Positions 1-64,000 of a DNA stretch of 64,000 bases are shown piece by piece. A model generated the notes under the pieces. It did no database searches and was not told the origin of the DNA. It worked only from the letters and a program-made list of their open reading frames with translations. The DNA comes from Macrostomum lignano. Its lineage: Eukaryota. Within the stretch, counting starts at the first letter, position 1. Each line of letters opens with the position of its first letter. The position numbers and the translations under genes were made by a program. The DNA lies in assembly GCA_002269645.1 (NCBI GenBank), contig NIVC01000032.1, positions 1,054,001 to 1,118,000 on the forward strand. Direction: 5' to 3'.

Positions 1-810
1 CATTGCGGTATGACTCGTTTGACCAATTATGAGGATGCTTATGACCGCTTTTGAATTTCTAAAATTAAGGAGCAAAAAACAAAGTCAGAAAGGCATATTA
101 AATAGGACAGAGAGAAAGAGTTGACACTGTATTTTATTAAAATAAATAGGCGTGACTTTTTTTATAAATCAGATTTCAAATCTGCAAAAATGAAAATATG
201 GAGACAGGGGATTCAGCTTTAAGGAAAAACGATTATGATTATGATTAATATTAATACCATCCTGTTGTATACAGAAATTAAATACGTTTTACAAAGCGAT
301 TTAAAACCTTTTTGGCAGCTAATCTTTCGGTCTAGTAGAGGAACAACAAAACTTATCAACAGAAATCAAATAGTGAGACATAAAAAATGTACACTCATAG
401 CTTCGCAGAGCAATAAAAAATTAATGTACATACAAATCTATTAATCAAACATACTTGTACTCGAGTTAAATTAAATACAGTTCATGCGGTTTTAAATACA
501 AATTTGAAAACCAGAAATTAAAATAACTAATACAATCCATCCATTAGAAGCCAGTGTTATATTATCAAATTGGCCTCTAAAATACAGATTTACTAGCACT
601 CAAAACTTAAACTATTATTTAGCAGCATTAGCAGACTGTACTGCGCACAAGCACATGCGAAAGTACACCAGTACAGGGACACTGAAAGTTATTAAACGAA
701 CCGAATGTAGGTTCAATGAATAGGGAGTTTTGTTATTCTGCGGAGATTTAGGAACACAAGAGGTCAAGGAACAGTAGAGGTTATTGAACAAGAGAGTTTA
801 AGGAAAATAT

Positions 811-1110
811 GAGGTCATTGAACAAGAGAGGTCATTGAACAAGGGTTTAGGGATATGAAAGGTCATTAAACAAGAGAGGTCATTGAACAAGAGAGGTCAT
901 TGAACAAGAGAGGTCATTGAACAAGAGAGGTCAAGGAACAAGAGAGGTCATTGAACAAGAGAGGTCATTGAACAAGAGAGGTCATAGAACAAGAGAGGTC
1001 ATAGAACAAGAGAGGTCATAGAACAAGAGAGGTCATAGAACAAGAGAGGTCATAGAACAAGAGAGGTCATAGAACAAGAGAGGTCAAGAAACATAAGAGG
1101 TGATTGAACA
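811..1110. repeat. 17-bp minisatellite (GAACAAGAGAGGTCATT/A)n
   Basis: About 15 direct units read from the sequence; a ~35-bp block at ~841 recurs at ~1111. Confidence 0.9.
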
Positions 1111-2536
1111 AGGGTTTAGGGATATGAAAGGTCATTAAACAAGATTAAAGCATTGAGAAGGTAAGCAGGTTTAACAGTGAGGCTTAACAGTGCGGAACAC
1201 CAGCAAACAAGAGATCATGACAGCAAAACAGTCTTTAGTATATTTAGAAGTTAATATTAAATATTATCAGCAAAACGAAAGTTTATAGTACTAAATTCAT
1301 AAATTGATTTATGACTTTTAACTTTAACTTGACTTTTAACAGGTAGATAAAAAGAAATTACCAGATTATACTTTTGCACAGTAAGACGTGGCACTTTATA
1401 ATCAAATAAATGTATAACTTATTAGCTACTGTTTGCTATACATACTTAATTTAAACAAAGTTCGTTAACAAAATGCATAAATAGGTCTGGGTCTGAGAGA
1501 GAAAAAGAAACAGCACGTCAAAATAATTATAAATATTAATCTTACCACATCAAACTTAAATTTAATTTTTACAAGGATTAAGGAATATGATTATTAACAG
1601 AGTTAAATAGAAAAAACTAAAGTACAAAAATTTGAACAGACAGAAAAGTCACCTGACTAGGCTTATTTAATACTTATCGAGTGTTTAAACTTAGCACACA
1701 AATTAACTTTATCAGCAACAATTGTGCCATACAAAAACAAATCACAGTATTAAATTAATAAACATAACAAAATCTAAATTACTTATATTTATTACAATAT
1801 AAAAATACTGCACGAAATATTATAGTTATTGATCGACATATTAAATTGGCCGATAACTGTACATCAAATTATTAATCAACATATACAGACATGTCAGACA
1901 CTTACAAAAATGAATACACGAAGCTAAATTCGGTGTTTAAGAAAGTAAAGGCAAAATGTGAATAAAAAGAGATTTTGCTTTTTTATTATTTCTTTTTGAA
2001 AAAAATGAGTCAAAACAGCCTGACAAACACGGTGACAGATTTTTTATGCACAATGTATTTGTTTCATATGCATCTTGCAAGCTAAATTAGACTATGAGCA
2101 CAGATATACTATATTAAATTTAAATGTTCGCTCTGCACATATCTACTCACTTTCAGTAGCAAAATAAGAATTTTCGACCTAACTTTGCCCTCTCTCCTTA
2201 CTGCTCTCTCATTGGCTGAGCCAGATTGGGACTGTCCCCCCCCCCCTAGGCTGGAGTTTCGTCCGTCTGACTTTGCCCTCTCTCCTTACTGCTCTCTGAT
2301 TGGCTGAGCTAGATTGGGCCTGCTGACAAGTGGAATTACGTCTCTCTCGGCGTTCACTTGTGTACATCGAATTAAATGCTTGCTGTTCATTCTCAACCCT
2401 ATATGCTCATGAGGCGCCGCCAAACCCGAGGAAGGAATGAAAATTTTAGCTTGTCCAATTAAATTTGAGTGACACTACGCAGACAAACTGCTGAAAAAAA
2501 GAGTAGACGTTCTTATGAAACACTGTAGCAAAGTTA

Positions 2537-2949
2537 TTAAGAATCCGCTGTTGCCGCCTCACTGCCGGTTCGCTCTACAAGACGAAAGGCGAAGACTCCA
2601 ATACGAAGGCATCTGAGCCGTTCCTGCTGCTGCTGACAGCGAGAAAATGTTAATCTTAATCGATTCTCGCCCGGCAAGCAGTTACTCAAACCGACTAGAA
2701 ATCGATCGCCGCTAACTGACAATGGCAATTGTCGATGATCGTTTAATAACACGCTGGTCACGTGACACGGACCATCGGATAGCCAACAGTGCAGGCTGAG
2801 CGGTGGCTCTTCGGCACCGCCACTGGCTGGCGCTAGCAGCAGCGATCTGGGCTGCTGGTGGCAGTGGATCAGAGCCAGAACGTGACCGCGTCGAGCGGCT
2901 TCATCAGCGGGTAGGTGAAAATTTGTCGACCAGTGCCGATTGTTGTTCG
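2537..2949 (-). CDS. MPHOSPH8: MPP8-like exon 5 (C-terminal beta-rich domain)
   Basis: Acceptor TTGTTTTATCCAG, phase 1; stop at 2537. Confidence 0.8.
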
Positions 2950-5639
2950 CTGGATAAAACAAGTCGGATGGGTTTGAGCGTCGGATGGGATTAGAAGCCG
3001 ATTAAAAACCGCATAGCAACAGCCTAGAAACCACATAGCAACAGCATAGAAACCGCATAGCAACAGCATAGAAACCGCATAGCAACAGCCTAAAACGCCC
3101 AGCAACAGCCTAGAAATCACATGGCAACAGCCTAGAAACCGTATAGCAACAGCCTAGAAACCCCATAGCAACAGCCTAGAAACCGCATAGCAACAGCCTA
3201 GAACGCCTAGAAACAGTCTAGAACGCCTAGCAACAGCTTAGAACGCCTAGCAACAGCCTACAACGCATAGCAACAGCCTAGAAACCGCATAGCAACAGCC
3301 TAAAAACCGCGTAGCAACAGCCTAGAAACGCATAGCAACAGCCTAGAAACCCCATAGCAACAGCCTAGAAACCACATAGCAACAGCCTAGAAACCGCATG
3401 GCCCTGGAAAAACCAAAGAAAGCTCACAGCTATCCGAGTCGACTGCAGCCGCAGCACTCCCAGGCCGAACATAATGCGGAGCGAACAGCAGCACAGCCGG
3501 TTCGAATCCAAATCTACCCAACCGATCAATCAAAAGATCGTGCATCGATTTGCACACCTGCCCAGCATAGCGTTGCAATACCAACGCGCTGCGCTGGCAA
3601 GTTTGCTTAGCATAGCGCAACGCTGTTAAATTATCGCGAGAGTCGACAATAGCGGCAAAATCTACGCCACCTTCAGAGCAGAGAGCTTCCACTAGATGAG
3701 GCCGGCGATTACGGATGGCTCTGTAGAGTGCGGAGCTTCTGCAGCCGCCGACGCCGCTGTCGTCGAAGCAACAGTGGTCGGGATCGGCACCGGCAATCAG
3801 CAGGCGATGCACAGTAGGCAGCGAGTCCTGTTCAACCGCCAGCATTAGAGGCGAAGCCGGGCCGAAGCAGGGGTCCGGCGATTGGAAATTCACGTCTAGA
3901 TTCTGCAGGCATTGTTAAAGGATTTCGATAGCAGATAGTTTCTCAGAGCAGATAGCAGATAGACAGTACATGCATGTAAAATAAATGTGAGAAGGCTCAT
4001 GAACTTTCGAGTTTGTGAAGATTCGAGCTTCTGAAGCTTCGAGCTTGTGAAGATTTGAGCTGGTGAAGATTTGAGCTGGTGAAGATTTGAGCTGGTGAAG
4101 ATTCGAGCTGGTGAATATTCGAGCTGGTGAAGGTTCGAGCTGGTGAAGATTTGAGCTGGTGAAGATTCGAGCTTGTGAAGATTCGAGCTGGTGAAGATTC
4201 GAGCTGGTGAATATTCGAGCTGGTGAAGGTTCGAGCTGGTGAAGATTTGAGCTGGTGAAGGTTCGAGCTTGTGAAGATTCGAGCTAGTGAAGATTCGAGC
4301 TTGTGAAGATTTGAGCTGGTGAAGGTTCGAGCTGGTGAAGATTCGAGCTTCTGAAGCTTCGAGCTTGTGAAGATTTGAGCTGGTGAAGATTTGAGCTGGT
4401 GAAGATTTGAGCTGGTGAAGATTCGAGCTGGTGAATATTCGAGCTGGTGAAGGTTCGAGCTGGTGAAGATTTGAGCTGGTGAAGATTCGAGCTTGTGAAG
4501 ATTCGAGCTGGTGAAGATTCGAGCTGGTGAATATTCGAGCTGGTGAAGGTTCGAGCTGGTGAAGATTTGAGCTGGTGAAGGTTCGAGCTTGTGAAGATTC
4601 GAGCTAGTGAAGATTCGAGCTTGTGAAGATTCGAGTTGTGAAAACTACGTCCCCCTAAGGCTACAAGAAAACATCTATCCAATTGGATTTCTAACCTGTC
4701 CATCACAGAACTCCGGTGCTTTAGCCAGCAACAGGTCCACCAGGCAAGCGTGACCACGGCTAGCCGCCAAGCATAGCAGCCGGCGAAAACAGTCTAGCGT
4801 TAATCGCTCCTCAGACGAGACAGCAACTAACGGCACGGAAGCCATCGCTAAGCTGGCCCTACTAAATGATCCGCGAAGCATCAGAGTCCGCTGGACGGCA
4901 AGCCAGTCGCCGCGTTCAACCGCCTGGCACAGCGCCGCAAACGACAAGGGAGCGGAACGACGCCTGCGGCGAAATTGTTGCTTAGCTGACAAAGTCAAGA
5001 CGTCGCCGCCATCAATCCGATCAATATCGCCCGAAACGCTCGGTCTCAGGTGAGCTCTAAACAGTTCAACTTGACTATAGGAAGGCGTCGGCAAATCTAC
5101 GGCTGTTAAGTCGTCAAATTCGTCGATTTCATCGTCGATTTGTTCATCATTTTCAACGCCTTCATCATTGTGTTGTTGTTGTTGCTTTTGTTGCTGCTTG
5201 ATCTGCTTTCGCTTTTGCGTATGAATTCTAGGCTTTTTAGCGGATAAAAGCAAGTTGTTAAGCAAAGATTGCTGCTGCTGTTGTTGTTGCTGCTGTTTAG
5301 GCGGAGTGACTGGGCAGCCAGAGTCGCAACTGGACGCCGAGTTATTAGCGATGACATCCTTGGCAACAACGCTTAAAGCGGCCACAGCGGAAGTTGTCAG
5401 GCCCTGAATGCAATGAGGTTGAAAATAAATGTGTGAGACTAATAGGCTTTATGTCTTGATTATACCTAGTTATACTGCTATTTTATTATGATTTATATAC
5501 ACATCAGTTCAGCTATCTGTCGTAGTATCTGACTGTGTTTGTACGAGTGTCTTAGTGTCTCTGTTTTGTAGTGTCTGTCTGGCTTCTACATTCTGTCTAT
5601 CCTTGTAATGTCTGCCTGTCTGTTTCTGTCAGTCGGTGA

Positions 5640-5701
<62 letters not shown>

Positions 5702-5730
5702 CTATCTATCTGTCTGTCTGTCTGTCTTAG

Positions 5731-5771
<41 letters not shown>

Positions 5772-5774
5772 TAG

Positions 5775-5862
<88 letters not shown>

Positions 5863-7232
5863 ATTTGTCTGTCTGCCTGTCATAAAAAACGCGCCCAGCT
5901 ACCTGAACAGCTGGCCGGCTTTCGTCCATCTCAACGGTGCTAGACGAGCCAACAGAGTTGGCCGCAAAGCAGCTGCCAGTATCCGAGTGGTTCGAATTCG
6001 CATCCACATCATCATCATCATCGTCTTCATAATCAGCCTCACCGGCATCAGCTGTGCAACTTTCGTTATTCAAATCGTCATTGATTTTTTCGGACTCTTC
6101 GAATCGGGACTGGACTGGAGGCTCGGACGAGACGGCTCGAACTGGGACGTCGATTTCGTCATCGTCCAAGTCCGAAGCGGCGCTCTCGCTGTCGCCGTTG
6201 ATTCGACGTCGGCATTTCACACGACTGTAGAGATCGTTAGATCTGAGGAAGGGGGGAGGCGAGAGGAAGTTGATGAGGCGCTTGATGATAAAGAGAGACC
6301 AAGGAAAAGCTCGGATGGCCAAAGGCTCATGAGGCAGCAGGGTATCGATATTATCGATCTGAACAAAGACTCAATAAGGATATTGTCAATCTGAACAAAG
6401 ACTTCAAAAGATAATTAATTGATAAAGACTGTATGAGTAGCCAAAAGCGCCGTAGCCCAGTGGTCCAGTGTGGCGCTCTGGTGTGCCAGCGGCCCAGGCT
6501 CGACTCCAAGTGCAGTCACATTAATTTGGGGCTAAATTGGAATCTCGGCTTGGCTCTGCTCGTGCAATTAACGGCCTTGAGGCCCAACCCCCCAAGGCGC
6601 AGTGAAGTGTACATGCCTAACGATAAATAAAGTTAGGGCCGCTGTGCACTCCTGTGAGTGTGTGCCTGTGCGTATGACTGCGTACGCATCCGCGCGCTTG
6701 TGTGCCTGCTCAGGGGAGTCGGCGGAATAGGCAGCAATGCAATGCAAAACCCTGCCTCTAATTGGCACACCTGCCCAGGTGAATTCAAATTACGTTAGCT
6801 ACAAACCCCAATCCAAACCACAAAGTTCACTTACCTAATATCGATTTTACCCGCTTCTAAATCGTCGAAAAATTTCGTTTTCGACGCGACTAACTGACTA
6901 GCGGGCACGACGTCCCATTTTCGATTGGCATTACGTTTTCTAGAACTGCTACTGGCAGTAGTGTGAGCAGAGCTACCGACGCCACTGCCAGAAGCGACGG
7001 CACCTTTCTGTCGAAATTGTTGCACCAGCTCGGCTACGGAGCTCAGGTTGCTCTCCGGTTCCCAGGTGTCGTGGGCTGACGAATAGTTCTTCCAACGAAC
7101 TTTGAAATGCGCTACGCCATTTTCGAATTTTTCAGCCAACAATTTACCAACGGTGAATAATTGCTGCCTGTTGCTACTAGAAGTAGACGGACTGATTATT
7201 GGCACTTCGTGATCAGCAGTTGATCCATCCAT
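2537..7232 (-). CDS. MPHOSPH8: MPP8-like chromodomain-ankyrin repeat protein (M-phase phosphoprotein 8 / HUSH subunit homologue), 5 exons, 777 aa
   Basis: Model join(7232-6835,6242-5903,5403-4696,3902-3428,2949-2537): all GT-AG, phases 2,0,0,1 consistent, 2334 nt. N-terminal chromodomain ([21 protein letters not shown]), acidic/Q-rich linker, ankyrin repeats ([44 protein letters not shown]) and a C-terminal [17 protein letters not shown]...GENRL...IGVFAFRLV segment matching the human MPP8 C-terminus as recalled (GPCSVQAVVLNDKFQLP...GPNKL...IGAYRV). Confidence 0.8.
3010..3400. repeat. ~22-bp minisatellite (GCATAGCAACAGCCTAGAAACC)n in MPP8-like intron 4
   Basis: Direct repeats fill most of the 478-bp intron. 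Confidence 0.9.
3428..3902 (-). CDS. MPHOSPH8: MPP8-like exon 4 (ankyrin repeats)
   Basis: Acceptor CCTGCAG; donor GTGAGC; [16 protein letters not shown] ankyrin motif. Confidence 0.82.
4005..4640. repeat. 16-bp minisatellite (GAAGATTCGAGCTGGT)n in MPP8-like intron 3
   Basis: About 39 units; related to the array at 11050-11600. Confidence 0.92.
4696..5403 (-). CDS. MPHOSPH8: MPP8-like exon 3 (polyQ linker, first ankyrin repeats)
   Basis: Acceptor CATTCAG; donor CAG|GTTAGA; ankyrin-like motifs. Confidence 0.8.
5570..5880. repeat. (TGTC)n microsatellite in MPP8-like intron 2
   Basis: Long near-perfect tetranucleotide run. Confidence 0.95.
5903..6242 (-). CDS. MPHOSPH8: MPP8-like exon 2 (acidic linker)
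   Basis: Acceptor CCCCCTTCCTCAG; donor CAG|GTAGCT; frame joins exons 1 and 3. Confidence 0.75.
6449..6740 (+). mobile_element. tRNA-derived SINE-like repeat, copy 1 (MPP8-like intron 1)
   Basis: Close match over ~290 bp to 17257-17550; A-box-like TAGCCCAGTGG and B-box-like GGCTCGACTCC at the head. Confidence 0.7.
6835..7232 (-). CDS. MPHOSPH8: MPP8-like exon 1 (chromodomain)
   Basis: ATG at 7232; chromodomain; donor AG|GTAAGT at 6834. Confidence 0.88.
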
Positions 7233-7429
7233 TTTCCCTTTTGGACTTATTTACTCACCTTCAAAGATGAAGGCAGAGTTTTGAAAAATGAACTGGAATT
7301 ACTGATTATCTGTTGTTGTTTTTTAAAGAATTATTGGGTTTTTGTAATTGAAGCTCCACTGAAGCAGAAAAAAAAACAAGCCGATTATATGTCTAAAAAT
7401 TATAGAACCTCTAAGGGATATGTACAGAT

Positions 7430-8200
7430 GTGAGATTGAGAGATTAGAGATAGACTGGGTGAGATTAAAGATAGACTGAGTAAGATTAGGGATAGACTGG
7501 GTAAGATTAGGGATAGACTGGGTAAGATTAGGGATAGACTAGGTGAGCTTAAGGATAGACTGAGTAAGATTAGGGATAGACTGGGTAAGATTAGGGATAG
7601 ACTGGATGAGATTAGGGATAGACTGGGTAAGATTAGGGATAGACTGGGTGAGATTAGGGATAGACTGGGTGAGATTAGGGATAGACTAGGTGAGCTTAAG
7701 GATAGACTGAGTAAGATTAGGGATATACTGGGTGAGAATAGGGATAGACTGGGTAAGATTAGGGATAGACTGGGTGAGATTAGGGATAGAATTGGTGAGA
7801 TTAGGGATAGAATGGTTGAGATTAAAAATAGACTTGGTGAGATTAAGGATACACTGGGTGGGATTAGGGGTAGTATTCTTGAGATTGAGGACACAATTCT
7901 AAAGATAGGAAAAATACTCTAGATATTAGGGTTAAGAACTAGCTCTAGAGATTGGAGATAAAAGTTGATAGATTGGGGATAGAAGTCTATAGATTGTAAA
8001 TAGAAGTCTATAGATTGGGGATAGAAGTCTATAGATTGGGGATATAAGTCTATAGATTTGGGATAGAAGTCTATAGATTTGGGATAGAAGTCTACAGATT
8101 GGGGATAGAAGTCTATAGATTGGGGATAGAAGTCTATAGATTTGGGATAGAAGTCTATAGATTGGGGATAGAAGTCTACAGATTGAAGACAAAGTTTATA
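7430..8200. repeat. Two adjacent 20-21-bp minisatellites (GGGATAGACTGGGTAAGATTA)n and (GGGATAGAAGTCTATAGATTG)n
   Basis: Direct units at 7430-7880 and 7960-8200, both containing GGGATAGA; upstream of the MPP8-like ATG. Confidence 0.9.
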
Positions 8201-8754
8201 GACTGGGGACAGAGTTATTGGAGATATACAGGAAAGCACCTATTACACTATCAATAGTAAAAACAACAAAATAAAGCTAAGGCTCAATCACAATAGAAAA
8301 AAAGAATCAACGCAATTTCCGCAATATATGTAATATATATTTTATTATTGTTAAATACTATTGTTTGTAAACTACCAAGCCGAACTGGAGGGAAGAATAA
8401 ACTTTTAATTGTAGATTTAATTTGATTTGATAAGAGCAGAAATTGTGTTTAAATAATAGGATTATCTAATTCATCTAATACAGAATAACAAAACACAAAG
8501 TTAGATAAAAAAGCTACTGACTAAACTAATAAAACTCGACAGAGGAAAAATTGACACTGGGAAGAAAATGAACAAAAAATATCCCAAAAATATAGGGAGG
8601 AAACGAGGACTTCAAAGCGAGACTATAACAAACGGAGAGAAAAATAAATATTGGTGAAAACAATGAGCTCTTGAAACAGACTAACAACAAGGCTTACAAC
8701 TATTAATATGCATGCATGATAGCTACGAGTACTTCACAAGGATTCTAAGAGCAG

Positions 8755-9200
8755 TCAAATTGGCGCCAAACATTGATTCAAATTGGCGCCAAACAGTGAT
8801 TCAAATTGGCGCCAAACAGTGATTCAAATTGGCGCCAAACATTGATTCAGATTGGCGCCAAACATTGATTCAAATTGGCGCCAAACATTGATTAAAATTG
8901 GCGCCAGTGATTCAAATTGGCGCCAAACAGTGATTCAAATTGGTGCCAAACAGTGATTCAAATTGGCGCCAAACAATAATTTAAATTGGCGCCATTCATT
9001 AGTTCAAAATAGCGCCAAACATTTATTCAAAATAGCGCCAAACATTAATTCAAAATAGCGCCAAACAATGATTCAAAATAGCGCCAAACAAGATTCAAAT
9101 TGGCGCCAAAAATTGATTCAAAAAGCGCCAAACAATGATTCGAACTAGCATCCGAAATGATTTAAAAGTGACGCTAAACAGTGACTTAAATTGGCGCTAA
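8755..9200. repeat. 23-bp minisatellite (AAATTGGCGCCAAACATTGATTC)n
   Basis: About 19 units downstream of the DHTKD1 stop codon. Confidence 0.9.
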
Positions 9201-9444
9201 ACAGCTGACAAAACTTGTATAAAATATCAAGTTAGCTATTAAGGATAAAATACTTTTTTAACACATAGGAAGACAATAATTAAGAATACTGCTCGAATTT
9301 AAGCTAAATAAAACAACCCATACACTCATATTAATTATCGTATTACTAGACTGAAAACAAAATAATTCATAAATAAACAATAAATTTCAATAGAGATTAA
9401 CAAGAAGTCCAATAAGATATCCAAAATCGCGACTCGATAAAAAA

Positions 9445-9813
9445 TTATGAAAAGAAAGCGTCAGTCATAAGTCGGTCAGCTTCACTTCGATGCAGCGAAC
9501 CGATACCAACAGCCGGTGTTGCCAGCTCCTTTCTGCCGGCATAGCGCACACCAGTCAGGCCCAGAAGGTTCCTAATTCTGGCCTCAACAAAGGACCACGC
9601 GCCCATGTTGCGAGGCTCCTCTTGGCTCCAGACCAGTTCCCTAGCGTTGGGATATTTGGCTAGTTGAGCGTGCACATCGTGCAGCGGGAACGGGGTCAGC
9701 TGTTCCACGCGGATTATAGCGGCGTCTTTTATCGACTTGGCTTTGCGATATTCGTCCAACGCGTAATAGTGCTTGCCTGTGCACAGGATTATCCGCTTAG
9801 GGCTTTGTGGCGC
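9445..9813 (-). CDS. DHTKD1: DHTKD1 exon 6
   Basis: In-frame acceptor CATCCGCAG|GCG; [17 protein letters not shown]; stop TAA. Confidence 0.88.
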   Translation of the reverse strand, partial: APQSPKRIILCTGKHYYALDEYRKAKSIKDAAIIRVEQLTPFPLHDVHAQLAKYPNARELVWSQEEPRNMGAWSFVEARIRNLLGLTGVRYAGRKELATPAVGIGSLHRSEADRLMTDAFFS

Positions 9814-12800
9814 CTGCGGATGGTTGATTCGTTTTCGAATGTACATTCTGGGGCAGGGGGAAACGGCTCAGTGTACATTCTGGGGCAGGGGGAAACGGCT
9901 CAGTGTACATTCTGGGGCAGGGGGAAACGGCTCAGTGTACATTCTGGGGCAGGGGGAAACGGCTCAGTGTACATTCTGGGGCAGGGGGAAACGGCTCAGT
10001 GTACATTCTGGGGCAGGGGGAAACGGCTCAGTATACATTCTGGGGCAGGGGGAAACGGCTCAATGTACATTCTGGGGCAGGGGGAAACGGCTCAGTGTAC
10101 ATTCTGGGGCAGGGGGAAACGGCTCAATGTACATTCTGGGGCAGGGGGAAACGGCTCAATGTACATTCTGGGGCAGGGGGAAACGGCTCAATGTACATTC
10201 TGGGGCAGGGGGAAACGGCTCAGTCTACATTCTGGGGCAGGGGGAAACGGCTCAATGTACATTCTGGGGCAGAGGGGAACGGCTCAGTGTACATTCTGGG
10301 GCAGAGGGGAACGGCTCAGTCTACATTCTGGGGCAGGGGGAAACGGCTCAATGTACATTCTGGGGCAGAGGGGAACGGCTCAGTGTACATTCTGGGGCAG
10401 AGGGGAACGGCTCAGTCTACATTCTGGGGCAGGGGGAAACGGCTCAATGAACATTCTGGGGCAGAGGGGAACGGCTCAGTGTACATTCTGGGGCAGAGGG
10501 GAACGGCTCAGTGTAGAGTCACATTCTGTGCAGAGGGCTTAAACGGCTCAGTGTACAGTCATTCTGGAGGCAGGGGGAAGGGCTCTGTACATGTATTCTA
10601 GCGCAGAGGGGAACGGCTCAAAGTACTTTCTTTCTGAATTCTGGGGCAGGGTAAATTCAAGAACAGGGACACAAAGATGTAAAGATCAAATCTCACAGAG
10701 GGGTCGGGCAGAACATGCTGAAAGTGTCGACCAGGTGCGAGCTCTTCCAAACTGGACACTGCAGCCGGGTGTCTTAGCAAAGTCTTCGGGCTGACAACAA
10801 TTAGAGGCTTACGAAATTTCCTACCAATTAGTTGGCGACGAAGCAGGTGAAAGTACTGAGCAGGCGTGGTCGGGTTGACAACCTTGGTAGAAAGGTAATT
10901 AATTTAAAGTCTCCGTTAGATACTAAATCTTAGTTTTCAGCGAATTGCTATCGATGTCGTTTTCTACAGCTAAAAGCTAAAAAAGTTAAAGTAGAAAAAA
11001 TCTTGCTAATTAGTGCTTTTTCGAGCTGGCTGAAACTTAGAGTCTGTGAAGCTACGGGCCTGTGAAGATTCAAGTTTGTGAAGATTCAAGTTGTGAAGAT
11101 TCAAGTTGTGAAGATTCAAGTTGTGAAGATTCGAGTTTGTGAAGATTCAAGTTGTGAAGATTCAAGTTTGCGAAGAATCGAGTTTATGAAGATTCAAGTT
11201 GTGAAGATTCGAGTTTGTGAAGATTCAAGTTGTGAAGATTCGAGTTTGTGAAGATTCAAGTTGTGAAGATTCGAGTTTGTGAATATTCAAGTTGTGAAGA
11301 TTCAAGTTTGCGAAGAATCGAGTTTATGAAGATTCAAGTTTGCGAAGAATCGAGTTTATGAAGATTCGAGTTTGTGAATATTCGAGTTTATGAAGATTCG
11401 AGTTTGTGAATATTCGAGTTTGGGAAGAATCGAGTTTAGGAAGAATCGAGTTTGGGAAGAATCGAGTTTGTGAATATTCGAGTTTATGAAGATTCGAGTT
11501 TGTGAATATTCGAGTTTGGGAAGAATCGAGTTTAGGAAGAATCGAGTTTGGGAAGAATCGAGTTCGTGAAGATTCGAGTTTGTGAAGTTTCGAGCTTATT
11601 TAAGTCCCCTAATTAATCGAAGTAATCCCGCCGTCGAATATTGACAAAAATATTTGTCAAATTTAAAGAGAACTCAACTTAGACAACAGCCTGAATAGGT
11701 GCAGCTAATCTACCTGCATATTAACCATATCGGTGTCGGGTTCAACCTCGCTAGAATCAGTCAGCTGAAGCCAACGTTCGATCCGGCAGCTGGAGTGCTC
11801 CGGCCCAGCTCCATCGTAACCGTGAGGCAGCAACAGCACCAGGCCATTCTGATGGCCCCACTTAGCCTCAGCCGAGCCAATATAAGTGTCAATAATAATT
11901 TGAGCACCGTTGAAGAAGTCACCGAACTGAGCTTCCCAGATGCACAGCCGATCGGGCTGATCCATGGCCATGCCGAATTCGAATCCTAGCACAGCCTCTT
12001 CGGATAAAATGCTGTTGGCGATCTCCAGCCTACCGGAGGCATCGGCCAGCCTATTCAACGGTACATCGATAGCGCCGCTAGCCTGATCAACTAGCATAGC
12101 ATGCCGCTGACTGAATGTACCCCTACCAACATCTTGGCCGCTGATTCTACAATGCCTACCCTGCAGCATCAGTGAGCCGATGGCCAGACACTCGGCCGTG
12201 GCCCAATCCATACCCGTTGCTAGGCGCTCTAACCGCTTAGCAACGTGCCCTTTAACTAACGTAGGATGCAATTGAAATGTTGAATCTTTAGTTGCTACAG
12301 AAGCGGTTGCTATGCTTTTCAATTTGTCAGTGTCGAATCCGGTATCCCAAACTGTTAATCGCCGTTCAGGCGGCCTGACTGAACTCCAGTCACCTTTGCG
12401 AACGTACTGATCGATTTTGACAGATTCAGACAGGGCCAATTCATCTGAGAGATGCTGGCGCCATTTGGAGCAAGAGTCAGCCACTTGGGATTGCAGATTG
12501 GAGTCAAGGCTGCTCACGAATCTGGATTGGAAGACAATGATTGAGAGAGTGAAGATGTTTGATCTTTTAGTTAACTGTTTTCTTATCTACTGCTAATAAA
12601 CCTTCAGGACATTATTGAGGCAATTATCTTAACTTCACCCTGTATTATCCATATTTTAGCGCCAAAACTGACATTTTTACTGATATTTTGGCGCCAAAAA
12701 CAGACACCATTTCGCTGATACTTTGGCGCCAAAAACAGATACCTCTGCTGATATTTTGGCGCCAAAAACAAACACCATATCGCTGATTCTTTGGCGCCAG

Positions 12801-15800
12801 AAACAAACACCATATCGCTGATTCTTTGGCGCCAGAAACAAACACCATATCGCTGATTCTTTGGCGCCAGAAACAAACACCATATCGCTGATTCTTTGGC
12901 GCCAGAAACAAACACCATATCGCTGATTCTTTGGCGCCAGAAACAAACACCATATCGCTGATTCTTTGGCGCCAGAAACAAACACCATATCGCTGATTCT
13001 TTGGCGCCAGAAACAAACACCATATCGCTGATTCTTTGGCGCCAGAAACAAACACCATATCGCTGATTCTTTGGCGCCAGAAACAAACACCATATCGCTG
13101 ATTCTTTGGCGCCAGAAACAAACACCATATCGCTGATTCTTTGGCGCCAGAAACAAACACCATATCGCTGATTCTTTGGCGCCAGAAACAAACACCATAT
13201 CGCTGATTCTTTGGCGCCAGAAACAAACACCATATCGCTGATTCTTTGGCGCCAGAAACAAACACTATATCGCTGATTCTTTGGCGCCAAAAACAAACAC
13301 CATATCGCTGATATTTTGGCCCCAAAAACAGACTTTTATTTGCTAATTTCTGGCGCCAAAAACAGACAACTCTTTGAATATTTTAGCGCCAAAAGACATT
13401 TTAATATTGATATTTTTCAGCCAAAATAATACAACTTTTTGTTGATATTTTGGCGTTAAAAGTGACACTATTAATATTATTTTGGCACCAAAATGGACAC
13501 TTTTATTGATAGTTAGGTGTCAAAAAAGACAACTCATCACTGCTATTTTGAAGACTTTAAACGCCAAAAATGAACCCGATTTGAATTATTTGATTCTATT
13601 GATATGATGATTCAAATTAATAATATCTAGCGCTTTTAAGTGAAGACACTACTAATAGTTTTTACTACGACTAGAGCTATTTTCTATATTATACTAACAG
13701 AGAGAAGCCTTACTTATCAGCGGTAGATTGCCTCGCCCTAATCGCTTTGTACATCAGCGGCTGAGTGAAGCTGGGCTCGTCCAATTCGTTGTGACCCCAG
13801 CGCCTGTAGCAGACCAGATTTATAAACACGTCCCGGCGGAATACCTGCCGATAGTCCAGGGCCAAAGTTGCCGCTCTGTACACGTCAATCGGATTGTCGG
13901 CGTTAACGTGAATGACGGGCACAGCTAGGCTTTTGCCAACGTCGGTGCAGTGACGGAAACTGGAGCCGCGGTCCGACGGGGTTGTGTAACCAACCTGCGG
14001 TTTGGACGGGAGCAGATAGATCCATTGATAGAAAAACACAACCAGAAGCAGAAGACAACAGAAACTGTCTTCTGAAACAGAAACAGTAAAAGACAACAGA
14101 AAAACACAACCAGAAGCAGAAGACAACAGAAAAACACAACCAGAAAAAAAAGACAACAGAAAAACACAACCAGAAGCAGAAGACAACAGAGAAACAACCA
14201 GAAGCAGAAGAAAACAGAAAAAACAACGTACTAAAAACAGAAGCCAACAGAAAAACAGCCAAAAGCAAAAGACAGCAGTAAAACACAACCGGAAGCAGAA
14301 GAGAACAGAAAAATACAAGGTACTAGAAGCAGAAGACAATAGAAAAACACAACTAAAAGCAGAAGACAGCAGAGAAACACAACGCACCAGAAACAGATGC
14401 CAACAGAGAAACAGAAGCAGAAGACAACAGAAAAACACAACCGGAAGCAAAAGCCAACAGAAAAACACAATCGGAAGCAGAAGACAACAGAAATACAACC
14501 AGAAGCAGAATCCAACAGAAAAACACAACCAAAAGCAGAAGACAACTGAAAAACACAACCAGAAGCAGAAGACAACAGAAAAACGCTACCGGAAGCAAAG
14601 GCTAACAGAAATACACAATCGGAAGCAAAAAACAACAGAAAAACACAAGAAGAAGCAGAAAAAAAAACAGAAAAAACAACCAGAAGCAGAAGACAACAGA
14701 GAACCACAACCAGAAGCAGGAGCCAACAAAAAACAACCAGAAGAAAAAGACAATAGAAAAACACAACCAGAAAAAAGACAACAGAAAAACACAACCAAAA
14801 GCAGAAGACAACAGAAAAACACAATCAGAAGCAGAAGACAACAGAAAAACACAACCAGAATCAGAAGACAATGGAAAAAAACAACCCGGAAACAGAAGAC
14901 AACAGAAAAAAAACCAGAAGCAGAAGAAAACAGAAAAAAACAACGTACTAGAAGCAGAAGCCAACAGAAAAACAGCCAAAAGCAGAAGACAGCAGTAAAA
15001 CACAACCGGAAGCAGAAGAGAACAGAAAAATACAAGGTACTAGAAGCAGAAGACAATAGAACACAACTAAAAGCAGAAGACAGCAGAAAACATAGCCAGA
15101 AGCAGAAGACAGCAGAAAAACAACCAGAAGCAGAAGACAGTGTAAGACAGCAGAGCACACCTACCAAAAATAGCAATCAGCTCACCTGATTATTAACCAC
15201 AATATGAATAGTGCCACCAATGCTGTAGTGAGGAACCTCGGCCATAGCCAGGGTCTCGTACACAATGCCTTGGCCAACAATAGACGCGTCACCGTGAATT
15301 AACACGCAACAGGTGAAATCGCCATTTCTACTACTACTACTGCTACCCTCAGTAGTATCCTCACGATAATCTCCTTCACCAAGTCGTTGCATTTTTGATC
15401 GAGTCTTACCAGCAGCCACTGGTACGCAAGCTTCTAAATGAGACGGATTAGGAATTAACGATACCGTAATGCTCTTCTCTCCGTAGCGCTTGGCAACAGA
15501 TTGGAAATAATGCGAGAACGTGTCGCCAGTGAAGCCTTCGGTTTCAGTGCAACCGTCTGGAAATTCGCTCAACCCGCGCATCTTTCTAAAGTACAGATGA
15601 GCCGGCAAGTCCAATAGTACGGTTAATAGATTATTCCGACCCCGATGAGCAATGCCAACAATCATATTGCTAAGGCCAGCGGTTGAGCAACCGCGCTCAA
15701 TCAGCCTATCCATAGCAACTAATAAGCTTTCGCAGCCTTCGCCGCCGTAGCGTTTTACCGAACCGAATTTTGCGCCAAGAAATTCGTCAACTATTTGAGA

Positions 15801-16912
15801 CTGAGACATCACTTCGGCCATGCGGACAAGCTCCGTTCTGCAATTTGTTATCAGTTTTATTGTCCCCTGTTTTAGCAGAAGCAATTCCATTCAAACTGTT
15901 TGAGGTTGTCTGCTCACCCCCGACTAGCCTTACTTTATGTGCTCAACCTAGCTTAAACGCTACTTGATCTTCTTAGCCTACTCAAATAGCGACTGAACCT
16001 ACTTAATCACTATCTAAACATAGGTGCACTCAATCGCTACTCAACCTACTCAATCGCTACTCAACCTACTCAATCGCTACTCAACCTACTCAATTCGCTA
16101 CTCAACCTACTCAATTCGCTACTCAACCTACTCAATTCGCTACTCAACCTGCTCGATAGCTACATCAACATAATCAATAAGTAGCTACATCAACCTATTC
16201 AATAGCTACCTCAACCTATTCAATAGCTACCTCAACCTACTCAATAGCTACTCAACCTACTTAAATCGCTACTCAACTTACTCAAATCGCTACTCAACAT
16301 ACCTAAACCGCTACTGAACCGATTCAAATCTTTATTAACAACTCACTCATTAGGATTAAACTCCTCTCGACAAGCTTCAAACCGCTTAGCAAACCAGATT
16401 CTCTCCCTCCAATCGGCCAGGTGATCAAATTCGGCAGACAACTGACCGCAATATATTGTTTCTAATTGTTTAGCCAAATCTCCAAGTCGAGTTGCACAAG
16501 AACTAAAATCTGATGGTATCGAATCGACAGAGACAGCTTCATCAGGATTAATTCTATTTAACAGATTCGACAGTTCCTTGTCAACTTCTTTGCTAGCTAA
16601 GCCAAGAGGATCAAGAGCCGCCTGACGATGCCCGTGACGCCGATAAAGATCAATTAATCGCCTAGCAACGGGATGGCAACCGAGCGACAAAGACTCATTA
16701 GCCGCCTGATGGGGAATGGTATCAGCAGGCGGTTCATCTCTGTGGCCATAGACAAATCCTGCGGTGCGGTAGTGCCGGATGTGGCCATAGACAAATCCTG
16801 CCGTGCGGGAGTGCCGGATGTGGCCATAGACAAATCCTGCCGTGCGGTAGTACCGCATTTGTATACAGCAAGCCAGTCGAGTCAAACGACTGCACATTGC
16901 CAGCAGAGGCAT
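9445..16912 (-). CDS. DHTKD1: 2-oxoadipate dehydrogenase E1 component, mitochondrial (DHTKD1), 6 exons, 953 aa
   Basis: Model join(16912-16347,15837-15186,13994-13714,12521-11714,10882-10697,9813-9445): all GT-AG, phases consistent, 2862 nt. Motifs [30 protein letters not shown] (ThDP-binding), [68 protein letters not shown]-terminal T.GFVYG and C-terminal PAVGIG favour DHTKD1 over OGDH. Confidence 0.93.
9838..10640. repeat. 32-bp minisatellite in DHTKD1 intron 5
   Basis: (GTACATTCTGGGGCAGGGGGAAACGGCTCAGT)n, about 21 good units plus degenerate ones. Confidence 0.95.
10697..10882 (-). CDS. DHTKD1: DHTKD1 exon 5
   Basis: [33 protein letters not shown]; donor GTGAGA. Confidence 0.92.
11050..11600. 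repeat. 15-16-bp minisatellite in DHTKD1 intron 4
   Basis: (GAAGATTCGAGTTTGT)n; same family as 4005-4640. Confidence 0.92.
11714..12521 (-). CDS. DHTKD1: DHTKD1 exon 4
   Basis: Transketolase pyrimidine-binding-type region; acceptor TCCAG, donor GTAGAT. Confidence 0.92.
12650..13560. repeat. 35-bp minisatellite in DHTKD1 intron 3
   Basis: (GCGCCAGAAACAAACACCATATCGCTGATTCTTTG)n; near-perfect core at ~12770-13290 with decaying flanks. Confidence 0.95.
13714..13994 (-). CDS. DHTKD1: DHTKD1 exon 3
   Basis: VGYTTP ... WGHNELDEP; acceptor CCGCAG, donor GTAAGG. Confidence 0.92.
14030..15165. repeat. ~30-bp A-rich minisatellite in DHTKD1 intron 2
   Basis: (CAGAAGCAGAAGACAACAGAAAAACACAAC)n with higher-order blocks (~14220-14370 recurs at ~14940-15080). 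Confidence 0.92.
15186..15837 (-). CDS. DHTKD1: DHTKD1 exon 2
   Basis: KRYGGEG ... IVVNNQ; acceptor TTGCAG, donor GTGAGC. Confidence 0.92.
16030..16320. repeat. 20-21-bp minisatellite in DHTKD1 intron 1
   Basis: (CTACTCAATCGCTACTCAAC)n. Confidence 0.88.
16347..16912 (-). CDS. DHTKD1: DHTKD1 exon 1
   Basis: [16 protein letters not shown] (mitochondrial-leader-like); donor GTGAGT at 16346. Confidence 0.85.
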
Positions 16913-17256
16913 TGCTTTAACCCCGTGCGTGTTTTTTAAAGATGTTTTTCTGTAATATTTTCGCAAAACTACTGTTAGTAGGATAGAAAAAAAGTATTAA
17001 GATGACTGCACATCGGAGATTTCTGGAGTTGAACAGACGAAACGAAGTGGGGGAAGCATGCATTAAAATAACATATTATTTAGTAAAGCTTTAAATGCAC
17101 AGTTTAAATGTTTTCTATGAAATAAACCTCTATTAAAGGCACTTTCAGTTTGACGGGGAAAAAACCTAAATGGGTGACATAGAGAGACTTAGACATGAAG
17201 TTATAGACCAGAAAAGAAAGACCCGGTACGAAAAAGAGAAACAAAGACCTAATGAA

Positions 17257-17550
17257 GGGGGCCGTAGCCTAGTAGTCTAACGCGGCGCTCTTATGTGCCA
17301 GCGGCCCAGGCTCGATTTCAAGTGCAGTCACATTAATTTGGGGCTGAATTGGAATCTCGGCTTGGCTCTGCTCGTGCAATTAACGCCCTTGAGGCCCAAC
17401 CCCCAAGGCACAGTGAAGTGTACATGCCTAACGATAAAAAGTTAGGGCCGCTGTACACTCCTGTGTGAGTGTGTGCCTGCGCGAATGACTGCGTACGCAT
17501 CCGCGCGCTTGTGTGCCTGCTCAGGGGGTCGGCGGAATGGGCAGCAATGC
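17257..17550 (+). mobile_element. tRNA-derived SINE-like repeat, copy 2
   Basis: GGGGGCCGTAGCCTAGTAG...GGCTCGATTTC head; body matches 6449-6740. Confidence 0.7.
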
Positions 17551-18499
17551 CTCTCGCCGGTTGTGTGACAATGTCGCTTAAAGTGCGCCAGGGTCTGGAG
17601 TCTGGAGTAACAAAGACCAACTAGAAGATAAAAGGCAACTAAGCTTTCCTACACTATTAAAAGTTTCAATTTTAACAAATTAAAAAAAGCCAAAAGACTG
17701 AATACAATACAATATAGTTAATAGTAAACCATTTTAATGACTTTGAAAAGTTAGATAAATGACAAAGACAAAACAAATATTTTAGATGCTATACACAGAA
17801 AAAGTTAACAGACGAAAAAGTTCACAGGACCAGCAATAAATCAGTTGAGTAAATTGAATTACAAATTAAATTATACAGTCTTTGCAGCATAGAAAAATAC
17901 AGTTGGACACAACAAAGACAGATAGAAGATAGGATCTTATGATTAATTTAAGTACACTACACAATTAAAACTAACTAAATAATTGATTACGCATATACAT
18001 ACATACATAATAGCGAGTTACTCACTGAATTCAATGCCAAAGAGTACAATGATAACAAAGAACGAATGACGATTAGCAACTGAGAAACGATATATAAGCA
18101 ATGTTATGTGACGCTACTATTATAATTCTTAAAATTTAGCAAGGAAATTTGTGCATTAGAAAACTGATTAAAAATATAATCACTGCTACATTAAATGATA
18201 GTATTTTAATGATTACTGTGATTACTTAAAATGAAATAAAAAGGAAGATAAACGTTCTTTACAACAAAATAGGCGTAGGCAACTTAAAGCAGAATTAAAG
18301 CAGTTTTTTAGATTTTTAAGAACATAAAAAACTTGCAGAGCTGCATGTACATAACCATACTTGCTATGCTAAGATATACTATAAAAAGTTTATCATATTC
18401 TAAACTATTTATTATTATATACCGGTATTATAGAATAGGCTGTGTACAGCTGTTCAGTCCAAGGACTGGGGGGGGGGGTTCGCCACACACACTCTCAAT

Positions 18500-18650
18500 T
18501 AATTGTAATTACCCCGGCTAATGCTGGCACCCATTTTACAGCTGGGTGAACTGAAGCAACACAGAGTTAAGTGTCTTGCTCAAAAACACAAATTGTTCCG
18601 AGTGGGTCGAGAATCGAACCCCCGACCTCTCAGTCGTTAGTCCAACGCAG
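18500..18650 (-). mobile_element. CORE-SINE (MIR-like) fragment
   Basis: Reverse strand reads B-box GGTTCGATTC, then TGAGCAAGACACTTAACTCTGTGTTGCTTCAGTTCACCCAGCTGTAAAATGGG, resembling the MIR CORE (GGGCAAGTTACTTAACCTCTCTGTGCCTCAGTTTCCTCATCTGTAAAATGGG). Confidence 0.65.
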
Positions 18651-18941
18651 CTGTTTTTGCCCATTAGCTTTATTCTCAACTTCACGATCTGTTTTGCACA
18701 TAGAAATCACTTATTTTTTACAAAGTCATTGTGTTATTTTGTCTCGGGTAGCATATTTTTAGACCCTCAAATGTTTCGCCTCCTACTTAAGTAGTATATA
18801 TAGTTCATATAGTTCAACCAGAAAAGAAGTTCATACTATGCAAACAGTACAATATCTATAAACAACAAGCGATATAAGCTGCCAAGAAAGATATGACAAT
18901 TATAGGTACACGAGTAATAGAGTAACGCATATGTCAGACAC

Positions 18942-21900
18942 TCATCGAGCAGACACCCTGGCAACTACCACTCGCTTCCGCGTTCCGGAACTAGCAGCGC
19001 TAGGCACAGTGACGGCAGCAGACTTCCTAACGTACACAGGATCAGTCGCTGCAGGTTCAACAGTTGAATTTGAAGACGACGCAGCGGAGGAATCCAATCG
19101 AGCTTTTTTAGTAGCAGATCCGCCATTTTCTTTAGTTCGAATAGCTACCGCCGGTTGTTGCTGTTGCGAGGCGCTGCTGTTCAAAGCTACAAATGCTCGA
19201 AAAACGTTTGGCGATATTTCGTCGTGCAATTTTCGATACAGCGGACCGGCCCCTCTGGTGTTTAACAATACGGGAGTGACTGTCGTTGTTGCAGTTGCTG
19301 CTGCCGCTGCTACTGCGATCGGTTGTTGAACGATAATCTTCTCTTTGGGTACCGTACTTTCTAGTGACTGTTCTTTTGGTTGTTCCTGATTTAGCACCTG
19401 TTGTGCAATAGGCTGCTGCTTTCGTCTATATGGATGGTAAAGCTTTGGATCAGCTGATAAAGGTTTATCTGTTGGCTGAAATCTTGCTCTTTGTTGACTG
19501 CCTATGTCCCCTCTTTTAGTAGACAGTAGATCGGCTTTTGACACTCGAACAACTTGAATGGGATTCGATTGATTATCTAATGAAGGCAGCTGCTGACGCG
19601 AACAAGAAGGATTTGAGTCGGATGGATCGGTGAAATTTTGCATCGACAAAGACGATTGTTGAGTTTCCGATAGAGGAGGAACGACGTTAAAATTAATGTT
19701 GATTGCAGCGTCTGGGTCTACGAGGATATCGGATGCGGCCGATCCTGTGGTTGATGAAGCCTGAAGAGGCTGAGGCATCGGTGGAGACTGCTGTTGCTGG
19801 GCAGATGCAATAATTCTCATTGGTTTGTCGCATTTTCGTTTACGACGATTGTTGGGTTCGATTGATCCACTAGGAGCAACAGATTCGTCTTGCGTCTCTG
19901 CGGCAGAGCCTTTCAATTCGGGCTGTGACCCACTGCTCTGCTGCGTCTCCTGCCCCTGTTGAGCCAAGAAGCCTGCCCAATCAATCTCGCGGGGCGCTAC
20001 AGCTGCAGACGTTGTTTTACGTCGCGAATGCTTTGGCGGCAATTGTGGCTTAACAGAAATCGGATTCGAACTAACGACCACGGTTCGTACAGCAATCGAA
20101 GACTGCGGAGAAGGCAAAAGAGGAGTAGATGAAGGTTCAGGCGTTGTTTCGCCTCCATTAACTGGCAAAGTCATGGAAGTTGAAGATGGTCCAGATTGAA
20201 CTGTAGATTGAACCGGAAGTTGCAGAGCTAATTTACTAAGATGAACTAAAGGATGCTGCTGCTGTTGTTGCGATTGCTGAGCTGGCTTTGGATGATGCGC
20301 CGCTACAGGGTCTACAGGAGTCGACACCGTGCGAATGCCTACCTGACCAACAGCTGGTCCACCATCTTGCAGCTTCCTATAGTAGCGCGAATTTGGCGCG
20401 TCCCAACTGATTGGCGCCGGTGCTGGACTTTTGGGGTGCAACTTTTGGGCAGCAGATATTTGTTGTTGTTGCAATTTCTGCTTCTGTTGTTTCTTCTGCC
20501 GCTCCATAGCAGCTTCGGCGGTTAAGTCTACAATCGGAGTTTCGTGTACAACATTCACCACGTTTACAGCTGGGCGACCCCGACCCCTGTGAGTAGTCGG
20601 GTGAGACTTGCTAGTAGTGGAAGGCTCAACTGCAGGTGCGGCAGATGGAAGTGGCAACTCTGGCAGCGTGAAAGACTCGGCTTCAAGCTCGGCAGCTACC
20701 GGTGGAGTTGGTGGCAACTCGTTATGGTAACTATCGCCAGCAGTACCGGCTAAGGTAGTGTCTTCGCTGCAAACCTCGGCCGAGACTTCGACGCAAGCGT
20801 CCTCTTCAATGTGCTGCGATTCAGAATCTGACGATGAAGAGACGGCTTCGTTGCAGAAGCTCGAATCTGACTTGCGATTATTCTTATCTTGCTTGCTGCT
20901 GCTGCTAGTAGAGGTCTTATTAGTGATGTTGTCCTTCTTTTTTCTTTCACTAATAGTGACACTATGGACAACAGGAGACGCAGAAACTCTTGTGCGACTG
21001 GATGAACTGCTTCTGTTATTAGGACTTGTTGAAGACTTATCAGACGACTGGTTTTGAGTCAGATTCTTTAGATCCCCCGCAGGATGTCGACGCTTTCCAA
21101 GACGTTTAATGTCAGTAGCAGCAGGTGCAGATGGTGTCGCTGGGTTACAGCTTGCAGCTACAGATGTTGCAGTCGATGACCTTTGCTGCCTTGAGTTGCT
21201 TACTGACCTTTGCTGCTTTTGCTGATATGCCTGTTTTGTCTTCGGTTCCTGTTTATTCTGTTGTTCAAGCTTCCCTGATTGCTTTGGATTCTTCGGGTGT
21301 TCCTGTTTCTTCTTCAGCTCCTTTTCCTGTTTATCTTGATTCTTCGATTGTTGCGGCTTCTTTTGCTGCTCTGACTTCTGCTGTTCTAGCTTCTTCTGCT
21401 GCTCTTGCTTCTTTTGCTGTTCTTGCTTCTTTTGCTGCTCTTGCTTCTGCTGTTCTAGCTTCTTCTGCTGCTCTTGCTTCTTTTGCTGTTCTTGCTTCTT
21501 TTGCTGCTCTAGCTTTTTTTGCTGTTCTTGCTTCTTTTGCTGTTCTTGCTTCTTTTGCTGCTCTTGCTTCTTTTGCTGTTCTTGCTTCTTTTGCTGCTCT
21601 TGCTTCTTTTGCTGTTCTTGCTTCTTTTGCTGTTCTTGCTTCTTTTGCTGTTCTTGCTTCTTTTGCTGTTCTTGCTTCTTTTGCTGCTCTTGCTTCTTCT
21701 GCTGTTCTAGCTTCTGCTGCTCTTGCTTCTTTTGCTGCTCTTGCTTCTTTTGCTGCTCTTGCTTCCTTTGCTGTTCTTGCTTCTTCTGCTGCTCTAGCTT
21801 ATTTTGCTGTTCTTGCTTCTTTTGCTGTTCTTGCTTCTTTTGCTGTTCTTGCTTCTTTTGCTGTTCTTGCTTCTTTTGCTGTTCTTGCTTCTTTTGCTGT

Positions 21901-22250
21901 TCTTGCTTCTTTTGCTGCTCTTGCTTCTTCTGTTGTTGTAGCTTCTTTTGTTGTTCTAGTTTCTGCTGCTCTTGTTCTTTTTGCTTCTGCTGCTCCTGCC
22001 TCCGCTGCTCTTCGTGCCAATGCTTTCTCTGCTTTTTGTGCTTCTGCTCCTGCTTTTGCTGCCTGACTTTCTTTTTCGACACACTTAGTGGGCTAACCGA
22101 AACAACAGGACGGGAAATTCTACTGCCACTGCGAAGCTGCTTGTGACGATTCTGTTGAATTGCTTTGCTTTTTTGTCGCATGATTCTGCTTTTAACAGCT
22201 GTTGTTTTTTTTGGCTGGATGACTGTCTTTTTGGCATGCAAAGAGTTTAA
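18942..22250 (-). CDS. Large low-complexity Q/S/P-rich protein exon with a (QQKKQE)n coding repeat; probably nuclear, function unknown
   Basis: 3.3-kb stop-free frame in AT-rich flanks; basic clusters, AT-hook-like RGRGRP and an IVDLT motif. 5' boundary (start or acceptor) uncertain. Confidence 0.65.
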   Translation of the reverse strand, partial: LNSLHAKKTVIQPKKTTAVKSRIMRQKSKAIQQNRHKQLRSGSRISRPVVSVSPLSVSKKKVRQQKQEQKHKKQRKHWHEEQRRQEQQKQKEQEQQKLEQQKKLQQQKKQEQQKKQEQQKKQEQQKKQEQQKKQEQQKKQEQQKKQEQQNKLEQQKKQEQQRKQEQQKKQEQQKKQEQQKLEQQKKQEQQKKQEQQKKQEQQKKQEQQKKQEQQKKQEQQKKQEQQKKQEQQKKQEQQKKQEQQKKLEQQKKQEQQKKQEQQKKLEQQKQEQQKKQEQQKKQEQQKKLEQQKSEQQKKPQQSKNQDKQEKELKKKQEHPKNPKQSGKLEQQNKQEPKTKQAYQQKQQRSVSNSRQQRSSTATSVAASCNPATPSAPAATDIKRLGKRRHPAGDLKNLTQNQSSDKSSTSPNNRSSSSSRTRVSASPVVHSVTISERKKKDNITNKTSTSSSSKQDKNNRKSDSSFCNEAVSSSSDSESQHIEEDACVEVSAEVCSEDTTLAGTAGDSYHNELPPTPPVAAELEAESFTLPELPLPSAAPAVEPSTTSKSHPTTHRGRGRPAVNVVNVVHETPIVDLTAEAAMERQKKQQKQKLQQQQISAAQKLHPKSPAPAPISWDAPNSRYYRKLQDGGPAVGQVGIRTVSTPVDPVAAHHPKPAQQSQQQQQHPLVHLSKLALQLPVQSTVQSGPSSTSMTLPVNGGETTPEPSSTPLLPSPQSSIAVRTVVVSSNPISVKPQLPPKHSRRKTTSAAVAPREIDWAGFLAQQGQETQQSSGSQPELKGSAAETQDESVAPSGSIEPNNRRKRKCDKPMRIIASAQQQQSPPMPQPLQASSTTGSAASDILVDPDAAININFNVVPPLSETQQSSLSMQNFTDPSDSNPSCSRQQLPSLDNQSNPIQVVRVSKADLLSTKRGDIGSQQRARFQPTDKPLSADPKLYHPYRRKQQPIAQQVLNQEQPKEQSLESTVPKEKIIVQQPIAVAAAAATATTTVTPVLLNTRGAGPLYRKLHDEISPNVFRAFVALNSSASQQQQPAVAIRTKENGGSATKKARLDSSAASSSNSTVEPAATDPVYVRKSAAVTVPSAASSGTRKRVVVARVSAR
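21370..21990 (-). repeat. 18-bp coding minisatellite encoding QQKKQE
   Basis: (CAGCAAAAGAAGCAAGAA)n on the minus strand, in frame throughout. Confidence 0.9.
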
Positions 22251-22922
22251 AAAATATACTTTATATTTAATTATAACAGTATCAATTAAAACAAACTTCA
22301 AATAAAACCCACAGTATTAAATCTATGATGATATTTTAATTTTTTCATACTGATTTGTTAGATAAAAAATTGCTACTATTTTAAAAAGCTAATAAATAAT
22401 GGCATTATTGTGATATATTGGCTTTCTTTTATAATGTTTTGCTTAATTATATTAAAATCTAAAGTATGATATAGAAGAAAAAAAATTTTAAATAGATATC
22501 TAAAATACAAGAAGTCTTGCAAAAGTTTCTAAACTAATGCTTACATGTATAATATATATCATTTTTGCTCAGTTTTGATAAAACTAAATTAATATTTGTT
22601 TTAACCATAGGCAAATTTTAAGCTAAAATTAGGCAAATTTTAAGCTAAAATTTATAAATATTAGATAGTCATAAAATAGCAAAATAAAAAGCAAATTTTT
22701 TAATCTATATTAAAATTTTAGCTCTAAGTTTCTCTGTAAACAAAACAAATACAACTTCTGTTTTAACCAAATAAAGCAAAATGTGTAGACATGGTAAGCA
22801 TTAATCAACTATATAGGTATATTTAGTGTTTATATTGTTGCAAAAATATAAACCTATGTTAAATTATCATAGAAATGGACATGGCTTTAAGAAGTTATAG
22901 ATATAAAGGTTTTTAGAACATA

Positions 22923-23822
22923 CTAGTGCAGCCCCCTTCGGGGCGCCCAATAAGCAAGGAGCAAAAATAGTTCATGGAAAACAATTAAAAAAGCACATTT
23001 TCTTAAGAACCAATTCCTTCTTCACTTTTAAAAATCACCTGATTTGTGTAAAATTGTCACGGAAAAAGGTGTTTGCTATGAATAACTTTTTTCTCTAAAT
23101 TTAACAGACAACAAAATATAGCTCCCACTAAATATATAATTCCCAAGACAGCAAGCATCCCCCAGATAGCAAGCAACCCCACAAAAATAAGCAACTGCAG
23201 ATAGTAAGCATCCCCTAATGCTCATAGCAAGCATCACACCAGATAGCAAGCATCTGCAGATAGCAAGCATCCCCCAGATAGCAAGCATCACTCTAGATAG
23301 CAAGCATCACCCCAGATAGCAAGTATCTGCAGATAGCAAGCATCCCCCAGATAGAAGCATCCAACAGATAGCAAGCATTCTGCAGATAGCAAGAATCCCT
23401 AAATAGCAAGCATCTTTAGATAGAAAGAATCCCATACTTGTAGCCATTTACCCCTCTCCAAAATAGCAAGTATCCCCCCTCGAGAGCAAGCATCCTCCAG
23501 ATAGCAAGCATCTGTGAGACAGCAAGTAGCTAGTACAAATGTTACCTCCGCTAATGCAATAATTATTTTCTCAGGTTGTGCAACAATCTGTCTCAGCGAG
23601 CGCAACAATCAGCTTCTCAGCTAGTGCAATAATCATTTACTTATCAAGTCCAAAAATTGAGATCTCAGCTAGTGCAATAGACCTTTCTAATCTAGTGCAA
23701 TAATCCTTGGCTTATCAAGTGCAAAATTCCTTGGTTTATCAAGTGCAATAATCTTGGATTTGTATTCATGGAATAATACGGATTTGTGGAATCTTGTATT
23801 TTAGTATATGGATAGATATAGA
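22923..23822 (-). mobile_element. Non-autonomous Helitron (~900 bp) with an internal ~18-bp minisatellite
   Basis: Minus strand: A|TCTATATC 5' end; 3' hairpin GCCCC-GAAG-GGGGC followed by TGCACTAG|T; AT target; (CAGATAGCAAGCATC)n at ~23130-23520. An alternative 5' TC at 23816 is possible. Confidence 0.75.
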
Positions 23823-24549
23823 TATAAATATGGTTATAGTATTACAAGAATGCATATTTCCTACATAGTTGAGTTTTTATACTTAGATGTAGAGGGGGAG
23901 AAGTAGTCAAGGAGAGGGACAGGGAGTGAAGGAGATGTAGAGGGGGAGAAGTAGTCGGGGCATACATGCGCAACTTCTGAAATTACGCTGGCCGTGCGAC
24001 TTAGTTTTCGATAAAAAATGCGACTTACCTATAAAATAGCCAAGCAAAAACGTTAGGTAAACGGCAGGAGTAACTATGACCATATTTTTAAAGCTAAATG
24101 CCTCGCCAGCTAATTAGTGCTGCGTGCAGATTCGGCGTTTTTATAACAGCTAATCAGTATGTCATCTAGTGGCGGCATGAAGCAATTAGTAAATTGTCAG
24201 TACAGTGTAGTGAGCATACTACAAAAGTCATGATTCATGAATGTCCAGAAGTAAGTGAAGTGAATACAGTGTGACCTATAGCTCAAGAACGATTTGCTAG
24301 ACGATTTGGCATGGAAGATGAGAGCCCTGATTCAGATGGCTCATCAGATGCAGAATACGAATCCAGTAGAGATACAAGCTGTGAAAACCCACAGATTTTT
24401 AAACCACTGAATTCTAATTCCCGGAACTATTTTTGCATAGATTCTAAATTTGAAGTCATGCTCAAACAAAAACTTGTTAACAGTTAGGAAAAAGGCAAAG
24501 ATGGGAGTAATGCATGTTAAACTAAGATTTGAGGCCTTTGCAAATTCTC

Positions 24550-25220
24550 TCCATTCCTCAATCTTCTCATCCTCTTTTTCTTTTCTCTCTCATCCCTTAT
24601 CCTTTCTCTCTTTCCTCTCCTCTCTCCTCTCTTTCCTCTCCTCTCCTATCTCTTCTGTCTCCTCTCTACTTTCTTATCTCTCCTCTCGTCTCTCTCCATT
24701 CCACTCTACTCTCATCTTATCTTCCCTCTCGTCTCTCTCCACTCTACTCTCTCATCTTATCTCTCCTCTCTTTTCTACTCTCTCATCTCTCCTCTCTTCA
24801 CTCTCCTCTCATCTCCTCTTTATCCTCTCTTCTCTCATCTACTCTCTCCTCTTTCCTCTTTCCTCTCTTCTGATCTCATCCATCATCTTTTCTTTCCTCT
24901 TTCCTCTCATCTCCTCTTCTCTCTCATCTCTTTTTCCTCCCTCAGCTTTTCTCTCCTATTCTATCTTTTCTCCCATCGCATCGCTCGCCTCTCCTCTGTT
25001 TGCTTATCTCTAATCTTCTATTCCCTCTACTTTGAAGTAAGAAAATATGCACATATTTTTGCTGAAGATAAGAGGAGAGAAGAGGGCATTGAGGAGAAAG
25101 GGTAGAGAGAAAGGGGGAGAAGAGAGGAGAGTAAAAATGAGAGGAGAGAGAAGAGGGAAAAGGGGGGAGAGAGAGAAGAGGGGAGGCAAGGTAGAGAAGA
25201 AGAGAGAGATGAGAGTTGAA
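24550..25220. repeat. CT-rich polypyrimidine tract followed by GA-rich polypurine tract
   Basis: Degenerate (CT)n at 24550-25030 and (GA)n at 25070-25220. Confidence 0.85.
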
Positions 25221-25254
25221 GAGACACCAACCTAAGTAGTGTTACCAACCTTAA

Positions 25255-26094
25255 GAAAGTAGTGTTACTTTTGCTTGGTGTGGACGTATGGACAGTCACA
25301 CTTGCATGTGCTTGGTGTCATTTGAAAGCGGCAAGTCTCTTCTTTAAAATGACACCAATTGCAAGAGATTTGAATCTGTGCTTCAAGAGATATGGACGAT
25401 TAAGTAGAGAAAGGTCAGTCATAGACTTACAGAACCTTAAAAATGTCAACAGAAAACTTTTATCACGAGCGTAATTACTCCAGAAAAAACAAAAAACACA
25501 ACAGTACAGTACAGAAGCAGGTGAAACAGATAACAAGCAAATTATCACACAAGCGAACAACATTAAAATCATTCATCGGTTGGCAGACTTGTCATCTTGC
25601 TGACAGCATGGTCGCCATGAGCTGTGCAAAGTTGCCTGTGGATGTCAGCCGATTTGGTTCCGGAGCTCCAAAGTGTAAAGATGGCATGTCGCTGCCCAGT
25701 CTTTGAATGCACATCCATTTGCAGTTCACAATTGAAAATTGAATGTCAATAAACTTTGCAGGCGCACCAGAAGCAGTTTTATAAGTCTCGTAGTTTTATG
25801 AGACAGCCCCTCTCGTTCACTGCATCACATTTGGCCATAGACAGCCCATGATTACGAAAAAATCGATAAAATCGTAAAAGTTTTCTGTTGACATTTTTGA
25901 GGTTCTGTAAGTCTATGACTGACCTTTCTCTACTTAATCGTCCATATCTCTTGAAGCACAGATTCAAATCTCTTGCAATTGGTGTCATTTTAAAGAAGAG
26001 ACTTGCCGCTTTCAAATGACACCAAGCACATGCAAGTGTGACTGTCCATACGTCCACACCAAGCAAAAGTAACACTACTTTCCGGACGCCCCTC
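25255..26094 (-). mobile_element. Mariner-like 5' fragment with inverted duplication (fold-back)
   Basis: Minus-strand end TA|CGAGGGCGTCCGGAAAGTAGTG at 26096-26075; transposase HTH remnant QRHAIFTLWSSGTKSADIHRQLCTAHGDHAVS at ~25600-25700; 208-bp inverted arms at 25255-25462 and 25875-26082. Confidence 0.75.
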
Positions 26095-26329
26095 GTAGTT
26101 AGGAAGTTTCAAAGAACCCGAGGGGCGAGGGCCAGATAGAGGGGCTTCGCGAGCCGGAGTTTGCCAACCCCTGCTCCAGAGTTTAAGAAATCAATGGGAA
26201 ACTGTTGACGCGGGCTTCTGATTTCAAAGATCTTGTCTGTTGTTGAAGGCTTCTATTCTGTTTTTGCTCTCCTGCCACACCTGCACCTACTACCCCTGAT
26301 TGCCTCTGATTGTGACTTACTTCCCTCTT

Positions 26330-26750
26330 ATTGCGACTTAGTTGCTTCTTTTTGCGACTTACCTAATCCTTTTTGCGACTTACCTAATCCTTTTTGCGAC
26401 TTACCTAATCCTTTTTGCGACTTACTTAATCCTTTTTGCGACTTACCTAATCCTTTTGCGACTTACCTAACCCTTTTGCGACTTACCTAACCCTTTTGCG
26501 ACTTACCTATTCCTTTTTGCGACTTACTTAATCCTTTTTGCGACTTACCTAATCCTTTTTGCGACTTACTTAATCCTTTTTGCGACTTACCTAATCCTTT
26601 TTGCGACTTACCTAACCCTTTTGCGACTTAACTAATCCTTTTGCGACTTACCTGATCCTTTTGCGACTTACCTAATCCTTTTGTGACTTAGCTGATCCTT
26701 TTGCGACTTACCTGATCCTTTTTGCGACTTACCTGATTATTTTTACAACT
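26330..26750. repeat. 20-21-bp minisatellite (TTTTGCGACTTACCTAATCC)n
   Basis: About 19 units inside the hAT-like element. Confidence 0.92.
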
Positions 26751-27391
26751 TAGTTTGCTTCTTTTGCGAATTGTTTTTCTTTTGCTTCACCATTTTCCCT
26801 GAACTGCTCTTTTTTTCGCTTTCCTCTTGCCTTTCTTGGTTCTTGTGTTTTTCTGTTTTTGGTTGACTCAATTTTGCGACTTACCCCTGGTCAGCCACGA
26901 TTTACGGTGGCCGGATCGGCCAGGTCGGCCAGCAGTTGCGCATGTATGAGTCGGGGAGAGGGATTAATATTCACCACTATTGATAACTAAGACTTTTTAA
27001 AAGCTTTTAAGATTTAAAATATCCTTCAAACCTCATAGGCAAAAGAAGAGTTAAACAATTGAAATGAGTCAATGCTGCCCATTTAAAAGCTTTTAAGGGA
27101 AACTCTTAAGTTCCTAAAGACTTAAAAAAGACTTAACAATATTTATATTCATTTTAGTTTCTATATATTTTTAAGAGTTTTTTTGATCAAAATTCAGCTA
27201 TACCACATATGCCAAACTTATGATAATAATTGAGTATATCTGCCCTAATAAGCAAATATGCAACCTACAACTTAGCTGCAACTATTTTGGTACATCTAAA
27301 AACTATATATAGCTCTTAACTCCAAGGATAAAGAGTTACTATAAATAAGCTAGACTAGATAAGCTAGTCAATCTAGTTAGTTGATAAGAGG

Positions 27392-29575
27392 CAGTGTTGG
27401 GCATTGGTCCATTAATAACTGTGGATCCATTAATACGCATTAATAAGCATTAAGATTTTTTATTAACATTAACGGACTGCCATTAAGACTTTTTTTACTA
27501 ACAGATTAACAAATTTGCATAGATAATTTTGTGAGTTAATGACAAATTCATTGTTAACATTAATAACAGTGTCAAATGACAGATGCAAATAAAGAACAAA
27601 AAAAAAGTCTGACAAGAAGTTATAGCATTATGAAGGTATTTGAATTTATCTAAATGCCTAATTGTTTATGACAAAGATCATGCAGATGTAATAGCTTTTT
27701 ACTAATGAACTTTAATAATGAAATTAGGATTGTGAACTTTATTGCTTGCGTGCCAGCATTGATTGCTTTGATTCACTTCTTTGCTAATCTATTGTAACTT
27801 TATGCTACTCCCATTAATGCTACTGAAATAGTTTTCCTATTTGTATTTTATTATTAACTAACTAGCTTTGAATTTCCAAATAAAAAAGTTATTTTTTTAA
27901 CTGTATGCTTATTTTTAATCTTATATCTAAAGCTGAGTGGATCGATTGATTGACCGGCTGGGTTTAACGCGTATCTCCTCCTAGAAGGCTGGCAACTCAA
28001 ATGCGAGACTTATATCTATCAATGTAGAATTTTCCTACACAACAAATAGGCTATTTAAATGTTGAAATTTTCAATATTAAGTCTGTTAAAAAAGCAGAAA
28101 ACTGTTTTCTTAACCTTCTTTGGCCACTTTTTCTGCTCTGAACTGAAAATTTGCATCAATTTTGAGCAATTGCGCCATTACTTTTCTTATCTTGGCAGTG
28201 TATTTTCTCTCCAGTGGGGGGATGGGGGCATGCTAAGTGGCTGCGTGCATATACTTGGAACTTTGCTAATTGGCGGGCAGTGAAATTCAATGCATAAACT
28301 TGCGAGCATCTCACTGTAGTAGGCAATGAATGTACACTAAAAAATTCAATGCTTTAAACTGGGAAATTTTAAATGCAAACTGTTACTTGAGTTTTGAACT
28401 TTGAGAAAAGGGACTTATATTGCTGGAAAGTTCTTTTAATGCTGAAATAAGTTGCTTGCTTTAAGTATGAAAACTAAAAGCATAGCATTCAAAAAATGAT
28501 TTCCTTACTTTTAACTTTCTGCAGATTGTACTCATTTTGCGAGATGCAATAGATAAATTTAGAGGCTTCAACTTCTAACTGCCAATGTGTATTGGAGGGT
28601 TGATTTAGATTGCGCAATCATTTTGTTAACTTTAACTGAGACTGATACTGACTGACTGAAAAATCGATTTTGCAACTAATTGGTTCAATTTTTTTATTGG
28701 CGTCTTTAACAGGCAGCACTGTGCAGCTCTAATCCTAACCCTAACCCTAACCACTGAATCCTTTTCTTTGCAAATATTTAAGCCAGACAATTAGAAAGCA
28801 TTTTTAATACATTCCAATTTAATAGAGTCTAATTGGTTAAATTAAATTGATGGATTTTTGCTTGAAGGAGATAATATTGATAGATATTCATTTAACAGAG
28901 TGAATTTTGATGAATATCAGGTTCACGGAGAAGATTTTGATTGACTTAAATTTCAAGAAGAGGATTTTGATGGATTTAAGTTTTAAGAAGAGGATTTTGA
29001 TGGATTTAAGTTTCAAGAAGAGGATTTTGATGGATTTAAGTTTCATGGAGAGGATTTTGATGGACTCAAGTTTCATGGAGAGGATTTTGATGGAGTTCTA
29101 TTTCATGGAGAGGATTTTGATAGATTTTGGAGAGAAATTGGATGATAAGATTCGGGTCATAGGATTCAGCTGATAGATTTCAGGCATGGGATCCCAGTGA
29201 TAGGAGTTCTTCCTCTTTCACCTCCAACAGAGGAGTTGGCCTCGTAGTATTATATACACAAGTTTTTACTATTATCATTATTTGTTATTATTTAGTTTAT
29301 AAATCCCTTGGATGACCTATGTTTTGCTAAAAAGATAGAAAAGCAAAAATAGTACATCATTAGGTGCTTTAAAAAAAGTGCAAGATTTCTATATTTTCTA
29401 TGTAACTTTAATAGATTAACACTTATTAACAATTATCAGTTAATTTTCAATTAACTTGATGAAATTAAGAGTTAAAAAGTAAAGACTTTTTGTTTTAACA
29501 AAATAATGCTTTTGCCATTAATGGAAGTTATTTCAAGTTAAGATTAACATTGTTCATTAACAGTGCCCAACACAG
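27392..29575. mobile_element. Non-autonomous hAT-like element (~2.2 kb)
   Basis: TIR CAGTGTTGGGCA / TGCCCAACACAG (11/12); TSD ATAAGAGG / GTAAGAGG (7/8). Contains a short (CCCTAA)n run at ~28735 and a 30-bp array at ~28905-29125. Confidence 0.72.
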
Positions 29576-30037
29576 GTAAGAGGCCTAACCAAGTTAGTCA
29601 CAAAAATGCTTATAAAAATAGACATGGTATTAATTAGATAATCAGGCCTTTAGCTTTAATATTAGTCATGATTATTCATTAATTGTTGTTAGGCCCTATT
29701 GTTATTAATTGTTGTTGTTAATGTTAAATAATAATTATTATTTATTCATTAATTTATCTAAAATTATGATTATTACTTTCTGCTCAGCCTTATTTCTTTT
29801 ATAGGTAAATTATATTTTTGGTCAAAAAGTAAACTATAGGCTACAACTAGTGTAAGTCAAGGAGGTGTGTATATATGATCTTGACTAAGCCTATAAACAA
29901 TTGCATGGTTTAAATAAATAGTAAGTTCTTGTGCCTTGGCTTAACATAATATAGGCCCCCTATACCTACTATTATAGGGCCTAGCAAACCTTTGGCTTTA
30001 GAATTAGATAATCATATGTTGTAGGCCTATAGAAAAA

Positions 30038-30488
30038 GGCAGTTGTTATTTGTCCGGTGACTGGACAAATAGCGATGTAGTTATTTGTCCAGTTACTGGA
30101 TCCTGACCATGCTTTCCTATTCATCCGGTTAATACCGGACAAATAGACATTTTGTTATTTGTCTAGTTAAATTGATAATGCTAAAATATCTAGTTCACAA
30201 AAACCATAAGGGTAAATATATTCAAAGACTACTTACTCGTATCTTGATTATTATATTGTTATACTAGTGTGTGTCTTATATACCAAATTATGCCGAATTG
30301 AATAATATACTTCTTTTTCTTAGGCCCTAACACTCTAGTATACAAGAAAATATTAATCAGTATACGAGAATAGGTCTTGAAAATCTAGAATATTCATTAC
30401 GAAACAAATAAGATATTTGTGTTAGCAATTTAACCAGACAAATAGCAAAAAGGCTATTTGTCCGGTCACCGGACAAATAACAACTGCC
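30038..30488. mobile_element. Mutator-like MITE (451 bp)
   Basis: ~36-bp TIR GGCAGTTGTTATTTGTCCGGTGAC(T/C)GGACAAATAG; perfect 9-bp TSD ATAGAAAAA at 30029-30037 and 30489-30497. Confidence 0.85.
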
Positions 30489-32824
30489 ATAGAAAAATGA
30501 GGTTGCTGTTTTTCTATTCTAAGGCCTTAATATTAGTTTACACCCTAATATCATTGGGGTTTATATTGAATTATTAATAATATTTTTGGATTCTTCAAAT
30601 GCTAAGTCTAAGAATCAGTTCATTTAACTATAATACAGTCTAGGCCTATATAGGCATAATCTATAGACTCTGACTTGATGAGATTTTATAAATAGGCCTA
30701 TGCCATGTTACTTTTTACTATTTTAGTATCTAGTTCTAGTTCTAGTTCTAGTTCTAGTTATTTTTCAATTTCATTTGATAAATCTCAGCCTAGTTGCAGT
30801 TTTGATAGGATTATAATTCTATTTCAATAATGGTTTTTGGTTATGCTGATTTCAAATTTACTATTAGGGCTTCACCTATACCCGAGTAGGCCCTATTGTT
30901 AGTTAAAGAGAAAGGTTCATAATTTTAGTTGAATTACCAACCACACTGCTTAAACTAGTGATCAAATTATTATGAATTAGCTATACACAAAGTCCAAAGA
31001 TGACAAGTATGTCAGTATGATTACATGGCAAAAAAAATTCTATTTTAAACAGTAGCAGACCTAGTCTACTACAACTACAAGAGCAAAAAAATGCACTGGC
31101 TACTTAGATGGAAAGTATAATGAAAGGCATTACTTTTAGTTATAGCTACTTAAATAATATTTAGCATATCATGCCTACGCCTACGCGTTGTGTCGCGCAA
31201 TATCAGTAATTTAGTAATTCAAGTAGTGAGTCTTTACTTTACTTTGCATTAAAGTAGTAATTTTAGAAAAGGTTGTCCTTCATTTGTCAAAATGTAAACA
31301 CCGTTCAAAATAAAGCTAATGTAAATTATTTTCTTTAAAAAAGGAAAAAATATACTTGAGTACAACATACTTTACTATAGCCTGTTTCTTGTAACCAAAA
31401 AAAGCTAAATTTGTTATAACCTGATTAACGAAAAAATTATGTAAACTCTTTAAAACTAGAAAGGTTATTTCTACTGTCTACTACAGTTTCTACTTTCTTT
31501 ACATTGGTAAAACTAAAAAGGTTATTTCTAGCTTCACATCCAAAACCAGCTCAGCCTTAGGAATTTTTTTCGGCAAGCTTTAATATACCATTTTTCACAG
31601 AAATTAATGATACCTTAAATGCCTTTTCAACAATTGAATTTTAATTTCGCGCACTTATTACAACTGCGATTGGATCTGAATTTTATTTCAAGGAAACATG
31701 CAGCTACGACAAAATCTCCATGGCCTAGTCTCCTGCCAAATTTTAACGCGTTATTGGCATCCGTACGTCGTATATAGACTCGTAAGATAAGAGCCTTCAT
31801 TGCGATCTCTTCAAACAAAATAAACGCGCCCTCCTCTGTATGGAGTCGTGTCAGTAATATGTGGATGAACTCCATATATGCAACATATGTAGTACTGTTT
31901 AAAATGAGTCAGCTACAGCTACATGTAGTCTATAGCTCTGCCAGAATTTTGCCCGTCTCTGAATATAACATTTTGATAAAACTTTACTAGGAGTGTGATC
32001 GTCGTATCAAACTTTGAGGGCGCTGCGCTTAGACTACGTAAATTAGCAATTAAGTCTATAATTAGATTTGTCATAACTTGATTAATGCAAGAAAATTCCA
32101 GGTGACAGTGTGGAAATTTTCGGGCTCTATGTTAGGAACAGGCTAGGTGTTGGAGCTGAGAGCAGCATGTCGTCTGTCCGAATTGGCGTCCGAAATGGGT
32201 GTGACATCCGAATTTGCAACTCGATATCTGAAAGAACTAACAGGCTAGGTTGCTCGAAGACTGGAGGCTTTCCGGTGGACTTAAGTGAAGATGCGCTCGA
32301 GGATCTATCTGAGAGAGTTTGAACAAGAATAAGCAATTCGATCCAGTCTTTTGCAAGTCAGATGTAAGACACTCTGTACGTGACCCGCGGTTGCAAGCGT
32401 TTTTAATCGAAACAAACTGCAGTCCAATCTGATTCGAGTGCTACCAACTATCTGAATGACTATTTGCGTCTTTTCTACTCAATAATCATCTCTTCTGAAC
32501 GCAACCTGGAAGAAAAGCGATCTAAAGGCTACGCCATCTATCGTCGTGAACTTCAATGGGACGTTCCAGAATTGCACTTTCAGTTTAAGTGGTTATATAG
32601 TAATGGTAAGCAGTAATTTTTTGAAAGTGAACGTCTGTTTAGCTAAACGAACCGAGCTTCCAAACTGATCATTTGTTTCATTGTTATCATTTACGTACTC
32701 ACCATCGAAAGAGAAACTCAGTTTGAATGAAAACCAAGGAAAAATGGTATAGGCTTGAAGGACGAAGGAAAGCGCGGCTCTCAATACCGAATTAACAGCC
32801 TTTCGAATTAAAGTCAACGAAGAC

Positions 32825-32994
32825 CATTGTTAGCGGGGTCCAGGTACGGGTCGGTCGGATATCCAGCACCGACTGCAGACGATCAAGCAGCAGCCGGTTG
32901 AAGAGCTTCGCAGTACAGGATAGGTAGTCTTCTTTCCGCATTATCCTTCTTCGGGATCGGCACGATTTGGGCGACGGTCCCAGCCGATGGGCGC
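32825..32994 (-). mobile_element. RTE-clade LINE, downstream fragment (continuation of 38747-40140 beyond the LOA insertion)
   Basis: TVAQIVPIPKK RT N-terminal motif; rejoins 38759 across the TSD; 3'-truncated. Confidence 0.7.
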
Positions 32995-35900
32995 TTTGAC
33001 TTACTTGACTGCTGCAAGGCGGTCCGAAGCAGCGAGGAGGCGAGCGTCGCCCATTCCGCTAATCCCTGAAAGACCCGCAAAGGCTAGGGCGCAGCGCCGG
33101 TCAGGGAGGTTTGCCGGTCCTGTCTGCAGCGTAGTCTTCGGTGGGAAAGACGGAGGCTCGTTTGGTGGCCCGGAGGAACCGGATGAGCCGTGGGATGTTC
33201 TCGGGCCGGCAAACGTCGTCCAGGGACGGGTTGGGCCCGAGGTGGTTGAGCCGGTCTCGGTTGAAGGCCGGGCAGTAGCAGACGAAGTGCTTGGCATCTT
33301 CGTTCTCGAGGCTGCAGAGGGGGCAGAGTTCACTCCCGCGAACACTTCGGAGGAAGCAGTGCCTGGCAAAGCAACCGTGACCTGTGAAGGTCATGGTGAG
33401 ATCACGGATATCTTTTCGATTTTGATTCAAAAGGATTCTCCGCAGCTTGAGGGATGGATTCGGCACTGCAACACGGGACTGGCGGCAGTTGGAAATTCCA
33501 CCTCATCTGCTTAAGTGCAGGATTTCCGCCCAGTCATTGATCTCACGATTAATGACCGTGGTGGGGGATGGGGGCCTGGGGCACGGGGCCAAGGAGCGAG
33601 CCAGAACTACCCGCCTTGGCGAGGAAGTCGGCGAGCTCGTTACCTTTGAACCCAGCGTGTCCTGGGATCCACGTGAGCTGGACGGTGTTTCTCCGAGCCA
33701 GCTTGTTGAGCTGCCCGATACAGTCGCGGACTGTTCGGGAGTTCGTAGTGGTGTGACACAGGGCCTGCAAAGCGGCTTGGCTGTCAGAGTGGAAGAAGAT
33801 TCTTCTGTCCTTGATATCCCTGCAGTGCAGCTCAGCTGCACAGGAGCTGATGGCAAGGACTTCGTTCTGGAGGACGCTAGAGAGTCTGCTAGTGTGTTGG
33901 GCGTGATTTGCGATCACGCGGCCGTTGATAAGGATGCAGACTCCAAAGCCGGATAAACCGTCTTTGGAGGATCCGTCAGTGAAGCAGTGAACCTCCTGAG
34001 AGGCCCAGCTGTCGTTGGCGTTCTCCCTGGAGGGGATAGTGACCTTGAAGCGTTGGTAGAGATTGAGGGAGCGTCCGAAAGGACAGCCGTGCTCCCGCTC
34101 TCCTCCAGAACTTCAAAGCACAGGTCAGAGTGCGGCAATAGCTTGCGCTTCGCCATCGCTCTTTGTGGCTTGAAGCTAACGCCAGCCTCGATTAGCCGGC
34201 GGGTGGTTTTAGCAGCCTTACAACGTACAAAGATGTCCAGAGGCGGGAGGCAGAGATAGGCGTTGAGGCCGTCAAAGGGAGCAGAGAGCGGGGCATTCAG
34301 AATCATGCGGCACGCGCGTCCCTGCACCTTTTTAAGGGCTTCGTGGCAGGTTTTAATCTGCAAGGCGCTGGTCCAGATCAGACCGGCGTAGGTAACAGCC
34401 GGTCGGACCATTGCGGTGTAGATCCACCAGAGCCGTTTCGGGGTGAGGCCCCAAGTGGTGCCAACGGATCTGCGCAGCTGCACAAGAATCGCGAGGGCTT
34501 TTTTGGTTTTGGCCTGAACGTGGGTGGACCAGCTCAGCCGGTGGTCCAGCGTAACGCCGAGACACTTTGTTTGCTTGCAGGATGGGATTTCCAACCCGTA
34601 AAGCTTCAGTGGGCGAATACGCCAGTTGACCCTGCTGGTGAACATGATCCCGACAGTTTTGGTCTCAGAGAGTCTGAGGCCGCACCTGTCCGCCCATTGT
34701 TCAGCAGAGCGAATAAAGTTTTGCAGAAGATCCCTAAGTGTTTCGGGTGACGGTCCGGATGCTACGGCTGTGACATCATCGCCGTAACCGACCTTAAGGA
34801 TGGGATCAAGATGGCTGTCCTGTAGGAGCTCATCGATGACCATGTTCCAGAGAACTGGAGAAAGGACACCGCCCTGGGGGCTGCCTTTGCAGACGGTTAC
34901 CGTCCGTTGGTGGCTCAGCAGGTGTGCGGTGGCAGTGCGGTGGCTGATCATATACATGATCCACCGGGTGAGGTGTGAGTGGGTTCCTCTAGCACGTAGA
35001 GCTCTGTCAAAGACCTCAAAGAGGACATTATCGAAGGCTCCAACAATATCGAGGAAGACAGCGAGACGTAGCCATTACCAAGAACGACTTTCTCCAGCAT
35101 GTCGACCAAGACATGAAACGCGCTCTCCGTGGACCCGCCTGCCCGAAAGGCGTGCTGGTTCTCACTGAGCGGCTTGTTCTTCAGCTTCACCAGTGAGGAG
35201 GTGAGGCTGATTGGTCTGAAGGATTAAATGGACCGGTAGTCCGGTCGGCCGGTCTTGAGGATAAAAACCACCTTGGCCTCGGTCCAGGATTTCAGAACAA
35301 AGCCGAGTACAATGCAAGCTTTCAAGAGCCGGCAAAGGTTCCGCAGAAAACCGTTGCATTGCACCGCCTCTCGCAGGAAAGCTGGCACAATGCCTTCCGG
35401 TCCTGGGGATTTGAAGGGCTTGAAGGAGGAGACTGCTTTGGCAACGCGGTCCTCCGTAATGATTGAGTCAGCCAGTACGTGTCCACCCACTGAATGATCA
35501 GGGGAGTCGGGCCTGGCTAACTCGCACGGGAAAAACGCTGTTAGCATCGCCTCCAGCGTTTCTCCTGGGTTATCAGTGAGCGAGCCGTCGGCTCTCTTTA
35601 CTGAGGAGAGTTTGGACATTTTGTCCAGAGTGAGGGCTTAAACGATTCTGGAGGTGGGGCGAGAGCCCTCAAGTTCCTCACAGTATTCGCGCCACTTATT
35701 GGTTTTGGCGTTCCTAACCTGCCTCTTGAACTCGTGGATTGAGTTCAGGTAGGCGGTTTGGTCGGCCGGATTTTTTAGTTTTTTTGGGCCCTTCGGTGAA
35801 GCCTTTTGGCTCTGCGACGGAGGTCGCCAAGCTGTGGGTTCCACCATGGGGTCGACTGTTTGCCTTTATATGCCTTTAGTGGGCATGAGTCTTCGAAGGC

Positions 35901-38746
35901 AGCAGTGAGCGAGTCCGTAAGTACGGCCACAAATTCATCTGCTTCCTCGCAAGTGTTGATCGAGACTGGAGTGCTAGTGCATCGATAGGTCTCATCCAAG
36001 GCAAGCCTGAAGGCGGTCCAATCGGTATTCCTAGCATTCCGTTTCCAGTAAAGCTGGCCTGCGTTTCGGGCGCTGGCCAGCGTGAAGGAGATGAAATTGT
36101 GATCGGAGAGGGACGCCTCAGGAAGCACCCGCCACTCTCTAGTGCTCTGGAAGTGCCTGGGCGTGGCGAGGGTGACATCCAGCACCTCCGATCGGCGTCC
36201 GTTATTGAAAGTAGGGGTATTACCCGAGTTACAGAACTCAAGGGTTGCAGTAGCAATATAAGCCAGGAAGTCTTCACCTCTCCGGTTAATATCAAAACTG
36301 CCCCAGTTGGTGTGTTGGACATTGATATCGCCTGACACAAGCAGCTCATAATTCCTGGTGGAGCAGAGCTCGACCAGTGTGACAAGCTCCCCTGGGATCA
36401 TCTCGCCGTCGCCCGGTAAGTAGACCGAGGCGATGAGGGTAGTCCTCCGAGGGAGTATGTCTTCAGACTTGATGACACAGATGTCCCTGGTGGACAGGTC
36501 CGATCTGAGCCATGCGTTAATAGAGCTAGACACCATGATGCAAGATATTGGTGCCAGGTTTCTCTCCCGGGTGCCAGCGGTTAAACACTGGTAGCCGGTG
36601 GGGACATGGTGGGGGCTGCCCATTAGCGTCCAAGGTTCCTGGATAAGGATAATCCCTGGTGCGTATTGGTCAGTGTGCTTCAATAGGTTGACTGAAGCAG
36701 CAATGCTGTGCTGCAGGTTGACCTGCAGGCAGTGGATGCCCTGGGAGACAGTTATGTCTACTGTCCAGGAGAGGAGAAAAGCAACTCATTCTCAGCCTCA
36801 TCGGTGAGAGCTGAGTTGCCAATTTCCATTGGCTCAGGCTCAGCCGCCGCGGAGGCGGACACGGCGCCCACGGCAGGTGAGTCACCTAGCCGCACTACAC
36901 CGCCCTCCCCCCCAGCAACTGGGGTACGGCTGCTGCCTTCGCCTTGCGCCCCGCCGTCGGGAGTCTGAGCTCGGCCGGCAGCGCCCTCCTGGTGGTAATC
37001 CCACCAGTTGGAAGGCTGAGCCATGCCGTCGTTCAGTTCCCTCGGCTGGCTTTCAGTGCTTTTGCGAGCGGCACGAGTCTGCTCGAGGTGAAGTCTCAGA
37101 GACTGAGCTTCGTCAAGTGCGCGCTGGATTAGCCCGGACCGCCGGTTACTGCGGGCGGGTCTACGTCCGCGCGAGGCGGACTCAGCAGCGCAAATAGCCT
37201 TGTTAGGCTCGGTATCGGGTTGCTGCTGCCGCTTGGCCGGCGGAGCCTGGGCCCCAGCTCCGGATGCGGCGCGTTTCCCGTCGTTCTTGGTCTCCACCTT
37301 GCCCTCCTCACAGCGGAGGATGGTCAGTTGGTGGAGACCAAGGTGGAGGTTTGTGCCGTACGGTAGCCGCTTGGCCCATCCCTCCGTCAGGCCGTGGATG
37401 ACGGTGGCCCCGGTCGTGCCCTTCCGGACCGTGCTGTGGTACACAAGACCACTGGCGTCGAGATCTGGGTGCCGCTTGAGCAGGAGTTGCCGCAGCTGCT
37501 CCCCGGACTTGATTGCACTGTCGGCCGGGACCCAAATCCGATGGTGGATGATCTTCGGCCGCTCGCTCTCCAGGGCGAAGGTCAGCTGGCCCAGGTCGCT
37601 GTGCCAGTCGAACTTGGGCAGCTGATCCCGCAGGAGCTGGGTGCTTTCCTCGGATTTTCACCACAGTAGGATGCACCCGTTCGCCTTGGTGGACTTGACG
37701 ATGTCCACGAAGACGCCCTCCAGGGTTAGATTCAGCAAGCCAAACATTCGTCGATGGTACGCCACGCGACGTCGAGCTGCTCGGGCGTCAGGTCGAAATC
37801 CCCGCCGAGGATCATCACGGCGGGTTGCAGCGGCTGCTTGACCTTGGAGGCGTAGGACTCGGAGGTCTTGAGCGGGGCCGCTTTGTCCTTGGAGAGCGGC
37901 AGGCCGGCAGGGTTGCCCCCCTGAGAGTCCGAGGACACGGCGGTTCCTGACGGCCCAGCCGCGCCACCGGACTCCCCAGAGGGCCTCCCCGCTGCGGTGG
38001 CTCCCAAAGTCCTCACCGCGGCTTGCCCGCCCTCCGCGGACGCAGCAGCAGCCCGCTTCTCCTGCCGCTTACGGTTGCGGCGGATGTTTCGCTGCCGTCG
38101 GGACTCTGTCATGCGCGGTCGGCTAGACTGGCGGCCAGGGTGCTCGGCGGCAGCGTCAGCTGGCCCTGGTTGGACCAGGTTGGGCGTTGGTGCTACCAGT
38201 GGTAGCTACCGGAGTGGCTGATCCCGGTGAGTCAGAGGCGACCGGGTCAGTTTCTTTTTAGATGGTGGCGTTAGTGGCCATAGCTGAAAAGCGGGGGAGG
38301 GCTACTCGTTACGCGAGTTGAGTACCCGACTGGCCGAAACCTCAAGCCAGCCGGTTTGAAAAAAGGACCGCTAGCGACCGGAATACTCCCCGGCCTTCCA
38401 GCCCATCGGCACGGTCAAACACCTTAGGCATTAGAGGGTACGTTAAGCAGCACCACGGCCTGCAGGCAGGCAAACCAGACCCGCATACCCAAATTAAGCC
38501 GAAGCCACTGGATGGGTCCCCAGCGCCGGAGCCCAGTCTGTCCAGCAGCCCTGGGGTCTGCCTTGAACACACGTGGGGACGAGTACCCCTGAGTCGACTT
38601 GCGAGACGGGGAGTGGGTCTGCGGCTGCCAGAGGCAAATAGATGATGCAGACCTCCCACCAGCCTTGACCTGCTGAAGATAGGGGGAGGCCCAAAGGCCT
38701 GGTCTGTCACATACTTCACTGGCATGCTGAATACGCCTTCGCGTGC
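32995..38746 (-). mobile_element. Full-length LOA/R1-group non-LTR retrotransposon, copy A (degenerate; ORF1 + APE-RT-RNase H-zinc finger)
   Basis: 12-bp TSD GCCGATGGGCGC at 32983-32994 and 38747-38758; (AGTCAAGT)-type 3' tail; APE (LIQEPW, SGDINV, SDH), RT (GSPQGGVLSPVLW, YGDDV), RNase H (HSDSQAAL, WIPGHAGFKGNELAD), CPLC..H..C; several frameshifts and stops. Confidence 0.92.
38487..38746 (-). ncRNA. Candidate HDV-like ribozyme at the 5' end of LOA copy A (possibly inactivated)
   Basis: P1 GCACGCG/CACGTGT (one mismatch), P2 ACTCAG/TTGGGT, P3 GGG/CCC, L3 TACTCGT, P1.1 AC/GT; J4/2 TTAAT has T at the aligned catalytic C (38497). Confidence 0.6.
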
Positions 38747-40140
38747 GCCGATGGGCGCAGGGGCGCCGGCGAGCACGCTGTTCATGACGCCTATAACCTG
38801 GAAGGCCACACAGCGGAGCCGAGCGCCTTGCCGCCTTGTGTTTTCCGAGCGAACAGTACAACGTCCTCCGTGGTGACTGGGCTGGTGCAGAAGTCCTCCT
38901 TTCCAATGGGAGCGGCGTGTCCAGTGGGAGCGTAAGAATTGCGGAACGCGGCGACGCGGGCGCGTTTACGATGCCGGCGAAGAACTCGCGCAATTCATTC
39001 CTGCGCTCCTCCGGGGTGTCGCCAGCCAGGTTCGGCGCCACGCGCTTTTTGTGCCCTGTCAGAGTCCGGACGGCCGTGAACACTGCACGGCTCTTCATGT
39101 TGTGGCCGGCTGCAATGATGGACCTGACGGCGTCGTCGACAGCGGCCTGCTGCCGCTCGTCTAGAAGGCGCTCAAACGCGTCTTCAGCGTTGCCTGTGGG
39201 CCCCCGGTTTCTGCGAAGTCGCTCGATGTTGAACCACGCCTGCCTGATGGTCGGGTCGCTCTGCCAGACAGGCAGCGATTTGTGCGCCGGCCGCATCAGT
39301 GGGACCGTCTGCTCTGCAGAAGCTCTAACGGAGGTGCTGATGTCAGAATACTCCGCCTCGCGCTGGTCTCCAAGCGCGCCGACGAAGACGCCCGAAAATT
39401 GACGCTTCACGCGGGTGTCCAAAAGTGCGCGATAGTAGCGCCGTAGCCGCTGCTTTGGCGGTCGGTAGAGCTTGTCGTGGAGCCGCAAGTCGCAGAACAG
39501 GAGTCGATGGTCTGACCGCAGAGCCACCGGAGCCATGATGTCGCAGTTGGTGACGCGACGGCGCTTCGCGAGTGCGAACCATCGCATGATTGGGTTGCAC
39601 CAGTCTCCTCGTGGCGTTCCGCCCGCTGCGTTCCGTCGCATTTTCTTGCAGTTTGCAAACGTAACCAGGCGGGCAGGGGGCTTGCGAAACTGGGTTTTTG
39701 CGGACACCAGGTCCAGCCGGTCAAGCAGGTTCTCGAGCTCATCGGCGTTAGCGTTCTCGCATCCCACGACAAAAGAGCGAGCGCTCGGACTCCGCGGAAC
39801 TGCCTTCAGGTTTCCGATCACCGCCAATGTGTCGCGGTTTGGCACCTCTTCCAGCTGTCCAGCCAGGAAGTCGAAGGCATGAGCCTCCTCGAGGTGAGCA
39901 GCGGTGGATGCATACGCGCAGAACAGCTGAATGCAGGTTCAAGTCGACCCGCATCAGTCGCGGGGACAGCAAAGTGCAGTACACGCTCTGTCGGAGGCGC
40001 GGTCCGATCAGTACGCCGAAACCGCCCCTGCCGCGGTCGTCTGCCGACGTGTACAGGAGATTCCAGTCGGCTCCAAGGTCCTCAGAGTGGAGCCTCGGCT
40101 CAGCTACGCAAGAAACCTCCTGCAGCATGATGAGGTCTAA
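38747..40140 (-). mobile_element. RTE-clade LINE body (APE to start of RT), degenerate
   Basis: LDLIMLQEVS, GRGGFGVLI, SDHRLL endonuclease motifs and RT linker; frameshifted. Confidence 0.8.
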
Positions 40141-40601
40141 CTGTTCTGGCCATTGGCGGTGGTTCGATTTCCAACGGCCAACAATTTACAGTGGTCCAAC
40201 GGCCGTCCATAATGACTCATTATATTTGCAGAGCCATTATATCTGCAGTCATTATATTTGCTCGCCCTTACTAATAGTGCTGACACCTCCTGGCATAGCT
40301 GCCAGATCACCAGACCGCGCATGACCTCGGTTGGCTCGGACGGCCGCGCCTCGGCTGCGGCAGCAAAGCTCAGCACACCAGGGACACGCAGAGGTCGGCG
40401 CTGCGCGCAATGTCGCACTGAGTGCCCAGTCCCTGATATTGAAACATGATCCGCCGGGTGGCTCTGAGGATCACGAGGCCAATCTCCATCTGGCCTCAGC
40501 TGTAACAGGTGGTGGCCGCCTCCGACTCGGCACGATGAACTGCGGAACTCTGAAAACCCCTGGCGTCGCATCATCCTCGTCCAGCTGGCCCACGACCGTT
40601 A
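40138..40601 (+). mobile_element. Inverted 5' segment of the same RTE element
   Basis: Plus strand reads LRLGTMNCGTLKT(P)WRRIILVQLAHD, the APE N-terminus that continues into LDLIMLQE on the minus strand at 40140; TAA/TTA microhomology at both junctions. Confidence 0.7.
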
Positions 40602-41003
40602 ACGTTAATGTTAAAAGTCCTGGCTATGGAACCTGACTTCTACTACCTTTTTACAGAATTTTATGACAATTTCTGATATCAATATTTCTTCTTTGAAGAC
40701 TCAAAAAAGACTTCTTACAAAAACTTCTTCATCCAAACCAATTTTAGCGCTAAATATCTCGTTAGGACAAATGTTTATTTATGGTATTAACGCGTATAAA
40801 CAGACTGTTGCAAAACACTCGTGATAACAAGTACACGGATAATTGCTACTCAACTTCAAATATCGTGTCAGACAAGTTTCTGTTAGGTGGAAACTCCCAC
40901 AGTCACGAACAGTTATGAGTTCGTAGCTTTCACAATAAATGGTGGATATTTATTTCATTGAATTAGGCAAGGCTGATCAAGGCCAACCCACAGATACTAT
41001 ATA

Positions 41004-42642
41004 ACTAGATAGGTCACTCCCTATCTCGCTGTGGGGACGAAAAATGATACTACTCTTAGGACGGTAGTGTAAATGCAAATTATTAGAAACATTCTTATCA
41101 GTGACTAAAATGAAATCGATCGAAAATAAAGTTTTCAACCATATGCACAATCTTCTACAGTGTACATTCTTGACTCAAGGACTACTTAAGTAGAAGGACG
41201 CAAGACTCAGAATTGGTGAAAATTTCATTGATGCCCGATTTTTCAATGTATCTCCTGTGTACGCCATTGATCGTAAGATGCTTATTTTTGCGCAGAATAG
41301 ACAGTAACATATGCCCTTTCATTTAAGACATCAATAAGTTGAACAATTTGGACTTGAAACACCTCAAAATACTTGTCAACAGTACAGTCCTATACACTAA
41401 AAAATCATCTAAAATGCTGATTTTATTGTCAAAAAACAAGAAAAAAACGTCAAAAGAGACGAAACTGCAAACTGGCAAGGTAGCAGAAACAAGAAGAAAG
41501 ACGACCTAGCAGGCGACGACATCATCGGTGGCATCCAATTTGTCGCCGAATTCTTAGTCGAGGGCGTCCAGATCCGCGGTTGACGCTCCAGGGCCGGCTT
41601 TTGTGATATGACAACATTGAGCGGCGACGATGGCAGTGCCAGCTGCTGCTCGCGGGCGCGTTTGGCCACCGGCGGTGTCCTTGGTGACGACAATCGGGGT
41701 TGGAAGTCGTCGCCATCGTCGCCGAATAGTTCTCGTTTAATTCTGCTGCTGCTAATCGGCTGGCCCGGTGTCTCTTCGTCACTGTCCGGGACCACGCTCG
41801 CAGTGATCTTAACATCATTGTCGTCGTCGGCCGCCGCCGGGCCAATAGAGCGGGGTCGCTGCGAGTCGGTCACTAGCAAAGATGCTCTCTTCTACTGCTT
41901 TTGGAGGTGCTGCTTCTGCCGCTCGGGCAATTCAGCAGCAGCTTCGGCAGCAGCAGCTTTGGCAGCTTCAGCTTCGGCTGCTTTGGCTGCTTCGGCAGCG
42001 GCAATCAGATCGTCAGCGTCAATCTCGTCGTCTTCGAAAAGATTGACGGCAGCCGCAGCATGCCCGCTGCAACCTCACAGCTTAGCTGCTCCTCCAGAGC
42101 TGCCTGCCGCTCGGCTTCCTTACACGCCTTGATCAAGGCATCGACATCTTTGGTATCTTCGGCATCGTAGTTGTCCATGTCGCACCAAATATTTAATTTT
42201 TTAATAGGAAAGTGCACTGAAAGAACTGAAGCAGCAACAGCAGCGACTAAAGCGTTGTCTTGGTTTCCTTTCTCCTACTATATATATGACTGGGCACCGC
42301 TGTTAATTTTGTTGTCTATGGCTAAAAGACCCTTTTGCTTGACCAAGCAGAAGAAGAGAGAGCCATATCTATATATTTTTTTTTCAGGAAAAAGTGCTAG
42401 GCATCGCCGCGGCGCAGTGATATTAATATGTTTTGTCTATGACACGAACTTGACAACTTGAATACTGCTTTACCATGCACGCATGCAGAAAATGAATCTC
42501 TTCTAAACATGCTTTACCATGCAGAGCCGCTCTACCAGAGCACACGTTTGCAAAATAGATTTTTTATTTTGGCTATTTTTCACTACTGATGGCTGGTCCT
42601 AAGAGTAGTGTGAGAGTAAATTAACCGAGTGACCTATCTAGT
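41004..42642. mobile_element. TIR-bounded element (~1.64 kb) carrying a decayed non-transposase ORF
   Basis: TIR ACTAGATAGGTCACTC at 41004-41019 and 42627-42642, flanked by TA; second inverted pair ACTACTCTTAGGAC at 41049-41062 and 42596-42609; minus-strand broken ORF at ~41409-42185. Confidence 0.6.
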
Positions 42643-43111
42643 TAAATCTTAAGTAGTCACTAACAGGCATGTGACTACTGGTGACAGTAGTCATGGTGAC
42701 AGATCCATGCAGTGATTTTTCGAAAAATAACTGCATAAAAACCTAATCGTAGCGCATAAAAACCTATTCATGGGGCCAGGAAAGTCGAAATGCAGGAAGG
42801 AATCGGCGCTTGAGGCAGCTTATTTTACGAGCGTAGCGATAAAGACGAATAGAAGCAACGATATATGGTCCCTGTAGAAAAAATGCGTTACTTTTTGTGT
42901 CGCATTCACGCAGCAACTCTCCCAACTTCCTGCATGTTCTTTGTTTAAAAATGCTGGAAATACATGTATGCAAAAGCTCTTCAAACCTATAAGCAGGTAG
43001 TCAAGTGATTTGAGTGCAGTCACCGTGAGAGCACGAGTTTCTGTATTTAAGACGAAACAATTCTCAATTTTTCACTGATGGTCTAAGGTTTTCGCTATCG
43101 ATAGAGCAAAA

Positions 43112-43867
43112 ATGAAAACACAATTGGATTTCAGAAAATGCAGGACACCCAACATTATTTTGGCAGTGCTGCTCCTGCAAGTTGACTCATCCCAGCAGCA
43201 GGCCGTGTGCCCTGCTCCGTTCAATATCGAGGCTGGCAAGTGCGTCTTCGTGAACACTTCGATCGTATTCAACTGGTGCGAGGCCAACCGGCAGTGCGCA
43301 GCGATCGGAGGTGAGCTCATCAACTCGAACGAGACGCTGAAACTGCTCAGCAGCATGCCGAGCATGAATGTCTTTACGCATTTGTGGCTCGGAGTGACCG
43401 ACCTCGCGGACGAGCGACTGACATCTCGGTCGGGCTGGCAGACGGTCAACGGCAATGAAAATCTACAGCTAGACAACGCACTGTGGTACGGAAAGATGCC
43501 CAACAACAACGGGAATCAGGACTGTGTGATGCTGGCAAGTGACAACAGCCACACCTTTATTGATCAATACTGCACTCTTAAAAAAAAGGGATTCGCTTGC
43601 GAATTCACCCCAAAAATGGGGCCTTCATGCGCTACCTGGGTACAGGTGCCGTTCAAGCGCACTGAGTACAATGACGAGTACTGCTACACTGAGATGCAGC
43701 AGGTTACCGACGTGCTTCACTGCTTCGCCTCAAGCAAGTACTCGAATGCCATGAGCGTGTTGTACAATAAAAATCTTCGCAAGTGCCGGTTGCTGCAGTT
43801 CATTGACGCCCAAGTCGAACAGGAAATCGAGAACAGCAGCGATTGGATAAAGTTCGTTCTTCAGTAA
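43112..43867 (+). CDS. Secreted C-type lectin domain protein with a C-terminal PAN/apple-like segment, single exon, 251 aa
   Basis: Hydrophobic leader IILAVLLLQ; CTLD motifs CPAPF..AGKC, W..A...C, LWLG, W....PNN....DC, D..C....FACE. Confidence 0.85.
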   Translation: MKTQLDFRKCRTPNIILAVLLLQVDSSQQQAVCPAPFNIEAGKCVFVNTSIVFNWCEANRQCAAIGGELINSNETLKLLSSMPSMNVFTHLWLGVTDLADERLTSRSGWQTVNGNENLQLDNALWYGKMPNNNGNQDCVMLASDNSHTFIDQYCTLKKKGFACEFTPKMGPSCATWVQVPFKRTEYNDEYCYTEMQQVTDVLHCFASSKYSNAMSVLYNKNLRKCRLLQFIDAQVEQEIENSSDWIKFVLQ

Positions 43868-44905
43868 GGAAGCAAGTTATACTCTTGAACTTGGATACGA
43901 CAACAAACTTCGATAAAACGAACTTTTTGGAACGAGTAAAAACCATATAAGCATGTTTTAAGTATACCATGCAATTTCTTATGTTTTGCATGGCATGGTT
44001 TCTCTGTTGTTTTTGCAATGGTCGTTATGATATAATCTGCTTTACACTGTTCTTATGTTGCGCTATATCTGCCGACCAACACTGCTTCGGAGCCGTATCT
44101 CAAAACATTTTTTTGAATATGTTACATCCTTATTCTATCTGCAGTCGGTTCTTTTCTTTCAGCTTTTCTAAATTAAGTTTCCACTGAGAATTAAATGAAT
44201 AGTTAAAAACTACCGTACTGAATATGCGTAAGCTTAAAATAAAACCGTGATTTCTTATTACCTTGGCTACGTTTCATTCCGATTTACAAAAGCCGAAAAG
44301 TCTATGAATAGATGCTCGTAAATCTCGGTATCTAGTCACGAGATCACTTCGAAATTACGCCTGTTTGAAATGAAAGGTTCAGAAGTGCTTCAGAAGTGCT
44401 TCATTCGTTCTTTTATTCCGTCAAGTACATGTACGTGTTCATTGACATAGTTTGCTTGCATTTACATGTATTTACTGAAGTAACAGCTAGAGATTAGGAG
44501 AGCTTGAATCGCGTTAATAAGGGGGAATAATTACTATCCATTTAATATTTCGCATTATTTAAATAATGAACCTCCAAAAAACCTCACAACACAATAGAAT
44601 TATGGGTCTTGAGGAGGAAAATGCGTGGGCCTGACTAAATTGATTGACAGGCGGCTGCACTGACTTTGTTAGTACCGACTGCTAGGAAACACAAAGCAAT
44701 CCGTTTTTTGTCGAGAGTCGAGACCAGCGTTCCGCATATTTCGTATATTCAAGAGGCAGCTTGCTTTTGTTTCGAAACGTTTTGAAAGGCAAAATAGAAT
44801 CGTTTCTGCAAGCTATCTATTCGTGTCCATTGTCTACGTCTGAAGAGGTTCTTTATAGATTTTTTTCGGCGACTCTGCGTGGCATTTTAGTCACGGAAAG
44901 GATAG

Positions 44906-45683
44906 TGTGACGATTAACTGGCAGACTCGGGATCAAATGACGAAGACGAATACAACAGAGGCAAATGTGTAGCGGTAGCACTCGATGATAGTGACGAATG
45001 ATGCGGGCGATGGCCGCAGTTCTCATTTACTGTACCCGTATGAGTGGATAGTTAGGGCTCGTTAGTTATCAATTCCGTCTGGGTAGTTAAGTAGAGATGG
45101 GCCTGAGTATTTAGTTGAATCCGTAAGGAATGCACTGGGCGGCTGCGCAACAATAAGATAGATGATAGAGCGAGTTGATGAGCCTGAGGCAATGGCGATG
45201 ATGTGATGACAGTGGTCGTATGGTGGCGGTACTCGTAGCGACAACCCCCTACGAATGATAGCGGTGGCGGCGGCGCGACTGAGACTTGGCAGAGGCGTGG
45301 CTTAGAACCGTGGCGGAGCGAGAGAGAGAGAGAAGAAGCAGGAGAGTGAGGAAAAAGGCGGGTTAACCCCGGGCGCCCCAGTCAGACGTCAGGACTGATA
45401 ACGAGCGGGCTGGGGGTGGGTGCACGACAAAAGCTTAATTTCAGGCTAGCATAATATATGCGCGGCTTTCCTATTGGCCGGCGCGAAAACCAACTTGAAA
45501 ACAGAATTATCGATCGCATTGTACATAGGCTTTACGAACGCCACGCAATGTTGTTTAAAATTCCTTGGGCATTACCATAAGCAGACGTTAGAGTACGAGA
45601 CCATTAAATTAACAATATTGTAGAATGGCACTGCTTTGGCTAAAACGGCCCTTGTCGGGGCCACCTCAACTGACAACGTCGCA
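44906..45683. mobile_element. Solo LTR (778 bp)
   Basis: TGTGACG...CGTCGCA termini; 4-bp TSD ATAG at 44902-44905 and 45684-45687; absent from the paralogous segment at ~62575-62585. Confidence 0.8.
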
Positions 45684-45867
45684 ATAGATTAGTCAAAAAC
45701 AGAATTGCATTGTGTGTCATGAGAAGTCACTAGAAGTCCTGGACGAGAAACGGACTTGCAAGAGGCGTTTATTTAGCGACTTTAGACCACTTCCGTGAGA
45801 TTTATGCATTGCATAAATGGCCTTATCTATAGTGTTTTAGATTAATGCAAAATGCTAAAAACAAGTA

Positions 45868-46286
45868 TAGTATTTGTCATGCTATCTCAGCCTAGAGACA
45901 TCCAAACTCAGCCAGTCCCATTCCGCAATGCGTTTTTTTGGCTCGAGCTAGTCGACTTTTACCATAGACATGCTTCTTAAGGCCATGCTAACTCGGCCTG
46001 GGACATGCAATCTCAGCCAATATAGATTTCAATTGCAAACAGATCTCAATGCTATCATTTCTATAACGTGACATGAAATGGCAACAAACAGCAATGAATG
46101 AACGCAGCAAGAAAAGTCAGTAAGGGTACGCAACAACGCTGAGATTGCATGTCCCAGGCTGAGATAGCATGGCCTTAAGAAGCATGTCTATGGTAAAACT
46201 TGACTGGCTTACGTAAAAAATCGCACTGTCGAGATGGGCTGGCTGAGTTTGGATGTCTCTAGGCTGAGATAGCATGACAAATACTA
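45868..46286. mobile_element. MITE (~420 bp) with ~150-bp TIRs
   Basis: Arms TAGTATTTGTCATGCTATCTCAGCCTAGAGACATCC... at ~45868-46018 and 46139-46286; flanked by TA. Confidence 0.82.
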
Positions 46287-46659
46287 TACATGTAAATATT
46301 CTAGACACCGACTAATTTATGCCATAGACAAGATAATAAGAGTTGCGAAATTATGGAATTGACTGCTAGTTGCCGAAAAACAGTTGTGTTTGCTGCAGTT
46401 GACCGGATTCGGTACTGTAGAAACACTTTACACTTTACACTTAGCAATGCCTTTACACATTAGTTTACTCGTTATACGCATTATACATTATACAAATGTA
46501 TATATATATGTGTTCAGAGTCAAACTGTGAAGCTGAAACTGTTTCTTACAGGAGAGGAGCGAGCACGCTCTGCCCTGGGGCAGGCCGTCCTTGAAGACAC
46601 GCTCGTTACTAGACCACGATAGCCATTTGACTTTAGCACTCTAGTCAGCACTCTAGTCA

Positions 46660-48075
46660 GCACTCCAGTCCCGCTGCTTACCAACCCCCAGTATAGCGAG
46701 CTCTGACGAAGTCCCAGTCGAGGCGCTGCGGCTTTGCTGTGTGGCCTCCCAGGTCACAGGCGTCATGAACCAGCGAGTGGACCGTAGCGCACATCATGCC
46801 GATCCCGAAGAAGGCAGGGACAACGCGGAAAGATTACCACCGCAGGATCTCGCTGATGTCCTGCACTGCAAAGCTCTTCAACTGGCTGCTGCTCAATCGC
46901 CTGCAGTCGGTGCTGGACCCGTACCTGGAGTAAAGAAGAACGGATTCCGGCCGCAACGCGGTACAGTGACACAGATCCTCGCACATCCGACGTGTTATCG
47001 AGGAGGCGCGCATCAGCCAGTCTACGCTGACCATTGTCTTCGGTGAAAATTTGGAAATGCGTTTGACTCGATGCTGGGAGCTGCGCGCTTCCCTTCGTCC
47101 TTCGAGCCGATCCGGTCCCGCAGCAGCTAAAAGACGCTGTCATGTCGTTGTATTGCGGCACTCGAGCTGCTGTGGTGATGGCGACCTGTTCTTCACATCA
47201 TCAGGAGTTCTGCAAGGCGACACGCTTGCGTCGTTCCTCTACGTGCTGCTGCTGGACTGGATGCTTCGGATTGCACTCCCGCAGACGCATCGGTCGCCGC
47301 CACATCGAAAAGCGCCTGAGCGTGCTTGGCTACACCGACGACCTCGCCCTCATGTCTTCGTCCGTTGAAGGCACCCAGCCAGCGCCAGATCTACAGGCTG
47401 GTCGAGGTGGCATCGAGCGTCGGTCTGGTTGTCAACACGCTGAAGACCGAGGTGCTGACTGTGCCGGCCGACATCCCAGCGGACCTGACGTGCCGCGTCG
47501 CAGACTGGCAGATGATCAAGCTCGCACACTGCCAGCGGTTCACCTACCTCGGTGGTCTGATGCCCCACGTGGAGGAAGACCTCTGGCGGCGCAAAGGATT
47601 TGCCTGGGCGCCTTCCATTCGATCCGAGCCGTCCTCCAGTCCGAAGCGCTGCCCGACACAGAGGGCTCGGCTGTGGCAGGCGGTGATCGAAACCGTCCTG
47701 CTATGCAACGCCGAGACGTGGACACTGACGGCTACGCTGGAGCGGCAGCTGGTCTCGGCGCACTCAGGGCTGCTCAGTGCGGCCTTTCGAGCTGACGAGA
47801 GCGTCGGGACCGAGGCCCTGTACGATCGGGCCAAGCTGCAGCGCTCGCCCATCATCTTGCGCCGGCAGCAACTTCAACTGGAGGGCCGAGATCCGGGCAG
47901 GGGGCTACTGCCCCCAACCTCTTCAGGACGTCTTGCTGCTCACTTGCACGGCCCGTTCAGGCGGGGTCAGGCCCGAACCCGTCGATACGTGAACTCTGGG
48001 GCGCCTGGCACTGCTAACGGGGCGGACATCGCCCGCTCTCAGGCTCTGACGCGCCCTGCTCTCTGTGACTTTTCA
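46660..48075 (+). mobile_element. 5'-truncated degenerate RTE-clade LINE (RT region)
   Basis: WTVAHIMPIPKK, GVLQGDTLASFLYVLLLD, LGYTDDL, FTYLGG, LLCNAETWTL in several frames. Confidence 0.85.
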
Positions 48076-48719
48076 TGCGGGGCTGCGTACTTTGCTGTTG
48101 TTGATGTAAAACTTAAGAACATCTGCAAGCTACATGCCTATATCCATCGCCATATAAATCGGCGACCGTCAGCTAAAAGTTTTAAAACAGATCTATAAAA
48201 CCAATGAGTCGAGCTTTGCCATTTTTATGAGTTTAAGCACTTGACATGTACGTGGGATGTAATATTAACACACAGTCCCATTTTTCAAACGAAAAGCTCT
48301 ATGAAAATCAATAGAGCTATATACGAGTAAGAAAGGCAAGACATATCAAAAGATGAACTTGGTCATTCTTCTATCAAAGGAAATAACAGTTTTTGTGCTG
48401 AAAAGATGAAAAAATTCCTTCTCCGAAATGTATTTTCGGTAAAACCTACTTAGTTTCCTTCTCTTCTACTTAAGTAGTCCTTGGTCCATTTTAAGGAGCC
48501 AATAACAGTGTTCAGTGCAGATATTCTAATTAAATTCAGACGCATCAAAGTTCAGACTAACAAAACTTTTTATTAGAAGTTACTTATGAAAGAGAAGAAT
48601 TAATAACCGTAAAATGTCGGGATAAAGGTAAACTTTGAGTTTAAGTTCTCAGGTCCCTACATAGTGTCTACGATCCGTCTTGTGTTGTAGCTGCAGTCAA
48701 TTGAGTGCAGCGTAGTGAG

Positions 48720-49658
48720 TTAGGCAGCAAAGATAGACAGCCTGTCAGCCCTCTGAACGTCCGTACTCCAGTTACCGGTCGAGCTATTCGTAAACAAAAT
48801 CCTTGGCGTGGCAGTGAAGTTTCCCTTTGAATATGGGCAAACATCATCGGTATCCATTATCATTAGCAGTCCATTGTCAGAAGGGCAACCGCCGTAGTCG
48901 TAGTTGATGAAAAACCTGCGCTCGTGACTCCATCCTATGGCGGTAGACACGTGACCAGCTACGGAGAAATAGTTGACAGTTCTGTCAGCGAGGCCACCTA
49001 CAGGCCAGCTCGATTTGAGACCATCGAGAGCGAACCAACTCTGCGCCGTGAGTCCCGGCTTGAATACGTCAAACGTCAATCGAATAACGGGAACGTTTGA
49101 TTTGTACACGATTACGCGCAACTCTCGCATGGTTAGAAAGTTTTTCAGTTCGTTCAAATTGTCCAGAAGATCTGAGCGGAACACATCCGGCTGTCCAGCA
49201 GTTGAGCTCTCGCTCTCAACCGTTAGGACATGCGCATTGCCAGATGCGGTGACGAAAGAGTTGTAGGCCTTGTGGCCAACTTCAGCTTTGATGGTGAAGA
49301 TCAGATGCGACACTACCGGGGCAGCTGGTGCCCGACACGGAAGCCAGGACTCTAGAAGTCCATCGGACGACGATGGCAGGCACTTTAGCGAGCACTCGCT
49401 GCTCAGTAGGTGGCACTCGCCTGAGCTGCCGTTCAGAAGAACTTGACTGGCGCGCCAAGTCATTTTCGATTCGAACTCTTTTTGCAGTTTTGTTATCCAA
49501 CAAATGTGTCTCGGTATGGCGGTCTTGCAAGCTAAGCTCTTCAAGCAATCAGCGCAACCGTTAAGCTTCTGAACTTCAAAGCATGACTCTGATCGGGCCT
49601 GAGACCAAACAGAATTTAAAAAAACAAATAACAGAAGTAGATTTGCTGCAGATAACAT
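48720..49658 (-). CDS. Secreted uncharacterised protein, 312 aa, single exon
   Basis: Signal-peptide-like MLSAANLLLLFVFLNSVWSQA; Cys-rich N-terminal part; C-terminal domain with SWF...SSW, FSV.G, RRFFI..YGGCPSDNG motifs. Confidence 0.78.
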   Translation of the reverse strand: MLSAANLLLLFVFLNSVWSQARSESCFEVQKLNGCADCLKSLACKTAIPRHICWITKLQKEFESKMTWRASQVLLNGSSGECHLLSSECSLKCLPSSSDGLLESWLPCRAPAAPVVSHLIFTIKAEVGHKAYNSFVTASGNAHVLTVESESSTAGQPDVFRSDLLDNLNELKNFLTMRELRVIVYKSNVPVIRLTFDVFKPGLTAQSWFALDGLKSSWPVGGLADRTVNYFSVAGHVSTAIGWSHERRFFINYDYGGCPSDNGLLMIMDTDDVCPYSKGNFTATPRILFTNSSTGNWSTDVQRADRLSIFAA

Positions 49659-49794
49659 TTTCTTCAGTTCAAGATCTATTCAAAAGTTTTTCTGTTGTTT
49701 TGAAATATGCGACTCTGTCGATGTATGGAGCAGAGCCTGTATGTTGGCTCCGAATGCGTTTTATAAGCCCTATCTACAGCGAAACTTTCAAACT

Positions 49795-50300
49795 GTAATT
49801 GTAATGCTTTTCATTGGGTGCGCCAAGCCCCCGCCAGTAGTGGGCAGGTTCGCAGAGGAGGCATCGGCGACCCTCATCCTGCGGTATCTCAGACGAAGGT
49901 CACGGATTATTGTCCAGGCTTGGTCAGCTCGTCCATCCGCTGGGGGTGGCCGAGGTATTTGTGCCGCGCCTTTTTAAAGTGAGGGCAGAAGGTGACATGA
50001 TGCTCCGCGGTCTCCTCTCCCATGCCACAAAAAGGACAGGTAGGAGGGCAACCGGTTGGCAACGGGATATGTCTCTGAAAGAATCTATGGCCGGTTAGGA
50101 CCATGCACATCTCCCTGAGGTCGGTTCTTTTAAGTGAGATCAGATATTCAGAGACTTTTCTGTTCAGGTGAGGTTCTGCCTGTAGTCGGTACAACTGTTC
50201 CAGTGGAGCTGGTGTTGCTGGTGGAGCCACCTGTTGATATGACGGGTGATTTGCGACCTAGGAATGGGTAGCCTCACCAGACGGTGGTTACTGTCTGGGT
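49795..50300 (-). mobile_element. 5'-truncated 3' end of another LOA/R1-like LINE
   Basis: VLTGH...[19 protein letters not shown] zinc-finger C-terminus; ATTACAATTACA tail. Upstream boundary approximate. Confidence 0.7.
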
Positions 50301-50519
50301 TTCTGCCCTCCATGGCAAGTGAATTCACGAGTTTATTACCCAGAATATTGCTGTGACCGGGTGTACAGATAATTCTAATCCTGTTGAGGACTGAGAGAGA
50401 TTGCGCACTGTAGTAGCATTGAGATACTGTTGCAGCGGAGATTTTTTCGGCGGTTAGGGCCTTGATTGCGGCGAATTGGCTATCAGCGTAAAAAATGAAT
50501 ATTTAAATTTCTGATGTTT

Positions 50520-51750
50520 GCCTGGAGCAGATGCTGGTGTGCATTAACCTACGACCGGGGTCCCAGCCCGCCGAGGGCGGCCGACTCCAGGAAGGTGCTC
50601 GTCTCGATCGGGTTGGTCCATAAGTCACTCGGACAAAGCTGCGTCGGATAGGCAGGGCAATTGAAGAGATGAACCACCGTTTGGGGCTTAAGGCCACAAT
50701 CTGGGCAAACCGCGGCGACGCCTGGGTTGTTCCTCGACTGAAAGTCGCGGAGAAGCGGGCAGAAACCGGAGCGGAGCTGCGTCAGTGTGCACCGCATGCG
50801 GCGGGGGAGGCGCACTTCGGAGCGGTGGATCGCGGGCCGTTGCACTTGAATGACGCGGTTCTGTGGCAGGCTGTTCAGCATGGCCTGTACTGCCTGCGTG
50901 TGCTGGGGCCGCCTGGCGCGATCCCAGGCAGCAGCGTCGAGGATGTCCGGGGCCGGAACCGCGCGGCGTCCAGTCGGCGTTGAAATGTTCAGCTGTGAAG
51001 ATGGAGGCTTTCATGAATCTGCGCGGCGGTGGAAGGCCGAGCGAGGAGAGGTGGTGACACGGATGTTCAGGGCGTCTGGCGCGGAGCTTGAACTGGAGCG
51101 AAAGACCGGCGCAGCATAGTCGAGCAGACTTCTGCCTAGCGCTTTGAAGGTGGTCAGCAAGAGTTCCTTGCAGCAGCCCCAGGAAGAGCCGGCGAGACAG
51201 CGTAGCAGGCAGTTTCTTTTCCGGGTTTTCTCCGCGAGGATGGAGACGTGTCTCGCGAAGGAGAGTTTTGGGTCGAAGGTCACGCCCAGAATTTTCGGAT
51301 TGAGGACCTGTGGTAGCAGGGAGCCGTTGATGGAAACGTTCAGCTGGCGAGAGTACTCGCGCTGGTCTGGACTGAACAGAGCGGCTGTACACTTTGATGC
51401 GGAAATTTGGAGCTTTCGCGACTCAAGGAACGGAGCGAGGTCAGCGAGATAGCAATTCAGTTGTTGTTCAATGGAATTACAGCTTGGGGACATGGCGGCA
51501 ACGGTAAGATCGTCAGCGTAGCCAATTAGTTTAGTGGCCAGATTGGAGGGCACAGGAGCCTTAGCCAAATAGAAGGCAAAAAGAAGCGGGCTGATGGCGC
51601 TGCCCTGTTGTACTCCCATGCGAATCTGCCGCCACTTAGACTTAAAGTCTCGCATGACGGTCCGGGCTTGACGTCCAAGAATAAAGTTGGCGAGCCAGAC
51701 CTTAAAAGAATTTAGAAGATCAGATTCGCTGAGATCAGAGAGTAATTCGT
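50520..51750 (-). mobile_element. Vingi-like LINE, 3' part (RT domains 3-7, C-terminal zinc finger; no RNase H seen)
   Basis: GVQQGSAISPLLF, YADDL, PKILGVTFD; LTQLRSGFC...CPDC...HLFNCP. Confidence 0.8.
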
Positions 51751-52021
51751 GCACGCGAAGGTGTATTCAGCACGCCAGTGAAGTATGAGACAGACCAGGC
51801 CTAAGGGCTACGGTCTGCGATGCTTCACGCAGGTCAAGGCTGGAGAGGGAGGTCTGCACCCGCTATTTGCCGCTGGCAGCCACAGACCCCCCCCTCACGC
51901 TGTTTCACAAGTCGACCCAGGGTACTCGTCCCCGCGTGTGTTCAAGGCAGACCCTAGGGCTGCTGGACAGACTGGGCTCCGACGCTGGCGACCCATCCAG
52001 TGGCTTCGGCCGAATTTGGGT
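51751..52021 (+). ncRNA. Candidate HDV-like self-cleaving ribozyme at the 5' end of LOA copy B
   Basis: P1 GCACGCG (51751-57)/CGCGTGT (51933-39) with G1.U wobble; P2 ACCCA/TGGGT; P3 GGG/CCC; L3 TACTCGT; P1.1 AC/GT; P4 hairpin; J4/2 CGAAT with C at 52011. Confidence 0.75.
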
Positions 52022-52325
52022 ATGCGGGTCTGGCTTGCCAGCCTGCAGGCCGTGGTACTGCTTAACGTACCCCCTAATGCCTAAGGTGTTTGACCGTGCC
52101 GATGGGCTGGAAGGCCGGGGGTTGTCCGGTCGCTAGCGGTCCTTTTCTTTTTCTTCTTTCCTCTTTCTTTTGTGACTCAGCTCACTCCTTCCCGCTTTCA
52201 GCTATGGCGTCATCCGCCTCTTTAACCCCCGCTGAAGCCGGGGCCCCGGCAACTCCGGCCGGTGACTCTGGCACCAGCGCCGCCCCACCGGGGCAGATGG
52301 GCTTGCCGCCGGCTCGGCTGGTGAC

Positions 52326-53668
52326 ATGCCCGCACGCGCAACCGGGCCCTCCGCTGAAGCCCGACGCACCCGCAACCAACGCCGCAACGAGCGGCGACGG
52401 CGACTACGGGGTACTGCGGGCCGGCCACCGGCGGAGGGGGAACCTAGGGAGGGCGAGGCTGCTGTTGGGCCGAAAGGAACCACAGCAACCCCTGCCCCCC
52501 AGGATACAACCCCCGCTGGTGAGCCACCCAGTATACCTGCTACAAGCGCGGCCGGGCCTTCGGGAACCGCCGCCACCAACTACGCCTCAAAGGTCAAGCT
52601 CCAACCGGCGGTCATCGTCTTCGGGGAAGAGCAGGACCTCACGGCCGACGAGCTCGACAGTGCCTGGCGCACCATCGATGCTGCGCTCATCGACCAGCTC
52701 CTGGCGGGCCGCCCTGTGAGCGTGGTCAAGTCTGCCAAGACCGACGGCTGCATCTTCATCTGGTGCAGCTCGGAGGAGAGCAGCCGCAATCTACGCGAGC
52801 TTCTGCCAAAGCTGAACTGGCCCAAGAAGCTCGGCAAGCTCGTCTTCGCCAGCGAGGGCGAACGACAGAAGACCCAGCGCTTTCGCGTCTGGATCCCGGC
52901 CGGCAGTGCCATTAAGTCCGGAGATCAGCTTAGGCAAATATTGCTAAAGCTGCACCCCGACCTTAAGGTCAACGGGCTCCTACACCACGCCACTTCCCGC
53001 AAGGAGAAGGGGGCTACGGTGATCCTAGGGCTCTCTGATGACTGGGCTAAGCGCTTGCCGCCTAAGTCCACAATTCATATTGGTCTGACTCAGCTGACCA
53101 TCCTCCGTTGCGAGGAGCGGAAAGCTGATGAAGCCAAGAATGCCAAAGCTTCCGAAACCGGAACTGGGGCCCAGGCTCCTCCGGCAAGAAGCCGAGGCAA
53201 ACGGCCGATCCTATGCCCGGTAAGGCAGTTCGCGCTGCTGAAACCGGAAATCGCAATCGCAGACCCGCCAGGAGCACCCGGAGGTCCGGCCTGATCCAGC
53301 GCGCGCTGGACCAGGCCAAGAACCTTCGTGCGCATCGTGAGCGGGCCCGCGCTTCTCGCGCTCCACCCCAACAGCCAGAAGGCCAGACTCTAAGCGGGGA
53401 GGCTCCGACCGACTGGTTCGAGTCTGTGACTCACCAGGAGGCTGGCGCCACCCGCATCGACCTGACCGACGAGGCAGAGGGGACGGGCAGTGACAGCACC
53501 GAAGCACGCAGGAGAGGCGACGGTAACGTCCACGCTGGGCTCACGTCCGCGGAGGACTCCACAGCCACCCTAACTGCTGAGGACGCTGAAACTCCCATGG
53601 AGGTCTGCGGGTCACCCACCACTGAAAAGGAGGAGGATGACCTGCTCAACGATTCCCCAACTGCGTGA
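52326..53668 (+). CDS. LOA copy B ORF1 (one frameshift near 53200-53290)
   Basis: ATG at 52326; basic N-terminus and NYASKVK motif; homologous to copy A ORF1 (38112-36758); frames 52326-53294 and 53213-53668 overlap. Confidence 0.75.
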
Positions 53669-53670
53669 TA

Positions 53671-56600
53671 ATGATCAGCAACCAGGGAATCCATTGCCTG
53701 CAGATTAATCTGCAGCACTGCGTCGCAGCCTCGGTCAACCTTATGCGTTACGCCGAGCTCGACAAGCCGGGGCTCATCCTCGTCCAGGAACCCTGGACTC
53801 TCAGAGGTAAGCCTCAAAACGCCCCTGCTGGCTACAATTGTTTTTATACTTACCCTCGCGAGGCCAACCAGCCTCCTAGAGCTTGCATCTTTGCGAGCAA
53901 AACGCTCAGTGCGTGGCTCAGATCGGACCTGTCCAACAGGGACATCTGCGTCATCCAATCCGAGGACCTTCTTCCTGGGAAGACCACCCTCATTGCCTCG
54001 GTTTACCTACCAGGCGATGCTGCGGTCGTCCCCAGAGCCCTCGCTACGCTGGTAGAGCTCTGCTCTGCCAAAAACTACGAGCTCATGGTTGCCGGCGACA
54101 TCAACGCCCACCACACTCACTGGGGCAGCACTGGCATTAATCAGAGAGGCGAAGACCTCCTAGCCTACGTTGCCTCTACGACCCTCGAGTTCTGCAACTC
54201 TGGGTCCACCCCTACCTTTGACAACGGACGGTGGTCGGAGGTGATCGACGCTACGCTCGCAACGCCCAGACTCTACCAGAGTATTGGGGCGTGGCGGGTG
54301 CTTCCAGTGTCCTCACTATCGGATCACAAGTTCATCTCCTTCAACCTAATGGCCGCGCGTAGCGCAACTCGTGTTATGTGGAGACGGAACGCCAGAAATA
54401 CGGATTGGGAAACCTTCGGGCTCGCCCTGAAGGAATTCCATCGGTCTCCTGGCCAACCATCCACGATCACGTCGTGCCGAGAGGCGGATGAGTGCGCGAC
54501 TGTTTTGACAGAGACGCTAACCGCCGCCTTTGAGGCGTCCTGCCCTTTAAAAGCCTATAAAGGGAAAAAATCGGCGCCGTGGTGGAATCCCGAGCTCGGC
54601 AACCTCCGTCGCAGGGCTAAGAGACTCCACCGCAGAGCAACTAAAACTAAGAGCCCTGCAGACCAAACCGCCTATCATGAAGCAATTCATGAGTTTAAAA
54701 GACAGGTTAGGAATGCAAAGGCTCAAAAATGGCGACAATACTGTGAGGAGCTAGAGGGCTCACGCCCCACCTCCAGAGTTGTGAAAGCGCTCACGCTGGA
54801 CAAAATGTCTAAGCTCTCCTCGGTCAAACGCACCGACGGTACGTCCACGGACAACCCAGGGGAAACGCTTGATGTAATGCTCACTGCGTTTTTCCCTAAC
54901 GAGCCAGCTAACCAGACCACTCCGGATCACTCGGAGGGAGGTCACGCGCTGGCTGCATCTATCATCACGGAGGACCGCATTGTGAGAGCGGCAAATTCCT
55001 TCAAGCCTTTCAAAGCCCCAGGACCCGACGGCATTGTACCGGCCCTTCTAAGAGAGGCGGTTAAATGCCCAGGCTTCCTGCGCAAACTTTGCAGCCTTCT
55101 TCGGGCATGCATCACGCTTGGTTATGTCCCGCAGGCATGGACCGAGGCAAAGGTGATCTTTATCCCTAAGCCAGGCCGCCCGGACTACCATTCTATCAAA
55201 TCCTTCAGACCGATCAGCTTGACCTCCTCCCTGGTCAAGCTGATGGAGAGACTGGTGCTTTGGCGCCTTCTCTCTGTTGAGCTGAAGAACAAACCTCTCA
55301 GCGAGAACCAGCACGCTTTTCGGGCGGGTCGCTCCACTGAAAGCGCGCTGCACGTCCTGGTCGATAAACTCGAGAAGGCCGTGCTTGGTAGTGGCTTTGC
55401 TCTGGGGATCTTCCTGGACATCATTGGCGCCTTCGATAACGTCCTCTTTGAGGCGTTCCGAAGAGCTCTTTGTGAGAGGCTAACGCACTCACATCTCACC
55501 AGATGGATCATGTACATGATCAGCCATCGCACGGCCACCGCCAGTCTGCTGGGCTACCAGAGGACGGTCCCCGTCTGCAAAGGTAGCCCGCAAGGTGGGG
55601 TGCTGTCTCCAGTTCTCTGGAATATGGTCATCGATGAGCTCCTCCGGGATGTTCGGCCTGACCCCATTCTGAAAGTTGGATATGCGGACGATGTCACCGC
55701 GGTGGCATCTGGTCCGTCCCCTGATACCCTCAGGGACCTTCTTCAGAACTTCATCTACGCTGCTGAGCAATGGGCGGACCGCTGTGGTTTAAGGCTCTCT
55801 GAGACTAAGACCGCAGCGATCATGTTCACCAGCAGGACCAAGTGGCAGATTCGGCCGCTCACGCTTTACGGAAGGGAAATCCCCTTCTGCAAGCAGACTA
55901 AATGTCTGGGTATTACCCTGGACCACAGGCTGAACTGGTCACCCCACGTTCAAACAAAAGCCAAAAAGGCCTTCGCAGTCCTCGCGCAATTGCGCAGGGC
56001 TGTCGGCACCACCTGGGGGCTCACCCCCAAGCGCCTCTGGTGGATCTACACTGCAATGGTTAGGCCCGCTATCTCGTATGGCGGCCTGATCTGGGCTAGC
56101 GCCCTGCAGATAAAGACCTGTCTAGAGGCTCTCAGGAGAGCGCAAGGGCGCGCTTGTCGCACGATCATGAGCGCCCCTCCGTCTGCTCCTTACGATGGCC
56201 TCAACGCCTTCCTCAACATTCCTCCGCTGGACATCTTTGTCCGCAGGGAAGCGGCTAAGACTGCCCGCCGTCTAGCTGACGCTGGCATTCGAATCCAGCC
56301 CCATAGGGCCATGGCTAAGCGCAAGCTTCTGCCCAACGCTGACCTCTGCCTCAAGGACTTGAGAGACAGCGGCGGGCTCCACGTCCTATCTGACGGCGAA
56401 CCCCGCACTCTCAACCTCTTTCAGCGCTACAAGGTCACCATCCCCTCTAGGGATGCTGCCAATGACCACTGGAATTTCCAGGAGGTCCATTGCTACACGG
56501 ACGGATCCATCAAAGACGGTCGCGCCGGCTTTGGGGTCTGCATCATCATCAACGGCCGCGTAATTGCCACGCATGCCCAGCACACTGGTAGACTCTCCAC

Positions 56601-57242
56601 AGTCTTCCAGAACGAAGTCCTTGCCATCAGCTCTTGCGCTGCAGAGCTGAACGCCAAGGTTACGAGAGGAAAGACTATTGTCATCCACTCCGACAGCCAA
56701 GCGGCCTTACAGGCCCTTTGCCACACCACAACGAACTCCCGGACAGTCGCCGACTGCGCCCGGCAGCTCAACCTCCTGGCCAGAAGCAATACTGTCAGGC
56801 TGAAGTGGATCCCAGGGCACGCAGGGTTTCCGGGGAACGAGCTGGCAGACACCCTCGCCAAGAGGGGCGGCTCTGGCTCTTTTTTCGGCCCTGCCCCCTG
56901 GTCCCTATGCCCTTGACAGTCATCAATCGTCAGATCGACGACTGGGCTGACTCCCTCCACAGGGACAGATGGGCGGGCACCCAAAACTGCCGGCAATCTC
57001 GTGCCGCGGTTCCTTGCCCGTCTCACAGGCTCAGAAACATCCTTCTGAACCAGAATCGGAAGGATATTCGAGCCCTTGTCATGACCCTTACCGGCCATGG
57101 CTACCTCGCCAGGCACTGCTTCCTCCGAGGCGACCTCGAGAGCGAAATTTGCCCCTTTTGCGAGTGCGACAATGAAGATGCTCAGCACTTTGTCTGTCAC
57201 TGCCCTTCTTTAACAGAGACCGGCTACGCTACCTCGGGCTGA
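53671..57242 (+). CDS. LOA copy B ORF2: APE endonuclease, reverse transcriptase, RNase H, C-terminal zinc finger (frameshift near 56910)
   Basis: QINLQH, LVQEPW, GDINAHH, SDH; FRPISL, LDIIGAFD, GSPQGGVLSP, YADD; YTDGS, QNEV, DSQAAL, WIPGH..GNELAD; CPFC..D.QHFVC. Confidence 0.93.
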
Positions 57243-57484
57243 ACCCGTCCATTGACGAGGTTTGCCAGCCCGACAGCATCCCACGGCTCATCCAGTTCCT
57301 TCGGGCGACTAGACGAGCCAGTTTCTTCCCAACGGAAGATCACGCTGCAGGACGGACCGGCGGACCACCCTGACCGGCCCCACGCCTCTGCCTGTCTGCG
57401 GGCCTTCAGGGGCTAGCGGAATGGGCGACCCTCGCCTCCCCGCTGTGTCTACGGACCACCCTGCAGCTAAGTCAAAGTAAGTCA

Positions 57485-58750
57485 AGAGAGTAATTCGTAG
57501 TGGTCAACGCAGTCAAACGCCATCCGAAGGTCGATCGCGCCAACGCCGGTCCTGGCCGGGGGATTTGACAGACAAAATCCCGAGCAAATCTGCTCGACCA
57601 GTTGACAGAGGGCGGTCACGGTGAAGTGGTGCGGGCGGAAGCCGTGTTGCCAGGCCGATAGCTGAAGATGGTCAGTCAGAAGTGGTAGCAGGATCTTCTC
57701 CAAAATTTTGGCGAGCGGCGAGAGGAAGGAGATCGGGCGGTACGACGCACCATCGTCCTGCTGTTTACCATCTTTCAGAAGGGGACAGATTAAGGACTTC
57801 TTCCAGACCGCCGGGATCTCATTGTAGGCGATCGAGAGATTGAAGAGGTTACGGAGCACAGCTTTCGCTTTCGGACCGAAGTGCCTAATGACGAGAGGGC
57901 GGATTCCATCCGGGCCGATGGCTTTGGAGGGTTTGGACCGCTTGATGGCACGCTCGATGTCGTCGGTCGAGAAGACAGGAGCGTCTCCAACGGCGCGAGG
58001 AAGAGCCTTAAGATGTCGACGGACAACGCGCATCTGCGGGTTGGAGCAGTGAAGGCGCGGCCTAGTAAACTGACAGTTGAGCCGGTCCGCAGTTTCGACA
58101 CCAGAAAGGGCCGGTTTTCCGTTGAACTTTAATATGACATTCTTATACGCGTTTGGGCGACCGGCCAGCTTTTTAAGAGTGGACCAGATTCTGGGGGTCG
58201 GAGCCAGCTGGTTGCCGTTCTCCAGGAGGAATTCGTTCCAGCGGTCCCGTCTCTCCGCTTCCAGGCTCGAGTTCATTTGTGCATGTAGGTCCACAATTCT
58301 GGGATCACGCGCGGATAGAAGTTGCCGAATTTCCGTAGAGCAAGAATCAGGGCTCTGCTGTTTGAAGCGACCCTCCGGGATCGCAGTCTTCATGGCCGAC
58401 AAGATCAGCTTACGGAAGGCGGCTTCTTGAGTGTGAGCAGAACCAAGGCCGGTGAAGTTGTCAAGAGAGCTCTCAAGGGTATTGGTGAAGAGCTGCCCTC
58501 CTAAAGTTGATCTAAAGCATCTCCTAAAGCATCTACGAGCCGCGGTAGTCGCCATACTGGACACACCCAGCGAGATGAGGATAGGCAGATGATCACTAGA
58601 GAGCGTGTGAGTGCTGGTCGCACTGCTCAATGGCGCAAATTTCGGCTTGGAAAACATCGATGTTCTCGCCAAGGAGCAGAATTTCCTGAAAGAGAATCTT
58701 ACCCTCGTAGAAAATGGCAACATCCGCTCCAGCGCGGCCGTGATACGGCG
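57485..58750 (-). mobile_element. Vingi-like LINE, 5' part (end of APE, linker, RT N-terminus)
   Basis: SSDHLPI, GPDGI, YRPISFLS, QHGFRP, IDLRMAFDCVDHYELLS, which rejoins (H)ELLSDLSES at 51750 once the LOA insertion is removed. Confidence 0.85.
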
Positions 58751-58984
58751 TCATTGGCATGTCTAGTTAAAGCCGGAAGGTTTGTCATTTATCGTTTTAT
58801 CTTTGACAAGTCCAGAGGCGAATTTCTAAGGTACTGTAATTTTGAATATTTTTTCATTCGATAATTTATTGCCCATGGAAAAAATTAAACATCAAACTCG
58901 ATGAGGGGCGCCCTTTGCACCCCTTCCCACCCCCTAAATCCGAATACTGATTGGTGCACGGTCGAAATTGTGTTGGACATCTCC

Positions 58985-59145
58985 TTTTCAAGCACTGCTA
59001 CACAAAGATGCAGCAATTTACCGACGTGCTTCAGTGTTTTGCCTCGAGCAAGTCCTCGAATGCCAGGAGCGTGCTGTATAATTCATCAGTTCTTCGACGC
59101 CCAAGTCAGGCAGGAAATCGAGAAAAGCAACGACTGGGTAAAGTT
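58985..59145 (+). pseudogene. Truncated paralogue of the 3' end of the C-type lectin gene
   Basis: Aligns with ~43680-43855 (CYT.MQQ.TDVL.CFASSK.SNA.SVLYN...FDAQV.QEIE.S.DW.K); internal deletion; interrupted by a LINE. Confidence 0.75.
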
Positions 59146-59243
59146 GGTGGTGGGTCAAACCGCCGAGCGCGCCCAGCGCGCTTCCCAATGCTGCCGCCTT
59201 CTCGTGGCGGGACCGTCTGGGGACTCCCTGGCAAAGTGCAGCA
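59146..59243 (+). ncRNA. Candidate HDV-like ribozyme at the 5' end of the Ingi-like element (P1 poorly supported)
   Basis: P2 TGCTGC/GCAGCA, P3 GCC/GGC, L3 TTCTCGT, P4 CTGGGG-ACT-CCCTGG, J4/2 CAAAGT (C at 59232); P1 3' strand GGGACC only partly matched by upstream GGTC. Confidence 0.5.
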
Positions 59244-61469
59244 AACCCCTTGGTACTCCCCCGGAGTACGTCGAGCACGCCCTGCGCAGGTTTTTCCCAG
59301 CTGGCCGAACCAATCCGGCTCACGTCGGCCAGCAGCTTCTCTGCGCCGGAGACATTGAAAGCAACCCGGGATCAGATCCGGCCCGGGAATTTCCATGCGG
59401 TGGCTGCCAATCCAACGTTGACGGTGGCTATTCATCTCTCTGCCGTGGCTGCCACAGCTGGTGGCACGCCAAGTGGAGCGGCCTTAGCATCAAGGAGCTG
59501 AACGCCCTGCACGGCTCCCGGCCCCCTGGCACTGTAGCGACTGCCAGGCCTGCCAGACGCCGCCGACACCGCCGCCGAAGCATACGCCGAGCCCGCCGAG
59601 TCCACCACCGCCTCCGCCGCCCTCGCCAGCTCCTCCGGACCCACCGGCGACCCGTCCTAACGGGGACCGACGCTCCAGTTTCCGCATCATACAAATCAAC
59701 GTCGCTGGGCTCCGCAGCCGCCGCCCTGAGCTCCTGAACTTCCTTGGCAAATGGAAGGCTGACATCGCCTGCATCCAAGAGACGAACCTGGGAGCCAAAA
59801 GCAACATCCCGCGCCTGCCTGGCTGGCAACTCGCTGCCAAAAAGGACAGAGCCATAAACCGCGCGGGGGACGCGGCAAACTCCCATCACGGAGGAGTCTG
59901 CTTCCTTATCAAAGAGGGCATCGACTACGCCGAGCTTGCTCTTAACCCAATCAACGCGGCCACCTCTGCTGCAGAAGCCTCCGCCATCACCGTCCACGAC
60001 CAACGCATTGGCTGTCCTGTCAACATCATCAACTTGTACATCCCCCCTGTCAGAGCGGGAGACAACCGGCCAAACGGCTTCGACCTGGATTGGCTCCCGA
60101 GTGGACGGGACACCATCATCCTGGGCGACATCAACGCACACCATGGGATGTGGGACGCCAGATGCGACTCCGAAGACGCCCTTGGCGATGAACTCGAAAG
60201 CTGAGCCACCAGCAACGACTACGTCGCTCTCAACGACGGCTCGCCCACCCGCATCAGCTCAAGAGGAGTGCCCAGCGCCCCTGACATCTCCTTCGCCCCG
60301 GCAGGCTGGCAGGATCGCATCGAGTGGCAGACGGGCCCGCATATCGGCTCCGACCACCTCCCGATTGTGATCGACATCGCCTCTACAGCACGCCGTCCAA
60401 TCCGCACCAAACGTATGACGCGCTTTGCCTACCAGAAAGCCAACTGGGACCTCTTCCGGCACACCATCGACGCCGAACTGCAACACTGGGAAACCGCCCC
60501 CCACGCACCGCCTCCGGACCAGCGGCCAAGCTCGCCAACACCATCCTCCGCGCGGCAAACAAGGCAATCCCCAAAGAGCCCGACGCGCCCCATCACCTGG
60601 TGGTGCCTTAAAGCCGAAAACGCCTGCGCTGCCCGTCGCATAGCTCTGGAGAACCTCAGGGCGAACCCGAATAACGACGAACTCGCTGCAGCCTTCCAGG
60701 CCGCCACAGCCTTCCAGGCCGCCACAGCCTTCCAGGCCGCCGCAGCCACCGCCGCTGAGGCCATCCGCAAAGCTAAAGAATCCCTGTGGCAAAAGTCATC
60801 AGCGACCACCAAGCTGAACTGAAGTCGGCAGTCCTTGCTCCGAAGCCTCCAAGCCGGATTCTTGCCGCGCCTTTCACCATGCTGCCGGGATATCTGGTCA
60901 ATGCTCTGCAAAACCCCGCCGGACCACCACGTTACGATCCAGTGGATCCCCGGCCATTGCGACCTCCGACTAAACGACTGGGCGGACGCCACCGCGCGCG
61001 ACGCGGAGCGGCTGCCACAGGCGGACGCCTCGCTGGACTTCCGCAGCGCCCGCTCGGCTATCGCTGCTTCGACAACGACAGACTTCGGCCAAACCTACGC
61101 CAACGACGACCACTGCGCGACCCACAGGACGGCGACAGGCGGGAGGCGACCCGGACGCTTACCCTCAGCCTTCGGGCGTAAAGCCCAAGTGACTCTGGCC
61201 CAGCTCAGGACTGGCCACTGCCCCCGCCTCCGCAAATGCCGCCACCGCATTGGCTTGGAGCCCTCCACCACATGCACAGCTTGCGGTGCCGCAGAGGAAG
61301 ACCTCAGACCCCTGATTCTTGACTGCCGGGCCCACGCCGACGCCCAGGTGGAGGTCTTTGGATCACACCTAGCGCTGTCCACAATCTCCGACGATGGACC
61401 CCGCGTGCTCGACTACCTTCGGAGGATAGGGGCGCCCCCGGACTAGTCTGGCCGGGAATCACCACCACC
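59146..61469 (+). mobile_element. Internally deleted Ingi-like LINE (2A-like peptide, PHD finger, APE, RNase H C-terminus, zinc finger; RT missing)
   Basis: 13-bp TSD ACTGGGTAAAGTT at 59133-59145 and 61470-61482; (ACC)n tail; GDIESNPGS, C..C...C..C..WWH, IACIQET, GDINAHH, SDHLPI, QWIPGHC...NDWAD, LAQLRTGHC, C..C. Confidence 0.85.
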
Positions 61470-61739
61470 ACTGGGTAAAGTTTGTGCTTCAATAATCGAT
61501 CAGGATGCCCTTTTGGACCTGGAAACGACAACAAACTTTGAACAATCAAATTTGAAGCAACGAATAAAAACCATAAGCATGTTTTAAATGTTATCAAATT
61601 GTAAAGGTTTTGCATGAAATGATTCTGTTGTTTTTGCAATGGTCGTTATGACAATTAACACCTTATCTCAAATTTTTATTTATTCTGTGATCTCCTTTAA
61701 ACAAATGAATAAACTCAGAGATTTCAGCTTGAGTTATTT

Positions 61740-62333
61740 GCACTTTTCTTATCGTCAGCACCGCGATTCTCCTCACCACTATATCCCCTCCTCAGCCGAT
61801 GTCGCAGTTATCGGAGATACAACCCGCAGAACAAGCAGCGGTGATACATTAAAACTGACTGGTTGCGAGGAACGTCCACCGGCAGGCAGCGCGCTGTGTA
61901 CAAGTGGTAGGATCGGTTCAAGGGCGGCTGCACTTCGACCCTGGATGAGCCGAGATCTGGGGAGACCCTGAGAATTGCGGACTGAGAGCGAAATTGAGCT
62001 CATCTGTGGTCTGCTGGAAATCGATTCACGATGGACCTCGGAAGAAATGACAGGACTTAGTGGAATTCTTTCATCCAGCATTCACCAAATTCTCACAGAG
62101 AACTTGGGGTCGCCGGTATAAACGAGCTCTTCAACGAGATCGTCCGACTTCTGAAACACCTGAGTGATTCGGGTGCAGACGGCGTTCAGAAGTTGGCCGA
62201 GCGGTAGGAACGAGCCATCGCATTCATTGGATCCTATTTTGAATCCCTGTGAAAAATAAACTGTTTGTTGTGATATCAGTCCAAACTGCAACACGATTTC
62301 ACGAACTTTTGTTGTGGCCATCGAAGCCCTCGA
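61740..62333 (+). mobile_element. Internally deleted mariner-like transposon remnant
   Basis: VYKW*DRFKGG..TLDEPRSGRP...IHQILTENLG (N-terminal region) joined to GVQKLAER*ERAI...GSYFE (C-terminus); degenerate GCCCTCGAA end. Confidence 0.75.
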
Positions 62334-64000
62334 AACAGCTAGAGGTTGCTGCACGGACTTCGTTAGTACCGACTGCTTGGAAGCACAAAGGATTTGGTTT
62401 TTTGTCGAGACCAGAGTTCCGTATATTCCGTATATTCAGCTTGCTTTTGTTTCGACACGTTTTGAAAAAGCAAAATAGCTTTTTCAAGCCAGCTATTCGT
62501 GCTATCTTCGGTCTATTGTCTATTGAAGAGGTTATTTTTCGGTGACACCCGTGCGTCGCATTTTAGTCACAGAAAGCATAGATTAGTCAAAAACAGAATT
62601 GCATTGTGCATCATGGATGTCTTACACTGCATGGTAGTCCTGGACGAGAAATTGGCTCGAAAGAAGCATTTCTTATTCGGCGATTTTAGACTTCAGTGAA
62701 ATTTATGCATTTGCTTACAACAACTATGAACAGCATATTTTCTACATGTAGTTTGGTCTGTCCGTTGACTAACGTTTGTACTAACTACGTACAATTGCAT
62801 ATTCCTGTGCCTAAACACCAGTAAAATTCTTAGCTGACTGTGTTAAAATATTTGTACCAGATATGATAAAATAGATTCATAAAAAACAGAGTCGAGCTGT
62901 GTCATGCATTTTTATGATTTTAGGTACAGGTAATGTACGTAACAAAAATTGACATAAAATTCTAATTTTCTAAACAAAAAGCTTTATAGAGCTATAAGAC
63001 AGGCACAAAATATCAAAATATGGACACTGGGTCTGCATCCTATCGAAAGCAATTTTAGTGTTGCCAAGTTTAGTGTTGAAAAAATGAAAAATTTCTATCT
63101 CCGTAAGTCTATTTTCGGCGAAACCAGCCTCATAAACATTTTCTAAGAAAAGTTTTGGTTTCCCGTCCTTCATCTTGAGTAGTCTTTGGCACGGACCATA
63201 GAGAAAGAGATAAAAGTTGTGGTAAATTGTTTCAATAACTTTGTAATAGACAATGATTAAATTTATTACATTCGCGGCGTTGCCATCGGCAATTTAATCC
63301 CCGGCATGGCCCAGCCAATAGTCTATGGCCGTCATTTAACTGGGCGGGCCAAGAAACAAGTAATTTCTTAGACCGGGCCATTAAACGGCCTTTGGAAAAT
63401 TTCAAATTAAGGATAAGTATAACTTAATATATATTGGTTTATTATCGAATAACGCAAATCATACTGAACTGTTTTTAATAAACATGGCAAAACAACAAGA
63501 CCTCAACAGCTGGCAGATATACTCGTACCTCACAAGAATTGTTGCATGAAACTCTCAACAAGTCTACACGATATTCATTAGTCGAAATAGATCACTATCT
63601 TGTTGTTGACTCCGTCAGCTTCTATTCTCATTCTCTTGCTTTTCGGTTCCGGAACAGAAATTCCAAACTTCTCTAGCGCGACGACAGCCGTTTCCTTGGC
63701 GTCAGGAGCCACCGGAGGCATCTCTGGACCGTCAGCAACCAGAGGCACAGCCAGAGCCGTTACGCGGTGTATCATTCACCTTCGTGGGTTCTCACTTCAA
63801 ATACAAAAAAACTTGAGCAGGTAGTTCAGAACGCCTTTGCTCATTTCTTCGCAACTCTTAATCACCATCAAGGCAGTTGAGGCTTCGCCTTGGCCAAGAA
63901 ACGTTTTTGGGGGGCGCGAGCTCGTATTATCTTATGCTTCAAGTACATTGTCTCATAAAGTTTTTTAGTAGCTTTAAAGAATTAATGATTTCGAAGCGTT

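Follow-up and report, generated by a model that had tools for sequence, protein, structure and literature searches.

The HUSH complex joins MPP8 to Periphilin and to the scaffold TASOR (DUF3715 pseudo-PARP, SPOC and DomI), has SETDB1 and MORC2 as effectors, and acts through transcription-dependent H3K9me3 against long intronless retroelements and transgenes. MPP8 is a methylated-histone reader and a core subunit of the vertebrate HUSH retroelement-silencing complex (PMC7618375, PMC7532188). In the human protein, residues 536-562 (F548) bind TASOR SPOC, while R741 and F813 contact TASOR DomI; joint mutation of these two residues with F548 abolishes HUSH function (PMC7618375). NCBI RefSeq annotations already carry the name 'MPP8-like' in molluscs, a brachiopod, a nemertean, a hemichordate and mites, and PMC10578480 reports that TASOR-like proteins possessing the SPOC-DomI pair to which MPP8 binds occur across Metazoa; given these many invertebrate entries and the pan-metazoan partner, the rarity of MPP8 outside vertebrates implied in an earlier note on this DNA was overstated. 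Here we describe a locus in a 64,000-nucleotide window of the Macrostomum lignano genome (contig NIVC01000032.1) that is quite probably a functional, single-transcript gene for a flatworm orthologue of MPP8/MPHOSPH8. It adds a flatworm to the many other invertebrates in which this family has been annotated.

The gene occupies 2537..7232 on the minus strand, as do all of its features given below, with the ATG at 7230-7232 and the TAA stop at 2537-2539; the spliced model has 5 exons and 777 codons. The introns are GT..AG in 4/4 cases and phase-consistent, and the 2334-nt CDS runs without an internal stop to give 777 aa, so the complete, phase-consistent 5-exon gene proposed in the earlier note is recovered at the same length with canonical splice sites. 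Intron 1 (6243..6834, 592 nt) is 79% identical to its counterpart at a duplicate locus, and the other three consist mostly of repeats: a (TGTC)n array at 5609-5881 in intron 2 (5404..5902, 499 nt), a 16-bp tandem array at 4006-4635 in intron 3 (3903..4695, 793 nt), and a 22-bp tandem array at 3006-3399 in intron 4 (2950..3427, 478 nt). A public M. lignano protein, BOX15_Mlig020555g1, matches the 777-aa model with 94% identity and 100% coverage. The duplicate locus, NIVC01001341.1, shares the five-exon structure and all splice sites and has a 780-aa model; its exons are 96-99% identical to those of the MPP8-like gene and its introns 79-90% identical. M. lignano also has an intronless paralogue of the gene. 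An alternative exon-4 donor, GTAGAT at 3517, which would shorten the protein to 747 aa, was rejected for GTGAGC at 3427, because the 30 residues added by the latter are conserved in the paralogue and the same donor is used by the duplicate's RNA-based model.

Could the model be an artefact, that is, a pseudogene, or adjoining chromodomain and ankyrin genes that were wrongly fused? A second public model of the locus, UniRef A0A1I8GI69 (670 aa), differs in some of its junctions, transcripts that are polycistronic and trans-spliced occur in M. lignano (PMC5730564), and the RNA-seq support comes from the annotation of the duplicate rather than from reads at the MPP8-like locus itself. Against this stand the 2334 nt without stop or frameshift, the canonical splice sites, and a dN/dS of 0.17 between the two gene copies (27 synonymous and 15 non-synonymous differences); the MPP8-like gene is under purifying selection. 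The Mlig_3_7 annotation, from which the duplicate's 780-aa model is taken, was made from RNA-seq transcript assemblies (PMC5730564) and joins the same five exons, which places the chromodomain and ankyrin exons in one transcript at the duplicate locus. The order of chromodomain, motif, ankyrin repeats (ANK), and C-terminal domain (CTD) is kept both in the intronless paralogue and in a Logan contig, and we regard an artefact as very improbable.

Exon 1 (6835..7232; residues 1-132 plus 2 nt) encodes the chromodomain (7008-7160), which Pfam detects as Chromo at residues 26-76 with an E-value of 4.5e-13. The top PDB chromodomain matches are human MPP8, at about E 1e-9 and 41 bits, with CBX5 at 36 bits. 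F26, W47, and Y50 (codons 7155-7157, 7092-7094, and 7083-7085, all in exon 1) fall opposite the human cage residues F59, W80, and Y83 when aligned with the MPP8 chromodomain structures; the aromatic cage previously judged intact does therefore sit on the human MPP8 cage positions in the PDB alignment. The chromodomain fold and the cage are held in common with HP1/CBX proteins and other readers (CBX5, Clr4, CDYL; PDB E 2e-8 to 1e-5), but the Macrostomum protein differs from these in lacking a chromoshadow, SET, or any further domain of the HP1/SUV39 type, in a chromodomain that scores highest to MPP8, and in a C-terminal half that is MPP8-specific.

The chromodomain is followed by a linker of about 300 residues (83-385) that is poly-Q/acidic in Macrostomum, whereas that of human MPP8 is K/E/S-rich; AlphaFold2 gives it a pLDDT <50, and it is predicted to be disordered save for a short helix at 120-126. 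A 22-residue motif at residues 121-142 spans the exon 1/2 junction as modelled, with its first half at 6835-6917 in exon 1 and its second half at 6203-6242 in exon 2 (5903..6242), the rest of which encodes acidic disordered linker. The motif, predicted as a short helix within otherwise disordered sequence, reads FFDDLE..DLYSRVK in Macrostomum and is common to 11 invertebrate MPP8-likes; in those of the nemertean, molluscs, brachiopod, annelid, and hemichordate it is the best-conserved element of the linker. Its pattern is F-[FW]-x-D-L-E-x-G-x-[IV]-x(4-9)-D-[LM]-Y-S-[KR]-[IV]-K and the consensus among invertebrate MPP8-likes is K-D-T-F-W-K-D-L-E-x-G-x-I-N-x(4)-D-M-Y-S-K-V-K, with FF in Macrostomum where the others have FW. 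It was not found in the vertebrate MPP8 sequences examined. The suggestion that the motif may be lineage-specific does not hold, given this conservation across invertebrate MPP8-likes and its lack in the vertebrates examined; we speculate that it most likely docks a further partner that vertebrate MPP8 would no longer use.

Exon 3 (4696..5403) carries poly-Q/acidic linker, a pre-ankyrin peptide, and the first ankyrin repeats (4696-4950; BLASTP segment 398-580 against fish MPP8). The 10-residue pre-ankyrin peptide (residues 356-365, VELFRAHL; 5047-5076, mapped by alignment with human LEDFQKHL) aligns with human KLEDFQKHL and places F361 on F548, in a short, low-confidence region with 30 extra residues before the ankyrins. 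The remaining ankyrin repeats (3573-3902; Pfam, AlphaFold2, Foldseek), a long connecting helix seen in the predicted structure (about 3504-3596), and the start of a beta-sandwich are encoded by exon 4 (3428..3902), and exon 5 (2537..2949) supplies the PINIT-like beta-sandwich, with HWSTNF at 2918-2935, a 17-residue segment at 2723-2773, and IGVFAFRL at about 2564-2602, together with the stop codon. Pfam matches Ank_2/Ank at about residues 499-584, with an Ank_3 match as well. The beta-sandwich is a family-specific domain for which Pfam has no model. Pfam and AlphaFold2 together confirm the domain order that had been read from the sequence, namely chromodomain, low-complexity linker, ankyrins, and a beta-rich C-terminus.

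AlphaFold2, run on the C half with no templates, gave a model with a pLDDT of 84 and a pTM of 0.84; the model is not fully independent of the MPP8 family, as its input alignment held vertebrate MPP8 rows. It contains helix pairs at 6-15/18-38, 54-66/70-83, 105-111/115-123, and 145-151/155-165, then a helix at 181-188 and a long helix at 190-216 (model numbering). The human MPP8 CTD structure 8QFB has five ankyrin repeats ending in a double-length helix, which the Macrostomum C half matches by Pfam and by predicted helices. The top Foldseek matches are the four 8QFB chains (E 5e-16, target-normalised TM 0.75-0.80), with alignments of 336-379 columns that take in the ANK and beta-sandwich and cover the whole 8QFB chain; the next matches are DARPins at 6e-6, over the ankyrin part only, which leaves 8QFB ten orders of magnitude ahead. 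The model thus superposes on 8QFB, the outcome that the proposed structure prediction had looked for. With the single C-half sequence as query, a PDB search gave 8QFB at a non-significant E of 0.57. The human strings given in the earlier note, SALHFAK, DFSTDF, and GPCSV..VVLND..QLP, are indeed present in the 8QFB chain sequence, and TALRYAK, HWSTNF, and GPCHV..VLLND..QLP of Macrostomum align with them, so that the similarity does extend past the ankyrins.

Human MPP8 (chromodomain 3QO2/3LWE/9H77; CTD 8QFB) has the same domain order and number as the Macrostomum protein, and the two have in common TALRYAK/SALHFAK, WSTNF/FSTDF, GPCxV..LND..QLP, and a C-terminal hxhxAaxhxL strand. They differ in that identity in the folded C half is about 25%, that Macrostomum has extra loops in the first ankyrin repeat and the beta-sandwich (about 625-645 and 677-700; low pLDDT), and that the FFDDLE..DLYSRVK motif is its alone in this comparison with the vertebrate MPP8 examined. 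The beta-sandwich of MPP8 has PINIT topology (PMC7618375), and hence so does that of Macrostomum; the Macrostomum protein is not an E3 ligase.

In a search of 5.8 billion proteins the best non-Macrostomum matches were fish MPP8, with three colinear BLASTP segments covering the chromodomain (3e-9), the pre-ANK region plus ANK (1e-3), and the C-terminal domain (2e-5). An exhaustive HMMER search with a profile of the C-terminal domain found only 90 proteins in 1.84 billion, and all of the full-length profile matches that were looked up and bore a name or species were MPP8 or invertebrate MPP8-like. An HMM built from non-Macrostomum MPP8(-like) C halves gives the Macrostomum protein 53.2 bits (E 2.5e-15); for its beta-domain piece alone, profiles that lack Macrostomum give 23-27 bits (iE 3.6e-6 at 23 bits), and the best of 2000 shuffles reached 5.5 bits in the profile control.

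As modules, the chromodomain and the ankyrin repeat are promiscuous, other chromodomain-ankyrin combinations exist, such as plant cpSRP43, and the C half has a low pairwise identity, 21-26%, to any non-Macrostomum MPP8, so a protein of convergent origin with no kinship to MPP8 deserves consideration. It would, however, have to have arrived at the MPP8 domain order, a putative pre-ANK peptide, and the linker motif of invertebrate MPP8-likes, as well as at a family-specific C-terminal beta-sandwich found in about 90 proteins of 1.84 billion; the match of this last domain to MPP8 in both sequence and fold effectively refutes convergence. Sequence, profile, fold, and phylogeny all give good support to MPP8 orthology, and the earlier reading of a complete gene for a true MPP8 orthologue is upheld on these grounds.

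In a neighbour-joining (NJ) tree the vertebrates group with Saccoglossus, the lophotrochozoans fall together, and the Macrostomum copies share a single long branch, a topology that fits vertical descent plus local duplication. The invertebrate MPP8-likes share the architecture, the post-chromodomain motif, and the C-terminal domain with Macrostomum; they include proteins of Lingula anatina (XP_013386278), Saccoglossus kowalevskii (XP_002739805), Lineus longissimus (XP_064627542), Gigantopelta aegis (XP_041354288), Mercenaria (XP_045198058), Capitella (ELU04569), Biomphalaria, and Dreissena, and, among arthropods, Brevipalpus, Tetranychus (partial), and Strigamia. The Macrostomum branch is much longer than theirs, at 21-25% identity compared with about 35-50% among the other MPP8-likes.

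Orthology to MPP8 need not mean membership of a HUSH complex. The protein might work without HUSH, for example by linking H3K9 methyltransferases to chromatin as a methyl-lysine reader on its own, or by serving in DNA repair or the cell cycle as has been described for MPP8, with its C-terminal module on another partner. The human chromodomain binds SETDB1/ATF7IP/G9a/GLP peptides independently of HUSH (PMC7618375), an NHEJ function is reported for MPP8 in PMC13643101, and the Macrostomum branch in the NJ tree is long. In addition, the TASOR-DomI contacts R741 and F813 are not conserved in the Macrostomum alignment, being replaced by A (FEPAVLL) and R (NDHRQLP). As judged from the alignment, these substitutions argue against strict conservation of the interface and not against family membership; other invertebrate MPP8-likes also vary at both sites (K/T/R/E and V/E/R/Q/A), so the sites may simply co-evolve with the partner. 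On the other side, the whole TASOR-binding half (candidate pre-ANK peptide, ANK stack, and PINIT-like domain) is still present and evolves under purifying selection, and TASOR-like SPOC-DomI proteins are reported across Metazoa in PMC10578480. We consider a HUSH-free role unlikely.

For the orthologue acting as MPP8 does in HUSH, human MPP8 (PMC7618375, PMC7532188) provides the basis for a mechanism by analogy. The chromodomain would read trimethyl-lysine in an ARKS-like context, either as H3K9me3 or at H3K9-like sites within subunits of H3K9 methyltransferases; the module of ankyrin repeats and PINIT-like domain may dock on a TASOR-like scaffold at its SPOC-DomI region; and the protein could thereby tether a silencing complex based on H3K9me3 to transcribed repeats and help it to spread there. 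A literature search returned no report of binding or silencing assays on any invertebrate MPP8-like, flatworms are not named in the accessible part of the PMC10578480 account of invertebrate TASOR-like proteins, and a search by name alone for MPHOSPH8, FAM208A, TASOR, PPHLN1, MORC2, and SETDB1 in the supplementary tables of the M. lignano transcriptome paper found none of them. It is conceivable, and we put it forward tentatively, that a HUSH-type surveillance module (MPP8 plus a TASOR-like protein) dates from the bilaterian ancestor and was kept in this early-branching, transgenesis-capable flatworm, and that an ancestral MPP8 docking motif (FWxDLExG..DMYSKVK) was lost in vertebrates. If this is true, M. 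lignano would possess a functional system of HUSH type acting against intronless LINEs and transgenes, and the worm's own intronless MPP8 paralogue would be a retrogene that either evaded this silencing or became part of it. Macrostomum is the only flatworm lineage that we recovered, and in it the gene is duplicated in addition to having the intronless copy.

The MPP8-like gene at 2537-7232 on the minus strand is an ordinary orthologue of MPP8 (MPHOSPH8), a subunit of the HUSH complex; six lines of evidence agree on this, the line from the fold being partly family-dependent. Three-frame translation of the minus strand between 2400 and 7300 reveals five long open segments that are joined in one frame through canonical GT..AG introns; the resulting exons (7232-6835, 6242-5903, 5403-4696, 3902-3428 and 2949-2537) make up a CDS of 2334 nt that encodes 777 aa, exactly the length that an earlier note had given for its five-exon model, and an in-frame stop lies six codons 5' of the ATG. 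The introns on this strand measure 592, 499, 793 and 478 nt, and three of the four are mostly tandem arrays, one of (TGTC)n and the others with units of 16 bp and 22 bp. For exon 4, an alternative donor (GTAGAT at 3517, giving 747 aa) was rejected in favor of GTGAGC at 3427 (777 aa), since the 30 added residues are conserved in a paralogue and the same site is used in the annotated model of a duplicate locus. The protein search also returned UniRef A0A1I8GI69 (670 aa), which is an alternative model of the window locus itself. A stretch of intron 1 (6449-6507, plus strand) that resembles tRNA-derived sequence (GCCGTAGCCCAGTGG...GGCTCGACTCC) occurs in one copy only within the window, and was not called by ARAGORN or Rfam.

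A homology search of 5.8 billion proteins with the whole window protein found BOX15_Mlig020555g1 (annotated as "hypothetical protein", 780 aa), which is 94% identical to it and is encoded on NIVC01001341.1 of GCA_002269645.1. Positions 5780-11745 of that contig and 2537-7232 of the window form a duplicated genomic block in which the five exons and their splice sites are identical in layout; the locus alignment gives 96-99% identity in exons, 79-90% in introns and 85-94% in flanks. The two copies have arrays of very different length in introns 2, 3 and 4 (window vs duplicate, 499 vs 1175, 793 vs 339 and 478 vs 1518 nt, respectively). The two coding sequences differ at 27 synonymous and 15 non-synonymous positions; the resulting dN/dS of 0.17 (Nei-Gojobori) indicates that both are under purifying selection. 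Because the GenBank annotation of this assembly was built from genome-guided RNA-seq transcript assemblies (PMC5730564), the presence of the chromodomain and ankyrin exons in one mRNA is transcript-supported at the twin locus.

The top matches of the whole window protein outside Macrostomum are fish MPP8 proteins; plain BLAST would reveal the gene as an orthologue. Against one fish MPP8, BLASTP gives three colinear segments, covering the chromodomain at E 3e-9, pre-ankyrin plus ankyrin sequence at 1e-3 and the C-terminal 65 residues at 2e-5. Pfam assigns residues 26-76 to Chromo (E 4.5e-13) and roughly 499-584 to ankyrin models; it holds no model for the MPP8 C-terminal domain, and the PF24521 flag on fish MPP8 proved to be a KRIT1 ankyrin model only, below threshold. 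Among all PDB sequences, the best matches of the chromodomain are the human MPP8 entries 9H77, 3QO2 and 3LWE (E ~1e-9, 41 bits), with CBX5, Clr4 and CDYL ranking below them. The aromatic cage, which looked intact in the earlier note, holds up in the alignment of PDB chromodomains, where F26, W47 and Y50 fall on the MPP8 cage positions, F59, W80 and Y83 of the human protein.

A profile that covers the last ankyrin repeat and everything C-terminal of it was run with HMMER exhaustively against 1.84 billion representative proteins and matched only 90 of them at E <= 1e-3; the C-terminal domain therefore marks a narrow family. Twenty of the 90 were looked up, and every named or species-assigned full-length protein among them is either hagfish MPP8 or an invertebrate protein that has no name at NCBI or is labeled "M-phase phosphoprotein 8(-like)" there; one further match was a lamprey MPP8 fragment of 290 aa. 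The invertebrate matches come from Lineus, Gigantopelta, Biomphalaria, Batillaria, Nucella, Mercenaria, Dreissena, Potamilus, Sinanodonta, Magallana, Lottia, Lingula, Capitella, Saccoglossus, the mite Brevipalpus and the centipede Strigamia, and Macrostomum-type sequences are the only flatworm-like ones among the identified matches. A homology search with the alignment of this domain recovered just two short fragments besides an incomplete Tetranychus 'MPP8', probably reflecting a word-index limit. As a control for circularity, HMMs were built from 20 non-Macrostomum sequences only; with the HMM of the C-terminal half, the window protein obtains 53.2 bits (E 2.5e-15, set of 2004 sequences), shared between the ankyrins and the beta-domain (23 bits for the latter, iE 3.6e-6); the maximum over 2000 shuffled versions of the protein is 5.5 bits. 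In a neighbor-joining tree of C-terminal halves, vertebrates and the hemichordate fall together, lophotrochozoans fall together, and Macrostomum forms one long branch; this is the pattern that vertical descent combined with fast flatworm evolution and local duplication would give.

Structures were predicted on the duplicate-locus protein, which stands for the window protein at 94% BLASTP identity overall and 98% over the C-terminal half. The full-length AlphaFold2 model has a confident chromodomain (pLDDT >90), a disordered region at 83-385 and a folded C-terminal half. Modeled from a 15-row alignment without templates, the C-terminal half (pLDDT 84, pTM 0.84) contains paired helices, one helix of 27 residues and a sandwich of nine strands. 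In a Foldseek search of the PDB, the four chains of 8QFB (human MPP8 C-terminal region, crystal structure) rank at the top (E 5e-16 to 5e-15), with target-normalized TM-scores of 0.75-0.80 over 336-379 aligned columns; the runners-up are designed ankyrin proteins at E 6e-6 or worse that cover half the model only. The structure prediction that the earlier note had proposed thus superposes on the human domain (TM 0.75-0.80), with the qualification that vertebrate MPP8 rows were present in the input alignment, so that the match depends in part on the family itself. A single-sequence phmmer search of the C-terminal half against the PDB lists 8QFB at E 0.57, suggestive and not significant. The human strings that the earlier note cited in support of orthology are genuine, as the 8QFB chain contains NSALHFAKQ, GPDFSTDFNYK and GPCSVQAVVLNDKFQLPV, and TALRYAK, HWSTNF and GPCHV..VLLND..QLP of the window protein align with its SALHFAK, DFSTDF and GPCSV..VVLND..QLP, respectively. 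Taken together, BLASTP, profile, fold and tree all back the proposal of a complete gene encoding a true MPP8 orthologue.

Human MPP8 residues 528-860 are enough for HUSH assembly; within the complex the TASOR SPOC domain contacts the MPP8 ankyrin surface and peptide 536-562, TASOR DomI contacts the sandwich, and the MPP8 triple mutant F548G/R741A/F813A is inactive (PMC7618375). Mapped through 8QFB numbering (chain position + 524), human F548 aligns with F361 of the window protein, in a short segment within a low-confidence region, whereas R741 is replaced by A (FEPAVLL) and F813 by R (NDHRQLP). Both of the latter positions vary in other invertebrate MPP8-like proteins too, and for this reason the replacements are read, from sequence comparison, as probable co-evolution of the interface rather than loss, though they constitute a real gap. 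The DUF3715-SPOC-DomI arrangement has been described in TASOR-like proteins "throughout metazoa" (PMC10578480). By orthology, the chromodomain would read H3K9me3-type marks and the C-terminal module would dock a TASOR-like scaffold, and the protein may in this way anchor a silencing complex on transcribed repeats.

The least expected finding of the analysis concerns the linker. A conserved block at residues 106-146 (FFDDLE..DLYSRVK; 6835-6917 and 6203-6242, minus strand) had been suggested to be lineage-specific; pattern searches and alignments contradict this, since the same block is present in 11 other invertebrate MPP8-like proteins, those of Lineus, Gigantopelta, Saccoglossus, Lingula, Batillaria, Mercenaria, Dreissena, Capitella, Biomphalaria, Magallana and Sinanodonta, and so in a nemertean, molluscs, a brachiopod, an annelid and a hemichordate. 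It takes the form K-D-T-F-W-K-D-L-E-x-G-x-[IV]-[ND]-x(4-9)-D-[ML]-Y-S-[KR]-[IV]-K, with F, G, D, Y, S and K invariant, and lies 30-60 residues C-terminal of the chromodomain; Strigamia has a degenerate copy. The block was not found in the vertebrate MPP8s checked by pattern or alignment, and none was seen in the hagfish sequence. AlphaFold2 predicts a short helix at 120-126 (pLDDT ~67) amid disorder, a profile of the motif has no meaningful match in the PDB, and a homology search with the motif alignment returned only three short fragments, all motif-bearing, again probably owing to a word-index limit. The block behaves like a short linear docking motif that may be ancestral in Bilateria and have been lost on the vertebrate stem, and it offers a handle for finding a partner invisible to vertebrate work.

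HUSH has been termed "vertebrate-specific" (PMC7532188, PMC10915761), and MPP8 has been stated to be without an orthologue in flies or nematodes (bioRxiv 10.1101/2021.11.29.466909). Our results show that an MPP8 family with a specific C-terminal TASOR-binding module is found in Deuterostomia, in Lophotrochozoa, to which a flatworm is now added, and in some arthropods; this breadth indicates that absence from the classic invertebrate models is loss and not late invention. Since the family-specific domain is present in the mites Brevipalpus obovatus and Tetranychus urticae (partial) and in the centipede Strigamia maritima (P0085, P0104 and P0068, respectively), the reported absence in Drosophila is a loss within arthropods. 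Part of this is already known: the gene model is in GenBank, unnamed, many RefSeq annotations of invertebrates list MPP8-likes by name, and TASOR-likes have been published as pan-metazoan. For flatworms, and for bilaterians as a whole, a literature search returned nothing specific to MPP8 or HUSH, and a search of the supplement to the M. lignano transcriptome paper for MPP8/HUSH gene names was empty. RNAi and stable transgenesis are established in M. lignano (PMC5730564), and the value of the gene is as an entry point to tests of HUSH-like silencing in a transgenic invertebrate, a possible system for asking whether the intron-dependent self/non-self discrimination of HUSH is of ancient origin. 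There is a practical side as well, since any silencing of transgenes that lack introns would bear on how constructs for this species are designed.

Two further homologues were found. BOX15_Mlig014748g4 (754 aa) is a paralogue 41% identical to the window protein and is encoded by one uninterrupted genomic ORF (NIVC01000921.1, 8001-10265, GCA_002269645.1), in contrast to the four introns of the window gene. It keeps the chromodomain, the pre-ankyrin peptide (AELLRAHL), the ankyrin repeats and the beta-sandwich, while pattern search and alignment show the linker motif FFDDLE..DLYSRVK to be gone. This gene is a candidate for an old retrogene copy of an MPP8 gene, a curious one since mammalian HUSH targets intronless retrocopies. 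A third, Macrostomum-like homologue (P0078), with chromodomain, motif, ankyrin repeats and C-terminal domain, lies at 60-2672 of a 4.5-kb Logan contig (DRR639838_137542) from run DRR639838; its C-terminal half is only 28% identical and its motif is nearly unchanged. Its pieces lie in different frames, which implies introns or frameshifts, at positions unlike those of the window gene.

Elsewhere in the window, a single ORF of 1119 aa (18942-22301, minus strand) contains serine/proline-rich regions and an extended low-complexity block of (KQEQQK)n type, with no Pfam match. An apparently intact non-LTR retrotransposon occupies 52326-56916 on the plus strand, with an ORF1-like frame (322 aa, 52326-53294) ahead of an ORF2 (1083 aa, 53665-56916) that contains Exo_endo_phos_2 endonuclease, reverse transcriptase and RNase H; it is of the type that a HUSH-like system would be expected to target. 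Fragmented LINE-type copies are found at 33914-36683 (minus; Pfam RT and endonuclease pieces), 57482-58723 (minus; Pfam RT piece), 47142-48198 (plus) and 51011-51754 (minus), the last two RT-like by eye only, and the window is GC-rich (52-62% GC) in blocks that coincide with the fragmented LINE-type elements. The upstream neighbor of the MPP8-like gene, on the same strand, is a 2-oxoglutarate-dehydrogenase-type E1 gene with exons at 11705-12517 and 15177-15890, and probably at 13710-16966 (Pfam Transket_pyr E 2.4e-33, E1_dh E 2.1e-9), whose introns are also filled with repeats. Many minisatellite arrays with units of 4-32 bp lie in introns and between genes in the first 12 kb (759-1112, 3006-3399, 4006-4635, 5609-5881, 7440-8213, 8755-9203, 9840-10619 and 11061-11594), and an array related to the 16-bp unit of intron 3 (TTCGAGCTGGTGAAGA) recurs at 11061-11594 (TGTGAAGATTCGAGTT).
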